DNA of 64,000 nt, taken from a virus (Duplodnaviria > Caudoviricetes). A program made the translations under genes and the position numbers. Positions 1 to 64,000 of the stretch are shown here, piece by piece (within the stretch, counting starts at the first letter, position 1; the number at the start of each line of letters is the position of its first letter). Below the pieces are notes generated by a model. It made no database searches, had not been told where the DNA came from, and saw only the letters and a program-made list of their open reading frames with translations. The DNA lies in IMG/VR virus record IMGVR_UViG_3300028805_000086, positions 1 through 64,000 of that record. One strand, given 5' to 3'.

Positions 1-115
1 ATTTGAAAAATCTCCGGGGGAGGTATTTTAGGATGCCTCTCCTGGATATTCCTCCAGATTTGATGGGGGAAAGTCGGGTAGTCATGTGACTTTTTTATTG
101 TGCTATGCGGATTTG

Positions 116-202
116 TACTTTTGAGAAGGGTGCCAGGTCTAACTGACACAGAAGTGGTTGGCTGTGTCCTCCTTTCAGAGCCTGACATCCTTCTCAAAAG
201 TA
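116..202 (+). ncRNA. Long hairpin presenting an anti-Shine-Dalgarno-like CTCCTTTC
   Basis: tacttttgagaagggtgccagg (116-137) pairs with cctgacatccttctcaaaagta (181-202). Inner hairpin gacacag/ctgtgtc; CTCCTTTC at 169-176. Confidence 0.5.
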
Positions 203-278
203 TGATGAAACATGGCTGAAACTCTTTTTATCGATATTGAAACCAGTCAGAAACTGCCGGAGAGGAAGTGAAAAGTGA

Positions 279-620
279 ATGGCTGGACGTCAAAACTCGA
301 ATTCGGCTAATTCACGCAGACGACCACCGGCTACGGATAATGAGATGAGGGAGAACCAAATGATCGCTTTGGCAATTGACGCCGCAGAGAGAGATCTTTT
401 AAGTCCAAATCCTTCTAAACAGATCGTTGTTCATTATCTAAAACTGGCTACAGTACAAGCACAGCTTGAAAGGGAAAAACTCCGACACGAGAATCAGTTG
501 CTAATTGCAAAGACCGATGCGTTGGAATCTCAAGCGCGAACCGAAGAGTTATATCGAAATGCAATTGAAGCGATGGCCTCGTATTCAGGAGGATTCCGTC
601 AAGAAAGCGAACCAGATTAA
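279..620 (+). CDS. Hypothetical protein, possible small terminase subunit
   Basis: 113-aa helical ORF after ggagagg. Role inferred only from its position upstream of HNH and terminase. Confidence 0.5.
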   Translation: MAGRQNSNSANSRRRPPATDNEMRENQMIALAIDAAERDLLSPNPSKQIVVHYLKLATVQAQLEREKLRHENQLLIAKTDALESQARTEELYRNAIEAMASYSGGFRQESEPD

Positions 621-666
621 TGGCAATTTTGGTTCTGCTATTTCGTACCTTTACAACTTAATACTT

Positions 667-753
667 AAACATGCGGTGGCGGAAAAGGTAGACGCTATTT
701 AAAGTAGGCTATTTTGTTAGTCATGTGAGGTGCAAATCCTTACCCGTTTGTTT
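667..753 (+). ncRNA. tRNA-like element (degenerate, no clear anticodon arm)
   Basis: D-arm-like GGTGGCGGAAAAGGTAGACGC, T-arm-like GTGAGG-TGCAAAT-CCTTAC, terminal pairing aaacatgcgg/ccgtttgttt. Confidence 0.5.
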
Positions 754-784
754 TTATGCGACTTTTGAGTAAAAGGAGATCAAA

Positions 785-1204
785 ATGGCGCAGATTATTA
801 GATGTTATCGAGAGCTAAGAAGACTCCCGACTTTTGAAGAGAGATATGAGTATCTTCGACTTGGTGGAATTGTTGGTGAAACAACATTTGGTTTTGAACG
901 TTATATGAATCAAATGTTATATTCATCCAGCCAATGGCGGAGAGTTAGAAATCAAGTTATCATTCGTGATAACGGATGTGATCTTGGTATAGATGGCTAT
1001 GAAATTGGTGATCGTATAATCATTCATCATATGAATCCAATTACTGCTGAACAAATAGAAGAATCTGCTTCTGAGATATTTGATCCAGAGTATCTTATTT
1101 GCGTTTCTAGACGTACGCATGATGCTATTCATTATGGTGATAAAGATTTACTTCCACAGCTTCCAATAGATCGTTCTCCTAGTGATATGTGCCCTTGGAG
1201 GTGA
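785..1204 (+). CDS. HNH endonuclease (packaging-associated)
   Basis: VIIRDNGCDLG...IIIHHMNP...LICVSRRTHDAIH; RBS aaggag; sits before the terminase. Confidence 0.85.
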   Translation: MAQIIRCYRELRRLPTFEERYEYLRLGGIVGETTFGFERYMNQMLYSSSQWRRVRNQVIIRDNGCDLGIDGYEIGDRIIIHHMNPITAEQIEESASEIFDPEYLICVSRRTHDAIHYGDKDLLPQLPIDRSPSDMCPWR

Positions 1205-1208
1205 CGAT

Positions 1209-1385
1209 ATGACAACTGCTATCGAAGAATCTACAGTTTTTGCATGCCCATTTGAAGATTTATGTGAAGAAGTATATTCTGAACCACAAATGAAAGAATT
1301 TCGTAAGCAATGTACTTTTGAAACTTGCAAAAAGTGCGACCATTATTGGGGCTTTTTTCAAGGTTATTGTGAAGCAATAGAATGA
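1209..1385 (+). CDS. Small Cys-rich hypothetical protein
   Basis: RBS ggaggtga then ATG 1209; several Cys residues (CPFEDLC, CTFETCKKC). Confidence 0.6.
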   Translation: MTTAIEESTVFACPFEDLCEEVYSEPQMKEFRKQCTFETCKKCDHYWGFFQGYCEAIE

Positions 1386-1403
1386 TATTAGGAGGACCAC
1401 TTT

Positions 1404-2000
1404 ATGAATCGGTATTTAATCCATCATGGCATTCGTGGTCAGAAATGGGGCGAACGCCGATTTCAGAATGAAGATGGAAGCCTTACTCCTGAAGGCAAAA
1501 TAAGATATGCTGGCGATTCATTAAAACGACAGCAAACTTTATTTGTATCTGGATCTTCTAAAACTCAAGATAAAACATCGGAGTATTATCGGAAAAAGCT
1601 TCCTAAAGAGATTCGAAAAGAATTGAAAAAAAGTATAAAACAAAAAGATAAAATCGTTGTTGGCGATGCTCCTGGTATTGACCGACAAGTACAAGATTTT
1701 TTGAAGAAGCATAAATACAAAGATGTTGAGATTTATGGACCTGGCAAGAAAGTTCGATATTCAGCAAATAAGAATTGGAAAACGCATCCTATAGATGATC
1801 CAAAGCATGAGCCTTTTTCGAAAGAATGGCTAGCGAAGAAAGACAAAGTAATGACCAGAGTAGCTGATAAAGGTCTTGCAGTGATCCTAGATGAAGGAGC
1901 TACTGCTACTAGAAATAATGTTCAGCGCCTTATTGATCAGAATAAGCAGGTTAAAGTATATAGCCTGAATCGATATGAAAAAGACAATTGGGTTGGCTAG
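1404..2000 (+). CDS. HHG-leader protein with SLOG/DprA-like domain
   Basis: N-terminal YLIHHGIRGQKWG. LFVSGS...IVVGDAPGIDRQVQ...GATATRNN resembles a SLOG Rossmann-like fold. Confidence 0.6.
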   Translation: MNRYLIHHGIRGQKWGERRFQNEDGSLTPEGKIRYAGDSLKRQQTLFVSGSSKTQDKTSEYYRKKLPKEIRKELKKSIKQKDKIVVGDAPGIDRQVQDFLKKHKYKDVEIYGPGKKVRYSANKNWKTHPIDDPKHEPFSKEWLAKKDKVMTRVADKGLAVILDEGATATRNNVQRLIDQNKQVKVYSLNRYEKDNWVG

Positions 2001-2011
2001 GAGGAATTGAT

Positions 2012-2380
2012 ATGGACGAAAGCATTCTTATAACTATTAAGAAAATGCTAGGGCTTGATGATGAGTATCAGCCTTTTGATGCAGATGTGATCGTTCTGAT
2101 CAATTCTGCTTTAATGACGTTAACACAGCTAGGAGTTGGTCCTAAGAATGGCTATGCCATTACTGATTACAATTCGAAATGGTCAGATTTCCTGGTAAAT
2201 GATATAAAACTTGAAGCTGTAAAAAACTATGTGTATCTAAAAGTTAGAGTAACATTTGACCCGCCGACTAGCAGTTCTGTTTTAGAAGCATATAAACAGC
2301 AATTAAATGAACTAGAATGGCGTTTAAATGTTCAGGCTGAATCTGTAGAGAATTTCAATTTTGTGAAAGAAACTATTTAA
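2012..2380 (+). CDS. Head-tail connector protein
   Basis: MDESILITIKKMLG...FDPPTSS...ELEWRL; RBS aggagg; lies in the head module. Confidence 0.7.
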   Translation: MDESILITIKKMLGLDDEYQPFDADVIVLINSALMTLTQLGVGPKNGYAITDYNSKWSDFLVNDIKLEAVKNYVYLKVRVTFDPPTSSSVLEAYKQQLNELEWRLNVQAESVENFNFVKETI

Positions 2381-2398
2381 TTAAAAGGAGGAATTACT

Positions 2399-2500
2399 AT
2401 GTTGACAAAGATCGTGGTAAGTCTGATCGTAATTACCGGGATTATTATGATAGTCGATTCGATTATGTTCGATGAAATTCCTCCCGATAGTGTTAAATAA
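2399..2500 (+). CDS. 33-aa membrane peptide (below ORF-track cutoff)
   Basis: aggagg RBS; MLTKIVVSLIVITGIIMIVDSIMFDEIPPDSVK; its TAA overlaps the terminase ATG (TAATG). Confidence 0.6.
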   Translation: MLTKIVVSLIVITGIIMIVDSIMFDEIPPDSVK

Positions 2501-4242
2501 TGCTGTCAAATACAGCAACTCCGTATTATTACGGTTTATTTAGAGACAAGGTTATTCGAGGAGAACTTCCAGTTTGCAAAGAAATAGAGATGGAAATGAA
2601 TCGAATCGATGCCTTGATTAGAAATCCCGGTGTCTACTATGATCCAGATGGGATCAATGGTTGGGTAGAATTTTGTGAAAATGAATTAACACTAACTGAT
2701 GGATCCGATCTCTTTTTATTAGATACGTTTAAGCTTTGGGGAGAAGAGATCTTCGGTTGGTATTATTTTGTAGATAGAAGTGTTCCGGTTCCAAATGCTA
2801 GTGGTTCCGGAGTGCATTACGAAACTCGTCGAATTAAGAAACGTTTGACAAATAAACAATTTCTTATAATTCCAAGAAATGCTGCCAAGTCAATGTATGC
2901 GAGTAACATACAAAGTTATTTTTTGACGGTTGATACGTCAACAACTCATCAGATTACAACTGCGCCTACTATGAAGCAGGCTGATGAGGTTATGAGCCCG
3001 ATTAGGACAGCAATAGCCAGATCACGAGGACCTTTATTTAAGTTCTTAACCGATGGAAGTCTTCAAAATACAACCGGTAGTAAAGCTAATCGCCAAAAAT
3101 TAGCATCTACCAAAAAAGGTATTGAAAACTTGCTTACTAATTCTCTTCTTGAGATTCGTCCTATGACTGTTGATAAACTTCAGGGTCTTCGTTGTAAAAT
3201 CGCAACCGTGGATGAATGGTTAAGTGGTGATGTTCGCGAGGATGTTATTGGTGCCATTGAGCAAGGTGCCAGTAAGAATGAAGATTATTTGATTGTTGCC
3301 ACAAGTTCCGAAGGCACTGTTCGAAATGGTAGCGGCGATACTATAAAGATGGAACTCATGAGCATTCTTCGTGGCGAATATTATAACCCGCATGTATCGA
3401 TTTGGTACTATAAGCTTGATGATATTAAAGAAGTTGCTGATCCAGATATGTGGATTAAAGCGAATCCTAATTTAGGTAAGACAGCAACTTATGAAACATA
3501 TCAGTTAGAAGTTGAACGTATGGAAAAAGCTCCCGCCAATCGAAATGATATTCTAGCGAAGCGGTTTAATATTCCTATGGAAGGCTGTACTTATTTCTTT
3601 ACTTATGAAGAAACACTTCCGCATAGAAGAAGAGACTTTTGGCAGATGCCTTGTGCTATGGGAGCCGACCTTTCCCAGGGTGATGACTTTACAGCATTTA
3701 CTTTTATGTTCCCATTAGGCGGAGGCTCATTTGGCATTAAGACTCGTTGCTATATTACTTCTTTAACACTTAATAAATTACCAGCAGCAATGAGAATGAA
3801 ATATGATAGCTTTATAAATGAAGGCAGTTTGATCATCATGGAAGGCACAGTTCTTGAGATGATGGATGTCTATGACGATCTTGATCGCCATATAGCTGAG
3901 TCTGGTTATGATGTGCGATGCTTTGGATACGATCCATATAATGCACGTGGATTTGTTGAACGCTGGATTCGAGAAAATGGTGAATTTGGTGTTGAGAAAG
4001 TAATCCAGGGAGCTAAAACAGAAAGTGTACCTCTTGGAGAACTTAAGAAATTAAGCGAAGAGCGAATGCTTATATTTGATCAGGATCTTATGACATTTGC
4101 TATGGGTAATGCTATTACTCTTGAAGATACAAATGGAAATCGTAAGCTTTTGAAGAAGCGGTATGATCAAAAGATTGACTCTGTGGCAGCCATGATTGAT
4201 GCTTATGTGGCATATAGGTTGAATACAGATATGTTTGAATAA
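2500..4242 (+). CDS. terL: Terminase large subunit
   Basis: Walker A-like IPRNAAKS, Walker B ATVDE, nuclease GADLSQGDDF and KIDSVAAMIDA. Confidence 0.95.
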   Translation: MLSNTATPYYYGLFRDKVIRGELPVCKEIEMEMNRIDALIRNPGVYYDPDGINGWVEFCENELTLTDGSDLFLLDTFKLWGEEIFGWYYFVDRSVPVPNASGSGVHYETRRIKKRLTNKQFLIIPRNAAKSMYASNIQSYFLTVDTSTTHQITTAPTMKQADEVMSPIRTAIARSRGPLFKFLTDGSLQNTTGSKANRQKLASTKKGIENLLTNSLLEIRPMTVDKLQGLRCKIATVDEWLSGDVREDVIGAIEQGASKNEDYLIVATSSEGTVRNGSGDTIKMELMSILRGEYYNPHVSIWYYKLDDIKEVADPDMWIKANPNLGKTATYETYQLEVERMEKAPANRNDILAKRFNIPMEGCTYFFTYEETLPHRRRDFWQMPCAMGADLSQGDDFTAFTFMFPLGGGSFGIKTRCYITSLTLNKLPAAMRMKYDSFINEGSLIIMEGTVLEMMDVYDDLDRHIAESGYDVRCFGYDPYNARGFVERWIRENGEFGVEKVIQGAKTESVPLGELKKLSEERMLIFDQDLMTFAMGNAITLEDTNGNRKLLKKRYDQKIDSVAAMIDAYVAYRLNTDMFE

Positions 4243-4267
4243 AAGCCATAATGGTGGAGGTGTTATT

Positions 4268-4816
4268 ATGTGGGAATACAATTATGAACTTTATCATCAT
4301 GGCATAAAAGGACAAAAATGGTATCAACGTAATTACCAGGATGTTAATGGAAAGCTTACATTAGCAGGTCGAATCAGATATGGCGTTGGACAAGGTTTGA
4401 AGAAAACAAAAGAAACCGTAAATAAAGGGATAACTAATATTAAAAATAATCATGATGCTCGAAATAATCGACCTATAGATGCTTATAGCACCAATAAAGA
4501 AGTTCAAAAGTTTTATGCAAAAGTTGCAGCGAAAACCGTAAAACAGAATAAAAAAGATCGGCAAATTGAAAAAAATAAAGCTGAAGAAAAGTACGGTTAT
4601 AAAATAAGTAATCGTCAAATGAAATTATATAATGAATTCAAGAAAAAAGGTTTTACCGAAGAACAAGCAATGGCTGCTGCTAAAAAACGAGCTAAAACGG
4701 AACGAATATTAAAGATGGCAGGTCCAAAACCATTGGCTGCTGCTTTAGTTTATACCGGTGCAAAGCAATATATTTCTGCTAATACTAATCATAAAAAAGA
4801 GTCCAATAATGGCTAA
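4268..4816 (+). CDS. Basic HHG-leader protein
   Basis: ELYHHGIKGQKW leader; Lys-rich; RBS ggaggtg. Confidence 0.7.
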   Translation: MWEYNYELYHHGIKGQKWYQRNYQDVNGKLTLAGRIRYGVGQGLKKTKETVNKGITNIKNNHDARNNRPIDAYSTNKEVQKFYAKVAAKTVKQNKKDRQIEKNKAEEKYGYKISNRQMKLYNEFKKKGFTEEQAMAAAKKRAKTERILKMAGPKPLAAALVYTGAKQYISANTNHKKESNNG

Positions 4817-4836
4817 TATTATATTTCCGAAACATA

Positions 4837-5334
4837 TTGGGAGTGAACCTTATGCATTTGGACAAATCAAATAAAAAAGGACACGGTTTCTCAGATCGTC
4901 CATTTTATAGTAATACTAATGCAACAATATATTCTACAGAGCTGTGGCATTATGGAGTTCCTGGAATGCATTGGGGAGAAATAACTAAAGGATATGTTAA
5001 AGTCGGTTCGAAGATAGGCTCTGCGATTAAAAGCAAAATCTCTTCAAAGACAGTATCGCCTATAAAGGACGCCATTTCTAAAATCGCTAATTTAGAAAAT
5101 ATTAAAAAGAAAATGCGTCAGAAACATGCTGACCAATCTAATCCTAACATCGTTCGTTATGACAATAAGGTTTTAACGATTAATCCAAGGCATAAAACAG
5201 AAAAAGATATTGCTAATTCTGGAGCAAAAGCCATAAATACTTTAGTCGAAAAGAAAGTAAAACCTGATAATACTAAAGATTATAGTTATGCCTTAGAACA
5301 AGTATTAAAGACCAGAAAAGTAAAAGGTAGGTGA
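4837..5334 (+). CDS. Basic HYG-leader protein (start uncertain)
   Basis: ELWHYGVPGMHWG motif; Lys-rich. Confidence 0.6.
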   Translation: MGVNLMHLDKSNKKGHGFSDRPFYSNTNATIYSTELWHYGVPGMHWGEITKGYVKVGSKIGSAIKSKISSKTVSPIKDAISKIANLENIKKKMRQKHADQSNPNIVRYDNKVLTINPRHKTEKDIANSGAKAINTLVEKKVKPDNTKDYSYALEQVLKTRKVKGR

Positions 5335-5339
5335 TTGAA

Positions 5340-5960
5340 ATGGGAGATGAGTACAGAGCCTGGAGATATAATTCTGATTATTTGTACCATTATGGAATTC
5401 ATGGTCAGAAATGGGGCGAACGTAATTTTCAAAATGAAGATGGTTCATTAACTGCTGCTGGAAGAATTCGTTATGGTGTCGGACAAGGTCTTAAGAAAGC
5501 AAAAGAAGTTACAAATAAAAAGATTACTAATGTTAAAGCTAAACACCAGGCTAAGAAAGATGCAAAGCCTGAAAGTACAACGTGGAAATCTAAAGAAGCC
5601 AAATATTTGTCTGAAGCAGAACTAAATCGGCGAAATAATAGACTCCAGAAAGAAGAACAGTATAAGCGTATGACAGAAAGTCGCTGGAGTAAAAGAAAGC
5701 GCGGATTTAAAACTACGCTTAGTGCAATTGCTGTTGGCAGTGCGGTTGGTGTTGGGAAAGAACTTGCGAAAGCCAATTATAAGAAGTTATTTAATTCAAT
5801 TGGCAAAACACAAATTGCAAAAGCCGGAAAGAATTTTATAAAAGAGCATTCTAAAACTTTGGCAAAGAACATAATGAAAAATCCTGCAGTTAAGTCCGTT
5901 GCAAAAAAAGTTACAAAGAATGTTACTAAATGGGCTGCAAAGGGCGGAGCTTCCGCATAA
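5340..5960 (+). CDS. Basic HYG-leader protein
   Basis: YLYHYGIHGQKWGERNFQNEDGSLT; shares GRIRYGVGQGLKK with the 4268 ORF. Confidence 0.7.
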   Translation: MGDEYRAWRYNSDYLYHYGIHGQKWGERNFQNEDGSLTAAGRIRYGVGQGLKKAKEVTNKKITNVKAKHQAKKDAKPESTTWKSKEAKYLSEAELNRRNNRLQKEEQYKRMTESRWSKRKRGFKTTLSAIAVGSAVGVGKELAKANYKKLFNSIGKTQIAKAGKNFIKEHSKTLAKNIMKNPAVKSVAKKVTKNVTKWAAKGGASA

Positions 5961-5996
5961 AACGTACAAGGTTAGATTGAAAGGAGGTGGCGCCGA

Positions 5997-7307
5997 TTGG
6001 CTGAAATGAATCAGGATGCACTGTCTTTTGGTCAAAGACTAAAACATGCATGGAATGTATTTACTGGTAGAGATCAGCAGAGAATCTTTCAACAAGATCT
6101 TGGTGCCTCCTATTATACTCGACCCGATAGAGTTCGTCTTAAATTAGGAAATGAACGAACTATATTGGCTAGTATTTATAGCAGAATTGCAATCGACGCC
6201 GCTAGTGTTAAAATTCAGCATGTACGTCTTGATGACTCAGATCGGTATATAGAGACTATTGATTCTGGTTTAAATTATTGTTTGAATGTAGAATCAAATA
6301 TTGATCAAACATCACGAGCGTTTAAACAAGATTTATACATGAGCATGCTGGATGAAGGGGTTGTGGCTGTTGTACCTGTAGATACTAGTTATAATCCTAT
6401 GGATACCAGTAGTTTTGATATTAATAGCCTTAGAACTGCTAAAATCTTGGACTGGTATCCGCAACATGTGCGACTTGAAATTTATAATGACCGAACGGGT
6501 CAGAAGGAAATTAAAATTCTTCCAAAAGAAACAGTCGCAATTATAGAAAACCCTCTTTATGCTGTGATGAACGAACCGATTTCTACTTTGAAACGGTTAA
6601 TTCATAAATTGAATTTGCTGGATAATGCCGATGAACAAAGCCTTAGTGGAAAATTGGACTTGATCATTCAATTGCCATACCCGATCAAGACTGAAATGCG
6701 AAGGCAGGAGGCAGAAAAGCGTCGTCGAGATATCGAAACGCAATTAACCAGCAACCGGTATGGCATCGCTTATACTGATGGAACCGAAAAGATAACTCAG
6801 TTAAATCGTGTTGTCGAAAATAAACTCATGGACCAAATCGAGTACTTTACGAGCATGCTATACAGCCAGTTGGGGATGACGAGGGAAGTCTTTGAGGGTA
6901 CTGCCGACGAACGAGTTATGTTGAATTATATCACTCGGACCATCGAGCCTCTTGTTGCTACTACCGCAGATGAGCTTAATAGAAAATTTCTAACAAAAAC
7001 AGCTCGAACAAGACATCAGCAAATAATGTATTTCAATGACATCTTCAAACTGGCGACTATGGACTCTATTGCGTCTGCTGGAAGCCAGTTGGTTGTTTCT
7101 GAAGTCATTACTAAGAATGAGCTTCGTCAAAAGATGGGTTACAAGCCTGTTAATGATCAAGCCGCAGATCAGCTGATGAACCCCAATATTAATCCTCAAA
7201 ATGGAAGCCAGATTCTATCAAGCGGGGAGAATACTGTGAATTTAACAAAGGATAGCGGTAGCGAGGGAATCAGCCTCTCTGAAATGAAGGTATCAGAGAT
7301 TATGTAA
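5997..7307 (+). CDS. Portal protein
   Basis: 436 aa between terminase and protease; SIYSRIAIDAA and ITKNELRQKMGYKP portal-type motifs. Confidence 0.9.
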   Translation: MAEMNQDALSFGQRLKHAWNVFTGRDQQRIFQQDLGASYYTRPDRVRLKLGNERTILASIYSRIAIDAASVKIQHVRLDDSDRYIETIDSGLNYCLNVESNIDQTSRAFKQDLYMSMLDEGVVAVVPVDTSYNPMDTSSFDINSLRTAKILDWYPQHVRLEIYNDRTGQKEIKILPKETVAIIENPLYAVMNEPISTLKRLIHKLNLLDNADEQSLSGKLDLIIQLPYPIKTEMRRQEAEKRRRDIETQLTSNRYGIAYTDGTEKITQLNRVVENKLMDQIEYFTSMLYSQLGMTREVFEGTADERVMLNYITRTIEPLVATTADELNRKFLTKTARTRHQQIMYFNDIFKLATMDSIASAGSQLVVSEVITKNELRQKMGYKPVNDQAADQLMNPNINPQNGSQILSSGENTVNLTKDSGSEGISLSEMKVSEIM

Positions 7308-7336
7308 TATTGCATAATCGGAAAGGACGAAAACGT

Positions 7337-9247
7337 ATGAAGAACAAACAATTTGACTTCGGCGGTTGGGCGACTAAAAATGATCTGCTCTGCGCCGATG
7401 GCAGAACCATTCGGAAGGACGCCTTCAAGGATGATGACGGTCGAACGGTTCCGCTTGTATGGCAGCATAATCATGATGATCCTACAAGAGTGATCGGTCA
7501 TGCTCTGCTGGAAAATAAGGAAGATGGCGTATATGCTTATTGCTCTTTTAATAATTCTGAACTTGGTCAGCATGTTAGAGAGCTGGTACGGCACGGTGAT
7601 GTTCGTAGTCTTAGCATTTATGCAAATCAGCTGAAACAGCACGGCGGCGATGTAGTTCATGGAGTTATCCGTGAAGTTAGCGTCGTTCTTGCTGGCGCGA
7701 ATCCTGGCGCAATTATTGAGTTCCCAATGCTCGCCCATGGCGAAGAAGCTACGGATGAGGCTGTGATTTGGAGCGGTGATGATATCGAACTCGACGATGA
7801 TCTGGCACACGCCGAAAATGATGAAAACGACTCCGAATCTGAAGAAGAACTCGCTCATGCGGATGATAAAGAATCTGAAAAGGGCGAAGATGAGGAAACT
7901 ATTCAGGACGTTCTTGACTCAATGAATGAAAAACAGCGCAAGGTTGTTGAGTATTTGGTTGGTCAGGCCCTGGAATCTGCTGAAGAAGAAAAAGCAGAGC
8001 ATGATGGAATGGAAGATGAAGAAAATCTGAGCCATTCCGATGATGAAGAAAATGACGAATCTAAAGAAGCTGATGATGCCGAATCCGAAAATGAAGAGGA
8101 GACTAAAGAAGAGGCTTCTGAAGAAGAAGTTGAACATTCTGATAATGAAGGAGAGGAATTCACTATGAAAAAGAATCTGTTTGATAATGATACTGCGAAT
8201 GAGAAGGAAGAGAACACCCTGACTCATGCACAGCTGGATACCTTGATTAGAGATGCAAAACGGCTCGGCAGTTTCCGTGCTTCCATTCTGGAGCATGGTG
8301 ATGACGATGAGCCTATTCATGTGCCCGCTACTTATGGCATTGACCATATTGATTACCTGATGCCCGAATATAAAGAGATTGGTAATGCTGCTCCTCAGTT
8401 TATCAAAAGGGATCAGACCTGGGTTGCGAAAGTGATGCAGGGTGTCCATCATATTCCGTTTAGCAAATTTAAGACTACTTTTGCTGACATTACTTCTGAT
8501 GAAGCTCGTGCCCGGGGCTATATTACCGGACATCGCAAGACTGAAGAAGTGTTCACTCTGCTTCGTCGGACCACTGATGCTACCACGGTTTACAAGAAGC
8601 AGAAGATGGATAGGGACAATGCTCTTGAAATCACAAGCTTTGACGTTATTGCCTGGCTGAAGAGCGAGATGCGGATGATGCTGGATGAGGAATTGGCTCG
8701 TGCTTTCCTGGTTGGTGATGGTCGTGATCCGTCTTCTGACGATAAGATTAATGAGTTGAACATTCGCCCCGTTCTGCGGGATGATGCTCTGTTCGTTGTT
8801 CGTCAGGAACTGGATCCTACCGGTGATTTGATTGATGCTGTGACTTATGGCTGGGAGAATTATCAGGGAAGTGGCAATTGCGTTGCTTTCATGACTCGGC
8901 ATACTTATAGTGGCCTGAAGTTGATGAAAGATAAGATGGGTCGTCGGATTTATGAAACTGATAGTGCTATCGCTAGTGCTCTTGGTGTTCGCGAAGTTAT
9001 CTTTGTGCCTCAGATGGGCGATGCTACTTCCGTGCGCGTTTCCGGTAACAAGACTTACAAGCCACTGGTTATCATTATGGACCTGAGTGATTATACGGTC
9101 GGCGCTGATAAGGGCGGCAGCATTAATATGTTCGAGGACTTCGATATCGACTACAACCAGATGAAGTATCTGATCGAAACTCGTTGCTCTGGTGCTCTGG
9201 TTAAGCCCTATAGCGCGATCGTGGTTGAGGAAGAAGTAAACCCTTAA
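7337..9247 (+). CDS. Prohead protease - acidic linker - HK97-fold major capsid fusion
   Basis: N-terminal FGGWAT...VPLVWQHNH...LSI...IREVSVVLAGANPGA (HK97-type protease). D/E-rich linker, then capsid domain. Possible internal RBS and ATG at 8165. Confidence 0.9.
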   Translation: MKNKQFDFGGWATKNDLLCADGRTIRKDAFKDDDGRTVPLVWQHNHDDPTRVIGHALLENKEDGVYAYCSFNNSELGQHVRELVRHGDVRSLSIYANQLKQHGGDVVHGVIREVSVVLAGANPGAIIEFPMLAHGEEATDEAVIWSGDDIELDDDLAHAENDENDSESEEELAHADDKESEKGEDEETIQDVLDSMNEKQRKVVEYLVGQALESAEEEKAEHDGMEDEENLSHSDDEENDESKEADDAESENEEETKEEASEEEVEHSDNEGEEFTMKKNLFDNDTANEKEENTLTHAQLDTLIRDAKRLGSFRASILEHGDDDEPIHVPATYGIDHIDYLMPEYKEIGNAAPQFIKRDQTWVAKVMQGVHHIPFSKFKTTFADITSDEARARGYITGHRKTEEVFTLLRRTTDATTVYKKQKMDRDNALEITSFDVIAWLKSEMRMMLDEELARAFLVGDGRDPSSDDKINELNIRPVLRDDALFVVRQELDPTGDLIDAVTYGWENYQGSGNCVAFMTRHTYSGLKLMKDKMGRRIYETDSAIASALGVREVIFVPQMGDATSVRVSGNKTYKPLVIIMDLSDYTVGADKGGSINMFEDFDIDYNQMKYLIETRCSGALVKPYSAIVVEEEVNP

Positions 9248-9366
9248 CGCCCCCTTCTGATGTCGGCAATGAAGGGGACAATACTCCAGGCGAGTCCGAC
9301 AATACGGATCCTACTATTACAGATCCTACTAATACGGATCCTACTAATACAGATCCTACTAATTAA
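9238..9366 (+). other. -1 programmed ribosomal frameshift signal and capsid C-terminal extension
   Basis: Slippery A AAC CCT (9238-9244). Pseudoknot stems 9251-9257/9271-9277 and 9261-9266/9296-9301. The -1 frame is open to TAA 9364-9366. Confidence 0.75.
9301..9363 (+). repeat. 15-bp tandem repeat x4 (AATACRGATCCTACT) encoding (N/I)TDPT
   Basis: Directly visible; in frame with the -1 extension. Confidence 0.9.
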
Positions 9367-9395
9367 TTCAAAATGGAAGTAAAGGAGGCATCGCT

Positions 9396-9758
9396 ATGGC
9401 AAAGTTTTATGGAATGATTGGCTTTGCTGAAGTTCGAGAAGGTACTGGCGACCGAATCGGAATTGATGAAGACGTCATTATTGAAAAACCTTACTATGGT
9501 GATGTTCTCCGAATTTCCAGGAGATATGAACATAGTGACAGCGTACTTGATGAACTGAAGATCGATAATAAAATAAGTATTGTAGCAGATGCGTATGCTC
9601 GGAATAATTTCTTTAGGATGAAATATATACAATGGATGGGTACTCTCTGGAATATTACAGGAGTAGAAGTAGAACGGCCGAGACTTATTTTAACAATCGG
9701 AGGTGTGTATAATGGGCCGACGGCAAGACTTGCACGCTCAACTGGTGAGCTTGTTTGA
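9396..9758 (+). CDS. Head-tail adaptor/closure protein
   Basis: Follows the capsid gene; ISIVADAYA...YIQWMGTLWNITGVEVERPRLILT. Confidence 0.7.
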   Translation: MAKFYGMIGFAEVREGTGDRIGIDEDVIIEKPYYGDVLRISRRYEHSDSVLDELKIDNKISIVADAYARNNFFRMKYIQWMGTLWNITGVEVERPRLILTIGGVYNGPTARLARSTGELV

Positions 9759-10026
9759 CCAATATACAAAACCTTGTGTTAAATATCAGCCCGGACCGAG
9801 TGTTACACTTACCTATCCAGCAATTGTGTATAAACTAGACGATATTCCGACAAATTTTGCAAATAACAAGCCATATATATTTAATCATCGATATGAAGTT
9901 CAAGTTATCGATCGGGATCCAGAAAGTGTTCTGAGAGATAAGATGGTGCGCTTGCCTATGTGCAAATTTACAAACAGTTTTGTTTCCGATAATCTCTATC
10001 ACTATGTGTTCGAGATATACTATTGA
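9712..10026 (+). CDS. Tail terminator/completion protein
   Basis: YQP...LTYPAIVY...YEVQVIDRDP; lies before the tail tube gene. Confidence 0.7.
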   Translation: MGRRQDLHAQLVSLFDQYTKPCVKYQPGPSVTLTYPAIVYKLDDIPTNFANNKPYIFNHRYEVQVIDRDPESVLRDKMVRLPMCKFTNSFVSDNLYHYVFEIYY

Positions 10027-10047
10027 TAATTTAAGGAGGAAAATACT

Positions 10048-10731
10048 ATGGCAGTTTTGAAATGGGACCAGACTGGTGAGAAAAAGTATGAAAATGGTGT
10101 AAGCAGGGGCGTTCTATATAAGAAAGATGAAACTACTGGCAAATGGCTGGGCGTATCCTGGAGCGGCCTGACTTCTGTGTCCGAAAGCCCCGAAGGTGCG
10201 GATAAGAATGATATTTATGCAGATAACATTAAGTACGCTTCGATGCGTGGCGCCGAGACCTTTGGCGGTACAATTGAAGCTTATACTTATCCGGAAGAGT
10301 TTGAAACCTGCGATGGTTCTGCTGAACTGATGACCGGCATTGTCATTCATCAGCAGAAGCGGGAGACCTTCCGTCTGTGCTATCGGACTGAGCAGGGAAA
10401 TGACGAGAAGGGTGCCGCCTTCGGTTATAAGATTCATCTGGTTTACGGATGCACTTGCAGCCCCTCTGAGCGTTCTTATGAGACGATCAACGATAGTCCT
10501 GATGCAATTACTTTCAGCTGGGATTTTGACTCTACACCTGTGGATGTTACCGGTCATAATCAGACCAGCCTGATCGTTATCGATTCTACAAAGTTCAAGA
10601 CTGAAGCTGAGAAAGCTAAGCTGAAGAAGCTGGAAGATGCTCTGTATGGTACCGATCCTGATGATCAGGGCGGAGAAGGAACTGCTGCCTATATGCCCGA
10701 TCCCGATAAGATCGTTGAGCTGCTGAGCTGA
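10048..10731 (+). CDS. Major tail tube protein
   Basis: WDQTGEKKYENGV...YADNIKY...TIEAYTYPEEF...GYKIHLVY. Confidence 0.9.
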   Translation: MAVLKWDQTGEKKYENGVSRGVLYKKDETTGKWLGVSWSGLTSVSESPEGADKNDIYADNIKYASMRGAETFGGTIEAYTYPEEFETCDGSAELMTGIVIHQQKRETFRLCYRTEQGNDEKGAAFGYKIHLVYGCTCSPSERSYETINDSPDAITFSWDFDSTPVDVTGHNQTSLIVIDSTKFKTEAEKAKLKKLEDALYGTDPDDQGGEGTAAYMPDPDKIVELLS

Positions 10732-10747
10732 AATTAATTGTCAATCT

Positions 10748-10795
10748 TGGGCCCTCTTCTATAAATGGGGAGGGCCCATTTATTTAATTTTTTAT
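10748..10795 (+). terminator. Rho-independent terminator
   Basis: tgggccctc...gagggccca followed by a T-rich tract. Confidence 0.8.
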
Positions 10796-10824
10796 TTACG
10801 GTATTTGAAAGGAGAAAAATAAAA

Positions 10825-11295
10825 ATGATTAAGAAGACTATTACTTTTGAAGATTATAATGGTGAAGAGCGCACTAAGGACTTTTATTTCCATATGAACC
10901 AGGTTGAATTCTCTAAGTTGAATGGTGAGGTTCCTGGTGGAATCGAACGTCGTATGCAGAAGATTATTGAAGATCGTGATGAAGATGCACTGCTTCGCAT
11001 TATTGATTTGCTGGTTAGCCGGAGCTATGGTGAATTCGATGACGAAGATGAGTTCACTAAGGTTAGCAAGACTGGTCGTCCTCTGTATGAAAAGTTTGTT
11101 AATACCGATGCTTATGACCAGCTGATCATTGAACTGATTCAGAATGAAGATAACATCGTGAATTTCTTGAAGAACATTATGCCTAAGAAGGTTCAGGGAC
11201 GAATCGATGAAGAAATGCATAAGCGGCAGGAAGAAGAAAATAAGGCTGTTAAATTGACTCCTGTATCTGCAGACGCTTCTTCTACCGTGGAGTGA
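10825..11295 (+). CDS. Tail assembly chaperone
   Basis: MIKKTITFEDYNGEERT; between tube and tape measure; RBS gaaaggag. Confidence 0.75.
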   Translation: MIKKTITFEDYNGEERTKDFYFHMNQVEFSKLNGEVPGGIERRMQKIIEDRDEDALLRIIDLLVSRSYGEFDDEDEFTKVSKTGRPLYEKFVNTDAYDQLIIELIQNEDNIVNFLKNIMPKKVQGRIDEEMHKRQEEENKAVKLTPVSADASSTVE

Positions 11296-11301
11296 TAAAT
11301 T

Positions 11302-11844
11302 GTGCTCCAGATTACGATCAAGGGAATGGAAATGTTTGACGAAGAACTGTGCAAACGCGTCAGAACCAAAGATGTTACCTTGCAGCTGGAGCACAGTCTT
11401 GTTTCCATTTCGAAATGGGAAAGCAAATGGAAAACACACTATATAAATAATGATAAGATGACACCCGAAATGAGTCTTGATTATGTACGTTGTATGACGA
11501 TTAGTCAAAATGTGGATCCTAAAGTGTATGACAGGTTAACTCAGGAAAATATGAAAGAGATAATTGAATACATTAATGATCCAATGACGGCAACTACATT
11601 TAAAAAAACAAGTCAGGGCGGAAGTCGAAGCGTTATAACAAATGAAATTATATATTACTGGATGACAACTCAGGGTATTCCATTTGACCCTTGTCAAAAA
11701 TGGCATCTAAATCGGTTGCTTACTTTAATTCGTGTTTGCGATGAAAAGAGTGCACCTAAAAAGCGTATGGGCAAACGTGAAGCCGCAGCTCAGCGCAGGA
11801 ATTTAAATGCAGCAAGACGTGCAAGAATGGGATCCAGAGGATAA
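11302..11844 (+). CDS. Second tail assembly chaperone-like protein
   Basis: LEHSLVSISKWESKW...CQKWHLNRLLTLIRVC; position in the tail module. Confidence 0.65.
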   Translation: MLQITIKGMEMFDEELCKRVRTKDVTLQLEHSLVSISKWESKWKTHYINNDKMTPEMSLDYVRCMTISQNVDPKVYDRLTQENMKEIIEYINDPMTATTFKKTSQGGSRSVITNEIIYYWMTTQGIPFDPCQKWHLNRLLTLIRVCDEKSAPKKRMGKREAAAQRRNLNAARRARMGSRG

Positions 11845-11859
11845 AGAGGAGGTGCCCTT

Positions 11860-12243
11860 ATGAAGAGTCCAATTGCGATAAAGCATAAGGGCAACTTCAA
11901 AAAAACAGAGACTTTTTATAAACGGTCTTTGAGAAGAGACTATATGCATATTATTGAAAGATATGGCAAGGAAGGTGTATTAATTCTTCAAAGTGCCACA
12001 CCGGTTGACTCTGGAGAAACTGCAGCTTCCTGGAATTATAAAATTTATGATGACGGTAACGCTATTCATGTAACATGGAATAATACAAACGAAAACGATG
12101 GTGTAAACATTGTTTTACTTTTAATCTATGGACATGGCTTACCAAATGGCGGTTATATACAAGGAAATGATTTTGTAACGCCTGCAATACAACCGCTTCT
12201 GCAGGAACTTGCGAGAAAAGCATGGAGGGGAGTGACGAAGTAG
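11860..12243 (+). CDS. HK97-gp10-like neck/tail component
   Basis: ATPVDSGETAASW...YGHG...FVTPAI. Confidence 0.7.
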   Translation: MKSPIAIKHKGNFKKTETFYKRSLRRDYMHIIERYGKEGVLILQSATPVDSGETAASWNYKIYDDGNAIHVTWNNTNENDGVNIVLLLIYGHGLPNGGYIQGNDFVTPAIQPLLQELARKAWRGVTK

Positions 12244-12244
12244 C

Positions 12245-15200
12245 ATGCCTGGAAAAGACACACGTGTTGTTGAAATGCAATTTCAAAATAAAGATTTTGA
12301 GAAGAACATTGCAACCAGTCAGAAATCTCTTAATAGATTCAAGAAAGATCTGAACTTCGATGACACCTCCAAAGGCCTCGAAAAGTTCGGCAAAAGCATG
12401 GACTCTTTAAAATTCGATAAATTCTTTGATAATATTCAAAGACTTACCGATAAATTTACAGGAATCGGCGATATCGGTGAATTTATGATTTCAAAGATTC
12501 GTCATTCTTTAGAAGAAGCTGCAAATAGTGCTATAAGATTCTCTAAAAGTCTCACTTTTGATCAGGTTGATGCTGGTAAAGAGAAATTTGAACAACTTAA
12601 TAAGAGCATTCAGACGATTAAAGCAGCTACTGGAAAAACAGAAGAAGAAGTACAGGGTGTTCTTAAGCGTTTGAATGATTATACTGATATGACAAGCTAT
12701 AGTTTTTCAGATATGGCTTCGAATATTGGTAAATTTACTTCTGTTGGTATTCCGCTTGAACAAGCAGAAAAACAGATGGAAGGTATTGCTAACTGGGCCG
12801 CTCGTTCTGGTGCTGGTATAGCAGAAGCTTCTCGTGCTATGTATAATTTAAGCCAGGCAATGGGTGTTGGTTCATTGAAATTGATGGACTGGAAATCCAT
12901 TGAGAATGCTGGTATGGCGACCAAAGAGTTTAAACAACAGTTAATCGAAGCTGGATTGGCTGCTGGCACATTGGTTGCCGAAGCGAAAAAAGATGCTAAT
13001 GGCGTGGAACAGATTGTTTACAAAACTGCTAAAAATTTAGGTAAGCAGGTCGAAGTAAACTTTCAAAATATGTCTCAGACCTTAAGTAAGGGATGGGCCA
13101 ATACAACAGCCATTGGTAATGCTTTGCTTGGATATTATTATGAAGATCTTAAGTTCGAGAACGAAGAAGGAATGAAAGATCTTACGGACGATCAGAAGAA
13201 AATGTTTGATGAAATGTTCAAACAGTATGGCAAGATTGATGATAAATCTTGGAAAAAACTTTCTGATCAGGGTCTTGGCTCCGATGATCTTAAGCAAAGT
13301 TTATTGGACACTGCTGAAGCTATGGGTGCTTTAACTGCAGAAGTTAATGCTGATGGCAAAAAGATTTATACAACTACTGATAAGACTGGAAAGAAGATAG
13401 AATTTACTCTTGATACTTTTGAAAAAGGTCTTGGTGGTGGCTGGTTAACTCGTAGTATTGCCAAAACAGTTTATTCATTTGATGACCTTGCTAAAGGTTC
13501 TTATGATGCTGCTATGAAGTGCCTGTCTTTCACCGATGTACTAAATGCCTGGAAAGATATGATTAGTACAGGATGGATGGCTTCAATTCAGCATATATTT
13601 GGTGGATTGTCTGATTCCATAGAAGTATTTACAGCGATGTGCGATAAAGCTGGAGAAATGCTAGGTAACATATTCGGCGTAAATGGTGCTATTAATAAAA
13701 TACTCGGTTTGTGGGATACAAAAGAGCACCGTGATACTTTATGGGGAATGATCATTGGTGAATATGGTGAAGGCGAAGACAAACTTTATGCAGGCGCTTA
13801 TGGTTTATTAGATGTAATAAAAGATGTTGGCAGTATTATTTCTGGAGCTTTCTGGGATATAATGAAAGACTTCGCCGAACCATTTTATGGCGAGGATAAA
13901 CTTGAAGAATGGGAAAACGATACTGAAGTTCGATATCAATTTCTTGCAGATCAAATGCAAGTATTTGTTGAAAAAATACGTTATGCTATTCTTAATATTA
14001 AAGAATTCTTTCAGGAAATACCAGAAGGCGCATCCAAGAGTCGCTGGGAAACGATTAAAGATATTGTCGGTGCTGTTTTTAGAGTAGTAAGTATTGCTGC
14101 ACAAACGATTAGCGGTATATTTACATTCTTTGGCAAAATTAAAAAGCAACTAGAGCCAAGTATAATAGCAGTTTCTGATTTGATTACTTCTTTGGCTGGC
14201 GGTATTACAGGCGCTGAGAAAGATTTACGTAAATCGAAAGGCATTCAAACATTCTTTTCTAATTTTGCCGATGCTCTAGTTCCAGTAACTAATTTTATTA
14301 ATAAGGTAGTCGTAGGTTTAGCTAAATTAATAAAAGGTTTCTTTGAATGGGGAATAGAAGGCGGTAACTTCATAAAAATATGGGAAACCATAAAGTCTGT
14401 ATTCAAGGGAATTATTAATATATTTGACAAGATCAGTGGTCCAATTTTAGACTTCTTTAAAGAGATTGGCCCTGCAATTGGAGATTTCTTTACTAAAGGG
14501 CTCAATAAAGATACTTTAAAGAATTTTGGAAAAACTTTAGGCAAGTCATTAGGTAATCTTATAAATACTCTTGTTAATTATATTCCTGGATTATGGAGTA
14601 AAATTAAGAATTTCTTCTCAAGTATCTTTAATACAGCAAAAGACGTGCTTGGTGCTGAAGAACCTGGAATATTGAATTCAATTATTAACTTTATAAAAGG
14701 CGTATTTGGCGGAGTTTGGGAATTCTTAAAGAATCTTGGAAATCGTTTATCTGATGAAAATTCTTTAGCAAGTCTTATATTACGACTTCTTGGAACTGGA
14801 ATTGGATTTGTTGCTGATTTATTAGGTAAAATTCGTGATTCAATAAGCGGTATTTCATTATACGATGTCGTAATAATGATTACTGGTGGTTTTATATTGT
14901 TTACTGCATTTTCACTTATTAAGTCAGCGCTTAATGTTATTAGGGGCATTTCCGAAATTGTTGGCGGTTTTGGAGAAATTTTAGATGCTATTGCATATCG
15001 AATCAGAGGTGTTGACAGTAGCGAAAAGTTCCTTCGTGTGTCACAAGGAATTGCACTTATTGCATTAGCTGTCGTTGTATTAGGGCAGATGAAGTGGCAA
15101 GAAGCCCTTCAAGGTGTTATTGCTATTGGTGCAATCGGCGGTATTGTTATACTTTTAACGAAAGTAATGACAAAAATGCTTGAGAAAGTTAAATTCTCAA

Positions 15201-18200
15201 GTACTATAAAAATGGCTATTGCACTTGCATCTTTGAGTGCAGGATTGCTAATTTTCTCGGCTGGTGTATTTGTACTTGTTCGAGCATTAAAACCTCTTGC
15301 TAATACAAATTGGGAAGGCCTTGCAAAGATGGGTGTAGGCCTTGCTGGAATATTATATTTATTCTCTTTATTCTCATTCGTTAGCAAGCTTGCAAAAGTT
15401 AGTTTCAAATCAATGGCCGGATTGGGCATACTTGCCATTGGCATCGGGATTCTTGTGGATTCTCTTAAACCCTTGGCCGAAGTTAATTGGTCTCAAATGG
15501 CTAAAATGGGTGTTGGACTTGCGGCTATTTTATTGATGTTCGCTGGATTTAGTCGCATTATGGGTAGCATTAAAGATAAAGGAATAAGTCAAACTGCATT
15601 CCTGGCTATTGGCATCGCTATACTTGTGCAATCTTTATTGCCTCTTGTTAGTATGGATTGGAGTCAAATGGCTAAAATGGGGGTTGGTCTATTAGCTATT
15701 CTCGTCCTTCTTGCTGGTTTTAGTCATATTGCCGGATCGCTTAAAGGCAAAGGAATGTTCAGTACTATCACTTTAGCAGCCGGTATTGTTATTCTTATGG
15801 AAGCAATCAAACCATTAGCCGATTATAATTGGGAAAAACTCGGCAAAATGGGTGCTGGTTTGCTTGTTGTGTTGTTCTTCCTTGCTGAATTCACAAAAAT
15901 ATCCGGAAGCTTAAAAGGCAAGAGTATGAAGAGTACAATTGCTTTGGCTCTTGGAATTATATTGTTAATGGAAGCAATTAAGCCATTGGCGGAGTATAGC
16001 TGGGAAAAACTTGGAAAAATGTTTGCAGGCCTTACTCTTACGCTTCTTGAATTAGCCGAATTTACAAAGTTAATGGTTAGCATTAAAGATAAAGGAATGA
16101 GCAAAATCATTCTTTTAGCTGCTGGAATATGGATTCTAATGGAAACCATTAAACCGCTTGCCGATATTAATTGGGAAGATCTTGGCAAAATGTTTGCTGG
16201 ACTTGGTGTAGTTTTGTTCGAACTTGCTGAATTTAGTAAACACATGGCAAGTGTAAAAGACAAGGGTCTTGGTAACACTATTCTTCTTGCTGCTGGCATT
16301 TATATTCTGATGGAAGCTCTCAAACCCCTTGGCGAAATGGATTGGGAAGCTATCGGAAAAATGGGTGCCGGACTTACTGGCATATTAGTAATACTGGTTG
16401 CTGCAAGTAAAAAGATGGGGCAGATTAAAGCTAAAACTTCCTTTGGTGTTCTGCTTTTCAGCGTTGCTTTGTACGGACTATTATATGTCTTAAAGCCTCT
16501 TGCTAATTACAAGTGGGAAGAATTAGGCAAATTAGGAGTAAGTTTACTGGCGGTAATACTGATGCTTGGTGTAGCAGCCAAAGCAATTAAGGGCATTGAC
16601 TGGAAGAGCGCCGTAGGATCATTTGCTATGATGCTTGGTATGGCTGTAATGATTTCTGTATTTGGAAAGACAGTTGACAAAGTAAAAGATATTAAATCAA
16701 CTAAGTTATTAGCATTTGCCGGATCAATTGTTATTCTTTCAATAGCAATAAGAATTGTATTATCTTCGATTAATAAATTGGAAGCACAGTCTAAAGGCGT
16801 CGAAATCGGTAGTAAACTGGCAATGATTGCTGCGGCATTGGTTACCGTTGGTTTACTGATGTTTGAACTGTCTTTGCTTATACCGAGGATTAACAGTGCA
16901 AATATTAAGAAACTTTTAGGTTTCTCAATTGCTGTTGATTTGTTAATGCCATCAATGATTATTGCGGCATCAGCTATTAACAAGATTAATAATGTTCGGA
17001 CGGGGGCTGATGTTGGTAAAAAGTTGGCTCTCATTGGTATGGCTTTAATTTCAGTTGGCATATTAATGGCAGAACTTGCACTATTTATTCCACGGATTAA
17101 TAATAGTGATACACTGAAGATATTAGGTTTCTCAATAGCGGTTGATGTTTTAATGCCGTCTTTGATTATAGCTGCTATAGCAATTAATAAAATTAATGAC
17201 GTTCGCACTGGTGCTGATGTTGGCAAGAAATTTGCTTTAACTATTGCTGCTTTAATCTCAGTAGGTGTATTGATGGCGGAATTAGCATTATTCATTCCAA
17301 GAATTAATAATGCCGATATTCTAAAAGTCGCAGGTTTTTCTGTTGCTGTAGATATTTTAATGCCCTCGCTGATTATTGCTGCGATGGCGATCAATAAGAT
17401 CCAGGTTCCAAAAACTGGTAAAGAAACGTTCGGAAAGTTTTCTTTACTTATCGGAGCATTGATATCTGTTGCTGTAATTATGGGTGAACTTGCATTGCTT
17501 ATTCCTTTAATTGATAGCACTGATGATTGGCTTGAAAGTAGTGCCAAGTTAATAGGATTTGCTATCGCTGTAGAAGCTGTAATGCCAGCATTGATTACTG
17601 CAGCTATGGCAATTAACAAAATTAAAGTTACGACTGTGGCAAAGGGATCTGGAAAAAATAAAAAAGAAGCGACATCAATAAAAGAAACATGCGAAAAATT
17701 ATTGTTATTCTCTGGAGCTATCGCAGCTGTTGGACTATTAATGTTTGAATTGGCATTGCTACTTCCTATTATTGATGGAATGAAAGATTGGGCTGAAAGT
17801 AGTGCAAAATTAATAGGTTTTGCAGTTGCCGTAGAAGCAGTTATGCCTGCATTAATTACGGTTGTAATTGCCATGAATAAAATAAGGGTTCCTAATATTG
17901 GTGGTAAACAGTCTAAAAAAGGAAAGAATAATGGATCAAATAATAAAAAGTTTGATCAGGTTTATGCTTTGATTAGTCTTGTTGGCACTGCTGTTTTAGC
18001 TATGGGTCTTATTATGGCGGAGCTTGCATGGATTGCACCTCGTATCGATAGTCTTGATAATTGGGCCGAAAGTAGTGCTAAACTAATAGGCTTTGCGGTC
18101 GCTGTCGAAGCTGTTATGCCCGCGTTAATATCCGTTGCTAAAGCGATTAATACTATAAAGGTTCCAACTTTAAAAACCGGAGGAAAAAAAGTAGACGCAA

Positions 18201-21200
18201 CCAAATATTATAAGGGACGAAAACAGCGAGTTAAAGAACATGATGTAACATCGAACGATGGCAATGAACAAGTATTGCCATTTAAGCAGTTGCTTGGATT
18301 CTTTGCTGTAATTGGTATAGCTGTTTTAGCTATGGGCCTTATTATGGCTGAGCTTGCATGGATTGCACCTCGTATCGATAGTCTTGATAATTGGGCAGAA
18401 AGTAGCGGTAAACTAATAGGTTTTTCTATTGCTGTTGAGGCCGTTATGCCTGCATTAATTGTAGTTGCTAAAGCTATCAATGAAATTAAAATACCTACAA
18501 TGATGAAGGGCAATGGCAAAAATAAGAAAGAAGAAACTATTAAGTTTAAAGAGCTTACTGGATATTTTGGAATAATTGGAATTGCTGTATTGGCTATGGC
18601 TGCTATTATGAGCCTTCTTGCATTGTGGACTCCATATATTGGCAAGATGGATGAAGGTTCAATAGGCAAATTATGGGGATTTGCTATAGCTTTTGAAATA
18701 ATTATGCCTGCATTGATTACCGTTGCCAAAGCTATTAATGAAATTAAGATTCCAACATTGTCTAATGGAACTGGTAAGGATAAGAAAACGGCGACTATTA
18801 AGTTTAAAGAATTAACTGGATATTTTGCAATAATTGGAATTGCTGTATTAGCGATGGGCGCCATTATGGCTGAATTTGCAGTCATAATACCGTTAATCAA
18901 TAAAATTGATAGTTGGGAAGGTTTAGCTAAGCTTGTTGTATTTGCAATAGCATTCGAACTAATAGTTCCAGCGCTCTTAAATGTTGTTGATGCAATTAAT
19001 AAAGTAAAAATACCTAAAATAGATAAAAAGCCTGCGAAATTTAAAGACTTAACTGGTTATTATGCAGTTATTGGTATAGCGGTATTGACTATGGGAGCTG
19101 TTATGGCTGAACTTGCAGCACTTATTCCGCTTATTAACGGCATCGATAGCTGGGAAGGTTTAGCAAAGCTTGTTGTATTTGCTTTTGCTATTGATTTGGT
19201 TATGCCTGCTTTGATAACAGTTGCAGAGGCTATAAGTAAAATAGAATTACCTAAAAATGGTAAACAACTTTATAAAGCAAAAGATTTAAGTGGGTATTTT
19301 ATAACAATAGGACTTGCAGTTGGAGCCATGGCTGTGGTTATGGCAGAACTAGCATTCTTAATTCCTTTGATTAATGACATTGATAGCTGGGAAGGTTTAG
19401 CTAAGCTTGTTGTGTTTGCTTTTGCTATTAATCTGGTTATGCCTGCTTTAATAACTGCTGCTGAAGCTATTAATTCTATTGAATTGCCGATGAACGGGAA
19501 AAAAGTTCTTAAAGCAAAAGATTTAAGTGCTAAATTTGCATTAATAGGAATGGCGATTGGTACTGTTGCTTTGCTTATGGGCGAACTTGCTCTATTGATT
19601 CCTGCTATTAATGGAATAGAAGGAATTGGCGGCATGGTTAAATTAGTAGTATTCACTATTAGTATTAACATTTTAATGGCTTCATTGAGTACCGTTGTAC
19701 AAGCCATTAACGATATTAAGACACCTACATCAAAAGAAGCTCTTAAGAAGAAGATGCTTATTCTTGCTGAGGTAATGGGCGTAGTTGCGCTGCTTACTGC
19801 AGAAATGGCATTGTTTATTTATAGAATTAACGATGCTGATATTATTCGTTTAATAGGTTTTGCAATTGCTGTCAGAGCACTAATGCCAGCCCTTAATAGT
19901 GTTGTAAAAGCTATAAACAATATTCAGACGCCGACTTCCAAAGAGGCTCTTACTAAGAAACTTTGGATTCTTGGCGGATCTTTGATAACCGTTGCCGTTA
20001 TCATTGCAGAAATGTCATTGTTTATTGATCAGATTAATTCTAGTGATTTTGAGAAATTGTTAGGATTTGCCGCTGCCGTATATCTGGTTATGCCATCCCT
20101 TGAAAAAGTAGTTGGTATGATTAATGATATTGAAGCTCCTGAAGAAGGCAAAGAACTTGGTTTTAAAATGGCCATTCTTGGAGGTGCATTTATTGCCGTT
20201 GCTGCTATTATTGCCGAGTTGGCACTACTTTCAAATCAAATAAATAATTCAAATTTCGAAAGTATGCTTGGAATAGCAGCTGCAGTATATCTTATTCTTC
20301 CGGCCTTAAGCAAAGTAATAGAAGCTATTGGTGAAATTGAAGCTCCTGAGGAAGGCAAAGAAGTAGGATTTAAGCTGGCTATTATGGCAGGCGCATTAAT
20401 TGCCGTTGCTGCAATTATAGCCGAACTTGCGCTTCTTGGTGGAATGATAAGTAATGCCGACGTTCTCAAAATTATGGGTTTTGCTCTAGCTGTTGATATT
20501 ATCATGCCAGCTTTGATTATGGCAGTTTATGCAATTAATAAGATCGAAGCTCCTGAATCATGGGGTGATGTCGGCAAAAAGATAGCAATGATGGCTGTCG
20601 CTGTTATTGCCGTTGGCGGCTTGATGGCAGTGCTTGCTCTTGTGATCGATAAAGTTCAGGGAATTGAGCCAGTTGCAATGCTTGCGTTTACTGCAGGCGT
20701 ATTAGTACTTGGCATAGCAGTTGCTTTGATGGTTGCTGTTATTGGCGGAATTAAGCAGTCAGCTATGAATAATCTAGGCAAAAAGTTAGCTGTAATTATT
20801 GTAGCAGTAATCGCTATTGGCGCACTTATGTATATCTTTAGCGAAATGTTAGACTCAATAAAAGATATCGATCCAAAAGCGATGCTTACATTCTCAGCAA
20901 GTATTATATTGTTAGTAATAGCACTTGCTGGTGCTGCTGCTATTATATCAGTACTTGGTAAAGTTGATGCTGGTACTATTGCAAAAGGTTCAGCTGGTTT
21001 AGTTGCAGTTGGAACAGCACTAGGAGCCGTGATCGATGTTATAGCTGGATTTGCAGCTAGCGCTATCGATAAAATGACTAGCGCTTTAATCGATATTGGT
21101 ACTTCTTTAAGATGGTTTGATGAAGATGTTTCTTTGGTTAACTCAGATCGTGTTAGAGATGGAATGAGTTTAGTTAAAGATTTATGTGAACTAGCCATTT

Positions 21201-23878
21201 ATGTGGCCGATAAAGGTGATCTTTCTGGGAATATTGACCGATATTCTACAACCATGGCTCGACTAGGTGCTGGTATTTCTTTATTTAATGGAAATGCCGG
21301 AGGATCGGCTGGTATAAGTAGAGCTAAAACTGCTATCTCTGATATTGTTGAAATGTCAAGTGAGCTTTCAGCGTTAACCACAATAAGCGATGTATCTAGT
21401 ACAATATCGAATATAGCAGGCGCAATTAAAATCTATATCAATACGCTTGAAGGTAAGACCTTAGAAGGAACGCCTGATTCTAGTAAAATAAGAGATGTAT
21501 TTATTGCTTTAAATGAAGCCATTCCAGATGATACAATGGTCGCTGACGCATCAGCCTTTGCTGATGAAACAAAAGCGTCTTCATTAAATTCTTATGCGAT
21601 AGGCTTAGCTAATATTTCTACTGCTTTAGAATCATTTGCTAAAGGTACCGAAACGATGGACTTTAAGTCTATTAGCACGGCGATCACTAAACTTCAAGCA
21701 ATTTCTGATCTCGGGCCCCTTATTAAAGAAACTGTTACAACAAAAGTTGATATTGGGGGTTTTATAACTTTTGAAAAAGAGGTTGTAAAAGAAAAAGAAA
21801 GTTTGCAATCTTTTGCTACAGATATTACGTCGCTTACTACTGCTTTAACCAACTTCGGTACAGAAATGGGAAATATTACTGACGAAGGTTGGGGTCGAAT
21901 TGATGCTGGAATTGGTCATTTGCAAGCTTTTGCTAAACTTGAAGGTAGTTTAACGCCTCTTGGAGGTCTTGTAGAATTCGTCATTGGCAAAAGAGATTTA
22001 ACTTCTTTTAGCAAAAAGATTGGACCATTAGGCAAAGGCTTAAAAGAATTTTGTGATCATATTGTTGGAGCACCATCATTAAACAATGGGGAAGCAGATA
22101 CCGCTTCTGATGTGTTGATTAAATTAGCAACAGCAGCTTCAACTATGCCACGTAATTCTGGAATATTTTCTAAGTTTTCAAATACTAACATTACAAAATT
22201 TGCAGATCAAATACCTTCTTTGGGTACAGGTGTTTGCGGATATGCTAATGCTGTACGAGATATAACTGGTTTGGGAAGTGAAAAATTAGAAACCGCAACC
22301 AAGGTTCTTGTTGCCATTTGTGAAGCTGCTTCTAAAATTCCTGCAAATGAAGGAATGATTACTTTATGGAGCAATATTGATTATGATAAATTTGGCGACG
22401 GATCAATGACTTCTCTTGGTAAAGGCGTAACTAATTTTGCAGAAGCTGTTAAATCTGCACCCGGATTATCTGATACAAGTTTAGAAACCGCAACTAAGGT
22501 CCTTGTTGCCATTTGTGAAGCTGCCGCATTGATTCCTGAAAATTCTGGATTAGTTACCTTGTTTAAAGGTGTTAACTATTCAACATTTGAGAGTGATATG
22601 GGGCATATGGGTGCTGGTTTGCTTGCTTTTGCTAGAAATGTTGGAGGTCTTGTAGCTCAGGATCATAAACTTAAAGCTAAAGACTTAACTGATGGAGAAC
22701 GTGAAAATATTCAGGTTGTCACAAGTATAGTTGATTCTTTTACTAAGTTAATCGAAATACTTTCAACTTTAACAGATTTGAGTACAGATTTAACAAGTGC
22801 GAGCGAACGTATAAAAAAGAAAATGTCAGAAATTGGAAATGATCTTGGCCAAGCGATGATATTGTTCTTAGAAGGCTTTTTTAATGAGAATGAAGCAAGC
22901 GCCGATGTACGTAGAGATAAACTAGATAAAATTGTAAGTGAATATGATACCTATTTACCAGCAATTGAAGAATTTGTCGAAGTGCTTTCTGGATTATCTT
23001 CAATTTCGTTCATTAATCCTTCTAATATAGAAACCATGCTTACAGGTGTTTCTACTGGCTTAACCTCTATATTAACGTTTGATGACGAAATACCATGGAC
23101 TCAAAAGCATAACAACATATTGGATCGAGTTGTGAATATATGTGATGCTCTTGGTAAAATGCGTGATTATATTGGCGCTTACGAATCTAAGTCTATAGAG
23201 AAATGGTTTGGCGATCTAGTTAATGCCTATTATATGTATCGAAAAGCAATACTATACGAAGGTTGGGATGATCGTAGAGAAAATGTAACCAATCATATTA
23301 TCAAAATATGTGAAGGATTAGGATTAATTAGTGATTATATTCATGATTATAATTCTAAATCTATAGAACAATGGTTTGTTGATTTAGTAGATGGATATAA
23401 AGCATTTGCCGATGGCATCAATAATATTTATGCTGATGAAAGTGGGCAATTTGCTTGGACTGAAGGAACACAAACCGCTTTTGATAGAATTAAAGAAATG
23501 GTTAATATTATACAAACCCTTGATGGTATTGAATCACCAACAATTTCTCCGGTTATGGACTTTAATACAGTTGAACAGCAGCTAATGCAATGGGGTAATA
23601 AGCCACTTCCTGGTATAAGTACCATGCTAAATGGTGATATTAGCTTGAAATTGGATGCTTCTCAATTAGAAGCCATCACTCCCAAAGATTACACAGTTTA
23701 TTTCGATTCAATAACTACAAAGATGAACGAAATGAATAAAGATATTGTTAATCTTGGTAGTGAGATACGGCGTATGAAAGTTGTTATGGACACTGGTGCT
23801 GTTGTTGGCGCCATTGGCGATGGTGTTGATTACCATATTGGTAAAAACGCATTCTTTGAATCGCGGTTAAAAGGTTAA
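12245..23878 (+). CDS. Tape measure protein (3877 aa)
   Basis: N-terminal tape-measure domain (LNDYTDMTSYSFSDM...ASRAMYNLSQA) and long amphipathic/hydrophobic repeats; followed by a Dit-like gene. Confidence 0.95.
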   Translation: MPGKDTRVVEMQFQNKDFEKNIATSQKSLNRFKKDLNFDDTSKGLEKFGKSMDSLKFDKFFDNIQRLTDKFTGIGDIGEFMISKIRHSLEEAANSAIRFSKSLTFDQVDAGKEKFEQLNKSIQTIKAATGKTEEEVQGVLKRLNDYTDMTSYSFSDMASNIGKFTSVGIPLEQAEKQMEGIANWAARSGAGIAEASRAMYNLSQAMGVGSLKLMDWKSIENAGMATKEFKQQLIEAGLAAGTLVAEAKKDANGVEQIVYKTAKNLGKQVEVNFQNMSQTLSKGWANTTAIGNALLGYYYEDLKFENEEGMKDLTDDQKKMFDEMFKQYGKIDDKSWKKLSDQGLGSDDLKQSLLDTAEAMGALTAEVNADGKKIYTTTDKTGKKIEFTLDTFEKGLGGGWLTRSIAKTVYSFDDLAKGSYDAAMKCLSFTDVLNAWKDMISTGWMASIQHIFGGLSDSIEVFTAMCDKAGEMLGNIFGVNGAINKILGLWDTKEHRDTLWGMIIGEYGEGEDKLYAGAYGLLDVIKDVGSIISGAFWDIMKDFAEPFYGEDKLEEWENDTEVRYQFLADQMQVFVEKIRYAILNIKEFFQEIPEGASKSRWETIKDIVGAVFRVVSIAAQTISGIFTFFGKIKKQLEPSIIAVSDLITSLAGGITGAEKDLRKSKGIQTFFSNFADALVPVTNFINKVVVGLAKLIKGFFEWGIEGGNFIKIWETIKSVFKGIINIFDKISGPILDFFKEIGPAIGDFFTKGLNKDTLKNFGKTLGKSLGNLINTLVNYIPGLWSKIKNFFSSIFNTAKDVLGAEEPGILNSIINFIKGVFGGVWEFLKNLGNRLSDENSLASLILRLLGTGIGFVADLLGKIRDSISGISLYDVVIMITGGFILFTAFSLIKSALNVIRGISEIVGGFGEILDAIAYRIRGVDSSEKFLRVSQGIALIALAVVVLGQMKWQEALQGVIAIGAIGGIVILLTKVMTKMLEKVKFSSTIKMAIALASLSAGLLIFSAGVFVLVRALKPLANTNWEGLAKMGVGLAGILYLFSLFSFVSKLAKVSFKSMAGLGILAIGIGILVDSLKPLAEVNWSQMAKMGVGLAAILLMFAGFSRIMGSIKDKGISQTAFLAIGIAILVQSLLPLVSMDWSQMAKMGVGLLAILVLLAGFSHIAGSLKGKGMFSTITLAAGIVILMEAIKPLADYNWEKLGKMGAGLLVVLFFLAEFTKISGSLKGKSMKSTIALALGIILLMEAIKPLAEYSWEKLGKMFAGLTLTLLELAEFTKLMVSIKDKGMSKIILLAAGIWILMETIKPLADINWEDLGKMFAGLGVVLFELAEFSKHMASVKDKGLGNTILLAAGIYILMEALKPLGEMDWEAIGKMGAGLTGILVILVAASKKMGQIKAKTSFGVLLFSVALYGLLYVLKPLANYKWEELGKLGVSLLAVILMLGVAAKAIKGIDWKSAVGSFAMMLGMAVMISVFGKTVDKVKDIKSTKLLAFAGSIVILSIAIRIVLSSINKLEAQSKGVEIGSKLAMIAAALVTVGLLMFELSLLIPRINSANIKKLLGFSIAVDLLMPSMIIAASAINKINNVRTGADVGKKLALIGMALISVGILMAELALFIPRINNSDTLKILGFSIAVDVLMPSLIIAAIAINKINDVRTGADVGKKFALTIAALISVGVLMAELALFIPRINNADILKVAGFSVAVDILMPSLIIAAMAINKIQVPKTGKETFGKFSLLIGALISVAVIMGELALLIPLIDSTDDWLESSAKLIGFAIAVEAVMPALITAAMAINKIKVTTVAKGSGKNKKEATSIKETCEKLLLFSGAIAAVGLLMFELALLLPIIDGMKDWAESSAKLIGFAVAVEAVMPALITVVIAMNKIRVPNIGGKQSKKGKNNGSNNKKFDQVYALISLVGTAVLAMGLIMAELAWIAPRIDSLDNWAESSAKLIGFAVAVEAVMPALISVAKAINTIKVPTLKTGGKKVDATKYYKGRKQRVKEHDVTSNDGNEQVLPFKQLLGFFAVIGIAVLAMGLIMAELAWIAPRIDSLDNWAESSGKLIGFSIAVEAVMPALIVVAKAINEIKIPTMMKGNGKNKKEETIKFKELTGYFGIIGIAVLAMAAIMSLLALWTPYIGKMDEGSIGKLWGFAIAFEIIMPALITVAKAINEIKIPTLSNGTGKDKKTATIKFKELTGYFAIIGIAVLAMGAIMAEFAVIIPLINKIDSWEGLAKLVVFAIAFELIVPALLNVVDAINKVKIPKIDKKPAKFKDLTGYYAVIGIAVLTMGAVMAELAALIPLINGIDSWEGLAKLVVFAFAIDLVMPALITVAEAISKIELPKNGKQLYKAKDLSGYFITIGLAVGAMAVVMAELAFLIPLINDIDSWEGLAKLVVFAFAINLVMPALITAAEAINSIELPMNGKKVLKAKDLSAKFALIGMAIGTVALLMGELALLIPAINGIEGIGGMVKLVVFTISINILMASLSTVVQAINDIKTPTSKEALKKKMLILAEVMGVVALLTAEMALFIYRINDADIIRLIGFAIAVRALMPALNSVVKAINNIQTPTSKEALTKKLWILGGSLITVAVIIAEMSLFIDQINSSDFEKLLGFAAAVYLVMPSLEKVVGMINDIEAPEEGKELGFKMAILGGAFIAVAAIIAELALLSNQINNSNFESMLGIAAAVYLILPALSKVIEAIGEIEAPEEGKEVGFKLAIMAGALIAVAAIIAELALLGGMISNADVLKIMGFALAVDIIMPALIMAVYAINKIEAPESWGDVGKKIAMMAVAVIAVGGLMAVLALVIDKVQGIEPVAMLAFTAGVLVLGIAVALMVAVIGGIKQSAMNNLGKKLAVIIVAVIAIGALMYIFSEMLDSIKDIDPKAMLTFSASIILLVIALAGAAAIISVLGKVDAGTIAKGSAGLVAVGTALGAVIDVIAGFAASAIDKMTSALIDIGTSLRWFDEDVSLVNSDRVRDGMSLVKDLCELAIYVADKGDLSGNIDRYSTTMARLGAGISLFNGNAGGSAGISRAKTAISDIVEMSSELSALTTISDVSSTISNIAGAIKIYINTLEGKTLEGTPDSSKIRDVFIALNEAIPDDTMVADASAFADETKASSLNSYAIGLANISTALESFAKGTETMDFKSISTAITKLQAISDLGPLIKETVTTKVDIGGFITFEKEVVKEKESLQSFATDITSLTTALTNFGTEMGNITDEGWGRIDAGIGHLQAFAKLEGSLTPLGGLVEFVIGKRDLTSFSKKIGPLGKGLKEFCDHIVGAPSLNNGEADTASDVLIKLATAASTMPRNSGIFSKFSNTNITKFADQIPSLGTGVCGYANAVRDITGLGSEKLETATKVLVAICEAASKIPANEGMITLWSNIDYDKFGDGSMTSLGKGVTNFAEAVKSAPGLSDTSLETATKVLVAICEAAALIPENSGLVTLFKGVNYSTFESDMGHMGAGLLAFARNVGGLVAQDHKLKAKDLTDGERENIQVVTSIVDSFTKLIEILSTLTDLSTDLTSASERIKKKMSEIGNDLGQAMILFLEGFFNENEASADVRRDKLDKIVSEYDTYLPAIEEFVEVLSGLSSISFINPSNIETMLTGVSTGLTSILTFDDEIPWTQKHNNILDRVVNICDALGKMRDYIGAYESKSIEKWFGDLVNAYYMYRKAILYEGWDDRRENVTNHIIKICEGLGLISDYIHDYNSKSIEQWFVDLVDGYKAFADGINNIYADESGQFAWTEGTQTAFDRIKEMVNIIQTLDGIESPTISPVMDFNTVEQQLMQWGNKPLPGISTMLNGDISLKLDASQLEAITPKDYTVYFDSITTKMNEMNKDIVNLGSEIRRMKVVMDTGAVVGAIGDGVDYHIGKNAFFESRLKG

Positions 23879-23907
23879 AAATTATTTATTGAAAGGAAGG
23901 AATCAGT

Positions 23908-24357
23908 GTGTATCACTCCATAATTTTTATTGACGGTAATGTTTCTAGGAATACGTGGGATCATTGGCACCTGATTCCTTCCTCTCGTCCTGTTGTATCC
24001 AGACCGAACCCCGTCTATAAGTATATAGATATTCCAGGCATGGATGGTTCTTTGGATATTACAAATTATTTAGTAGGAAGACCTACTTATTCGGATTGTA
24101 CAGGAACGTTTGACTTTATTGCAGCTAATGATGAGCCTAGTTATGGTGACTGGACATTCCGTAAATCTACGATTTCTTCATTCCTCGATGGTCGAGAAAT
24201 GAAGATGGTTCTCGAGGATGATAGCCAGTATTATTATGTAGGAAGATTTTACATGAAAAATTGGCAATCGGGCCCAAACTATTCAACCGTTACAATCGAA
24301 TATCGGGTAAAACCGTATAAATTCAGATCATATAATGGGGAGAAGGTGTGGGCTTAA
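23908..24357 (+). CDS. Distal tail protein (Dit-like)
   Basis: YIDIPGMDGSLD...LDGREMKMVLEDDSQYYYVGR...KPYK; immediately after the tape measure. Confidence 0.8.
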   Translation: MYHSIIFIDGNVSRNTWDHWHLIPSSRPVVSRPNPVYKYIDIPGMDGSLDITNYLVGRPTYSDCTGTFDFIAANDEPSYGDWTFRKSTISSFLDGREMKMVLEDDSQYYYVGRFYMKNWQSGPNYSTVTIEYRVKPYKFRSYNGEKVWA

Positions 24358-27300
24358 TGTTTAAAATTTATGCAATGCATTTTAATCAAAATGGAAGTAT
24401 ACAGGAAGCAAAAACACTGATTCAATCAATTCCGGCAACTGATGAAAATGGTATTTATTTATTAAATCCTAAAGTTACAACTAAGGTTGGTAGTGCTGAA
24501 AGTTTTGATTTTAGTTTGCAGCCGGGCACAAAATATTACGATGCCTTTATTCAGCTTAGAACATATTTCTATGTTGAATATGATGGCGATTTGATATTTT
24601 ATGGTCGTGTTTTGACAATCGAAAATGGCTTTTGGGGCGAACAACAAGTCAAATGCGAAGGTGCTTTTGCTTTCTTTAACGATAGTTATTTTCCAAGTGA
24701 TGAGGAATCTAAACGTCCGATTCGTTCGACTGCCGAGTATATCACGGCAGTACTAGAGAATCATAATACGCAGCTTCATGACCCTTTACGGTATGTTTAT
24801 CCTGGAGAGATACCAGGAATGTATACTAATGCTACCTCCGTCGAACAAAGAGTAGAAGAAGATAGTAGAGCATTCGGTGAGAATGGATGGCGTCAAACAA
24901 AAGCAGCTCTCGATGATCTTACAAGTCATTATGGTGGGATGTTTAGGATTCGTCATGGAAATGATGATAAATTATATTTGGATTGGTATAAGCATTATTA
25001 TAATGCTACAATTAGCGATCAAATTATAGAAGTGAGTAAAAACCTGATCGATGTAACTCGTATTACTGAGGTTAATAATATATTTACGGTTGTTGTTCCA
25101 ATTGGAAAAGGCACAAGTGAAGACACAAAATTGTATATTGATGGAATGTATTTTCCGGTGAGTAGAGTAAGCGAATTTTATACGCCTGAAGAATTACGAT
25201 CCGGGTATCATTTACCTGAAGATTATGCACAAGCTGAAAGCAGATACGGTATTATTATCAAGCCTCAGGAATTTAATGAGTGCACCACTCAAGATGAATT
25301 ACTTAGAGAATGTGCGAAATGGGTAAAAGAAAATTATCAGGGCGGAATAGAAGAATTTTCAGTTTCAGCGGTCGATCTACATCAGCACGGTGTCGATGTA
25401 CGAAAAATTATGTCTGGCGATAGGAATATTATTCGATATCCTATTGGCAATGGAAAAACTGCGGATCGAACACTTACTTGCACATCGGTATCATTCGAAC
25501 TTTATAATCCTGAAAATAATCAATACACTTTTGGGATTCCTGCAAGTTCATTAAGTAAAGGATATAGTGTAACTTCTAAGAAAAGTGATAAAGATGCTGA
25601 TGATATTATTAAAGATATGCCTACTCCTGGTGGAGGTGGCGGAAAAATACCGAATCCTTATGAAGAGTGGTATGATGATACATTAGCTTGGCTGAAAAGT
25701 CATCGTGTTTGGTGGGCTCATTTGACAACTGATGAAAAAAATAGGTTTCCTCGTGGGTCAGGCCCGAATGGTAATACAATTACTAGTAATTTTATTTATG
25801 ATATTGCTCAAAAAGATGCTGATGGTGATGCATTAACTAATATTTGGGTTCCATATTTTGAAAGAACTCACAATGTAGGAACTGCGAAAGAACCTAAATA
25901 CATATATGACTGGCGTATTGTTGGCGGAAGACCAACTGGAAGATGGAAAAGTATAAAAAGAAAAAAGCTAAAAGATTATTCATATGATCTGAAGAGCGAT
26001 CATTTATTTGAGTATGTATATAATGAATGGAATAAGAAAAACTTTTCCAGTGATATGCCATTATTTAATCCAAGTAATCCTGAAGAAATTTTTAGTATGC
26101 TAAATGAATCCGGTTTCACTTTTGATACTGGAGCAATTGACAAGTATTTGAATATTGGCGATACTATAATGAGCGCCTTAAGTCCTAAGAATCTTCTTGG
26201 TTTAGGTGAAGGCTCATGGGGAGATTTCATTGTTAATAAATTAGATGAATGGGGACTCGGCGATAATCCAGTTGTCATTAAAGGAAAAGAGTTTATTAAC
26301 AGCCTTGATGAAAAAGTTAATAACATATTTTCATTTGGCGATGGAAATTACAGTTTAGGTGCTTTAAAAGAAGATCTTGAAGGTAAATTCGATTTTAAGC
26401 AGATACTTGTTGATGCTGCCAATGGATATCTTGAAAGCTCGGGCGATATTCACTGTGGTGGTGATATTACTTGGTTTGATGATATGGGCGATCTTGCAAG
26501 TGCTAAGGAACTTCAAATCGAGGCAATTAATACTAAAACTGAATTTGGTAGTTTGGTTAATGACTATTTTACGAATCCGATTACAGGAGAACGAGAAATT
26601 TATGCTTATAAATTTTCACAAGCTATAGAAGAGTACGCTAATGGTCAATTGGTCGTAGCGACTGTCGACGGTAATGTTGTTAAACTTGGTGGTAACCACA
26701 CAGCTAGTGTAATAACCACTGCTCTTAATAATATTTCAAATGTTTGTGGTGAATTTACATATTCAGTTGACCCAAATACCGGAGAACGTAAAGTTGTTTT
26801 GCATAATGGAACCGGTATGTTTATGACTAGAAATAATACACAATATGGCGTATTTGATGATGGTAATCTTACAGCCGGTGTTATGGTTGAAAAATTTGAA
26901 GATATAACTGAAACCGATAGAGTAAAAGCTCGAACTAGTTTTGGATTCTATGATAATGATACTCTTACCGGCGGCATAATGGTTGAAAAACTAAACGATA
27001 ACACCGTAACAACCCATATCAAGGGCGATCGGGTTATTGTCGGAACGGTTGACGATCAGACAGCCCAGACAATGCAGAGCAAGTTCGGGGAACTGGACGG
27101 TCTGGTGGCGGCAAAAGCTACGATCGGGCAGTTAAATGCATTAAGTGCAAGGGTTGGCGATATTGAGGCTGATTATATTACTACTCAGAATTTGGTGACC
27201 GAAGTAGCAAGAGCTACCAAGATTACAACCAGAGCCCTTGACGTTGGAGGAAATCTCCGCGTCGTCGGTGATCAGGGAAATGCGTACACTGTTACATTTG

Positions 27301-28847
27301 GTAATTATGTTACTACAAACATTTCTTCTCCAAACACATATGACTACGAAGGTACAAGCGTTGACATGCGGAAAGCTTTTTACGATGTCGAAAAAGAGGT
27401 TAATGGTAATGAAGTTACCTTAGTCTTCAAGACAATGTATGGGCTTTCAACTCAAGAGAAACGAGTAACTTTTAATAGAGCTGCTTCGGTAAATCTCACC
27501 GGAAGCTGGAGCAGCAGCAGAACATTTACCGTTACGGAAACTAATTCCGGTGAAACATATTCGGAGACACCCGTGTATAGCACAGGGGCTGGATATAGTC
27601 AGTACGACAGCATTACTGTAGACTCTTTCAGTAGTGCACATTATGCATATGCGAGGGTTTCTTCCAGTTCCAACCAAGGTGGTAATGTGTTGTTCGGATT
27701 TAAGATTGATGCGAATGGGCAATATAATTCCGGATGGGATTATGGACAAACCCAAATAACTCGGGCAACAAGGGCAGCTACAAGTCAAGAAACAACAGTA
27801 AAAACACTTGATTATTCTGAACGATTTGCCATTGTTGACGCATATACAAAATCAGATGGAACAACTTCAGAAATAAAGTATATTGTAGAAGCAAAAGCGG
27901 ATCGATATTCAGATGGCCAAGCTGCTGTTACACTGACGGATCCTTCTTGGAATTCTATTTCTACATTAACCTCGAGCCGCACTGTAACCGTCAGCACAAG
28001 TGGACGGCCTACCAAGTTGAGTAAAAGCAAAACAGTATTTTTAACAACTGGCTCGTGGGGAAGCGGGAGTATCCCTATTTATATTAGGGACGGAAGTACC
28101 AGTGGAACTATTGTTGCCCAAAGTAGTGTATCGTTACCAGGTGTATCTGGATTTGATACTGCAGCACCGGCAAATGAGTCTTACACCAGTTCTGGTGGAA
28201 CAACTTATACCAACAACAGTAGCGGGTATCAAATACTATCTACTGGTTCATCTGGAACTGCAGCCATTGTGGTAAAGAGCACATGGACCCAGGGTGGATC
28301 AACAGTAACTGGAAAGAGTTATCTGAGCGCTGCTCCGACAGCACTGTACAGGGCCGCTTATTCAAGCGGTGATACGGCCGGATATAATAGGAGTGCTGCT
28401 GAATCTCCAACAGGATTTAGCAGTAGTTCGCCGGCTAATGAATCTTATGCTATTTCTGGTGGAACCACAATAACCAATAATAGCGATGGCTATTATTTGC
28501 AATCTAGTGGAAGTAGTGGAGTGGCATATATAGTTGTTACAGGAAGTTGGACACAAAGTGGCCATAGTAAAACTTCAAAAAACTATCTTAGAAGTGCCCC
28601 GACTGCCATATATCGAAAAGGATACTCAGATGGCGCGGCTTCTTCGGCAAGCCCAGAATGGATCGGCCAAGGATATGTAGCAAATACGAATAATTTACCA
28701 GATGGAACAAAGCATTCGTTAAGCGGTTTAAAAACCGTGATAGTTGATAACCGTAGTAAACAAGGGTACATTTACTTCAGGATTAAAATCAGTGGAACTT
28801 ATCACGTATATTACTTCGTTGATAATGGAAATGGCTGGACTTCGTAA
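24357..28847 (+). CDS. Tail tip/Tal-like protein with long receptor-binding extension
   Basis: Tail-endopeptidase-like N-terminus (IFYGRVL...VKCEGAFAFFND). Ser/Thr/Gly-rich C-terminus with an internal duplication (PANESY...SGGTT.TNNS.GY). Confidence 0.8.
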   Translation: MFKIYAMHFNQNGSIQEAKTLIQSIPATDENGIYLLNPKVTTKVGSAESFDFSLQPGTKYYDAFIQLRTYFYVEYDGDLIFYGRVLTIENGFWGEQQVKCEGAFAFFNDSYFPSDEESKRPIRSTAEYITAVLENHNTQLHDPLRYVYPGEIPGMYTNATSVEQRVEEDSRAFGENGWRQTKAALDDLTSHYGGMFRIRHGNDDKLYLDWYKHYYNATISDQIIEVSKNLIDVTRITEVNNIFTVVVPIGKGTSEDTKLYIDGMYFPVSRVSEFYTPEELRSGYHLPEDYAQAESRYGIIIKPQEFNECTTQDELLRECAKWVKENYQGGIEEFSVSAVDLHQHGVDVRKIMSGDRNIIRYPIGNGKTADRTLTCTSVSFELYNPENNQYTFGIPASSLSKGYSVTSKKSDKDADDIIKDMPTPGGGGGKIPNPYEEWYDDTLAWLKSHRVWWAHLTTDEKNRFPRGSGPNGNTITSNFIYDIAQKDADGDALTNIWVPYFERTHNVGTAKEPKYIYDWRIVGGRPTGRWKSIKRKKLKDYSYDLKSDHLFEYVYNEWNKKNFSSDMPLFNPSNPEEIFSMLNESGFTFDTGAIDKYLNIGDTIMSALSPKNLLGLGEGSWGDFIVNKLDEWGLGDNPVVIKGKEFINSLDEKVNNIFSFGDGNYSLGALKEDLEGKFDFKQILVDAANGYLESSGDIHCGGDITWFDDMGDLASAKELQIEAINTKTEFGSLVNDYFTNPITGEREIYAYKFSQAIEEYANGQLVVATVDGNVVKLGGNHTASVITTALNNISNVCGEFTYSVDPNTGERKVVLHNGTGMFMTRNNTQYGVFDDGNLTAGVMVEKFEDITETDRVKARTSFGFYDNDTLTGGIMVEKLNDNTVTTHIKGDRVIVGTVDDQTAQTMQSKFGELDGLVAAKATIGQLNALSARVGDIEADYITTQNLVTEVARATKITTRALDVGGNLRVVGDQGNAYTVTFGNYVTTNISSPNTYDYEGTSVDMRKAFYDVEKEVNGNEVTLVFKTMYGLSTQEKRVTFNRAASVNLTGSWSSSRTFTVTETNSGETYSETPVYSTGAGYSQYDSITVDSFSSAHYAYARVSSSSNQGGNVLFGFKIDANGQYNSGWDYGQTQITRATRAATSQETTVKTLDYSERFAIVDAYTKSDGTTSEIKYIVEAKADRYSDGQAAVTLTDPSWNSISTLTSSRTVTVSTSGRPTKLSKSKTVFLTTGSWGSGSIPIYIRDGSTSGTIVAQSSVSLPGVSGFDTAAPANESYTSSGGTTYTNNSSGYQILSTGSSGTAAIVVKSTWTQGGSTVTGKSYLSAAPTALYRAAYSSGDTAGYNRSAAESPTGFSSSSPANESYAISGGTTITNNSDGYYLQSSGSSGVAYIVVTGSWTQSGHSKTSKNYLRSAPTAIYRKGYSDGAASSASPEWIGQGYVANTNNLPDGTKHSLSGLKTVIVDNRSKQGYIYFRIKISGTYHVYYFVDNGNGWTS

Positions 28848-28872
28848 AAGTAGTAAAAGGAGCAAATAATTT

Positions 28873-29076
28873 ATGACTGATGTTGATATTATTAAAAATG
28901 CAGTTGATGTGCTTGGATCAATTGCAATTCCCGTAAATCTTCTTGAATCCGTTGGAGCACCTATTTATCAGGTTCGTAAAAATTTGAATATATTGCTTAA
29001 CGCGATTATTGAAAAAACCAAGCAGGAACAAGAAAATATCGAGCAAAAAGAAGTAACAGAACAAGAAACCGAATAA
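28873..29076 (+). CDS. Hypothetical protein
   Basis: ORF with RBS aaggag. Confidence 0.65.
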   Translation: MTDVDIIKNAVDVLGSIAIPVNLLESVGAPIYQVRKNLNILLNAIIEKTKQEQENIEQKEVTEQETE

Positions 29077-29100
29077 TCAAAATGGAAGGAGAAGACGGCA

Positions 29101-29376
29101 ATGGACTACTATGAAACGCCTACATTAATCTTAAAAGACGGGACGGTTCTTGAAGGAAGCGAATGCGGCTATGCTGACCATAATTTGTGGTGCTATATAA
29201 AGAATTTGTCGTTAACGGAAACCTTTGCCGTCTTCTCTGATCCTTCCAAAACCGAAACTATTATCTTCAGATATGGAAATACAGAAGAAAAGTATGTCGG
29301 GTTCACTAATCTGGACATCGTTCATAAAAAAGAATTCACGGTTGATGTTCGATTAACCGGCGGTCAGAAGGAGTGA
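29101..29376 (+). CDS. Hypothetical tail-region protein
   Basis: ORF with RBS ggaga. Confidence 0.65.
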   Translation: MDYYETPTLILKDGTVLEGSECGYADHNLWCYIKNLSLTETFAVFSDPSKTETIIFRYGNTEEKYVGFTNLDIVHKKEFTVDVRLTGGQKE

Positions 29377-29705
29377 TAGTAAAAATGTACAGAGGAACTA
29401 CACCCACAATTCCTATTCGCATTAAAGGGATTGATCTGACAGGAGCAAAATTATTTCTCACTTTTCAAAATGCTCTTGGAAAAAAGCTAACGTTAGAGTG
29501 CCCTGGTGACTTTTCCGTTGAAATGGATGGTAATGACACCGTTGGCCAGGTAACCTTAACCCAGGAGCAGACTTTGCAACTAAGTGCTAAAAAGCATTCT
29601 GTCCAAGTAAGATGGGTTGACGCGCATGGTACAGCAGGAGCTACAAAGATTCAAGAAATCTGCGTAAAGGATATTCTGCTTGATGGGGTGATAAGTTATG
29701 AATAA
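29373..29705 (+). CDS. BppU-N-like baseplate/fibre adaptor
   Basis: RGTTPTI...LTQEQTLQL...VQVRW. Confidence 0.6.
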   Translation: MIVKMYRGTTPTIPIRIKGIDLTGAKLFLTFQNALGKKLTLECPGDFSVEMDGNDTVGQVTLTQEQTLQLSAKKHSVQVRWVDAHGTAGATKIQEICVKDILLDGVISYE

Positions 29706-29967
29706 CTGTCAATGCGGAATTGAATTTGAAATTGGCGATGAAAGCGAAGTTTCTTTTCTGTTTGATGCGGAACAAGAGACTTTGCTTGAAACCGGGGATC
29801 CAGTAATTCCTATAGAAACGAGAAATTATGAAATCCTCGACAATAAGCCTCAGATTAATGGGGTTGAACTGTTGGGAAATAAAACTTCGTCTCAGCTTAA
29901 GATAAAAGAATCCGATTCGATGAGCAATTTTGATATCGAAGAGGTTCTATATAACATATTTAATTAA
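29698..29967 (+). CDS. Tail fibre-associated protein
   Basis: NYEILDNKPQINGVELLGNKTS motif. Confidence 0.6.
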   Translation: MNNCQCGIEFEIGDESEVSFLFDAEQETLLETGDPVIPIETRNYEILDNKPQINGVELLGNKTSSQLKIKESDSMSNFDIEEVLYNIFN

Positions 29968-29984
29968 ATGAAGGAGTGGTCGAC

Positions 29985-30911
29985 ATGAGCGAGCATACTG
30001 AAACAAGACTTGACAAAAATGGTCTTCTTTATTTGGTTCAAAGATTGAGAACGATCTTTGGCAATCTTTTCCAGGCAAAGGAAGCGGGGAAAGGGCTCAG
30101 CACGAATGATTACACCACTGCTGAGAAAACGAAGCTTTCCGGAATCGCTGAAGGAGCTACGGCAAATGTTGGTACCGTAACCGGCATTACAATGAACGGT
30201 GCTTCTAAGACCGTTGGCGCAAATGGTGTTGTAGATCTTGGAACGGTTATTACTCAGCATCAGGATATTTCAGGAAAGGCAAACCTCACTGATATTCCGA
30301 CAAAAACCAGTGATTTAACAAACGATAGCGGTTTTACGACAAATGTGGGCACTGTAACCGGTATTACAATGAACAGTGCTTCTAAAACCGTCGATGCTAA
30401 TGGCGTTGTAGATTTGGGAACGGTTATTACTCAGCATCAGGACATTTCTGGGAAGGCGGACATTACCGATATCCCAACAAAAACAAGCGATTTAACAAAT
30501 GACAGTGGTTTTCTTACTCAGCATCAGGACATTACAGGAAAGGCAAATGTAGATAGCCCTGCTTTTACCGGAATTCCGACAACGCCGACTGCCGCAACAG
30601 CTTCTGATAATACTCAGGTAGCGAATACAGCGTTTGTGAAAGCTGCTATAGCTGCTGCATTGAGCGGCAAAATTGATCTGCAGTTTCTGTTTTTGCAGAC
30701 CCTTCCGGCAACAGGTGTAGTAGGAACATTCTACTTTATACCAAATCCCGATTCTGTTACGGGTGATGAATGGATTGAGTATGTGTGGGATGCCACAAAC
30801 AGCAAATTTGAGAAGATCGGATCGGCAGCTGTTGATTTAACCGGATATTTTAACACTGAGAATCTTCCAGCCATTACGAATGCTGAGATTGATACGATTT
30901 TAGCGACTTAA
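29985..30911 (+). CDS. Tail/head fibre protein with internal duplication
   Basis: GKGLSTNDYTTAEKTKL; a ~60-aa unit (NVGTVTGITMN...TKTSDLTNDSGF) present twice; SPAFTGIPTTPTA. Confidence 0.75.
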   Translation: MSEHTETRLDKNGLLYLVQRLRTIFGNLFQAKEAGKGLSTNDYTTAEKTKLSGIAEGATANVGTVTGITMNGASKTVGANGVVDLGTVITQHQDISGKANLTDIPTKTSDLTNDSGFTTNVGTVTGITMNSASKTVDANGVVDLGTVITQHQDISGKADITDIPTKTSDLTNDSGFLTQHQDITGKANVDSPAFTGIPTTPTAATASDNTQVANTAFVKAAIAAALSGKIDLQFLFLQTLPATGVVGTFYFIPNPDSVTGDEWIEYVWDATNSKFEKIGSAAVDLTGYFNTENLPAITNAEIDTILAT

Positions 30912-30927
30912 TGGAGGTGCAAAATCG

Positions 30928-31860
30928 ATGGCTAACCGACTCGATAGCACCGGTCTTTCTTATTTATGGGGGAAATTGAAAGCACTATTTTCGCAGAAAG
31001 CTGATAATACAGTTTTTCAAGGAGCCAGCAGTGTATCCGCTGGCGAAAAAGGTCTTGTTCCTGCTCCCGAAGCAGGTACAATCAATCGTGTGCTGAGAGG
31101 AAGCGGAATGTGGACATCTTTAGTTCAGGATTTTTCACAATCATCCTCAAATGCAGATATACCTAGTACAGCCGCCGTTGTTAATTATGTCGGAACAAAA
31201 ATTGTTGACCTTGTTTATCCGGTAGGCTCCATATATATGAGCGTTGCAAGTACATCGCCGAGCGTTTTGTTTGGTGGGACGTGGCAACGGCTTGAAGATC
31301 GTTTTCTTGTAGGAGCAAGCGCACAAAGCCAGAGCTATCCGGCAGGAGCGACTGGCGGCGCTGCAAGCGCAAGTTACACCCCTGCCGGCACGGTTGGGAA
31401 CCACACGCTGACAATAGATGAAATACCGAGCCACAGTCACGGATTAAACTCTCATGTGCATAGCGTTGGCAAACACGCACACGGGCTTAATTCGCACACA
31501 CATGGCGCTGGTACGTATAAGGCAGCGAGCAATGGATCGCATTCACACACATTCAATGACTATTGGAGCGTGTCAGCGACAACAAAAGACAGACAATGCG
31601 TGTCTTTTTCCTCAAATAGTTCAAACGTAGGAGCATCAACAAATTCGGCTGGAGCACACGAGCATTCAATATCAGGATCATCTGGCGCGGCTTCTGGCAA
31701 TACGGCGGACAGCACAGCGTTCAATTCTGGACAGGCGACTGGAAACACTGCAGCTAACGGAAGCGGAAATGCACATAGCCACGGGTTCACAGGTACGGCA
31801 GCAACGATAGCGACGGTACCTCCGTACTTGGCAGTATATATGTGGAAAAGGACAGCATAA
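30928..31860 (+). CDS. Tail fibre/baseplate protein with HxH repeats
   Basis: YPVGSIYMS...FGGTW; many HSH/HTH/HAH motifs; PPYLAVYMWKRTA end. Confidence 0.8.
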   Translation: MANRLDSTGLSYLWGKLKALFSQKADNTVFQGASSVSAGEKGLVPAPEAGTINRVLRGSGMWTSLVQDFSQSSSNADIPSTAAVVNYVGTKIVDLVYPVGSIYMSVASTSPSVLFGGTWQRLEDRFLVGASAQSQSYPAGATGGAASASYTPAGTVGNHTLTIDEIPSHSHGLNSHVHSVGKHAHGLNSHTHGAGTYKAASNGSHSHTFNDYWSVSATTKDRQCVSFSSNSSNVGASTNSAGAHEHSISGSSGAASGNTADSTAFNSGQATGNTAANGSGNAHSHGFTGTAATIATVPPYLAVYMWKRTA

Positions 31861-31876
31861 ACAGGAAGGAGAAAAC

Positions 31877-32344
31877 ATGAAAGCAGTTGTAAACGAGCAG
31901 ACAATTAACAATGTTGCATGGAGCGCAAACGAAGGAACAGGGGTGCTTCAGTTTCAAACAAGCAGGACTATAGCCGAGCTTGAGGAAATCTTCAATTCTT
32001 CCAATGCAATAAATATCAGCATATACACGGAAGAAGACCAACTTGAAGAAATGTGGTATTTGCGTACATTGCACGAAATTTCATGCAAAAAGGCGAATGA
32101 CGAATGGATTGCGTCCGTTACGTTTAAGGTTTCGGCGATCGATAACAACAGCGAGGCAGAAATTCGTGGCAGCATCAGCGACAGCGATGATGCTCTGATT
32201 GAACTTGCCGGAATGATTTCTGATATTGCTGATTCTCTGGAAAATACCGATTCACGCATTCAAACGCATCAAGAAATTTTGGACAGGATTTCAAACCTTT
32301 ATGATGCGCTTGCCGACAGAGTAGCGATCCTTGAAAACAAATAA
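31877..32344 (+). CDS. Hypothetical protein with C-terminal coiled coil
   Basis: ORF with RBS aggaga; DDALIELA motif. Confidence 0.65.
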   Translation: MKAVVNEQTINNVAWSANEGTGVLQFQTSRTIAELEEIFNSSNAINISIYTEEDQLEEMWYLRTLHEISCKKANDEWIASVTFKVSAIDNNSEAEIRGSISDSDDALIELAGMISDIADSLENTDSRIQTHQEILDRISNLYDALADRVAILENK

Positions 32345-32358
32345 AGGGGCGGAACGAA

Positions 32359-32460
32359 ATGGTTAAAATTTACGTTAAGCAGATCAGGTCTGGAAAAATG
32401 ACAATTGATCAAGTGCCGGAAAAGTGGCGTGAAGAGGTCCGAAAAGCTTTGGAAGAATGA
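32359..32460 (+). CDS. CD1375-like small protein
   Basis: MVKIYVKQIRSGKMTIDQVPEKWREEVRKALEE; typical small gene after tail fibres. Confidence 0.7.
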   Translation: MVKIYVKQIRSGKMTIDQVPEKWREEVRKALEE

Positions 32461-32655
32461 TATCTTCACATAAGGAGAATGCCATGCATAAAGCAGTTGA
32501 TGATGCTCTTAAATGTACGCATCCCGGTAGACGGTGGAAGCGAAAATATAAGAGAGCAAAACGGGCAATAATTATGTCACATAAGGAAAAAACAATGAAC
32601 TTCGCATAAGGAAAATATCTATAAAAAACTGAATTCGTAAAAGGATGTTTTTGAT

Positions 32656-33030
32656 ATGTGGATCTATGCTAATCCGAATCCTTTACGTAAACAAGTCCCA
32701 GATTGTGTAATTCGAGCTATATGCATAGCACTCAATAAGAGTTGGCTAGAAGTATACGACGATTTATGCAATCTGGGACGTTCTGAGTTTAATATGCCTT
32801 CAGCAGATGTTGTCTGGGGCAAATACCTTTATCAATTAGGCTTCGAGCCTTTTTTACTACCCTATAGTTGCCCAAGATGTGTGACTATTAGAGAGTTTTC
32901 TAAAATATTTCAAAATGGAACCTATATTATTGGCACAGGCAGTCATGCCGTGGCTATAATTAATGGTAATTATTACGATAGCTGGGATAGCGGAGATGAA
33001 ATTCCCAGTTTCTTTTGGAAAATAACATGA
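32656..33030 (+). CDS. Conserved-looking protein with Cys/His/Asp motifs (papain-like peptidase fold possible)
   Basis: NPNP...DCVIRAI...GSHAVAI...YYDSWDSG. Confidence 0.65.
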   Translation: MWIYANPNPLRKQVPDCVIRAICIALNKSWLEVYDDLCNLGRSEFNMPSADVVWGKYLYQLGFEPFLLPYSCPRCVTIREFSKIFQNGTYIIGTGSHAVAIINGNYYDSWDSGDEIPSFFWKIT

Positions 33031-33050
33031 GATGAAAGGGGCTTTGTTAT

Positions 33051-33542
33051 ATGCCAAATTATTACAATCCGAATTTATTCTATCCAGCTACTTATCAGAA
33101 TGCATATTCTAATCCTGTATATCCTCTTCCTCAACAACAGGTTGCTCAATCTGGCATGGCTATGACTGACGACCTTGTTATGAAGTGGGTAGATGGAGAA
33201 GTTGGTGCTAAAGCATTTCAAATGCCTCCGGGATGGCCGGCAAATAAGCCAATTCCACTTTGGGATAGCACCGATACGAATGTGTTTTTGAAAAGTTGGA
33301 GCCCTATGGGCTTTCCGAATCCTATTCAGAAACTTCATTACACGATGCCTGAGCAGCAAGCACCTTCTGTTTTGCCTGCAGGACAAAGTGGACAGACCTC
33401 TGAAGCGTCAGCTCCTGATATGAGCCAGTATGTTACAAAAGACGATTTGAATCAAATGAAACAAGAAATCCGTAATATGCTGAACAATCAAAATGGAAGA
33501 GGAAATCAGCGAAATGATGGAAACAGAGGTGAGAATCGATGA
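33051..33542 (+). CDS. Pro/Gln-rich hypothetical protein
   Basis: WVDGEVGAKAF...LWDS...YVTKDDL. Confidence 0.7.
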   Translation: MPNYYNPNLFYPATYQNAYSNPVYPLPQQQVAQSGMAMTDDLVMKWVDGEVGAKAFQMPPGWPANKPIPLWDSTDTNVFLKSWSPMGFPNPIQKLHYTMPEQQAPSVLPAGQSGQTSEASAPDMSQYVTKDDLNQMKQEIRNMLNNQNGRGNQRNDGNRGENR

Positions 33543-33811
33543 ATCCACTTTATCAAAATTTGATGAATATGGGTATGCCGGTTCAACAACCAACATCGTT
33601 TAGTGGTATGACTTTTCAGAATCCTATGCAGAAAATGCAGTATATCATGCAAGCAATGAATAATCCTGCTGCTTTTGTAAGACAGGCAATCCCTGATATT
33701 CCACCAGAGATTGCTAATGATCCAAATCAAATTCTGCAATATCTGCAGAAAACTAGAGGTATCTCTAATGAGCAGATTCAACAGGCTGCTATGCAGATAC
33801 CGAGGTTTTAG
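33539..33811 (+). CDS. Gln/Met-rich hypothetical protein
   Basis: MNPLYQ...NDPNQILQYL; coupled to the upstream ORF (ATGA). Confidence 0.7.
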   Translation: MNPLYQNLMNMGMPVQQPTSFSGMTFQNPMQKMQYIMQAMNNPAAFVRQAIPDIPPEIANDPNQILQYLQKTRGISNEQIQQAAMQIPRF

Positions 33812-33821
33812 GAGGTAAGTA

Positions 33822-34103
33822 ATGGATACGATTTTTGATAAACCTTTAAATAAGGAATTGAATGATAAACCTGACTATGCTACCGAAATGCCGATGAGCG
33901 ACTCAGATTCAACTTCAGTATCGCAGGCTATTGTGAACTTACAGGAGCAGACAAGTAAGAGGATCCCATCCGAACCGCCGGATACAAATTATGGCATCGT
34001 GTCAAATATGTTTGTTAGCTATGACAGTGGTACATGGTACTTGAATTTAGTAACACCATCGTCTTCAACATGGAAAAAAGTAGCACTAACGAATGTTACT
34101 TAA
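33822..34103 (+). CDS. Hypothetical protein
   Basis: RBS aggaggt. Confidence 0.6.
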   Translation: MDTIFDKPLNKELNDKPDYATEMPMSDSDSTSVSQAIVNLQEQTSKRIPSEPPDTNYGIVSNMFVSYDSGTWYLNLVTPSSSTWKKVALTNVT

Positions 34104-34132
34104 CTTCGCAAAAGGAAAACACGGAGAGTAAC

Positions 34133-34306
34133 ATGGAATTTGAAGAAGTTAAACAAATTGCATTGAATTCCGTTGATGAATCGGCAAACATGAATGAACT
34201 GATACAAATTGTTATTAACAAGATTTATCAGCAAGGTGTTGAAGATGGGAAAATGGAACATAATGGGAACCGCGAAAAACATTATGATGTCAGACAAACC
34301 ACATGA
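34133..34306 (+). CDS. Hypothetical protein
   Basis: RBS ggagag; MEFEEVKQ. Confidence 0.55.
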   Translation: MEFEEVKQIALNSVDESANMNELIQIVINKIYQQGVEDGKMEHNGNREKHYDVRQTT

Positions 34307-34669
34307 TATGGCGAAGAAATATTATTATCTACGATACACGGATATTGTTGTTGTGTATCTTACATATGAAGAAAAGGATAGTTTCATCCGTAAGAACTGG
34401 AGTGTAACACTGATTCCGTGTGAGTAACTAAAGTAAAAAGGAGCGTATTGCGTACATGAACATGGACAATTTCAAGCCATTGCAAGAATGGATGGATAGC
34501 ATACCGGAGCCGAAATGGTGGCAGTTCAGAACACGATTCATCTGTTGGTTGTCTGACAGGATTGATGATCACAACACGAGAAAGCATGAACGAAAACTGA
34601 TAAAAATCGTACCAAAGGATTAACTTCGCAAAAGGAAAATATTTAAAGGCGACTAAAGGAGAAAAGAAA

Positions 34670-34891
34670 ATGAGTAGAGTTGTTGTTATTGAAAAAAATA
34701 AGGATGGAAAAATTGAACTCACAAAAGAAGAACTTCAGAAAATGCTTGATGATGCATACACCCAAGGATACAGAGACCACCAAGTAAGATATGAAACGAT
34801 TACATATCCAAGTTATCCAGTTTGGTATGCAACTACAAATACAATAAGTAAAGACTCCGTGACGTTGAACAGTACTGACGTTAGCATTTAA
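34670..34891 (+). CDS. Hypothetical protein
   Basis: RBS aaggag. Confidence 0.6.
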   Translation: MSRVVVIEKNKDGKIELTKEELQKMLDDAYTQGYRDHQVRYETITYPSYPVWYATTNTISKDSVTLNSTDVSI

Positions 34892-35164
34892 AGGCGACTT
34901 TGCAAAAAGGAAAAACAGTAAATTTTCTACATTTTTCTAATGATTGTTAACCAAATCCTCCCTCGCTATCCCGAAACGGATATAAGCATTTTACGCGTAT
35001 GCTTGACTTGAAGGATTTGGAGCAATAAAGAAGATCGTTTCGTTATGAGGCGGTCTTCTTTCATTTTCATATTTTTATCAGCTAGTAGATAAGCTATCAG
35101 GTTGAAAGATATTTGCAAAACTGATAAAACATCAAATTTCTTTTTTCATCTAGGAGGGATCAGA

Positions 35165-35812
35165 ATGACTGGTGAAAATGGAACAATGTATATGCCTGTG
35201 GCACCTGCGTATGGTGGTAACGACATGTTCGGTGGAAATTCTGCTTGGTGGATTATTATTCTGTTGATCTTCGGCGGATGGGGCTGGGGAAACAACGGCT
35301 ATGGTGGCAATGGAGGCATCGGATCCGAGGTACAACGTGGTTTTGATCAGAATGCCATTATGAATGGCCTGTCTGGAATTCAGAATGCTATTACTACCGG
35401 CAATGCTGCAATGCAGAGTTCTTTCCAGAATTGTTGTTGCCAGAATCAGCTTGGAATCGCCGATCTTAAGTACACTGTTGCCACTGAAGCTTGTGCCGAT
35501 CGTAATACTGTATCTATGGCTCTTCGAGATGTTCTTGAGGCTAACAATGCGTCTACTCAGCGTATTCTGGATACCATGTGCCAGGATAAGATTGATGCAA
35601 AGAATGAACTGATTGCTAATCTGCGTCAGCAGCTGGCTGCTGCTCAGGCTGCGGCTTCTCAGAATGCTCAGACTGCTGCAATCATTGCTAATAATGAAGC
35701 TCAGACAGCGGCTCTTGAACAGTATCTTGCGCCAGTCCCGCGTCCTGCTTATATTGTGCAGAATCCTAATGGCTGCAATTGCGGTGCTAATTTCGGTTGC
35801 GGCACTATTTAA
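35165..35812 (+). CDS. Gly-rich membrane-anchored coiled-coil protein with CCC motif
   Basis: WWIIILLIFGGWGWG, QRGFDQ, NCCCQN, Cys-rich C-terminus; RBS aggagg. Confidence 0.8.
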   Translation: MTGENGTMYMPVAPAYGGNDMFGGNSAWWIIILLIFGGWGWGNNGYGGNGGIGSEVQRGFDQNAIMNGLSGIQNAITTGNAAMQSSFQNCCCQNQLGIADLKYTVATEACADRNTVSMALRDVLEANNASTQRILDTMCQDKIDAKNELIANLRQQLAAAQAAASQNAQTAAIIANNEAQTAALEQYLAPVPRPAYIVQNPNGCNCGANFGCGTI

Positions 35813-35827
35813 TTTAATATGTCATAT

Positions 35828-35862
35828 TGGGGCTATTGCATCGCTGTGATAGCCCCATTTTT
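35828..35862 (+). terminator. Rho-independent terminator
   Basis: tggggctat...atagcccca followed by ttttt. Confidence 0.75.
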
Positions 35863-35906
35863 AGTCAAATTACTAAATAGACTAATTTTGATGGAGGTAA
35901 AAAGTT

Positions 35907-36365
35907 ATGGCTGAATTTATTTATAACGAGATTCAGCAGATTCCTGCTGGTTCTTCTGCTTTGCTTAATGATGCGATTCCATGCAATCGCGGATATGTTC
36001 TTCATCGTCCTGGTTCTGGTATTCTTACTCTTAAAGGTGCGGTTAATAATCCTTGTGCTCGCTTCGCGAGATATAAAGTAGTTTATGATGGTAATATTGC
36101 AGTTCCAACAGCAGTTGCTCCTGGAGAGATTCAGGTAGCTATTGCAATCGGAGGAGAAGTTCTGTCTTCAAGTATCGCTGCTGCAACTCCGACAGTTGCC
36201 GATGCATATTGGAATGTTTCGGGCTTTGCGATCATCGATGTACCAGTAGGATGCTGCTATACTGTCGCTATTGAAAATGCTACCGTTTCTGAAGATCCCG
36301 CTACTACGCCGGCTATTCCGATTAATATGCGGAATCTTAATGTTGAAGTAACCAGACTGGCGTAA
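35907..36365 (+). CDS. Beta-sandwich protein (BclA-C/C1q-like, tentative)
   Basis: HRPGSGILTLKG...YKVVYDGNIA...IAIGGE...NLNVEVTRLA. Confidence 0.6.
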   Translation: MAEFIYNEIQQIPAGSSALLNDAIPCNRGYVLHRPGSGILTLKGAVNNPCARFARYKVVYDGNIAVPTAVAPGEIQVAIAIGGEVLSSSIAAATPTVADAYWNVSGFAIIDVPVGCCYTVAIENATVSEDPATTPAIPINMRNLNVEVTRLA

Positions 36366-36379
36366 AGGAGGAAATCAAA

Positions 36380-36745
36380 ATGGAAGTAAAAAAGCATGAA
36401 ATGCTAGAGCAGAAAATGTGTAAAGAACTGGATATGCTTGAAGAAAAGATGAGAACTGGCGGAGAAATGAGCATTCAGGATCTCGATAAGATTGATAAGC
36501 TTTATCATGCATTGAAGAGTATGGCTACTTATAATGCTATGAAAGAAGCTGAAGAATATGGATATTCTGAAGATGGAATGAGTGGTCGTCGTGGACGTGA
36601 TGCTTCTACTGGAAGGTATATTAGTCGGGATGATGGCAGAAGTTATACCGATGGGTATTCCAGGGGATATTCTGAAGCGATGAATCAAATGAATAATAGC
36701 GGACATTACCCTCCTATGCCTGATTATACTCCTCGGCGGTGGTGA
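36380..36745 (+). CDS. Hypothetical protein
   Basis: Helical N-terminus; RGRDASTGRYISRD motif; RBS aggagg. Confidence 0.7.
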   Translation: MEVKKHEMLEQKMCKELDMLEEKMRTGGEMSIQDLDKIDKLYHALKSMATYNAMKEAEEYGYSEDGMSGRRGRDASTGRYISRDDGRSYTDGYSRGYSEAMNQMNNSGHYPPMPDYTPRRW

Positions 36746-36749
36746 TTTT

Positions 36750-37106
36750 ATGCTGACAATTACCATGCCGAGAGGAGATATTAAAATCGTCAGATTCCAG
36801 GTTTATGATCTTCAAACCGGAGATTTAAGCCAGACTGATTTTACCAAAATCTACATGTCGGTGAAAAGGACCATACATGAAAGAGATGTTTTGTTCCAGA
36901 AGCGATTGAGTGATGGAGGAATTGAGAAGCTCGGCACTGGTGATTATCAGATTAAAATCGATGGACCTGATACTGAGTCGCTTAATTTCAATACATCCTA
37001 TCCTTTCGATATCGAATTACTCTATGGAAATGAGATCAAGCAAACAGAATATGGCGAACTGGAACTTACGCCTGAGGTAACCTGTGTATGGAATGAGGTG
37101 AAGTAA
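36750..37106 (+). CDS. BppU-N-like adaptor protein
   Basis: ITMPRGD...YMSVK...LFQKRL...DTESL...YPFDIEL. Confidence 0.6.
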   Translation: MLTITMPRGDIKIVRFQVYDLQTGDLSQTDFTKIYMSVKRTIHERDVLFQKRLSDGGIEKLGTGDYQIKIDGPDTESLNFNTSYPFDIELLYGNEIKQTEYGELELTPEVTCVWNEVK

Positions 37107-37406
37107 TTGAGCACTTCGCCACTAAAAAACGCATTACAAACTCCGCAAACGTACAGAATAAACATATCCGATCAGGTATTGCATTCGATCGGTGTGGCTC
37201 CAGCGATTCCTTATGGAATGGCTAAGCTTACGATGGACACGACCGCACATTGGGCTGCTGGATCTGTAACGCCTGGTACTGCTGGTACTCCGACAGCCGT
37301 TACTTTGCCTACAACTAAAAACACGTCTGTGCTAAGTGCAGTTTCTGCCGAATTAAGTGGTGCTCCGACATTTACTGGAACCGCCGGAACTGTTACGGTG
37401 TCCTAA
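37107..37406 (+). CDS. Thr/Gly-rich fibre-like protein, possibly truncated
   Basis: TTG start after gaggtg; APTFTGTAGTVTVS end. Confidence 0.45.
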   Translation: MSTSPLKNALQTPQTYRINISDQVLHSIGVAPAIPYGMAKLTMDTTAHWAAGSVTPGTAGTPTAVTLPTTKNTSVLSAVSAELSGAPTFTGTAGTVTVS

Positions 37407-37423
37407 TATCGAATTTGCAAAAT

Positions 37424-37450
37424 GGGGCTGTGAAATTAAGTAGCAGCCCC
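37424..37450 (+). terminator. Terminator-like hairpin, identical copy at 54531
   Basis: ggggctgtgaaattaagtagcagcccc at both positions. Confidence 0.75.
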
Positions 37451-37484
37451 TATTTATATTAAAAGAAAGGAGTGCTTTCATCTT

Positions 37485-38264
37485 ATGGCTGATATTTCAA
37501 AAATTGTAACTACTTCTGGCGATTCATATGATATTAAAGATGCGATTGCCAGAACTGACTTAGAGTTGAAAGCGCCTAAAGCGAATCCGGTATTTACTGG
37601 ATCGATAAGTCTTGGAAGAACCAGTGGAACCAATGTCGGTTCGAATTCAGTAGCTCTTGGTTCTGGTATAATTTCTTCCGGGTATTATACTTTTGCAGAA
37701 GGTTATGGAACAACTTCTTCGGGTATAGCGTCACATGCTGAAGGATGGTCTACAATTGCTAAAAATACAGCATCTCATGCTATGGGTATGAGTACTGTTG
37801 CTAATGGAAATTATTCATTAGTGTTTGGTAAGCAGAATGTTCCCGATAGTATTAACAATTTTCCGCTTTGGGAAGCCAATACTTATTACAAAGTCGGTGA
37901 CATAGTAAGACGTTCTGATGGATATACTGCATATTGTAAAACAGCTCATACCAGTCAGCAAACATATAATGCGGATAGTAATAAATGGGAACCATCTCTT
38001 GGACTATATAAATATGTAGAAATTGTTGGGAATTGTTTGGATGGGGTTTCTTCGCATGTATCTAATGCTAGAGCTTTGGATTGGCATGGAAATGAGCATT
38101 TAAATGGTGATCTATATATTAAATGTAATTCTGATTCATCGAACGGCATCAAAGTTTCTGATGGTTTGCTGAGTACGACAGATAGAACTAAATTAAATAA
38201 TTTGAAAACTGTTAGCATTACTTACAATTCTTCTGATGACTGTATAGAAGTCGCGTATACATAA
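37485..38264 (+). CDS. Fibre/adhesin with Hep-Hag (YadA-head-like) repeats and a small carbohydrate-binding-like module
   Basis: SHAEG/FAEG/SHAMG repeats; WEANTYYKVGDIV...YCKTAHTS. Confidence 0.7.
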   Translation: MADISKIVTTSGDSYDIKDAIARTDLELKAPKANPVFTGSISLGRTSGTNVGSNSVALGSGIISSGYYTFAEGYGTTSSGIASHAEGWSTIAKNTASHAMGMSTVANGNYSLVFGKQNVPDSINNFPLWEANTYYKVGDIVRRSDGYTAYCKTAHTSQQTYNADSNKWEPSLGLYKYVEIVGNCLDGVSSHVSNARALDWHGNEHLNGDLYIKCNSDSSNGIKVSDGLLSTTDRTKLNNLKTVSITYNSSDDCIEVAYT

Positions 38265-38304
38265 TGAATAATAGGGAATATTCGAATAGAATTTCCCTTT
38301 TTAT

Positions 38305-38375
38305 GGGCGGGTCCGATATGAAATGACTAATACGGCTTAGTAAGCGATGCTGGTTGGAATCCGGCTCCGTCCACC
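38305..38375 (+). ncRNA. tRNA-like element (degenerate)
   Basis: Acceptor gggcggg/tccgtcc + ACC; T-arm gctgg-TTGGAAT-ccggc; no canonical D or anticodon arm. Confidence 0.45.
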
Positions 38376-38421
38376 TTCTAATAAAAATTCAAAATGGAAG
38401 TATAAAAGGAGCGACAAATAC

Positions 38422-39927
38422 ATGGAAGAACAGATTTATAGGTTTTTGTGGGAGCGTATAGGCAATCCCATAGGGGTATGCGCGTTAATGGGAAATCTTT
38501 ATGTAGAAAGTCATTTGAATCCCGGATTGTTAGAAGATAGCAAAGCTAAAAAAATGGGAATTACTTCTGAAGAATATGCACGAAAGATTGATTCAGGAGA
38601 AATTGATTGTGAAAAATTCAGTCATGATGGTGCCGGATATGGTCTTGGACAATGGACATACTGGAGTCGTAAAAAGGGATTGTACGAGTATGCCAAGAAA
38701 ACAGGAAGATCGATTAAAGATTTAAATATGCAGCTTGAATATCTTTGGAATGAAATCCAGACGTATAAAACAGTTGTAAAAGCCATGCTTTCCGCTACAA
38801 ATCTTAGAGAAGTTTCTGATGTTATTGCTTTGAAATATGAAAAACCGGCTCATACTGAAGAGAAATATCTTCAGAACAGGGCAAACTATGGACAAAAGTA
38901 TTATGAAAAATATGGAATCAAAATGGAAGAGAAGGAGGTCAAGATGACTATGTATTCTGCTAATTATGTCGATCAACAGATCGAGGTCATTAAGAACAAA
39001 GGTATTCCACTTTCTGACAAAGCTTGGGAATTGGCTAAACTATGTCTTGAATGGGCATATGTGTTTGGTGCATATGGTGAATATTGTGATCCATCCAACC
39101 GTAGAAGTAGGGCTCGTGATGATCATCCTACAATTAAGTCCAGGTGTAAGAATTTTAACGGACGGGATACCGTTCCTTCCGGATGTATGGGTTGTAAGTG
39201 GTTCCTTGGAAGTGCTAGTTCCGATGAATCAAAGCATGAAGGACGTACAAGATTCTTCGATTGCCGAGGATTTGTGTATTATGTGCTACATAAAATGTTT
39301 GGGTTCTGGAGTAAATGTCCTGCAGGAGCGACTTCGATGTGGAATACTGACAGCAATTGGGAATCTAAAGGCTTGATCAAAGATGGTGTTCCTAATGATA
39401 CATTGGTGTGTCTGTTCTATCAGAGTAAATCTGATCCACGAAAAATGGAGCATATCGGGTTTGGCTATAAAGGTGAAACTATTGAATGCTCAAATGGAGT
39501 CGAATACCACAGCACTTATAATAAGAAGTGGACGCATTGGGCTGTTCCGAAGTGCGTAGTTGGATCGGGTGAAACTATTCCTATGCCAGCACCTGCTGAC
39601 GACATGCCAACTGGTTTCCCGACACTTAGACAGGGAGCAAAAGGCGATATCGTTAAAACTATGCAGAAAATGCTTTCCGATAGTGGTAGTACATTGACTA
39701 TTGACGGAATCTTTGGAAGCGGAACAGCCAGCGCTGTAAGAGCTTTCCAGAAGAAATACGGTTTGTCTATCGATGGCATCGTTGGACCTAAGACCTGGGC
39801 AAAATTGATTGAGGTTTCAAAAACAGTAATCGACAAAGGTCTTTATACGGTGACTTTGGTTCATGTTCCTTCAAAAGAAGCCGATGAACTAGTTAAAAAG
39901 TATGGCGGTCAAGCCACTGCTGAATAA
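38422..39927 (+). CDS. Endolysin: phage-tail-lysozyme + NlpC/P60(CHAP)-like + peptidoglycan-binding domain
   Basis: ALMGNLYVES...GYGLGQWT; FDCRGFV...HIG; LRQGAKGDIVKTMQ...DGIFGSGT...FQKKYGLSIDGIVG. Possible internal start at 38944. Confidence 0.9.
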   Translation: MEEQIYRFLWERIGNPIGVCALMGNLYVESHLNPGLLEDSKAKKMGITSEEYARKIDSGEIDCEKFSHDGAGYGLGQWTYWSRKKGLYEYAKKTGRSIKDLNMQLEYLWNEIQTYKTVVKAMLSATNLREVSDVIALKYEKPAHTEEKYLQNRANYGQKYYEKYGIKMEEKEVKMTMYSANYVDQQIEVIKNKGIPLSDKAWELAKLCLEWAYVFGAYGEYCDPSNRRSRARDDHPTIKSRCKNFNGRDTVPSGCMGCKWFLGSASSDESKHEGRTRFFDCRGFVYYVLHKMFGFWSKCPAGATSMWNTDSNWESKGLIKDGVPNDTLVCLFYQSKSDPRKMEHIGFGYKGETIECSNGVEYHSTYNKKWTHWAVPKCVVGSGETIPMPAPADDMPTGFPTLRQGAKGDIVKTMQKMLSDSGSTLTIDGIFGSGTASAVRAFQKKYGLSIDGIVGPKTWAKLIEVSKTVIDKGLYTVTLVHVPSKEADELVKKYGGQATAE

Positions 39928-40007
39928 ATAAGTTATCCAGTCAGCGAGCGCCCGACCGCATCCGATTAATTTAAACTTAGTTAGGGTTTATCGGGCTTTA
40001 ACCTACT

Positions 40008-40052
40008 AATGGGAGATCAGGCGGTTTGCTCCTTTCAGCCTGGTCTCCCATT
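40008..40052 (+). ncRNA. Hairpin with anti-SD-like CTCCTTTC loop (may also act as terminator)
   Basis: aatgggagatcaggc/gcctggtctcccatt; loop ggtttgctcctttca. Confidence 0.55.
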
Positions 40053-40108
40053 TTTACATATATGGTTCCACAAAGGAGACAGAAATAAAAAGGAAGGGGT
40101 TGTAGCTT

Positions 40109-40381
40109 ATGCAACTAAATTGGAAAGTCCGGTTCAAGAACAAAGTATGGTTGACCAGTTTCCTATCTCTCATTGTTGGATTCGTGTTTAGTATGCTGTC
40201 TCTCTTTGACGTTTTTCCAAAGGTTACAGAAAATCAGGTTCTCAATATCGTAAATCAAATTCTGACATTCCTTGGTCTCATTGGTGTGGTAGTAGACCCG
40301 ACAACATCTGGTCTTAATGATAGTAATAGAGCTATGCAGTATCAAGAGCCATGGGTTGATGAACCTCCAGAAAAGGAGTGA
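40109..40381 (+). CDS. Holin (phi LC3 family-like)
   Basis: NWKVRFKNKVW...GVVVDPTTSGLNDSNRAMQYQEP; two transmembrane segments. Confidence 0.9.
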   Translation: MQLNWKVRFKNKVWLTSFLSLIVGFVFSMLSLFDVFPKVTENQVLNIVNQILTFLGLIGVVVDPTTSGLNDSNRAMQYQEPWVDEPPEKE

Positions 40382-40387
40382 TATTAA

Positions 40388-40741
40388 ATGGACGGCCTCG
40401 ATGATAAAATACTGCTTATTATTAGTGCAGTATTTGCATCATCCGGTCTTTGGGCATTTCTCGGAAACAGATTTAGTAATAAGAATGCTAAAAGTCGGAT
40501 GATTCTCGGACTCGGCCACGATAGATTGATGTTTTTATGCTCTAAATACATTGACCGTGGTTGGATTACAGATGACGAATATGAGGATTTATACAAGTAC
40601 CTATACAAACCATATAAAGACATGGGTGGTAATGGTATAGTAGAGAGGATGATGCATGATATTCAACAGCTTCCGATCCGGCATATAAGTTATCGTGGTG
40701 AAAAGAAACATTTTTGGAATAGGCGCCAACGAAAAAGATAA
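40388..40741 (+). CDS. Lysis-module membrane protein
   Basis: N-terminal TM; LGLGHDR...YKPYKDMGGNG...LPI. Confidence 0.7.
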   Translation: MDGLDDKILLIISAVFASSGLWAFLGNRFSNKNAKSRMILGLGHDRLMFLCSKYIDRGWITDDEYEDLYKYLYKPYKDMGGNGIVERMMHDIQQLPIRHISYRGEKKHFWNRRQRKR

Positions 40742-40829
40742 ACAAAGGAGTTGATTATCCATGACCTAAAAATAGGCCACTGGTAAAATCCTATTCCTGG
40801 GCTCTCTTAAATAGGGAGCCCCTTTATAA

Positions 40830-40948
40830 GCCAGTGAAAGATAGATACAATTCAGGAACTTCCTTCCACCATATCACCTCCTTTTTATATAAAACCATTA
40901 ACTGTATTTATCTTGGTTCGTCTTCAGGTTCGATTCCTGACACTGGTA
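40830..40948 (+). ncRNA. tRNA-like RNA with an anti-SD insert
   Basis: Acceptor gccagtg/cactggt; T-arm tcagg-TTCGATT-cctga; long stem aagatagataca/tgtatttatctt enclosing ATCACCTCCTTT (40873-40884). Confidence 0.6.
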
Positions 40949-41026
40949 TGAAAAGCAAAGGGACACGTCATGGCGCGGAGCGTGTTCCTTTCTTTTCATT
41001 ATTTTTTTTCTGAAAGGAGAAAACAT

Positions 41027-41272
41027 ATGTTCTATTTGTTTACCAAATTCCCTATAAAGATTAAGGATCAAGGAAAACGAGTTGGCGAAATCTCAAAAAT
41101 GCTTTCAAAGCATGGATCTAAGATTAAATATACTGAAATATACACGATTGGACTTCAAAGTGCAGTGATTAGTTTTCAAAAGAAGCACGGCCTTGAACCA
41201 ACAGGTGTAGTCGACAAAACTACTTGGAAAGCCCTTCATAAGAAAATCAAAATGGAAGTAAAAATCGCATAG
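41027..41272 (+). CDS. Peptidoglycan-binding-domain protein
   Basis: AVISFQKKHGLEPTGVVDKTTWKAL. Confidence 0.75.
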   Translation: MFYLFTKFPIKIKDQGKRVGEISKMLSKHGSKIKYTEIYTIGLQSAVISFQKKHGLEPTGVVDKTTWKALHKKIKMEVKIA

Positions 41273-41305
41273 GAAACACCTTCTTTAATGAAGGAGGTGT
41301 CTATT

Positions 41306-41491
41306 ATGACATTAGAGAGAGCAATCGAGTTGTTGAAGATTGAACAGGCTTGTGTTGAGCGCAATACTAAAGGATGTGATAGGAATTGCGCAAAATGTGA
41401 TCTTGTTCAAAAAGATTGGGAATTGCTAGACATGTATCAATATGTCATAGACAAAATATCTGGTGATATTTATAAGGCCGTCGTTCGGTGA
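41306..41491 (+). CDS. Small Cys-containing hypothetical protein
   Basis: CDRNCAKCDL; after motif 41265. Confidence 0.7.
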   Translation: MTLERAIELLKIEQACVERNTKGCDRNCAKCDLVQKDWELLDMYQYVIDKISGDIYKAVVR

Positions 41492-41570
41492 ACACGGCTT
41501 TATTTTTTTCTCGCATGATCAACATGTTTATTAATGGAAGGAACTATATAAAAAAAAGGAGGTTTTATCT

Positions 41571-41702
41571 ATGTTTACAACAATTATGATTACGACATTT
41601 ACTGTTATAGGAATTGCCACTACATACAAGAAAGTGGTAGACAAAACGACAAAAATGGCGAATGCATATTTAAAGTATAGAAAAGAAAATTCTGATAAAT
41701 AA
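41571..41702 (+). CDS. 43-aa membrane peptide
   Basis: aggagg RBS; MFTTIMITTFTVIGIATT... Confidence 0.6.
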   Translation: MFTTIMITTFTVIGIATTYKKVVDKTTKMANAYLKYRKENSDK

Positions 41703-41787
41703 TCCTTCCAAAAGAGAGTCAAACATAGACTCTCTTTTTTGCCTCGCACGATCAACATGGCTATTAATGAAAGGAAGGTGTTAAAAA

Positions 41788-41949
41788 ATGAAGATGGAAA
41801 AAATAATTAAAAGAATGAAGAAAGAGTTAGAAAGAAGAGAAAGGAAGACTAAAAAACTGGAAAACCAACTGGATTCACTTCTGGCTGAAGCTATGAGAAT
41901 TACAGAATACGGCTTTAAGGAAGAAAAAAAGGAGGTTACTAAAGTGTAA
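41788..41949 (+). CDS. 53-aa coiled-coil peptide
   Basis: aggaagg RBS; MKMEKIIKRMKKELERRE... Confidence 0.6.
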   Translation: MKMEKIIKRMKKELERRERKTKKLENQLDSLLAEAMRITEYGFKEEKKEVTKV

Positions 41950-42050
41950 AGGGCTTTGCCCTTTCTCTTTTTCTCAAACATGGACTATATTTTTTCGCAT
42001 ATGAAACATGTTTATTAATGGAACCTATAAAATATAAGGAGGTATCTTTT

Positions 42051-42200
42051 ATGTTCACAAAGTTTTGCAGTGTTGTAGGTGCAATAGTGGTAGGAGCTAT
42101 TGGTGGAATACTGTTAGTAGGAGTTATGGACAAAGTAGAGATGGTGTACCTTAAGTTTACAGGTGAAAAGAAGAAAAATGTAAAATTAGAAGAAAAATAA
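42051..42200 (+). CDS. Small membrane protein
   Basis: aggagg RBS; hydrophobic N-terminus. Confidence 0.65.
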   Translation: MFTKFCSVVGAIVVGAIGGILLVGVMDKVEMVYLKFTGEKKKNVKLEEK

Positions 42201-42307
42201 ATGATAAAAAGCAGGCAAAACATGTCCTGCTTTTTTTTCGCATGCCGAACATTTGTATTAATGGAAGATCTTATGATCTTACTAAAAACATTAAAGGAGA
42301 AATAAAC

Positions 42308-42754
42308 ATGAAAGAATTATTAGTAAGACCGATATTCAAGACTCATGGGTTTGAGTCTGGCAAGGAGATTACGGAAGAAGAATTTGAGAATCTTAAAGAA
42401 GAGTTTATTTCTATGCATAATTGTTTTGCTCGTTTAACTAATCCATTGATGGATAAAATTAATGAATCATGGGCGAATTATGAAGAGATTGAGGAGATGT
42501 CGAAGATAATAAATGTTTCATCATCGCTCGATCAGATACGTAAGGCTATGGAAATTAATGATAATACAAGATATTGTGATTGGGTAAAAAAGTGGTATGA
42601 CGAGGTATGTAAGGAAATGGAACGGCTTCCGGATATAAAGAAGTTAAATATTAGACCGTATATCTTTATTGAAGATGAGAATCCAATTCTTGGAGCTCGG
42701 TTGAAGCAAAATGAAAATTGGTGGTTTGAAATGTTTTTAAAAATGATCGAATAA
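42308..42754 (+). CDS. Hypothetical protein
   Basis: aaggag RBS; cassette gene. Confidence 0.7.
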   Translation: MKELLVRPIFKTHGFESGKEITEEEFENLKEEFISMHNCFARLTNPLMDKINESWANYEEIEEMSKIINVSSSLDQIRKAMEINDNTRYCDWVKKWYDEVCKEMERLPDIKKLNIRPYIFIEDENPILGARLKQNENWWFEMFLKMIE

Positions 42755-42831
42755 GAAAATGGCGGTTGAAACATACCGCCAATATTTTTCGCATATGAAA
42801 CACTTTATATAATGAAAGGAGGGCAAATAAT

Positions 42832-43221
42832 ATGCCAGAGAAAAAGACGTTTAAAGATTTTATTAAAGGATGGAAGGACAAGGAATCTATCAAAGACAAA
42901 ATCAAAAGAGGTTTTCGTAAAGGAAAAGAAAAACTGGTTAACACTGTAAAGTGGATCAAAGAGAATCCGCAAGAAGCTGCGATTTACGCTTCTATGATTG
43001 CCGGTCTAACTGGCGTTTTAAAGAAAGGCCTTAGGCATGTGAATCTGAAGCAGGAGCAGCGTATGAAAGATCGGTATATCTATGATTTTAGCAATAGGTG
43101 TTATCTTGAGACAAGAAGAAAACTGAATAGGAATGATGTAGTAAGTATTAATAGGCTTCGTCGCGAACATCCAGGAATGAAGATGAGTGAAGCTCTGGAA
43201 TACTTAAATTTGCTCAAGTAA
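42832..43221 (+). CDS. Hypothetical basic protein
   Basis: aggagg RBS; cassette gene. Confidence 0.7.
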   Translation: MPEKKTFKDFIKGWKDKESIKDKIKRGFRKGKEKLVNTVKWIKENPQEAAIYASMIAGLTGVLKKGLRHVNLKQEQRMKDRYIYDFSNRCYLETRRKLNRNDVVSINRLRREHPGMKMSEALEYLNLLK

Positions 43222-43332
43222 CAAATAAAGCGGTTGAAACATACCGCTTTAATTTTTTGAAAATAGGTCCAAATGACTGGATAAATGTGGTGAATTATCA
43301 TTATTGACCCGCGTAAGAAACACGGTTATTAA

Positions 43333-43424
43333 TGGAATAAGAACCAAAGAAAGGTTATGTAATGATAGACCCGCGTCTATCGATAATTGCAAGTGCGGAC
43401 TTGCGACATATCCTTTCTTTTTTT
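43333..43424 (+). ncRNA. Putative small structured RNA 1
   Basis: After motif 43309. Closing stem gaaaggttatgt/acatatcctttc encloses hairpins gatagac/gtctatc and gcaagt/acttgc; T-tract follows; no convincing ORF. Confidence 0.6.
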
Positions 43425-43470
43425 CAAAATGGAAGTAAAAATAACCTCGCACCATTAACATGTTTATTAA

Positions 43471-43665
43471 TGGAAGAAGTAAGGATAAACCTTGAAGCGG
43501 TCGTATACAGGAATGTATGAATCCGCGCGAAGAAAGTGGATAAATCAAGGAGGTGTCGTATGCAGACATGCATGAATCACTAGCTTCTAAGTAAAAAGGA
43601 GATCTGAAATGATCTAAGGAGAGTTAATAGCTATAACTCGAAAGCAACACGCCCTTTTTATTTTT
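43471..43665 (+). ncRNA. Putative small structured RNA 2
   Basis: After motif 43447. Two copies of a tcgtatRcagRNatgYatgaatc hairpin; several (A)GGA motifs; only very short ORFs. Confidence 0.5.
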
Positions 43666-43688
43666 TCGCATATGAAACATATTATATA

Positions 43689-43871
43689 ATGAAGGAAAGA
43701 TTATTCAACCTTAAGACACCAAAGTGTGGGATAGACGATTGAGATCTATTTGGATTTTAAATCCCCTGAATAATCATAAGTGCTTGCGGAGGCAGCCTTC
43801 ATTGGCTATGTTACGACTAAGTGTCGTTGGTAAGCTTAAGCATGCAGCTTAGCACATGGATTATATTTTTT
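43689..43871 (+). ncRNA. Putative small structured RNA 3
   Basis: After motif 43666. atgaagg/ccttcat and gattattca/tgaataatc close a multi-hairpin domain; no convincing ORF. Confidence 0.55.
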
Positions 43872-43926
43872 TCGCATGATCAACATGGATATTAATGGAG
43901 TAGAAATATGAAAGGAGAGAACAATT

Positions 43927-44133
43927 ATGTTTTTAATTATATTTTGGAGTATAATAGGGATCATAACATTATACGGCTACGTTATTGTAGCAAAAGAATG
44001 CGTATGGGAATTATATACTGATCAGCATATGTTTGAGAACAATAAAGTGCTGAAAGTAATAATGAGCGTAACGTGGCTTGTTACATTCTGGCCGTTTATG
44101 TATGTAATTATTTATAGAGAAATTAAAAAGTGA
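43927..44133 (+). CDS. Small two-TM membrane protein
   Basis: Two hydrophobic segments; RBS aaggag. Confidence 0.7.
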   Translation: MFLIIFWSIIGIITLYGYVIVAKECVWELYTDQHMFENNKVLKVIMSVTWLVTFWPFMYVIIYREIKK

Positions 44134-44159
44134 TTTTAATCAAATATTAAATAATCTAC

Positions 44160-44214
44160 TCCGGAAATAAATCCGGGTAAGGACGAATTAAAAACTCGGA
44201 TTTATTTTTTTCGC
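44160..44214 (+). repeat. ~50-bp duplicated hairpin/spacer, second copy at 49811
   Basis: tccggaaataaatccgggtaaggacgaattaaaaactcggatttattttt identical at both sites. Confidence 0.9.
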
Positions 44215-44263
44215 GTATCGAACATATTTATTAATGGAACTAAAAATGAAAGGGGATAACAAT

Positions 44264-44488
44264 ATGAATGACATGATTGAGCTTCTTGAAACATTGAACG
44301 AAGGATGTGATGTGCTTAGTAAAGCACGTGATCAATATGATAAAATTAAGGATAATTTGATTTTTACAACTGAAGATGGTAAAAAATTTTTAGATCTTTT
44401 GGGATCAATGATCAAAAATACTAATCTAGGGACATTACAGTTCGGAATTATGATGCTAAAGTATCAATTATACAATAAAAATAAATAA
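44264..44488 (+). CDS. Hypothetical protein
   Basis: Cassette gene with RBS. Confidence 0.65.
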   Translation: MNDMIELLETLNEGCDVLSKARDQYDKIKDNLIFTTEDGKKFLDLLGSMIKNTNLGTLQFGIMMLKYQLYNKNK

Positions 44489-44595
44489 TTTTGGTTCCAT
44501 AAAAGCGTACACAAAACGTGTTACGCTTTTTTTTCGCATGATCAACATGGATATTAATGGATAGAATCCAAATAAAATAGAAAGGATGAGGAAAA

Positions 44596-44886
44596 ATGAC
44601 AGCAAAAGAGTATCTTGACAAACTTGATAAAATTGAAGAAAAGAGGTGCAAAAAATTAGCTCTCGATGGGTACAAGTGGTTCTATATTGGGTATATGTTT
44701 GGAAGCGGATATATCCATGATGAAACAAACAACCAAGAAGCTAAAGAAATGGCAAATGAAATTTTAAAGACGTATAAGGATAATCTTGATGTTATTATGA
44801 AAGAATGGATTCTGCCAATAACAAATGAAGAAAATGAGGCAAAAGTTCTAAAATTATGCGAAATTATTCAAAATCTGAAAGTATAA
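44596..44886 (+). CDS. Hypothetical protein
   Basis: Cassette gene with RBS. Confidence 0.7.
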   Translation: MTAKEYLDKLDKIEEKRCKKLALDGYKWFYIGYMFGSGYIHDETNNQEAKEMANEILKTYKDNLDVIMKEWILPITNEENEAKVLKLCEIIQNLKV

Positions 44887-44969
44887 AATATTAATCGTAT
44901 AAAGGGCATTTTGCCCTTTTTTTTTTCGCGTATGAAACACTTTATATAATGAAGGAGGTGGCTTGTATA

Positions 44970-45272
44970 ATGAAAGCTACGGAAGTTGTAAGAAAAGCTA
45001 TATTTGGAATGTATTCGATAGAAGAATTAAAAGAACAGCAAAGGACAATATTCCTTAAGGATATCGATGAACAGTATAGTGACTTTGTAATAGACCACAT
45101 ATTTACAGATAAAGGCGATGGCGTGTTCTATTTCATAGTAGGACTATATGTTATAGATAAAGGGCATTTTGTTCCTTTGTACATTGGAACAAATATTGGG
45201 TATACTTCTAAAGAGCTCGTAAATGAAGCAGCTCGAGTTATAAAAGAAGTCATGAAAAGTTTCAAAAAATAA
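44970..45272 (+). CDS. Hypothetical protein
   Basis: aggaggtg RBS. Confidence 0.7.
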   Translation: MKATEVVRKAIFGMYSIEELKEQQRTIFLKDIDEQYSDFVIDHIFTDKGDGVFYFIVGLYVIDKGHFVPLYIGTNIGYTSKELVNEAARVIKEVMKSFKK

Positions 45273-45360
45273 AGAAAATGCCCACAAAACGTGGGCTCTT
45301 ATTTTTTTTCGTTTACGAAACATGCCTTCTAATGAAAATAATCATTAGGAGGATTTTAAA

Positions 45361-45618
45361 ATGTATGTGATCATTGAGACTCGTAAACAAAAACGAATGC
45401 CTAACGATGATTTTACCGTGCTGTGGACAATTCCATGTCGTGGTTTTACTAGTAAGGAAACGGCGCAAGATTATTTAAAAGGAAATGAGATTTTTAAGAA
45501 ATTGTTGTCAAATAGTAAACAGCATTGGAAACTATCTGAAAGCAGTAATAATCATTTAGTATTCGTTAATGAGTATGGTAGTATTTTAATGGATTACATG
45601 ATAAAACCTAAGGAGTAA
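45361..45618 (+). CDS. Hypothetical protein
   Basis: aggagg RBS. Confidence 0.7.
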   Translation: MYVIIETRKQKRMPNDDFTVLWTIPCRGFTSKETAQDYLKGNEIFKKLLSNSKQHWKLSESSNNHLVFVNEYGSILMDYMIKPKE

Positions 45619-45738
45619 TTATTATAAATAAGAGCTCCTGAAACAAGGACTCTTATTTTTTTTCATTCAAAATGGAAGTTGTACGAAAGTGTACGGACGT
45701 TTTTAAAACATTCTCCAAAACGAAAGGGGAGTGTTGAC

Positions 45739-46872
45739 ATGGAACTTCAAGATATTTATGATTTATTGGAATCGCACCTTGGCAATGGAATATTAAACCG
45801 CTCAAACGAGAAAATGAAAAGAGTTAAACTTCCGATTCCAAAGGAATATGGTGGCGGATGGGCAACTGGCGATACCACAGAAGATGCTATCCGCAACATG
45901 ATTAATCGTTTAAATCTGAAAATTAAAAAAGAAACGCCGTTATTTTCTGATTATGCTAGCAAATGGTTAGAGATAAAGAAAGGCGAGGAACGATCGGAAT
46001 CAACAATTAAGAACTATGAATTCATACTCGAAACTCGCCTTAAACCATTTTTCGAAAATAAGAAAATTAATGAGATTACAGCCGATGATGTACAGCTATA
46101 TTTTAACAGTATAATAGATCTCAGCAAGAGTATGAGCGTGCAAAGTAAAGCAATACTCAGTGGAATCTTCGAAAGAGCAGATCGTAATGGTCTTGTTGAC
46201 AGAAATATTATGAAATACAAGTATCAGACTAGCTCTAAAACTGGTGAGAAAGTAGTTCTCCAGGATGATGAACTCATAAATGTTATTGATAAGCTCGAAG
46301 ATTTGTTATCGACAGGCGACGTACGAGACTATCTATACTTCTGCTTTTTGTGTTTTACAGCGCTTCGAAGAGGGGAAATTCTGGGTCTTAAATGGGCAGA
46401 TATCGACTTTGATAACGATTTGATTTACGTGAATCGCAATGTTACGTTTCCAAATGGCGAAAATAATTATCGAATTGGCAAGCCTAAAGATGGTAGTTCT
46501 GGCATTGTGCATCTTCAAAGTGGATTAAAAGATCATATTCTCAGTTATAAAGGTTCTTCTAAAGAGTACATCATATATAATAGGAAAGAATTCAAAATGG
46601 AACCAATAACCAGGAGTATGTTTTCTAAAATGTGGTATAGATGCCAGAAAGTTCTGGATCTTAAAGGTGCAACGTCACATAGTTTCAGGGCGTCGTATGC
46701 TACGATGATGAATGCGCATTGTGATCACATTGATCCTAAGGCTTTACAGGGAGCTTTACGACATAAAACGCCAGATTTGGCTATTAAAGTCTATACGAAA
46801 GAGAATCATGATAAAACCAGAGCTGCTGAGAAAGAATATGATGATTGGCTTAAGCGAAATTCCGCACTCTGA
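45739..46872 (+). CDS. int: Tyrosine recombinase/integrase
   Basis: SAM-like core-binding region; catalytic TALRRGEILGLKWADIDF, K (PKD), HSFR, LRH, VY. Confidence 0.95.
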   Translation: MELQDIYDLLESHLGNGILNRSNEKMKRVKLPIPKEYGGGWATGDTTEDAIRNMINRLNLKIKKETPLFSDYASKWLEIKKGEERSESTIKNYEFILETRLKPFFENKKINEITADDVQLYFNSIIDLSKSMSVQSKAILSGIFERADRNGLVDRNIMKYKYQTSSKTGEKVVLQDDELINVIDKLEDLLSTGDVRDYLYFCFLCFTALRRGEILGLKWADIDFDNDLIYVNRNVTFPNGENNYRIGKPKDGSSGIVHLQSGLKDHILSYKGSSKEYIIYNRKEFKMEPITRSMFSKMWYRCQKVLDLKGATSHSFRASYATMMNAHCDHIDPKALQGALRHKTPDLAIKVYTKENHDKTRAAEKEYDDWLKRNSAL

Positions 46873-46905
46873 ACACGCCTCTTAATGAAAGGAGGCGAAT
46901 ACGCC

Positions 46906-47298
46906 ATGTTAGAAAAAGAATTAAAAAAGATTCAGGTAGGTACAGGTAAAAAAATAACCGATGATGAGGTCTATTTGAGAATTGAAGACCAATATTCAAT
47001 TACTGGTGTTTTAAATCTGTGCTGGCTTAATGAAGAAGAAACTGAAAAACTAATAGGCTATTTGCAAGAATCAAAAAGGAGACTGGAAGAAAAAAGAATT
47101 AAATTGAAAGAAATAATTAGTACTACAGATTTTAGCAAAATGTATATAGAATTTGAAAGTAAGTATAATAAGTATCCGGTTACGATGGCTCCTTATGAAG
47201 CATTTGGATGTGCACATAAGGATAATCTAATAGACGATGATACATATTATGCAGCGAGTAAATATTATGGAAAAATGTGGAATTATGTTGGAGACTAA
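46906..47298 (+). CDS. Hypothetical protein
   Basis: aggagg RBS; motif 46862 overlaps the int stop codon. Confidence 0.7.
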   Translation: MLEKELKKIQVGTGKKITDDEVYLRIEDQYSITGVLNLCWLNEEETEKLIGYLQESKRRLEEKRIKLKEIISTTDFSKMYIEFESKYNKYPVTMAPYEAFGCAHKDNLIDDDTYYAASKYYGKMWNYVGD

Positions 47299-47403
47299 TT
47301 TCTTTTGGAAGATCGAACACCGGTCTTCCTTTTTCGCGCAAGAAACACCTCTTATAATGAAGAAACCGTAGGTTTCTAATATTATAATAGGAGGTATCTA
47401 AAA

Positions 47404-47730
47404 ATGGGTACAGTTACGATTGTAGGAGCAATGGTCTATGAAAATGATGGAGGAATGCCTGGAAAAATGATAATCGATACTCTATTCGGAGTATTTAGCA
47501 CCAGAGCGAAAGCTATGGATGTGTGGAATGACAAGTTGGAAACATATGGAATTACCAACGTCAAAGCATACAGTCCGATGAAGAACTGGCTGGTGCCGGG
47601 AGTTACGAATAGGTATTTATATCTTAATTCCTTGGGGCATTCTTGTGAAAAACAGGACGATGCAGATTTTATAGTTGAAATGTACATTAAAGATGTAGAG
47701 ATCGACCACGTATTAGAACCAGGGGAATGA
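47404..47730 (+). CDS. Hypothetical protein
   Basis: aggagg RBS. Confidence 0.7.
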   Translation: MGTVTIVGAMVYENDGGMPGKMIIDTLFGVFSTRAKAMDVWNDKLETYGITNVKAYSPMKNWLVPGVTNRYLYLNSLGHSCEKQDDADFIVEMYIKDVEIDHVLEPGE

Positions 47731-47984
47731 ACAATGGAAAAGAAGGGGACACAAAACGTGTTCTCTTCACTTTTTCAAAAATGCATAATTATACAATTCA
47801 TATGGAACAAAAAATTGGATAATAAGAAAAATGCTGGAATGCTTATATTTCAAAGGAAAGAGGCGATTTAAAGAATTCAAAATGGAATAGAAAATGGAAT
47901 ATTTTAGGATTGTTAAGTGTACGGACGACTATTTCTAGGTAAATGAAAAACCCCGGAAGCCTTGATATTCTTGACTTCCGGGCC

Positions 47985-48028
47985 GTACACCATTAGGGAC
48001 TCGAACCCTAGACACCCTGATTAAGAGT
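47985..48028 (-). other. attP core: 3' half of tRNA-Lys(CTT)
   Basis: Minus strand ACTCTTAATCAGGGTGTCTAGGGTTCGAGTCCCTAATGGTGTAC gives the anticodon loop (CTT), T-arm and 3' acceptor strand; the 5' half is absent; near int. Confidence 0.85.
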
Positions 48029-48121
48029 TAGGAAAAATGTATAATTATGCATTGATCTATAAAATATTCATATAATATACAAAATGAAAGGAGAAGGGCG
48101 GTTTATATTCCGCGATTTTTT

Positions 48122-48307
48122 ATGAAGAAGGTTTATTATATTCTGTGGTTGATTGCTAGTTTTAAACTCGGTTTAGCTATCGGTGATATGCAAATTGAGG
48201 AACTTAAGAAAAGAATAAGTGAACTTGAGAAACGTAAAGAAGAAAAGAAAGAAATAATTAAACGACTTAAGGAAATGATTGCTAGATATCGAATTGATTG
48301 CGCATAA
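48122..48307 (+). CDS. Small TM + coiled-coil protein
   Basis: Hydrophobic N-terminus, charged C-terminus. Confidence 0.55.
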   Translation: MKKVYYILWLIASFKLGLAIGDMQIEELKKRISELEKRKEEKKEIIKRLKEMIARYRIDCA

Positions 48308-48415
48308 AAATAGGTATTGAAAAAGATTGCCCACAAAACGTGGGCTTTCTTTTTTCGCATCCAAAACACGGCTAATAATGGGAAACCAATAAATAATTTA
48401 AGGAGGAATCTAAAA

Positions 48416-48616
48416 ATGGATACTCAGAAAGCTAAGAGAATTGTGGCAGGTTGTCTTATGGTGACCAACGTGGCACTGGCGGTTATTAATATTGCTAGCG
48501 TCAGATTGGCATTGAAAGAAAGCGAAGAAAAGCAGATCGAAGCTGACACTAAGTTTAATGAGTTTTTGGGATTTTTGGAAAATAAATTCGATACAAGGTT
48601 TCCCAAACAGGAATAA
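48416..48616 (+). CDS. Small membrane protein
   Basis: aggagg RBS; one TM. Confidence 0.7.
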   Translation: MDTQKAKRIVAGCLMVTNVALAVINIASVRLALKESEEKQIEADTKFNEFLGFLENKFDTRFPKQE

Positions 48617-48701
48617 AAGATTGCCCGCAAAACGCGGGCTTTCTTTTTTCGCACTTTAAACATTGCGATATATGGAATGATATTTTAAAGGAGGTTTTAA
48701 T

Positions 48702-49076
48702 ATGGCTAAAACTAAAATGTTGGGTTCATTCATTATTTGTGGTGTATACGTGGCTGCAATATGTTGGTATATGCACTATTTAAAAAAAGTAATGAATCCG
48801 GTAAAAACTTTGGCTGAACCAATCGAAAGAAAGGAGCAAAAGAAAAAAATATCGGCCCAAAATAAAGAAAGAGCTAGAATAAAAGAGGCAAAAAGAAGGC
48901 TGTTGGAATGCGAAAAAGCTTTAAATAGGCTTAAACATAATGCTGAGATCGAAGGAAAAGGAAAAACAGTATTAGAATTTATTAATTTTGTTGAAGAGAA
49001 TGATGATCTTCGACAGATTGTAAATGAGAATGCTATTATCCTAAAAGATCTTGGTAAGAACAAGAAGGAGTTTTGA
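48702..49076 (+). CDS. TM + coiled-coil protein
   Basis: aggagg RBS. Confidence 0.7.
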   Translation: MAKTKMLGSFIICGVYVAAICWYMHYLKKVMNPVKTLAEPIERKEQKKKISAQNKERARIKEAKRRLLECEKALNRLKHNAEIEGKGKTVLEFINFVEENDDLRQIVNENAIILKDLGKNKKEF

Positions 49077-49177
49077 GTATTCTGCAGTAAGAGCTATGAA
49101 AAACATGGCTCTTTCTTTTTCGCATATGAAACACACTTATTAATGGTAAACCATAAAATAAAAAAGAAGGTATTTTT

Positions 49178-49543
49178 ATGTTTAAAAAGCTTAAGGAATT
49201 AATAAGAAAGGATAAGATTTTGAACGAAAAGATAACAAATATGGTTAATGAAACAAAAGAAGGAACTATGGAACTGTTTAAAAGTACTAAGAAATTAGAA
49301 TATCAGAATGGGATTCTTGCTGAAATTCATCAGGATCTTGATGAAAATTATTATGGAGTAGAGTCTTATGATGCAGAAAAGAATGATGATAAAAAACTTG
49401 AAATGATGAGGAAAGATATAGAGACATTGACTCGTATTCAAGATAAATTATATGAATGCGGAATAAGCAAAAAACCTCCACAATTTAGAAATTTCGAAGA
49501 ATTTGATAAGTTTATGCAGGGTGATGAACCTTTAAGATTGTAA
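49178..49543 (+). CDS. Hypothetical protein
   Basis: Cassette gene. Confidence 0.7.
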   Translation: MFKKLKELIRKDKILNEKITNMVNETKEGTMELFKSTKKLEYQNGILAEIHQDLDENYYGVESYDAEKNDDKKLEMMRKDIETLTRIQDKLYECGISKKPPQFRNFEEFDKFMQGDEPLRL

Positions 49544-49659
49544 TATCTTATTACGAGCTATGGAAACATAGCTCTTTCTTTTTTGTCTAAAAATGACCTC
49601 GCACGATCAACATGTATATTAATGGAAAGGAAGAACCAAAAATAAAGGAGGAATTGATT

Positions 49660-49758
49660 ATGTTTAGGGAAATGGCAAAAATGATTAAGACTGTGTTCTA
49701 CCTGGCAGGAGCTGCGATTATTATTACAGCAGCGATTGCATTGGCAGGCGTTGTCTAA
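49660..49758 (+). CDS. 32-aa hydrophobic peptide
   Basis: aggagg RBS; MFREMAKMIKTVFYLAGAAIIITAAIALAGVV. Confidence 0.65.
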   Translation: MFREMAKMIKTVFYLAGAAIIITAAIALAGVV

Positions 49759-49924
49759 TCAGAAAACACACAAAAACAAATCTACTAAAATTGAATACGG
49801 AAAATTCCAATCCGGAAATAAATCCGGGTAAGGACGAATTAAAAACTCGGATTTATTTTTTTTTTCGCATGATCAACATGTTTATTAATGGAAACTAAAT
49901 ATTATTTAAAGGAGGATACAAATT

Positions 49925-50218
49925 ATGGGTACTATTGGAAAGTATGTCTACAAATATGCAATCGAAATTAATGGGGATTTTATGAAAGGGATGGTATATA
50001 CTAATACCAGGGAAGAAGCTTATGAGCGGCTTCCAATTGAGATGCAGATAGGTTTGGAAAAGCTTAATAAAGCTTATCCTTGGGATAAGCATTATATCAT
50101 TACAGAAAAACGGAATCTATTAGGAATTGACGGTCTTGTAGATACTTATCCGGCGTGTGCTGATTATTATTACCCTTGGATAAGTTATAAGGTTAGAAAA
50201 GTAAGGGTACCCGTGTAA
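49925..50218 (+). CDS. Hypothetical protein
   Basis: aggagg RBS. Confidence 0.7.
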   Translation: MGTIGKYVYKYAIEINGDFMKGMVYTNTREEAYERLPIEMQIGLEKLNKAYPWDKHYIITEKRNLLGIDGLVDTYPACADYYYPWISYKVRKVRVPV

Positions 50219-50268
50219 ACAACACGGGTTCTTTTTTTTCGCACATCAAACATGTTGCTAAATAGGAG

Positions 50269-50595
50269 GTGATAAATGTGTGCATCGAAAATAAAATTGA
50301 TCCGCACCATGGAATTCCATATTCTAGGTATATCATTAGCTGGTTGAAAGTCGTGGTTTATGGCGATGTAAATGAACGACTTGAAAACGTAGGGGCTTTT
50401 ATCCATTATGGTAAAGACAAAAGTAAAAAATGGTTAGATTATGATCGCATTTTTTACGGAAATGGTAAATTTACTGAGTGGCTTAAGTCTTTAGGATTCA
50501 ATGACGATGAGTGTCGTGAGATTCGCGAATTGGCCACTAGTGGTAAACTGGAGTTGGAAGATTCAGTACGGAATTTTTTAAAAGAGAACACATAA
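50269..50595 (+). CDS. Hypothetical protein
   Basis: YSRYIISW...FTEWLKSLG...SGKLELE; RBS aggaggt. Confidence 0.7.
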   Translation: MINVCIENKIDPHHGIPYSRYIISWLKVVVYGDVNERLENVGAFIHYGKDKSKKWLDYDRIFYGNGKFTEWLKSLGFNDDECREIRELATSGKLELEDSVRNFLKENT

Positions 50596-50724
50596 ACCGT
50601 ATAATATAGACTATCGTCAAAGGACATAGTCTATATTTTTTCAAAATGGAAGTAAAAACCATCTCGCGTGATCAACATGCTTATTAATGGAAACTATACT
50701 ACTATTTTAAGGGAGGCAAATCTT

Positions 50725-50880
50725 ATGGAAATGTATGGACTTATGTTAATCTTGGGTTTGGTAACCGGTTTATATCTAGGAAAAATCGGTGAGAACCGAC
50801 GGTTAAGAAAGAACCAGCATAATCCTGTAGGAAACCAAAATTGGAAAGGAGGTAGTAACCAGAAGAAGAGGGCTGCATAA
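50725..50880 (+). CDS. Small membrane protein (paralog of next ORF)
   Basis: TM GLVTGLYLGK; basic tail ending QKKRAA. Confidence 0.65.
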   Translation: MEMYGLMLILGLVTGLYLGKIGENRRLRKNQHNPVGNQNWKGGSNQKKRAA

Positions 50881-50990
50881 GTGAATATTATGGAGAGACT
50901 GCAAAACGCAGCCTCTCTTCTTTTTTTCGCACTTCGAACATGCCTTTAAATAGGGAAGGTTCCCTAATATATATTTTAAGGAGGTTCATT

Positions 50991-51197
50991 ATGAACTGGG
51001 TACATGTGGTAATGCTGGCAGTAGGTTTATTTATGGGACTGTATTTTAGTAAAACATTACAGTTCCGAAGGATGGAGAAAGAAAAAGAAGCCATACGTTA
51101 TCACTATCAGAAAAAGTTTAATGAACGACATGATAATAAGAATGGAAAGGTGGTGAACTTCCCGAACACAAATAAGCAGCAAAAGGCTGCAAGATAA
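50991..51197 (+). CDS. Small membrane protein
   Basis: TM GLFMGLYFSK; tail QQKAAR. Confidence 0.65.
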   Translation: MNWVHVVMLAVGLFMGLYFSKTLQFRRMEKEKEAIRYHYQKKFNERHDNKNGKVVNFPNTNKQQKAAR

Positions 51198-51300
51198 TTT
51201 ATTAAAGAGGTCGCAAAACGCGGCCTCATTTTTTTTTTTCGCATACGGAACACGCTGCATAATGGGAGTAATCCTAATATATTTTAAGGAGGAATCTGAA

Positions 51301-51597
51301 ATGTGGATTCTGTATGTAGCAATTTACTTAATTGGCTGTTATGTGGCAATGCGTCTATGCACTAAACAAGAGGTAGAAAATTGTAAACGACTAGAAAAAT
51401 ATGGAAACGAAGCAATTAGAATGTATTACGAAAATAAGCATTACATCGCTTCTCCGGAAAGTACAAAATTACTCGTTGGCAGTGCAATAGCAATAATCAT
51501 TGTTATAATTATGTTATGGCCAATAGTATTCAGTATTACGGCAGTGTGGAATTATATTGATTTTAGAATAACTGAGAAAAAGTTTAAAAAGGATTAA
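51301..51597 (+). CDS. Two-TM membrane protein
   Basis: aggagg RBS; LWP motif like the FWP of the 43927 ORF. Confidence 0.7.
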   Translation: MWILYVAIYLIGCYVAMRLCTKQEVENCKRLEKYGNEAIRMYYENKHYIASPESTKLLVGSAIAIIIVIIMLWPIVFSITAVWNYIDFRITEKKFKKD

Positions 51598-51699
51598 CTT
51601 CTATAAAAGAGGGTCTAACATAGACTCTCTTTTTTCGCATCATTAACACGGCCTTTAATGGGAATACTATTAACCCTAAAAATAAAGGAGGAAGTAAAA

Positions 51700-51972
51700 A
51701 TGAAAAAGGGTTTTATTATCGGAGTAGTATGCACTATGTTGGTAGTTATTGGAGTAATGTTTTACTGTAATTGGTATAATTCAGTTGAACATCTAGGAAT
51801 TAAAATAGATTATGATGATCCATGGATGTTTAATGGAAGTATACATTATTACACTGAATGGATTGACGAACAAGGGAGTAAACATGGGCAATGGATATCC
51901 GAGGATAAAGCATTGTTCATGGTAGAGCAACGAAAAAAAGGGCAAATAGTATATCCTGGAAAATGGAACTAA
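51700..51972 (+). CDS. Membrane-anchored protein
   Basis: aggagg RBS; N-terminal TM. Confidence 0.7.
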   Translation: MKKGFIIGVVCTMLVVIGVMFYCNWYNSVEHLGIKIDYDDPWMFNGSIHYYTEWIDEQGSKHGQWISEDKALFMVEQRKKGQIVYPGKWN

Positions 51973-52093
51973 AAGACCGAGCCGCAAAATTAACAGCGGC
52001 TCTTTCTTTTTTCGCACAAAAAACACAGATGTATATGGGAGGCAATATAAACGTTGCCTCTTAATTTTTTAATAATAAAAAGGAGGAAACAAA

Positions 52094-52462
52094 ATGGACA
52101 GCATGTTTGCGTTTGTTCTTGGAGAAATGAATCGGCACAAAGAGCTGATGGTGTTCGATTGGGACAAAGCAGCAGAGATCATTAAGGAAAGAAAAGCTAC
52201 CAGTGCTATTGCTGGGTTACAGAATGATCTCGAATGGACGGGAGGACATATTTTGGACGGAGGGAAACCAATTGCTGATTCATATACGTATTTATCATCG
52301 ACTTGGGCTATGCCTGTTTTAATTCTTGATGATGAATATGAAGATGAAATACCATGTTTCAAAATGGAGCATGAAACAGCATATACTTGCGATACTAAAT
52401 GGCCTAATTCAGCATTAAACATTTTAGGATTAACGAAGGAGGATTTTGTATGCAAGGAATAA
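52094..52462 (+). CDS. Hypothetical protein
   Basis: VFDWDKAAEIIKE...AGLQNDLEWTGG; aggagg RBS. Confidence 0.75.
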   Translation: MDSMFAFVLGEMNRHKELMVFDWDKAAEIIKERKATSAIAGLQNDLEWTGGHILDGGKPIADSYTYLSSTWAMPVLILDDEYEDEIPCFKMEHETAYTCDTKWPNSALNILGLTKEDFVCKE

Positions 52463-52830
52463 GACCATGCCCCTATTGTGGAGGAGAAGTCGAGGTTGTC
52501 AAATTAGTAAAAAGAAAGGAAGAGAAGAAACCACCGTATCGAATTCAGTGTCTTAAATGTAAAGCGCTTGTCGCTCGAGGCATTGGGTTTCCAAATGAAT
52601 CAGTTGCTGAGGCAAAAGAAAGAATCCAGCAGTATGACGAGGTAATTGCTAAGAAAATGGGGCCACTTGGGAGTCGAGATACAATCTTAACTGCTGCAGC
52701 AAAGCGTCGTGATATCATAAAAGCAAAGGCTATTTTGGTTGATAAGAATGATGCGGTTTTTGACATTCATGATGCAACAGGATCCTTTGGCCACACTGTT
52801 CGAGGTGGAACTGGCAAGTTCGAACATTAA
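52450..52830 (+). CDS. Zn-ribbon protein (Lar-like N-terminus)
   Basis: IRPCPYCGG...IQCLKC. Confidence 0.65.
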   Translation: MQGIRPCPYCGGEVEVVKLVKRKEEKKPPYRIQCLKCKALVARGIGFPNESVAEAKERIQQYDEVIAKKMGPLGSRDTILTAAAKRRDIIKAKAILVDKNDAVFDIHDATGSFGHTVRGGTGKFEH

Positions 52831-52849
52831 ATTCAAAATGGAGGTAAAA

Positions 52850-53227
52850 ATGAACTATCAAAAGCAAATATTTGATAATTTAATACATCAACTTAAAAAA
52901 TATGTCGACGATGAGACTTATGTTGATGTAGGAATTGGCGCAGAATATTTGTATCGCGTTTCCAGAGAACGGTTATTAAAGGCTGTTAAAGTATTGCAGA
53001 ATGAAGGTTATTATGTCACTTCAATAAGAAGTAAAGTAAAGCATATGGGTAATATTAAGCTTTTATCTAAAAATCCAATAACAGCTGAGGAAAAAATCGT
53101 TCATGTTTTGGAATGGAATAATAATAGAGTTAACATTCGACTTGAAGCTGAATATACAAAAAGGGTTAATCGGAATTATCGAGATTGCATGAGACTTTTA
53201 AAAAATCGATTAAATGAAAAGGAGTAA
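52850..53227 (+). CDS. Hypothetical protein with winged-helix-like segment
   Basis: VDVGIGAEYLYRVSRERLLKAVKVLQNEGY. Confidence 0.65.
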   Translation: MNYQKQIFDNLIHQLKKYVDDETYVDVGIGAEYLYRVSRERLLKAVKVLQNEGYYVTSIRSKVKHMGNIKLLSKNPITAEEKIVHVLEWNNNRVNIRLEAEYTKRVNRNYRDCMRLLKNRLNEKE

Positions 53228-53233
53228 TGAATT

Positions 53234-53836
53234 ATGGAAAGTTTGAAGAAAGTTCTTAATGAGGATGCTATTCGTGGTATTTTGGCTCGTACTTATGGTG
53301 TTACTGTTGCTGACGTTGATTTGCACATGGGTACGGACGAGGAAGGAAGCAGCATGATTGAGGCCATTATTTATCAGACTCATGAGCAGCTTGAGAATAA
53401 TATAGCTGAAACTATCGCGTGCAATATGTATCATCCGAATAACGAAAAGGCGATTGAGGAAACTCGAGAAGAACTTCGGAATATGCTTCAGAAAATTTCT
53501 AGGTTGTATAATAAAGAGGAAATGGGAGAATTCCTTACGAAATACTATGACGAGGAAGGATATCCTAAGACACAAAAAGCTCATAATATTGTTACAGGCG
53601 ATGCGGTAAAACTGGCACGTGATGTTATGAGAAGAGGTGGAACTAAAGAGGAAGTTAATCTGGCTCTTACTTATCTTATGCTATGTATTAATTCGCATAA
53701 GCATAAACTCAGCGTGTATAAGTTCCGCCAGGAAAATGATATTCAGAATCTTAGGAAAAAGTATCAGCCTAATCGGTTTAAGAAGCATATCATTAAAGCG
53801 GTTGATGATCAGATGACTGATGATCCAACAGAATGA
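53234..53836 (+). CDS. Hypothetical protein
   Basis: aaggag RBS; GGTKEEV...INSHKHKL...ENDIQNLRKKYQ. Confidence 0.7.
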   Translation: MESLKKVLNEDAIRGILARTYGVTVADVDLHMGTDEEGSSMIEAIIYQTHEQLENNIAETIACNMYHPNNEKAIEETREELRNMLQKISRLYNKEEMGEFLTKYYDEEGYPKTQKAHNIVTGDAVKLARDVMRRGGTKEEVNLALTYLMLCINSHKHKLSVYKFRQENDIQNLRKKYQPNRFKKHIIKAVDDQMTDDPTE

Positions 53837-53920
53837 TCGCACAAGAAACATGGATTTAAATAGGAAGAGATGACAAAACGTCGTCTCTTCTATTTTTTCA
53901 AAATGAAAGGAGAAAGGATT

Positions 53921-54523
53921 ATGTTTGGGAAAATCGGGGTTGCTATTAGTAGTTGCGCATTGGCGGTTGCGTTGACAAATCTGGTTCTCGCTTATAAGGA
54001 AAAGAAAAAGCTTGAGAAACAGATGAATGATCATGAGAAAATGGTAAAGAACATGGTTAAGTCTGCTGATAAGGCAATCGAAGATCTCTCTGAAGATATC
54101 TCCGTTGATATCAAGGACGAAATTGTTGAAAAAGCAATGAAATTGGCCATTGACAAGGAAGTTACGATTACGGCACGGAATGCTGCTACCGAAGCAAAGA
54201 ATGATATTCGTGCCGACATCTCCAGTATTATTCGTAAAGAAGTTCAATCGCAAAAAGATCGCATCGTCAATGATGTTGATCAAAAACTGGTAGATGAAAT
54301 TAGTAAGATTTCAAAGAATGACATCATTGATGATATTCAAAGGAAAGTATCTGGCGAAATCATTGATAAAATTGATAAGAATCTCTCAAATATGAGGGAA
54401 ACCTGTGAGAAGAAGCTTAAGGATAATGTTGATTCCCTCACAAGAGATGCTCGTAATCGTATGGACATTTGGCTCGATAATTATAAGAGCGATTATATTA
54501 CCTGGCGTTATCGGCGCATATGA
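53921..54523 (+). CDS. TM + long coiled-coil protein
   Basis: N-terminal TM; heptad-rich body. Confidence 0.75.
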   Translation: MFGKIGVAISSCALAVALTNLVLAYKEKKKLEKQMNDHEKMVKNMVKSADKAIEDLSEDISVDIKDEIVEKAMKLAIDKEVTITARNAATEAKNDIRADISSIIRKEVQSQKDRIVNDVDQKLVDEISKISKNDIIDDIQRKVSGEIIDKIDKNLSNMRETCEKKLKDNVDSLTRDARNRMDIWLDNYKSDYITWRYRRI

Positions 54524-54605
54524 GTATTCAGGGGCTGTGAAATTAAGTAGCAGCCCCTTTTAAAATAGATATTTTAGAGAAAGGAGCATGTATTTAAACT
54601 AAAAA

Positions 54606-55070
54606 TTGAGTATTTCAAGAATGGAGGGATGCAAACCCAAGAGCATCAGAGGAAGACAACTTAATAAGACGACAACCATTTACAACAAAGGATATGAAGT
54701 AGAAATTGATATTGTACCAGATATTGGTACACCGGCGGTTGATGACGTATTCGATAAAGTCAATCGCAAGTTAGCACTCGGCAGGAGTGTTAGTCTTTCA
54801 GATATTCAGGATATGCTAGGAGTTAAAGGAAGTCGTAAAAGCGATGGATACTGCCTGGATCCTAATATTATGAGAGATTCAGAGATGGATTACGATTGGC
54901 AGTATTTGATTGACTATGATCCCTATTTAGGAAAAACAGTGTACGGACGTAAAGTCATTATATGGGGGTTGGTTAATCAGAAACGTAAAATGCCAAGCGA
55001 TGTTCATAGAAATAAGAGAAGAACTTATGAATCGGATGATAATTTCCGATTTGATGAAACCGCCTTATAA
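54606..55070 (+). CDS. Hypothetical protein (start uncertain)
   Basis: 154-aa ORF; the upstream RBS/ATG is in another frame. Confidence 0.55.
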   Translation: MSISRMEGCKPKSIRGRQLNKTTTIYNKGYEVEIDIVPDIGTPAVDDVFDKVNRKLALGRSVSLSDIQDMLGVKGSRKSDGYCLDPNIMRDSEMDYDWQYLIDYDPYLGKTVYGRKVIIWGLVNQKRKMPSDVHRNKRRTYESDDNFRFDETAL

Positions 55071-55086
55071 AGAAAGGAGAATCAAA

Positions 55087-55362
55087 ATGGAAGGCGTTTA
55101 TTATAAATGCCCTAATTGTGGGAGCTATGTTTCGGACAATTCTGAAAAAGATATTTTGAAATGCGAACATTGTGGAACGACTATTACAAAACCATATACG
55201 TGGTATGATAAAAGCCTTCAATTTCTTTATAGGCGAGCAAAAGCTAAAGAAAAATTGGAGCAGGAAAAAATAGCCCGCGAAGCAAAAGCCGCAAAGATTT
55301 CTGCATGGGGGCTTTGCATCACGTTAGTCTGCGCGATTATTATGGTATTAATATTTGCATAA
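55087..55362 (+). CDS. Zn-ribbon protein with C-terminal TM
   Basis: CPNCG...CEHCG; hydrophobic C-terminus. Confidence 0.75.
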   Translation: MEGVYYKCPNCGSYVSDNSEKDILKCEHCGTTITKPYTWYDKSLQFLYRRAKAKEKLEQEKIAREAKAAKISAWGLCITLVCAIIMVLIFA

Positions 55363-55438
55363 TGTCGCACGAGAAACACGTGTATAAATAGGAGATAACG
55401 AAACGTTGTCTCTTTAATTTTTTACAAATTGGAGGAGA

Positions 55439-55960
55439 ATGAAAACTATGGCTAAGACTAAACGAATGAAGGAATTCAAGGAACGGCTTAAGAGGAATGG
55501 AGAATTCTTTGTAGGCCAAATCGAGAAATCCAAGATGGACCAGTGCGACGAATTTATTGATAAACTGGCCAACATTCTTGGTGACAACTATGAGATGGTT
55601 GCCTCATGCAATAAAGACCTTAGCCGGTATCTCGTTCCTAAAGGAACAAAAGATCAGATTACTTATTATGGAAAACCTGAAATGAGTTTCCGAGTAAGTG
55701 ATCATTGGAACTGGTATTCCAGTACAGAAAAGTGTACGAATGAGCGCTATGTTCAGTGCTTCAGCATGGACCTCCCCAATCCTCGTCCAAGACCGGCTCC
55801 TGGTGTAGGCACCAATGCAATCAGTGCGTATCAGGTCGCTATCCAAGTGGACGGACGATACCATCATGTATTCGGCGACAAATATAATCGTCGAATTCGT
55901 AGATGGGAATGGGAAGAAAATGATCCGGAGAAAATTCTCCAGCAGTATAATTTGATTTAA
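55439..55960 (+). CDS. Hypothetical protein
   Basis: SRYLV...SFRVSDHWNW; ggagg RBS. Confidence 0.75.
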   Translation: MKTMAKTKRMKEFKERLKRNGEFFVGQIEKSKMDQCDEFIDKLANILGDNYEMVASCNKDLSRYLVPKGTKDQITYYGKPEMSFRVSDHWNWYSSTEKCTNERYVQCFSMDLPNPRPRPAPGVGTNAISAYQVAIQVDGRYHHVFGDKYNRRIRRWEWEENDPEKILQQYNLI

Positions 55961-55967
55961 CAAATTC

Positions 55968-56462
55968 GATGGCAGCTAATGTGATTTACTACTTTTATAA
56001 AAGATTGATAAAGACAATCGCATAATTACGCCATCCCGTAAAGCACTGGATTCTAATCTTAAAAGCTAAATTGGCTTACTTCACATAATACTTTAAATAT
56101 TAAATAGTCAATTAATTTCTTTACAGATTAGAAACCAGTCATGAGGAAGCTATTCAAACTTACTACTACTTTTAAAAAGATGCTTAAAAATAGTTTGAAA
56201 ATCTCTCCTCAAATCACCTCCTTTATTCCTAGCTAGTGTTGCTTACTTCATTGGCGGATATGAAGCAGCACAATATCAGGAGGTGCACTATTCTGGAAGG
56301 ATCTTGGCAGCTAACATAATTTACTTCATAATTATAGATTTTTTATTATTCAATTATGTGCTTTCGCCAAGGTCCTTTCATTTCCTTTCTTTTTTGTAAG
56401 CTAACAGGGCTTACTTCACATAAATAAATTAATTTAATTCAGTCCTGTAATTTTATGCAAAA
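55968..56462 (+). ncRNA. Tandem array of six structurally identical RNA stem-loops
   Basis: Each unit: P1 stem, AGCTA, 8-bp P2, loop beginning TACT(T/A)C, P2', ~6-nt linker, P1'. AGCTA at 55974, 56064, 56148, 56231, 56309, 56399. Confidence 0.85.
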
Positions 56463-56488
56463 ATGATATTTGAAAGGAGCAAATCAAA

Positions 56489-57580
56489 ATGGAAAAGATT
56501 TTTAAGGACTATCTGTTTCAGCATCATATTTTGGTGTCTGAAAAAGAAGGCACTATTGGTGAGGCCTTCAACACAATCACTGCTCTAGCGAATGTTTACA
56601 GTATTCGCATTGTTAAAGGAGCAAAATATGCTTGTGAGAGCATGCTGCAGGATGCAGCCGATAATTTAGGAGATCGTGTACCAGAACCATTTTACAGAAT
56701 GTTTCCTAACTCTGTCAGAGCGATGACACCGGATCAACTGCTGTACGATCAGCTTTATCACTATACTCAGACGTATGGCATGGGCTGGTTCGATGCTCCA
56801 GCGGGGCATTCTATTTTCGAAGAAGAGACTCCTTCAGAAATGGCGGATGAGTCTAATCGCGAAAAATTCTTCGATAAAATGGTCGTAGAAAAATCCGAGG
56901 CTAAGAATTTTGTGATCATGACCGAAGACGATGCCGTTGCTAAATTGGTTGAATATCTTCGTGAATTGATCGAAAGTCCTCGACCTCTCAATGAAGGGCA
57001 AATGCGTTTTCTTTACGAAGGATTCATCAAATATGATACGGCAATTACTGCTAATACGAATATTCCTTGTAAAAGAATCGCAGTTGAGCTTTTCTATCTG
57101 ACAAAGAGTATTGTATTTGCTAAAAAGCTTAAGCTTAGTGATACCATTAAGCTTGTTGAATATATTCAGAATAACTTGTATGGAAGTACCGATCTTAAGA
57201 AGCTTAATTTCAAGAATAAAGATCGGAAATTAATCACTGCTTTTATTGATTATCATCTTTCCGCTGAGCATTTTGAAGGTTATAAAGAAGTTCGGAAAGC
57301 CTTCAATCAGCGTAAAATTTGGTGCGGCTTGCTGCATCATATTCATTATAAACCGAAAGGCCGGATTGCTCAGAAGTTTGTAAAAGATATTCGTGAAGGC
57401 AAAAATCAGTCTTTGAATAGTGGTTTCGAGCGGTGTATGCGCCATGATCGACCTGTAGAAGCTGCTGAATACCTTAAGAACAATGAAGGAAGCGGTGCAC
57501 TTATGAGAAATATGAATTATATTCTCAGTCGCTGCAAGAACGACAAGGAGATTGAGGAGGTGATCTCATGTCTGGAGTAA
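56489..57580 (+). CDS. Alpha-helical TROVE/Ro-like protein (tentative), N-terminal half of a TerD-associated family
   Basis: EPFYRMFP, LYDQLYHY, LNFKNKDRKLI, GALMRNMNYIL; overlaps the next ORF. Confidence 0.6.
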   Translation: MEKIFKDYLFQHHILVSEKEGTIGEAFNTITALANVYSIRIVKGAKYACESMLQDAADNLGDRVPEPFYRMFPNSVRAMTPDQLLYDQLYHYTQTYGMGWFDAPAGHSIFEEETPSEMADESNREKFFDKMVVEKSEAKNFVIMTEDDAVAKLVEYLRELIESPRPLNEGQMRFLYEGFIKYDTAITANTNIPCKRIAVELFYLTKSIVFAKKLKLSDTIKLVEYIQNNLYGSTDLKKLNFKNKDRKLITAFIDYHLSAEHFEGYKEVRKAFNQRKIWCGLLHHIHYKPKGRIAQKFVKDIREGKNQSLNSGFERCMRHDRPVEAAEYLKNNEGSGALMRNMNYILSRCKNDKEIEEVISCLE

Positions 57581-58638
57581 ATCCTATTATTCTTATTCAG
57601 ATGCTGAATCAGTATCATAACTATAAAGAAGGGAATCGTATTTTCAGATTTGTTAAGAATAATCTTATGAAAGTGCATACTGAAACCGATAAAGAAATGG
57701 CTAAGCGCAAGTCTGTTCTTAGTAAGAAGACAAGAGATGTTGCAGCAAGGGCCATTCGGAATCGGCTTGACAAATACCTTGATGGCAAAATTGGGAATCT
57801 TTATATTTCTGATAAGATGAAGAATATTACAGTGCCGCTTCAGCTCAGTACGAGTGAAAGCGGTTATGGCGTTCTTTCTACAGGAAGTCGGATTGATATT
57901 CCTGAAGGCCGGTTTATCAGAGCATTCACTTATTGGGAAAAGGTAAACGACATTGATATTTCCGGATTTGCTATCAAGGAAAACGGGGAGCAAATGGAAT
58001 TTAGCTGGCGTAATATGTGGTATAAGCAAAGCGAAGAAATTTGCTTCAGTGGCGATGAAACTAACGGATATTATGGCGGAAGCGAATACTTCGATATTGA
58101 TCCAGAGTTATTCAAGAAAAATAATCCCGACTACAGATATATCGTATTCTGTGATAATATTTATACCAGTGGTGGTTCCATTCATTTTAAAGATTGCGAG
58201 GCAACTGGTGGCTTCATGATCCGTGAAAAGATGGAACCGAATACTCGTGGATACGGAAGCGAGGGAAAGACTTTCGAGATATTTGATCCGAAGACGGTAG
58301 AGACCTCGTTCAAACTGCAAAGTGATTCGTCATTCTGCTATATGTTTGCGATCGATCTCAAAAATAGGCAAATGGTTTGGCTTGATATTTCCAGAGAAGG
58401 AAATCATGCAATTGCCGGAGATACCAGTATGAGATGGCTGTTGAACTATATGTCCATGACAGAGGTATATAGCGTATACGATTTGTTTGTATCAATGTGC
58501 ACAAATCATGTAGAAAATCCGAAATACGCGGATATCCTGGTTACGGACGAACCTGATATCAAGCCGATCAAAGAAAATGCCATACTTATCCACAGCTGGG
58601 ATACTGAAAAAATATTTAAGTATCTTCAGGTTGGATAA
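57568..58638 (+). CDS. TerD-like domain protein
   Basis: GSRIDI...IRAFTYW...DIDISG...FSGDETNG...GSEYFDID...FDPKTV...IDLKNRQMVWLD. Confidence 0.7.
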   Translation: MSGVNPIILIQMLNQYHNYKEGNRIFRFVKNNLMKVHTETDKEMAKRKSVLSKKTRDVAARAIRNRLDKYLDGKIGNLYISDKMKNITVPLQLSTSESGYGVLSTGSRIDIPEGRFIRAFTYWEKVNDIDISGFAIKENGEQMEFSWRNMWYKQSEEICFSGDETNGYYGGSEYFDIDPELFKKNNPDYRYIVFCDNIYTSGGSIHFKDCEATGGFMIREKMEPNTRGYGSEGKTFEIFDPKTVETSFKLQSDSSFCYMFAIDLKNRQMVWLDISREGNHAIAGDTSMRWLLNYMSMTEVYSVYDLFVSMCTNHVENPKYADILVTDEPDIKPIKENAILIHSWDTEKIFKYLQVG

Positions 58639-58725
58639 AAAACTGTTCACTATTTGGAAAGTAGATAGCTGTGAACCCGCTAGATTGGCTGGTAATGATC
58701 ACTATCTATTCTCCATTTTTATCTG

Positions 58726-58764
58726 AAAAAAAGGGTGTGCAACCAGCATGCCCTTATTTTTTTT
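58726..58764 (+). terminator. Rho-independent terminator
   Basis: aagggtgtgc...gcatgccctt followed by a T tract. Confidence 0.7.
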
Positions 58765-58873
58765 GACTTTTATTTATGGTCATATTGACCGCGTACTAAA
58801 CACGTTTAGTAATGAAGGAACAATATAGTTCTTTCGGTCAAAAATACAAAAAAGAGAAAAGGAGTAATGAACT

Positions 58874-59242
58874 ATGGAAAGCAAGGTATTAAGTTATGTG
58901 TATTTTAAAGGGATTCAAACGGGATATAAAGACGTGACAGTACCTGACCCCGGACGGTATATGAAAAATCTACATAGGATTGAGGCAAATGGATTTTTTA
59001 AATATATCGATTATGCGGGCCAGTTTACCGCAACGATCGAAGGAAAACCCGGTATTTATTATGGATATAGCATTATTGCTAATAGAGAAATTACAAAAGA
59101 AATATTAAATTTGATCGACTATGACTATTCAGAGTCCTTCGATATGGAAACTAATGAAAAATTAGATAAAGATTTAGGAACATTTGATGACTATTTGAAA
59201 GAAATAGCAGACGAAATTTGGTCTGAAGTGACCAGAAAATAA
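58874..59242 (+). CDS. Hypothetical protein
   Basis: aaggag RBS. Confidence 0.7.
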   Translation: MESKVLSYVYFKGIQTGYKDVTVPDPGRYMKNLHRIEANGFFKYIDYAGQFTATIEGKPGIYYGYSIIANREITKEILNLIDYDYSESFDMETNEKLDKDLGTFDDYLKEIADEIWSEVTRK

Positions 59243-59257
59243 AAGGAGGAAATTACT

Positions 59258-59740
59258 ATGGAAATCATGGGAATTCTGAAAGAATTGGAGCTCGAATTGG
59301 TTGAGCAGAAAACCCTGCTGGATGAGCAGGAAACAAAACTCGCGGAATGCGAGAGAATTGCCGAAGAGGCACTTGCGGCGGTTGACGCCGTGACTAAGAT
59401 GCGTAATTGCATCAAGGAGCGCTATGAAGCGCTGGCAAAGGCCAAGGAGGCCTTAAGCGGGATTGATATCCCGACGGAAATAAAAGAAATCGAGGAAAAA
59501 ACCACTGAAAAGGTGGAAAAGACAGGAAAGACGAAGCGGATCAAACAGATCCAGTGGACCCGTAAGAACGGGACATTAGTCCGGTATGACCGGAACGGAA
59601 AAGAAATGCAAAAGTTTGTGTCGCAGAAAGCGGCAGCAAGAGAACTGGGATGGGACCAGTCAAGTATGAGCATTTTTGTGCGTCTTAAGCCGGAAGAGCA
59701 GATCCGGCGTAAAGGATTTTACTTTAGGTGGATCCCGTAA
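59258..59740 (+). CDS. Coiled-coil protein with NUMOD1-like HTH
   Basis: RYDRNGKEMQKFVSQKAAARELG...GFYFRW. Confidence 0.7.
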   Translation: MEIMGILKELELELVEQKTLLDEQETKLAECERIAEEALAAVDAVTKMRNCIKERYEALAKAKEALSGIDIPTEIKEIEEKTTEKVEKTGKTKRIKQIQWTRKNGTLVRYDRNGKEMQKFVSQKAAARELGWDQSSMSIFVRLKPEEQIRRKGFYFRWIP

Positions 59741-59843
59741 TGGGATCCGGTATAAAGGTGAGTGCGGTTTGTGCTTGCCTTTATATTTTTTCGCGTAAGG
59801 AACATTTCTCTATATGAGAAATGAAAGAAAGGAGGTGAAAGCA

Positions 59844-60176
59844 ATGTTTGTTAACCTGACACCCCATGCGATTAACATCGTAGATGAGGCGAATCAGGTC
59901 ATCAGGACCTTCGTTTCGGAGGGAGTGGCTCGTGCCGCCCAAAGAACCGAACTCGTCGGCGAGATCGACGGAGTACGGATCACGAAGAGCGCTTTCGGAG
60001 AACCGGTAGATTTACCGGAGTACCGAGATGGCGTTTTTCTGATCGTATCTCTGGCTACGGTCAACGCCGCTCGAGCTTTCGGTCGTCGGGTGGACGATCT
60101 GCTCATTACGAACGAGGCCGTTCGTGATGACCAGGGTCACATCATCGGGTGCCGATCGCTGGGCAGGGTGGATTAA
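59844..60176 (+). CDS. Conserved-looking hypothetical protein
   Basis: VNLTPHAINI...LPE...LIVS...VRDDQGHIIGCRSL; locally GC-rich. Confidence 0.75.
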   Translation: MFVNLTPHAINIVDEANQVIRTFVSEGVARAAQRTELVGEIDGVRITKSAFGEPVDLPEYRDGVFLIVSLATVNAARAFGRRVDDLLITNEAVRDDQGHIIGCRSLGRVD

Positions 60177-60278
60177 GGCAGGCAAGCATGCCTCCACCTT
60201 TTTTTCGCGTAAGGAACACGCACATAAATAGAAAGGAATAAAAACGTTCCTTTTATATTTTTGAAAGGAGAAAGGACC

Positions 60279-60782
60279 ATGCAACAAAGTAAAAAATGGT
60301 ACTCAGAAAGGAACTCAAAGATTTTTCAACGTTATGAAAAAGGAGGCATAACGCTGGACAAACTGGCAAGTGAGTATGAAGTTACTCGTGGACGAATTTC
60401 TCAAATAGTTAATGAAGAAAAAAGCAAACGTAAGAAAATGGACACAATGGTATTTAAACAGGGAGAATGTGTTTCGTTAAGAGATCGCATGGTTGCGGTC
60501 TTTTCTTTTATTGATAATGAAGAATCAAAAGAAAAAATGAGCACTGCAAATGTGAAAAGTTCAATATACTGCGTTTTTAGATATTTAAAATTTAATCGTA
60601 ACATTGCTAATCCGAAAGAAGTATTGAATGAATTTCTTAAGTTTAGGTACGAGGATCTTATTAAGATAAGGAATGTCGGTATTAGAAAAGCATATATTAT
60701 CCAGCGGATTCAAGATGAAATTGAGTCTAACTGGGATAAATATGAAATGTTGTTGACTAAAAATTGTGTAATTGTATGCTGA
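60279..60782 (+). CDS. Sigma-region-4-like HTH + alpha-CTD-like protein
   Basis: ERNSKIF...TLDKLASEYEVTRGRISQIV; DLIKIRNVGIRK. Confidence 0.6.
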   Translation: MQQSKKWYSERNSKIFQRYEKGGITLDKLASEYEVTRGRISQIVNEEKSKRKKMDTMVFKQGECVSLRDRMVAVFSFIDNEESKEKMSTANVKSSIYCVFRYLKFNRNIANPKEVLNEFLKFRYEDLIKIRNVGIRKAYIIQRIQDEIESNWDKYEMLLTKNCVIVC

Positions 60783-60806
60783 AAATTCGAAAGGAGAACT
60801 ATATTT

Positions 60807-61031
60807 ATGAATCTTATTAAATGCAACAAATCAGATTGTTTTCAGAACTATTGTGGAACTAGCTGTAGACTTCTCAATGCGCCTATAACTGATCATGCAT
60901 GTCCGTTTTATAAAACAGAAGCAGAAGTTGATAATGGGCGCATCAAAACACACAATATACTTCTTGAAAAAGGTCGTAAAGATCTGATAGAGCAATATGA
61001 ATACAATCCTTACAGGAGGGGGAGCTGGTGA
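60807..61031 (+). CDS. Cys-rich hypothetical protein
   Basis: DCF...CRLL...CPFYKT. Confidence 0.7.
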   Translation: MNLIKCNKSDCFQNYCGTSCRLLNAPITDHACPFYKTEAEVDNGRIKTHNILLEKGRKDLIEQYEYNPYRRGSW

Positions 61032-61288
61032 TGGAAAACTGGCATCCTGGAACTCAACCGCCTTCCGCTGGTGGGAAATATTTAGTTCTTATTAAGCTAA
61101 CGAAGAGCGTTAATAATGAGTTTGATATTGCTGAATATTATCCGGCACTAGATAAATGGAGACCGTTAACTTACATTGGAACGGTTATATGGTGGACCAA
61201 ATTGCCAAGTAAAAGGCAGTTTGAACTTGCTCGCATCGCGAACACTTCTATAAATGAGAGAAAGCCAATTGAAAGGAGAAGAGTATGA
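61028..61288 (+). CDS. DUF551-like protein
   Basis: WHPGTQPP...YLVL...VIWWTKLP. Confidence 0.6.
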   Translation: MMENWHPGTQPPSAGGKYLVLIKLTKSVNNEFDIAEYYPALDKWRPLTYIGTVIWWTKLPSKRQFELARIANTSINERKPIERRRV

Positions 61289-61653
61289 AAAAGAAGTGGC
61301 AAAGGATTAAAGGTTTTTTTGGTTTTTTGAAGACCAAAATCAAAAAAATAAAGATTTTCACTTGGCGAACTGATATGAGAGAATTGCAGGACAATATTAA
61401 GAAATTGCATGCAGCGAGGAAACAGGTTGAAAAAGGAAGCGACACATATGAGAAATTACAATGCGAATTAAAAACGGAATATGAACTGCTTAAGAAATTG
61501 AAGGAAAGTAAGCATTCAGTTCCGCCGCAAATCACAGCAACTCTCTGTGTGGTTGGAACAATAGCATTCTTCGCTATATGCTTAGACCAGGAGAGTCCCA
61601 AGGCTCTTAAGTTGGCCCAATTTGTGGTTAAATTATTTAAATTAGGAGGTTGA
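61285..61653 (+). CDS. Hypothetical protein with C-terminal hydrophobic segment
   Basis: gaaaggag RBS; after motif 61231. Confidence 0.7.
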   Translation: MKKKWQRIKGFFGFLKTKIKKIKIFTWRTDMRELQDNIKKLHAARKQVEKGSDTYEKLQCELKTEYELLKKLKESKHSVPPQITATLCVVGTIAFFAICLDQESPKALKLAQFVVKLFKLGG

Positions 61654-61764
61654 GAAAAGAAAAAACTTTAATGGCTATTTATATTTGGATGACTTTCTCT
61701 CAATTGAGGACAAGGTAAAAACATGCCTTGTCCTCTTTTTATATTTTTAGAAAGGACAATATTT

Positions 61765-62019
61765 ATGAGCAGAGCACTTAGATGTGATCAATGCAAAAAC
61801 TTTTTTGATCCGCTTGAATCTGGTGTTTTCACAAATGAAAGGCTTCATATAACAAATTTGGAAATAATGGACCCTGTTGGAACAAAAAATAATCAATTTG
61901 TAAAGCAACTTACAAATCTTGATTTTTGTCCTCAGTGTTCAAATAAACTTTTTAAATGGTTTGCTGGAAAAGCAAAAATAGTGGAGGATGAACAAAATGA
62001 TGAGCATTATGCGGAATGA
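61765..62019 (+). CDS. Zn-finger protein
   Basis: CDQC...DFCPQC. Confidence 0.7.
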   Translation: MSRALRCDQCKNFFDPLESGVFTNERLHITNLEIMDPVGTKNNQFVKQLTNLDFCPQCSNKLFKWFAGKAKIVEDEQNDEHYAE

Positions 62020-62132
62020 TTCCGGCCATTACGAAATGTATATCGATGATAAATTTTATGGTAGTTACGACACGGTTAGTGATGCTGCACGAGATTACGA
62101 CGAATATATCGAGAATAAGGAGGACACACCCG

Positions 62133-62660
62133 ATGCAGTTTAGAGATCCTACGGCAGTTATTGTACGATTGATAATTATTACAATATTGGCCATCATTGT
62201 TCTTGGTTTGTTTTCGTCGTATTTGGGAGTTGATCAAGTGGCATCTGAATCAGTTACTACTCATGAGATGTTTGTTATATGCAGATCTGATGACTATATT
62301 CATATAAGGCTTAAACCTTCGAAAAAGAGTCAGTCAATTGGCTGGCTGGAATGCGGTGACTCTGTAATGTGCGATGGCAAAGAAAAGAATGGTTTTACAC
62401 ATGTGATCGGCGTTACTGAATACGATGAAGGATGGGTATATACTGGATATTTAGTCGATGAGCCGCCTATTGATAGCGGAGAAGCTCCATATTATATTTG
62501 CTCGAATGCCCGAGTTGCTTGCCGAAAAAGTATAGATGGCAAACGTCGTTGCTGGGCAAATCCAATGGAAACCTTGAAGGTGCTATTTTATACAGATGAA
62601 TGGTGCTTAACTAATAAAGGTTTTGTACAAACAAGATATTTGGATCCCGATCCGGAATAA
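62133..62660 (+). CDS. Membrane-anchored SH3-like domain protein
   Basis: TM then IHIRLKPS...IGWL...EGWVYTGYL and a second repeat GFVQTRYL; aggagg RBS. Confidence 0.7.
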   Translation: MQFRDPTAVIVRLIIITILAIIVLGLFSSYLGVDQVASESVTTHEMFVICRSDDYIHIRLKPSKKSQSIGWLECGDSVMCDGKEKNGFTHVIGVTEYDEGWVYTGYLVDEPPIDSGEAPYYICSNARVACRKSIDGKRRCWANPMETLKVLFYTDEWCLTNKGFVQTRYLDPDPE

Positions 62661-62675
62661 AAAGGAGAAATAAAA

Positions 62676-62930
62676 ATGACGATTGGTATTGATGAATTCT
62701 GTAATGAGCTTAAAATTCAAAAAGAACATGGGCAATTTCGTTGTTTCAGACCGCAGTTTTATAAAACAATAGCTAAGGACGGAAAGGCTATTTATAACTT
62801 TAGTGATGGTTCCGGTGTAATCAAGCAGTTTAAACTTATGCCAGAATATGAAGAAACCTGGACTCGTACTGTGGATACTACAGTGGAGCCCGCAACCTAT
62901 ACGTTATGGAATACTTATAAGGTTTGGTAA
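62676..62930 (+). CDS. Hypothetical protein
   Basis: aaggag RBS. Confidence 0.65.
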   Translation: MTIGIDEFCNELKIQKEHGQFRCFRPQFYKTIAKDGKAIYNFSDGSGVIKQFKLMPEYEETWTRTVDTTVEPATYTLWNTYKVW

Positions 62931-62965
62931 TTAATTGATATTTCTGAAAGGAGAAATAAAAGACC

Positions 62966-63907
62966 ATGGCACGTATAACTACTAAAGACATTATGGAGAA
63001 ATGCAATGTTAAAGTCCAAACTATTTATAATTGGATCAAAGAAGGTCAGCTTCATGGTATTCAGGTTGGCAATGGAAAACTGAAAAAATGGGAGTTTGAA
63101 GAAGAGGAATTTAATCGGTTTCTTCGTGAAGGAAATTATCCAGGAAAAGCCGATTATATTAAAACGAGCGAGTCTTTTACAAGAACGCCCAACGTTGAAG
63201 AATGTTATCCTGTTAACTTGTTGATGGCTGTTATGAATATCAATTCAGACAGAGATCCGATGGATGAAATTTGGAATTATGATATTCGTGCTTTCAAAGA
63301 AGTTATTAATAGTAAACTTACTGATCGTGAACAGAAAGTAATCAGTATGCGCTATCAATTTGGTGCATCGTTATACGAAGCAGGAAAAGCATTTGACGTT
63401 ACTAAAGAGCGTATACGACAAATCGAAGCAAAGGCTCTGCGTAAGCTTGCGCATTATAGCAGAGAAAATGAAAGATGTATTCTTATTTCTAGAGATAAAT
63501 ATGATGAGCTTAATAGTAAGTATACTAAATTGCTCGTCAGTTATGAGCGGGAATTGGCAAAGAACCACGAGAATACCAACATATTAGACACGATTGATAT
63601 TTGCGAGTTAGATTTGTCAGTTCGTCCGTACAATTGTCTTAAACGGGCAAGTATTAACACGCTCCAGGATATTATGGAGTTTGACAAAAACCAGGAAACC
63701 AAACGTAATTGGCTTACAATCAGAAATCTTGGACGAAGAAGTTTGTATGAAATAGCCTATAAAGTGTTTGATTATTGTGGATATAATATTCATCACCTTA
63801 ATGGCGAAGAAATTAAGGAAGGAGATTCTTATTATGGCCAGCAAGCGTACCAAAGAGCAGTGTATCACTTGGCTGAAAAGCGTAGCGGCGGACAAGAACA
63901 GCCTTGA
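62966..63907 (+). CDS. Excisionase-like HTH + sigma-70 region 4 + RNA polymerase alpha-CTD fusion
   Basis: VQTIYNWIKEGQL; LTDREQKVISMRY...VTKERIRQIEAKALRKL; LDLSVRPYNCLKRASINTL...IRNLGRRSLYEI. Confidence 0.85.
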   Translation: MARITTKDIMEKCNVKVQTIYNWIKEGQLHGIQVGNGKLKKWEFEEEEFNRFLREGNYPGKADYIKTSESFTRTPNVEECYPVNLLMAVMNINSDRDPMDEIWNYDIRAFKEVINSKLTDREQKVISMRYQFGASLYEAGKAFDVTKERIRQIEAKALRKLAHYSRENERCILISRDKYDELNSKYTKLLVSYERELAKNHENTNILDTIDICELDLSVRPYNCLKRASINTLQDIMEFDKNQETKRNWLTIRNLGRRSLYEIAYKVFDYCGYNIHHLNGEEIKEGDSYYGQQAYQRAVYHLAEKRSGGQEQP

Positions 63908-64000
63908 CGGTATTAATGCAGAATTATGTTTAAATTTAATCGACGAGCAAAAGAACAGATTAGATAAATTAGGAATGCAGTTTCATCAATTACAAACTGA

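What the first reader, a model, noticed from the sequence alone, without database searches (positions are those of the whole stretch)
55968..58638. Six-unit covarying RNA array upstream of a TROVE-like + TerD-like gene pair: candidate phage ribonucleoprotein system
Seen: the ~500-nt gap holds six units with little primary similarity but the same architecture: P1 stem, invariant AGCTA, 8-bp P2, loop starting TACT(T/A)C, P2', ~6-nt linker (aattac, aatttc, aatctc, aatatc, gctttc, aatttt), P1'. P2 pairs: atgtgatt/aatcgcat (55979/56016), aattggct/agtcaatt (56069/56106), ttcaaact/agtttgaa (56153/56192), gtgttgct/agcagcac (56236/56264), acataatt/aattatgt (56314/56352), acagggct/agtcctgt (56404/56441). 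P1 examples: gatggc/gccatc, gagga/tcctc, gaaggatcttggc/gccaaggtcctt. All six P2 stems differ yet pair fully, and four use G-U pairs, which points to selection on + strand RNA structure. Loops are 20-31 nt and variable. Established: Ro60/TROVE proteins bind a bulged terminal stem of Y RNAs, which are encoded next to bacterial Ro genes. Inference: the helical 363-aa protein (GALMRNM, compare the TROVE 'ALLRNL' segment) and the TerD-like protein bind these RNAs through the AGCUA internal loop, and the variable loops act as guides, decoys or scaffolds. An alternative is a multi-site autoregulatory leader.
Basis: partly seen in the sequence, partly recalled or inferred. Interest (0 to 1): 0.92.

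Follow-up and report, generated by a model that had tools for sequence, protein, structure and literature searches.

The report
Y-RNA-like array with split Ro60-like/TerD protein
A gut or rumen phage carries six small structured RNAs in a row in front of a two-part protein whose halves resemble the RNA-binding Ro60 ring and a TerD domain; the same RNA-protein pairing recurs in more than 70 related loci, so this looks like an undescribed branch of the Ro60/Y-RNA particles, though binding has not been shown.

Summary
Six units with exact AGCTA-N8-TACTWC fill the largest intergenic gap of a complete 95.6-kb temperate phage. They occur nowhere else in that genome. Each folds as P1 / AGCUA-vs-RAUWUC internal loop / 8-bp P2 / variable loop.

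The two downstream ORFs are a conserved split form of a ~690-aa protein. That family has 1,702 50%-identity cluster representatives and occurs in 227 species genomes, mostly Lachnospiraceae.

A covariance model built from the units finds 117 copies in 93 homologous loci. Of these, 113 lie within 700 nt upstream of the gene on its strand, and covariation is strong.

In bacterial relatives the first unit carries a permuted tRNA-like insert that matches Rfam YrlA below threshold. Seven loci hold RtcB next to the module.

Best reading (~0.68): a divergent Ro60/Y-RNA-type ribonucleoprotein. TerD replaces vWA, a new RNA recognition module replaces the known one, and in this phage the six RNAs are minimal, with no tRNA-like part.

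This is a new variant of a known kind. Binding and function are untested. Another first-stage note reports a similar array in another genome.

The parts
55365..55390 (+). Phage promoter-like motif (YCGC-N6-AACAY-N7-WATR). It is the last copy before the array; the next copy is at 58789.
   Evidence: 33 copies in the window against 0.9 expected by chance, and none between 55390 and 58789. That this motif drives transcription is an inference.
55439..55960 (+). 173-aa ORF of unknown function in the same predicted transcription unit. It is not part of the conserved module.
   Evidence: Searches give no family match. It does not cluster with neighbours of other loci.
55968..56035 (+). Unit 1: P1 GATGGC/GCCATC, AGCUA, P2 8 bp (one G-U pair), 29-nt loop, linker AAUUAC.
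   Evidence: 61.5 bits; z -3.1.
56045..56139 (+). Unit 2: long bulged P1, AGCUA, P2 8 bp (one G-U pair), 29-nt loop, linker AAUUUC.
   Evidence: 61.4 bits; z -5.4.
56142..56211 (+). Unit 3: P1 GAGGA/UCCUC, AGCUA, P2 8 bp, 31-nt loop, linker AAUCUC.
   Evidence: 56.9 bits; z -3.1.
56215..56285 (+). Unit 4: P1 CACCUCCU/AGGAGGUG, AGCUA, P2 8 bp (one G-U pair), 20-nt loop, linker AAUAUC.
   Evidence: 36.9 bits; not in the model seed; z -3.5.
56294..56380 (+). Unit 5: 14-bp P1, AGCUA, P2 8 bp, 30-nt loop, linker GCUUUC.
   Evidence: 65.8 bits; z -6.7.
56382..56479 (+). Unit 6: two-part P1, AGCUA, P2 8 bp (one G-U pair), 29-nt loop, 7-nt linker. The outer P1 helix (56382-89 with 56472-79) pairs with the Shine-Dalgarno GAAAGGAG of the next gene.
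   Evidence: 62.3 bits; z -2.8.
56489..57580 (+). N-half gene (363 aa). Residues 1-145 form an alpha/beta subdomain and residues ~146-363 a helical-repeat domain with a Ro60-like fold.
   Evidence: 36% identical to residues 1-358 of the fused 698-aa homologue P0001. AF2 model pLDDT 87. The VIA top 3 are all Ro60.
57568..58638 (+). C-half gene (356 aa). It has its own SD (GGAGG) and ATG, and overlaps the upstream stop by 13 nt. The TerD-fold core spans residues ~110-290.
   Evidence: 39% identical to residues 363-698 of P0001. AF2 model pLDDT 91. TerD fold. The split is conserved in L011 and L012.
58731..58765 (+). Intrinsic-terminator-like hairpin plus T8 that closes the cassette.

Best explanation
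The gap encodes six tandem small RNAs of an unmodelled, Y-RNA-like family. They are probably transcribed together with the two downstream genes from the promoter-like motif at 55365 and end at the terminator at 58731. The two genes are a naturally split version of a ~690-aa protein. Its N-half carries a Ro60 (TROVE)-like helical-repeat domain. Its C-half carries a TerD beta-sandwich where canonical Ro60 has a vWA domain. Shown: the RNA fold, its covariation, its strict linkage to this protein family, the TerD fold, and the Ro60-like fold ranking. Inferred: the RNAs are cut out of the precursor, as YrlA and YrlB are upstream of M. smegmatis rsr. The protein then binds them through the invariant elements: the P2-closing Y-R/U-A pairs plus UACUUY, and the AGCUA / RAUAUC internal loop. 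The UACUUY junction sits where canonical YrlA carries its Ro-binding GNCGAAN0-1G motif. The resulting particle would act on host RNA turnover or repair during infection, by analogy with Rsr-YrlA-PNPase, phage phiRo60-Yrl-PNPase and the rsr-yrl-rtcBA operon. In bacterial relatives the first RNA carries a tRNA-like effector module. This phage clade has lost that module and instead multiplied minimal units to six. These may act as scaffolds, or as decoys for the same binding site.
For: The motif is confined to the gap. Fused homologue P0001 covers both ORFs collinearly, and the split is conserved in L011 and L012. The family is large: 1,702 representatives at E<=1e-3 and 227 species genomes. CM R1 finds 117 hits in 566 kb; 113 lie within 700 nt upstream of the gene on the same strand, and 72 of 93 loci have at least one. 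Covariation: 88% of cells paired against 57% in shuffles and 33-44% in slid controls; 653 double-sided changes against 222. An unbiased check gives 134 of 173 bare-motif hits with an 8/8 P2 partner, against 7.7% for shuffled P2. G-U pairs are frequent and no hit lies on the opposite strand, so the feature is RNA of the + strand. TerD fold. Ro60 takes the top three of 48,161 chains. YrlA (RF02553) matches of 32-47 bits lie just upstream of the gene in all 11 loci tested. Of 38 long-loop units, 35 hold a T-loop, and 30 have the T-arm before the D-arm, the YrlA permuted order. RtcB is adjacent in 7 loci, and no other protein neighbour is conserved apart from a small XRE-type HTH protein upstream in 11 loci. 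Precedents: PMC4201824 (YrlA and YrlB upstream of rsr, made from one precursor) and PMC12135203 (a phage Ro60 with two Yrl RNAs that binds host PNPase).
Confidence: 0.68

Rival explanations
1. The array is a purely cis-acting 5' leader. The protein, or another factor, binds the repeated motif in its own mRNA to control translation or stability, and no free RNAs are made.
For: The last unit ends 8-30 nt before the start codon in about half of the loci. In the window the outer helix of U6 pairs with the SD. No promoter-like motif or terminator separates array and gene.
Against: In L061, L067 and L097 the only unit lies just downstream of the gene, and in L050, L051 and L098 units lie 0.5-2.7 kb upstream. 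The SD falls inside the conserved P1' in only 5 of 38 loci. Three to six tandem copies, and embedded tRNA-like domains that match YrlA, are not expected of a leader. This role is compatible with the best explanation as a second function.
Confidence: 0.15
2. The units are stand-alone tRNA-derived or hairpin decoys (for example against host RNases or anticodon nucleases) that do not need the adjacent protein. The linkage would reflect only co-inheritance in a mobile cassette.
For: Relatives contain tRNA-like inserts. Phage tRNA genes cluster near some loci. Neighbouring genes are otherwise unconserved, as for mobile cassettes.
Against: 113 of 117 model hits lie directly upstream of this one protein family, and none lie elsewhere in the 95.6-kb phage. 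The invariant AGCUA / UACUUY / RAUAUC elements point to one shared protein partner. The window's units have no tRNA-like part at all.
Confidence: 0.1
3. The units are a DNA-level element (iterons, an origin, a recombination or packaging site) or a repeat array of the CRISPR or type III antitoxin kind.
For: They form a tandem, regularly spaced array (78-90 nt period) in a non-coding gap.
Against: The units share only about 17 fixed bases. Their stems differ and covary, with many G-U pairs that would be C-A on the other strand. Strand bias is strict. There are no near-identical direct repeats as in CRISPR or ToxI arrays.
Confidence: 0.02

Closest known systems
Bacterial Ro60 (Rsr) with YrlA/YrlB Y RNAs (Chen et al. 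2014, PMC4201824; Rfam RF02553)
   Same: A protein with a Ro60-like helical fold is encoded next to several small RNAs whose 5' and 3' ends form a stem carrying a conserved motif. At least one RNA per bacterial locus holds a permuted tRNA-like domain (T-arm, closed acceptor stem, D-arm). The RNAs lie upstream of the gene in one transcription unit, as in M. smegmatis. RtcB neighbours occur, as in the Salmonella rsr-yrlBA-rtcBA operon.
   Different: No TROVE sequence signature. A TerD beta-sandwich replaces the vWA/MIDAS domain. An extra ~145-aa N-terminal subdomain is present. The Ro-binding motif GNCGAAN0-1G is replaced by YUUACUUY, plus an outer AGCUA/RAUAUC internal loop. The window's RNAs lack the tRNA-like module and number six. 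The gene is split in this phage clade.
Thermus phage phiLo phiRo60 with Yrl1/Yrl2 (PMC12135203; PDB 9l5y)
   Different: phiRo60 keeps the canonical HEAT ring plus vWA domain and is recognised as TROVE. It has two RNAs, not a six-unit array.
TerD family (PF02342; Klebsiella TerD 2kxt, Streptomyces SCO6318 2qz7)
   Different: Canonical TerD proteins are ~190-aa stand-alone stress proteins with no known RNA partner. Here the domain is embedded in, or paired with, a Ro60-like protein.
NCBIfam NF041916, MXAN_6230/SCO0854 family RING domain-containing protein
   Same: It shares a homologous region (profile positions 377-708) with residues 293-624 of the fused protein, at E 4e-23.
   Different: It is far below the equivalog cut-off (81 against 600 bits) and has a different N-terminal architecture. 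No RNA association was examined.

Membership tests
Ro60 / TROVE (PF05731) | Match to the TROVE sequence profile | tested here: not met
   No Pfam hit for P0002 or P0001 at E<=0.1. None of 68 family members hits TROVE at E<=5. The TROVE HMM finds nothing in the phage genome at E<=10.
Ro60 / TROVE (PF05731) | Profile-profile similarity to bona fide TROVE proteins | tested here: inconclusive
   hhalign of A1 against TROVE alignment A6 gave probability 0.4%. The sub-domain run gave probability 4% over 18 columns. The TROVE alignment had low diversity (Neff ~2).
Ro60 / TROVE (PF05731) | HEAT-type helical-repeat ring fold | tested here: inconclusive
Ro60 / TROVE (PF05731) | C-terminal vWA domain with a MIDAS site | tested here: not met
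   The C-half has a TerD fold and no vWA match.
Ro60 / TROVE (PF05731) | Gene lies next to Y-RNA genes | tested here: met
   YrlA-like sub-threshold hits lie directly upstream in 11 of 11 relatives tested. The unit family lies upstream in 72 of 93 loci.
Y RNA / YrlA (RF02553, RF00019) | Rfam score at or above the gathering threshold | tested here: not met
   The window gives no Y_RNA or YrlA hit at E<=10. Relatives score 32-47 bits against a gathering score of 69.
Y RNA / YrlA (RF02553, RF00019) | Terminal stem bearing the Ro-binding motif GNCGAAN0-1G / GGUCCGA | tested here: not met
   The terminal stems are present, but the motif is replaced by YU-UACUUY at the aligned position, plus AGCUA/RAUAUC.
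Y RNA / YrlA (RF02553, RF00019) | tRNA-like module (T-arm, closed acceptor stem, D-arm) | tested here: not met
   It is absent from all six window units, whose loops are 20-31 nt with no T-loop. It is present in 30-35 of 38 long-loop units of relatives.
Y RNA / YrlA (RF02553, RF00019) | Bound and stabilised by the Ro60 partner | not testable with these tools
   Needs RIP or EMSA, and RNA levels in a protein-deletion background.
TerD (PF02342) | TerD beta-sandwich fold | tested here: met
TerD (PF02342) | Match to the TerD sequence profile | tested here: not met
   P0003 gives no Pfam hit. Only 3 of 68 relatives hit TerD, best E 2.4e-4.
Type III toxin-antitoxin or CRISPR-like repeat arrays | Near-identical direct repeats | tested here: not met
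   The units share only short fixed motifs, and their stems all differ.

The most novel reading that the evidence does not exclude
The TROVE-like/TerD proteins and their AGCUA/UACUUY RNAs form a separate RNP class in Clostridia and their phages, in which the TerD domain (a proposed Ca2+ or nucleotide-derivative sensor) gates RNP activity. Under this reading, the phage version is a counter-measure. Its six minimal RNAs keep the protein-binding module but lack the tRNA-like effector module, so they would act as dominant-negative decoys or alternative scaffolds that redirect the host RNP or a host exoribonuclease or RtcB repair pathway during infection.
Probability: 0.15. Interest if true: 0.88.

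Novelty: new variant of a known kind. Interest (0 to 1): 0.76.

Why it matters
Ro60/Y-RNA particles are known from animals, a limited set of bacteria and a few phages. They have always been found by first detecting a TROVE protein. This finding points to a large family that sequence annotation has missed. Its members are labelled 'hypothetical', 'TerD family' or 'SCP2', and it appears as PHROG 33734 with unknown function. The family is abundant in gut and rumen Lachnospiraceae and their phages.

The family has a Ro60-like fold and pairs with RNAs that share the YrlA tRNA-like module but use a different protein-recognition module. If confirmed, three things follow:
- The Ro/Y-RNA system would extend into the dominant gut Firmicutes.
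- It would give a natural experiment in how RNA and protein recognition co-evolve, since the module, the motif and the vWA-to-TerD domain all change together.
- It would provide a covariance model for annotating more than 100 new small RNAs.

The phage's six-unit minimal array is a compact system for asking what the Y-RNA stem module does on its own.

Tried and rejected
- **Known RNA families.** Rfam at E<=10 over 55000-57500 gave no relevant family. ARAGORN found no tRNA in the window or the rest of the genome.
- **Close relatives.** blastn of the region against 50,697 phage records gave no match. Single-protein scans of viral contigs found none.
- **Pattern scan.** It returned three chance loci: L003 is a 10-mer tandem repeat, and L004 and L005 lie in coding sequence without stems.
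- **N-half fold and family.** Foldseek of the N-half against the PDB gave only generic helical repeats with TM <0.2. ESM Atlas look-alikes were uninformative because the Atlas model has pLDDT 0.41. PDB sequence-profile search gave no hit. hhalign against TROVE was not significant. A search to widen the TROVE alignment returned only sequences >=58% identical, so it did not help.
- **Defence-system library.** PADLOC gave nothing relevant.
- **Guide hypothesis.** The longest sense or antisense matches of the six loops in the phage genome are 8-13 nt, equal to shuffled controls.
- **SD sequestration as a general rule.** Rejected: 5 of 38 loci.
- **Programmed frameshift or sequencing error at 57568-57580.** Rejected. 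The second ORF has its own GGAGG-N8-ATG, and the split recurs at 44-45% identity in L011 and L012. A cluster representative (P0128) 98% identical to P0002 is also 363 aa.
Full report
**1. What is in the window**

The window is the first 64 kb of a 95,642-bp IMG/VR virus record rated complete. All large genes lie on the + strand. They include a terminase, a portal, an HK97-type capsid-protease fusion, a tail lysozyme and an integrase, so this is a temperate tailed phage.

The 528-nt gap between 55960 and 56489 is the largest intergenic gap in the genome. It holds six exact copies of AGCTA-N8-TACTWC, at 55974, 56064, 56148, 56231, 56309 and 56399. There is no other copy on either strand of the whole genome.

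The minimum-free-energy fold of 55940-56500 gives the same architecture six times: an outer helix P1, an internal loop with 5' AGCUA opposite a 6-7-nt 3' strand, an 8-bp helix P2, and a 20-31-nt AT-rich loop that begins UACUWC. Each unit folds this way on its own, with z-scores of -2.8 to -6.7.

**2. The genes**

ORFs 56489-57580 (P0002) and 57568-58638 (P0003) match no Pfam family. P0003 matches an unannotated PHROG, phrog_33734.

A two-unit pattern scan of viral contigs found locus L002. There, four units of the same kind sit directly upstream of a 698-aa ORF, P0001. P0001 aligns collinearly with P0002 over residues 1-358 (36% identity) and with P0003 over residues 363-698 (39% identity). 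The window therefore carries a split form of one protein.

The split is real and not an assembly error:
- The second ORF has its own GGAGG and ATG.
- The two closest phage relatives, L011 and L012, are split at the same place.
- Split N-halves and C-halves recur among cluster representatives.

The family is large. It has 1,702 representatives of 50%-identity clusters at E<=1e-3. Relatives occur in 227 species-representative genomes, nearly all rumen or gut Lachnospiraceae and other Clostridia. Where members have a name, it is 'hypothetical', 'TerD family protein' or 'SCP2'.

**3. The RNA family and its linkage to the protein**

I built covariance model R1 from 20 units from 15 sources (14 loci and the window), using the hand-assigned P1/P2 structure.
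- In the window it finds exactly the six units, including U4, which was left out of the seed.
- It finds nothing credible in the other 31.6 kb of the phage.
- Over 93 loci that encode a homologue (566 kb, both strands) it finds 117 hits at E<=0.01. Of these, 113 lie within 700 nt upstream of the gene on the gene's strand, and three lie just after the gene.
- 72 of 93 loci have at least one hit, and several of the others have truncated upstream sequence.

On the 117-row alignment, 88% of pair cells form standard pairs. The figure is 57% in column shuffles and 33-44% when partners are slid by 1-3 columns. There are 653 cells with changes on both sides, against 222 in shuffles. Fourteen of the 15 pairs covary.

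That alignment is fitted to the model, so I also made a check that does not depend on it. Among all 173 occurrences of the bare motif AGCTA-N8-TACT in these loci, 134 have a perfect 8/8 partner for the N8 within 140 nt. For shuffled N8 the figure is 7.7%.

G-U pairs are common; one P2 position is A-U in 47 rows and G-U in 47. No motif occurs on the opposite strand. The selected object is therefore an RNA of the gene's strand.

The fixed elements are AGCUA, the last two P2 pairs (Y-R and U-A), UACUUY, and a 3' strand with consensus RAUAUC.

**4. What kind of RNA**

Loop lengths fall into two classes: 15-60 nt (130 units) and 75-99 nt (38 units). Of the 38 long loops, 35 contain a T-loop motif and 31 a D-arm motif. 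In 30 the T-arm comes before the D-arm.

In L030 the sequence shows a 7-bp acceptor-like stem closed by a short loop between the two arms. That is the permuted tRNA mimic that defines YrlA-type bacterial Y RNAs (PMC4201824).

Rfam's YrlA model (RF02553) matches these long units at 32-47 bits in all 11 loci tested. The hits always lie just upstream of the gene, and all are below the 69-bit gathering score.

In the full-length YrlA alignment, our P2 takes the place of YrlA's terminal stem. UACUU takes the place of the internal-loop part of the GNCGAAN0-1G motif that Chen et al. propose as the Rsr-binding site (PMC4201824). The relatives therefore carry YrlA-like RNAs with a different stem module, and the window's six units are that stem module without the tRNA-like insert. 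Chen et al. also describe short hairpin Y RNAs (YrlB, Yrn2) alongside YrlA, and report YrlA and YrlB lying upstream of M. smegmatis rsr and made from one precursor.

**5. What kind of protein**

AlphaFold2 with family alignments gave confident models: pLDDT 87 for the N-half and 91 for the C-half.

For the N-half, Foldseek found only generic helical repeats. The exhaustive VIA-align search of 48,161 representative chains, however, ranked three Ro60 structures first, second and third:

Sequence methods do not support TROVE membership. Pfam finds nothing in 68 members, the TROVE HMM finds nothing in the phage or in three host genomes, and hhalign against six Bacillota TROVE proteins is not significant.

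**6. Context**

All-against-all clustering of flanking ORFs in 92 loci shows no conserved protein neighbour, so the RNA array and the protein gene travel together as a self-contained module. There are two recurrent exceptions. A small XRE-type HTH protein lies just upstream of the RNAs in 11 loci. RtcB RNA ligase lies next to the module in 7 loci, and in L037 and L039 on both sides. RtcB is the classic operon partner of rsr and yrlBA in Salmonella (PMC7790460, PMC4201824).

In the window, the phage's own promoter-like motif occurs at 55365 and next at 58789, and a strong terminator lies at 58731-58765. This predicts one transcript carrying ORF 55439-55960, the six RNAs and both genes.

**7. 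Mechanism and rivals**

The best-supported reading is a divergent Ro60/Y-RNA-type ribonucleoprotein. The protein would recognise the invariant stem module, and the RNAs would be released from the precursor. The particle would modulate host RNA decay or repair, as shown for Rsr-Y RNA-PNPase and for phage phiRo60-Yrl-PNPase (PMC12135203). All of these steps are inferred.

A purely cis-acting leader is less likely. In three loci the RNA follows the gene, in others it lies 0.5-2.7 kb away, and the SD falls inside the conserved P1' in only 5 of 38 loci. In the window the outer helix of U6 does cover the SD, so a secondary autoregulatory role is possible here.

A guide function finds no support inside the phage genome. 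DNA-level and repeat-array readings are excluded by the covariation and the strand bias.

**8. Novelty**

Full-text searches for TROVE with TerD, Y RNA with TerD, and SCO0854 found no description of this protein architecture or of its RNAs. Rfam 15 has no model that reaches threshold on them. The kind of system (Ro60 plus Y RNA) is known. The protein architecture, the RNA recognition module, the six-unit minimal array and the size of the family appear to be new, so I rate this 'new variant of a known kind'.

Another first-stage note (e1-5928879) reports a TerD-fused helical protein followed by four similar units in another genome. I did not check that note.

Noticed in passing
window 41265-61256: The promoter-like motif YCGC-N6-AACAY-N7-WATR occurs 33 times, all on the + strand, against 0.9 expected by chance. 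Copies bracket the RNA-protein cassette at 55365 and 58789.
   Followed up: partly
L002 11172-11268 (- strand): Directly upstream of the four-unit array lies a tRNA-Ser(UGA)-like sequence. It has a 7-bp acceptor stem, a long variable arm, a UUCGAAU T-loop and an encoded CCA. Neither ARAGORN nor Rfam calls it.
   Followed up: no
L032, L057, L060, L086 (short units; alignment A4): Several short units carry an inner hairpin of the form AGA-CUGUAAA-UCU or CUGUUAA. This is a 7-nt loop resembling an anticodon loop with GUA or GUU. It may be an anticodon-arm mimic.
   Followed up: no
L037 936-2138 and 5434-6576; L039 993-2195 and 5341-6513: Two RtcB paralogues flank the HTH / Y-like RNA / TROVE-like-TerD module, giving an rtcB-HTH-RNAs-gene-rtcB arrangement.
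   Followed up: partly
P0001 residues 293-624; window 57568-58638: The family shares a homologous region with NCBIfam NF041916 (MXAN_6230/SCO0854 RING domain-containing protein), at E 4e-23 to 4e-21. This suggests a wider superfamily in Actinobacteria and Myxobacteria.
   Followed up: no
window 62966-63907: A 313-aa protein combines an excisionase-type HTH, sigma-70 region 4 and an RNA polymerase alpha C-terminal domain.
   Followed up: no
window 12245-23878: A single 3,877-aa ORF lies in the structural gene block. It was not examined.
   Followed up: no
whole genome G000 (window, L006, L007): ARAGORN finds no tRNA gene anywhere in this 95.6-kb phage, whereas related phage loci (L011, L014, L044) have tRNA clusters next to the module.
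   Followed up: yes
L033 6530-6625: A c-di-GMP-I riboswitch (62 bits) lies about 1.8 kb downstream of the module in one Lachnospiraceae contig.
   Followed up: no
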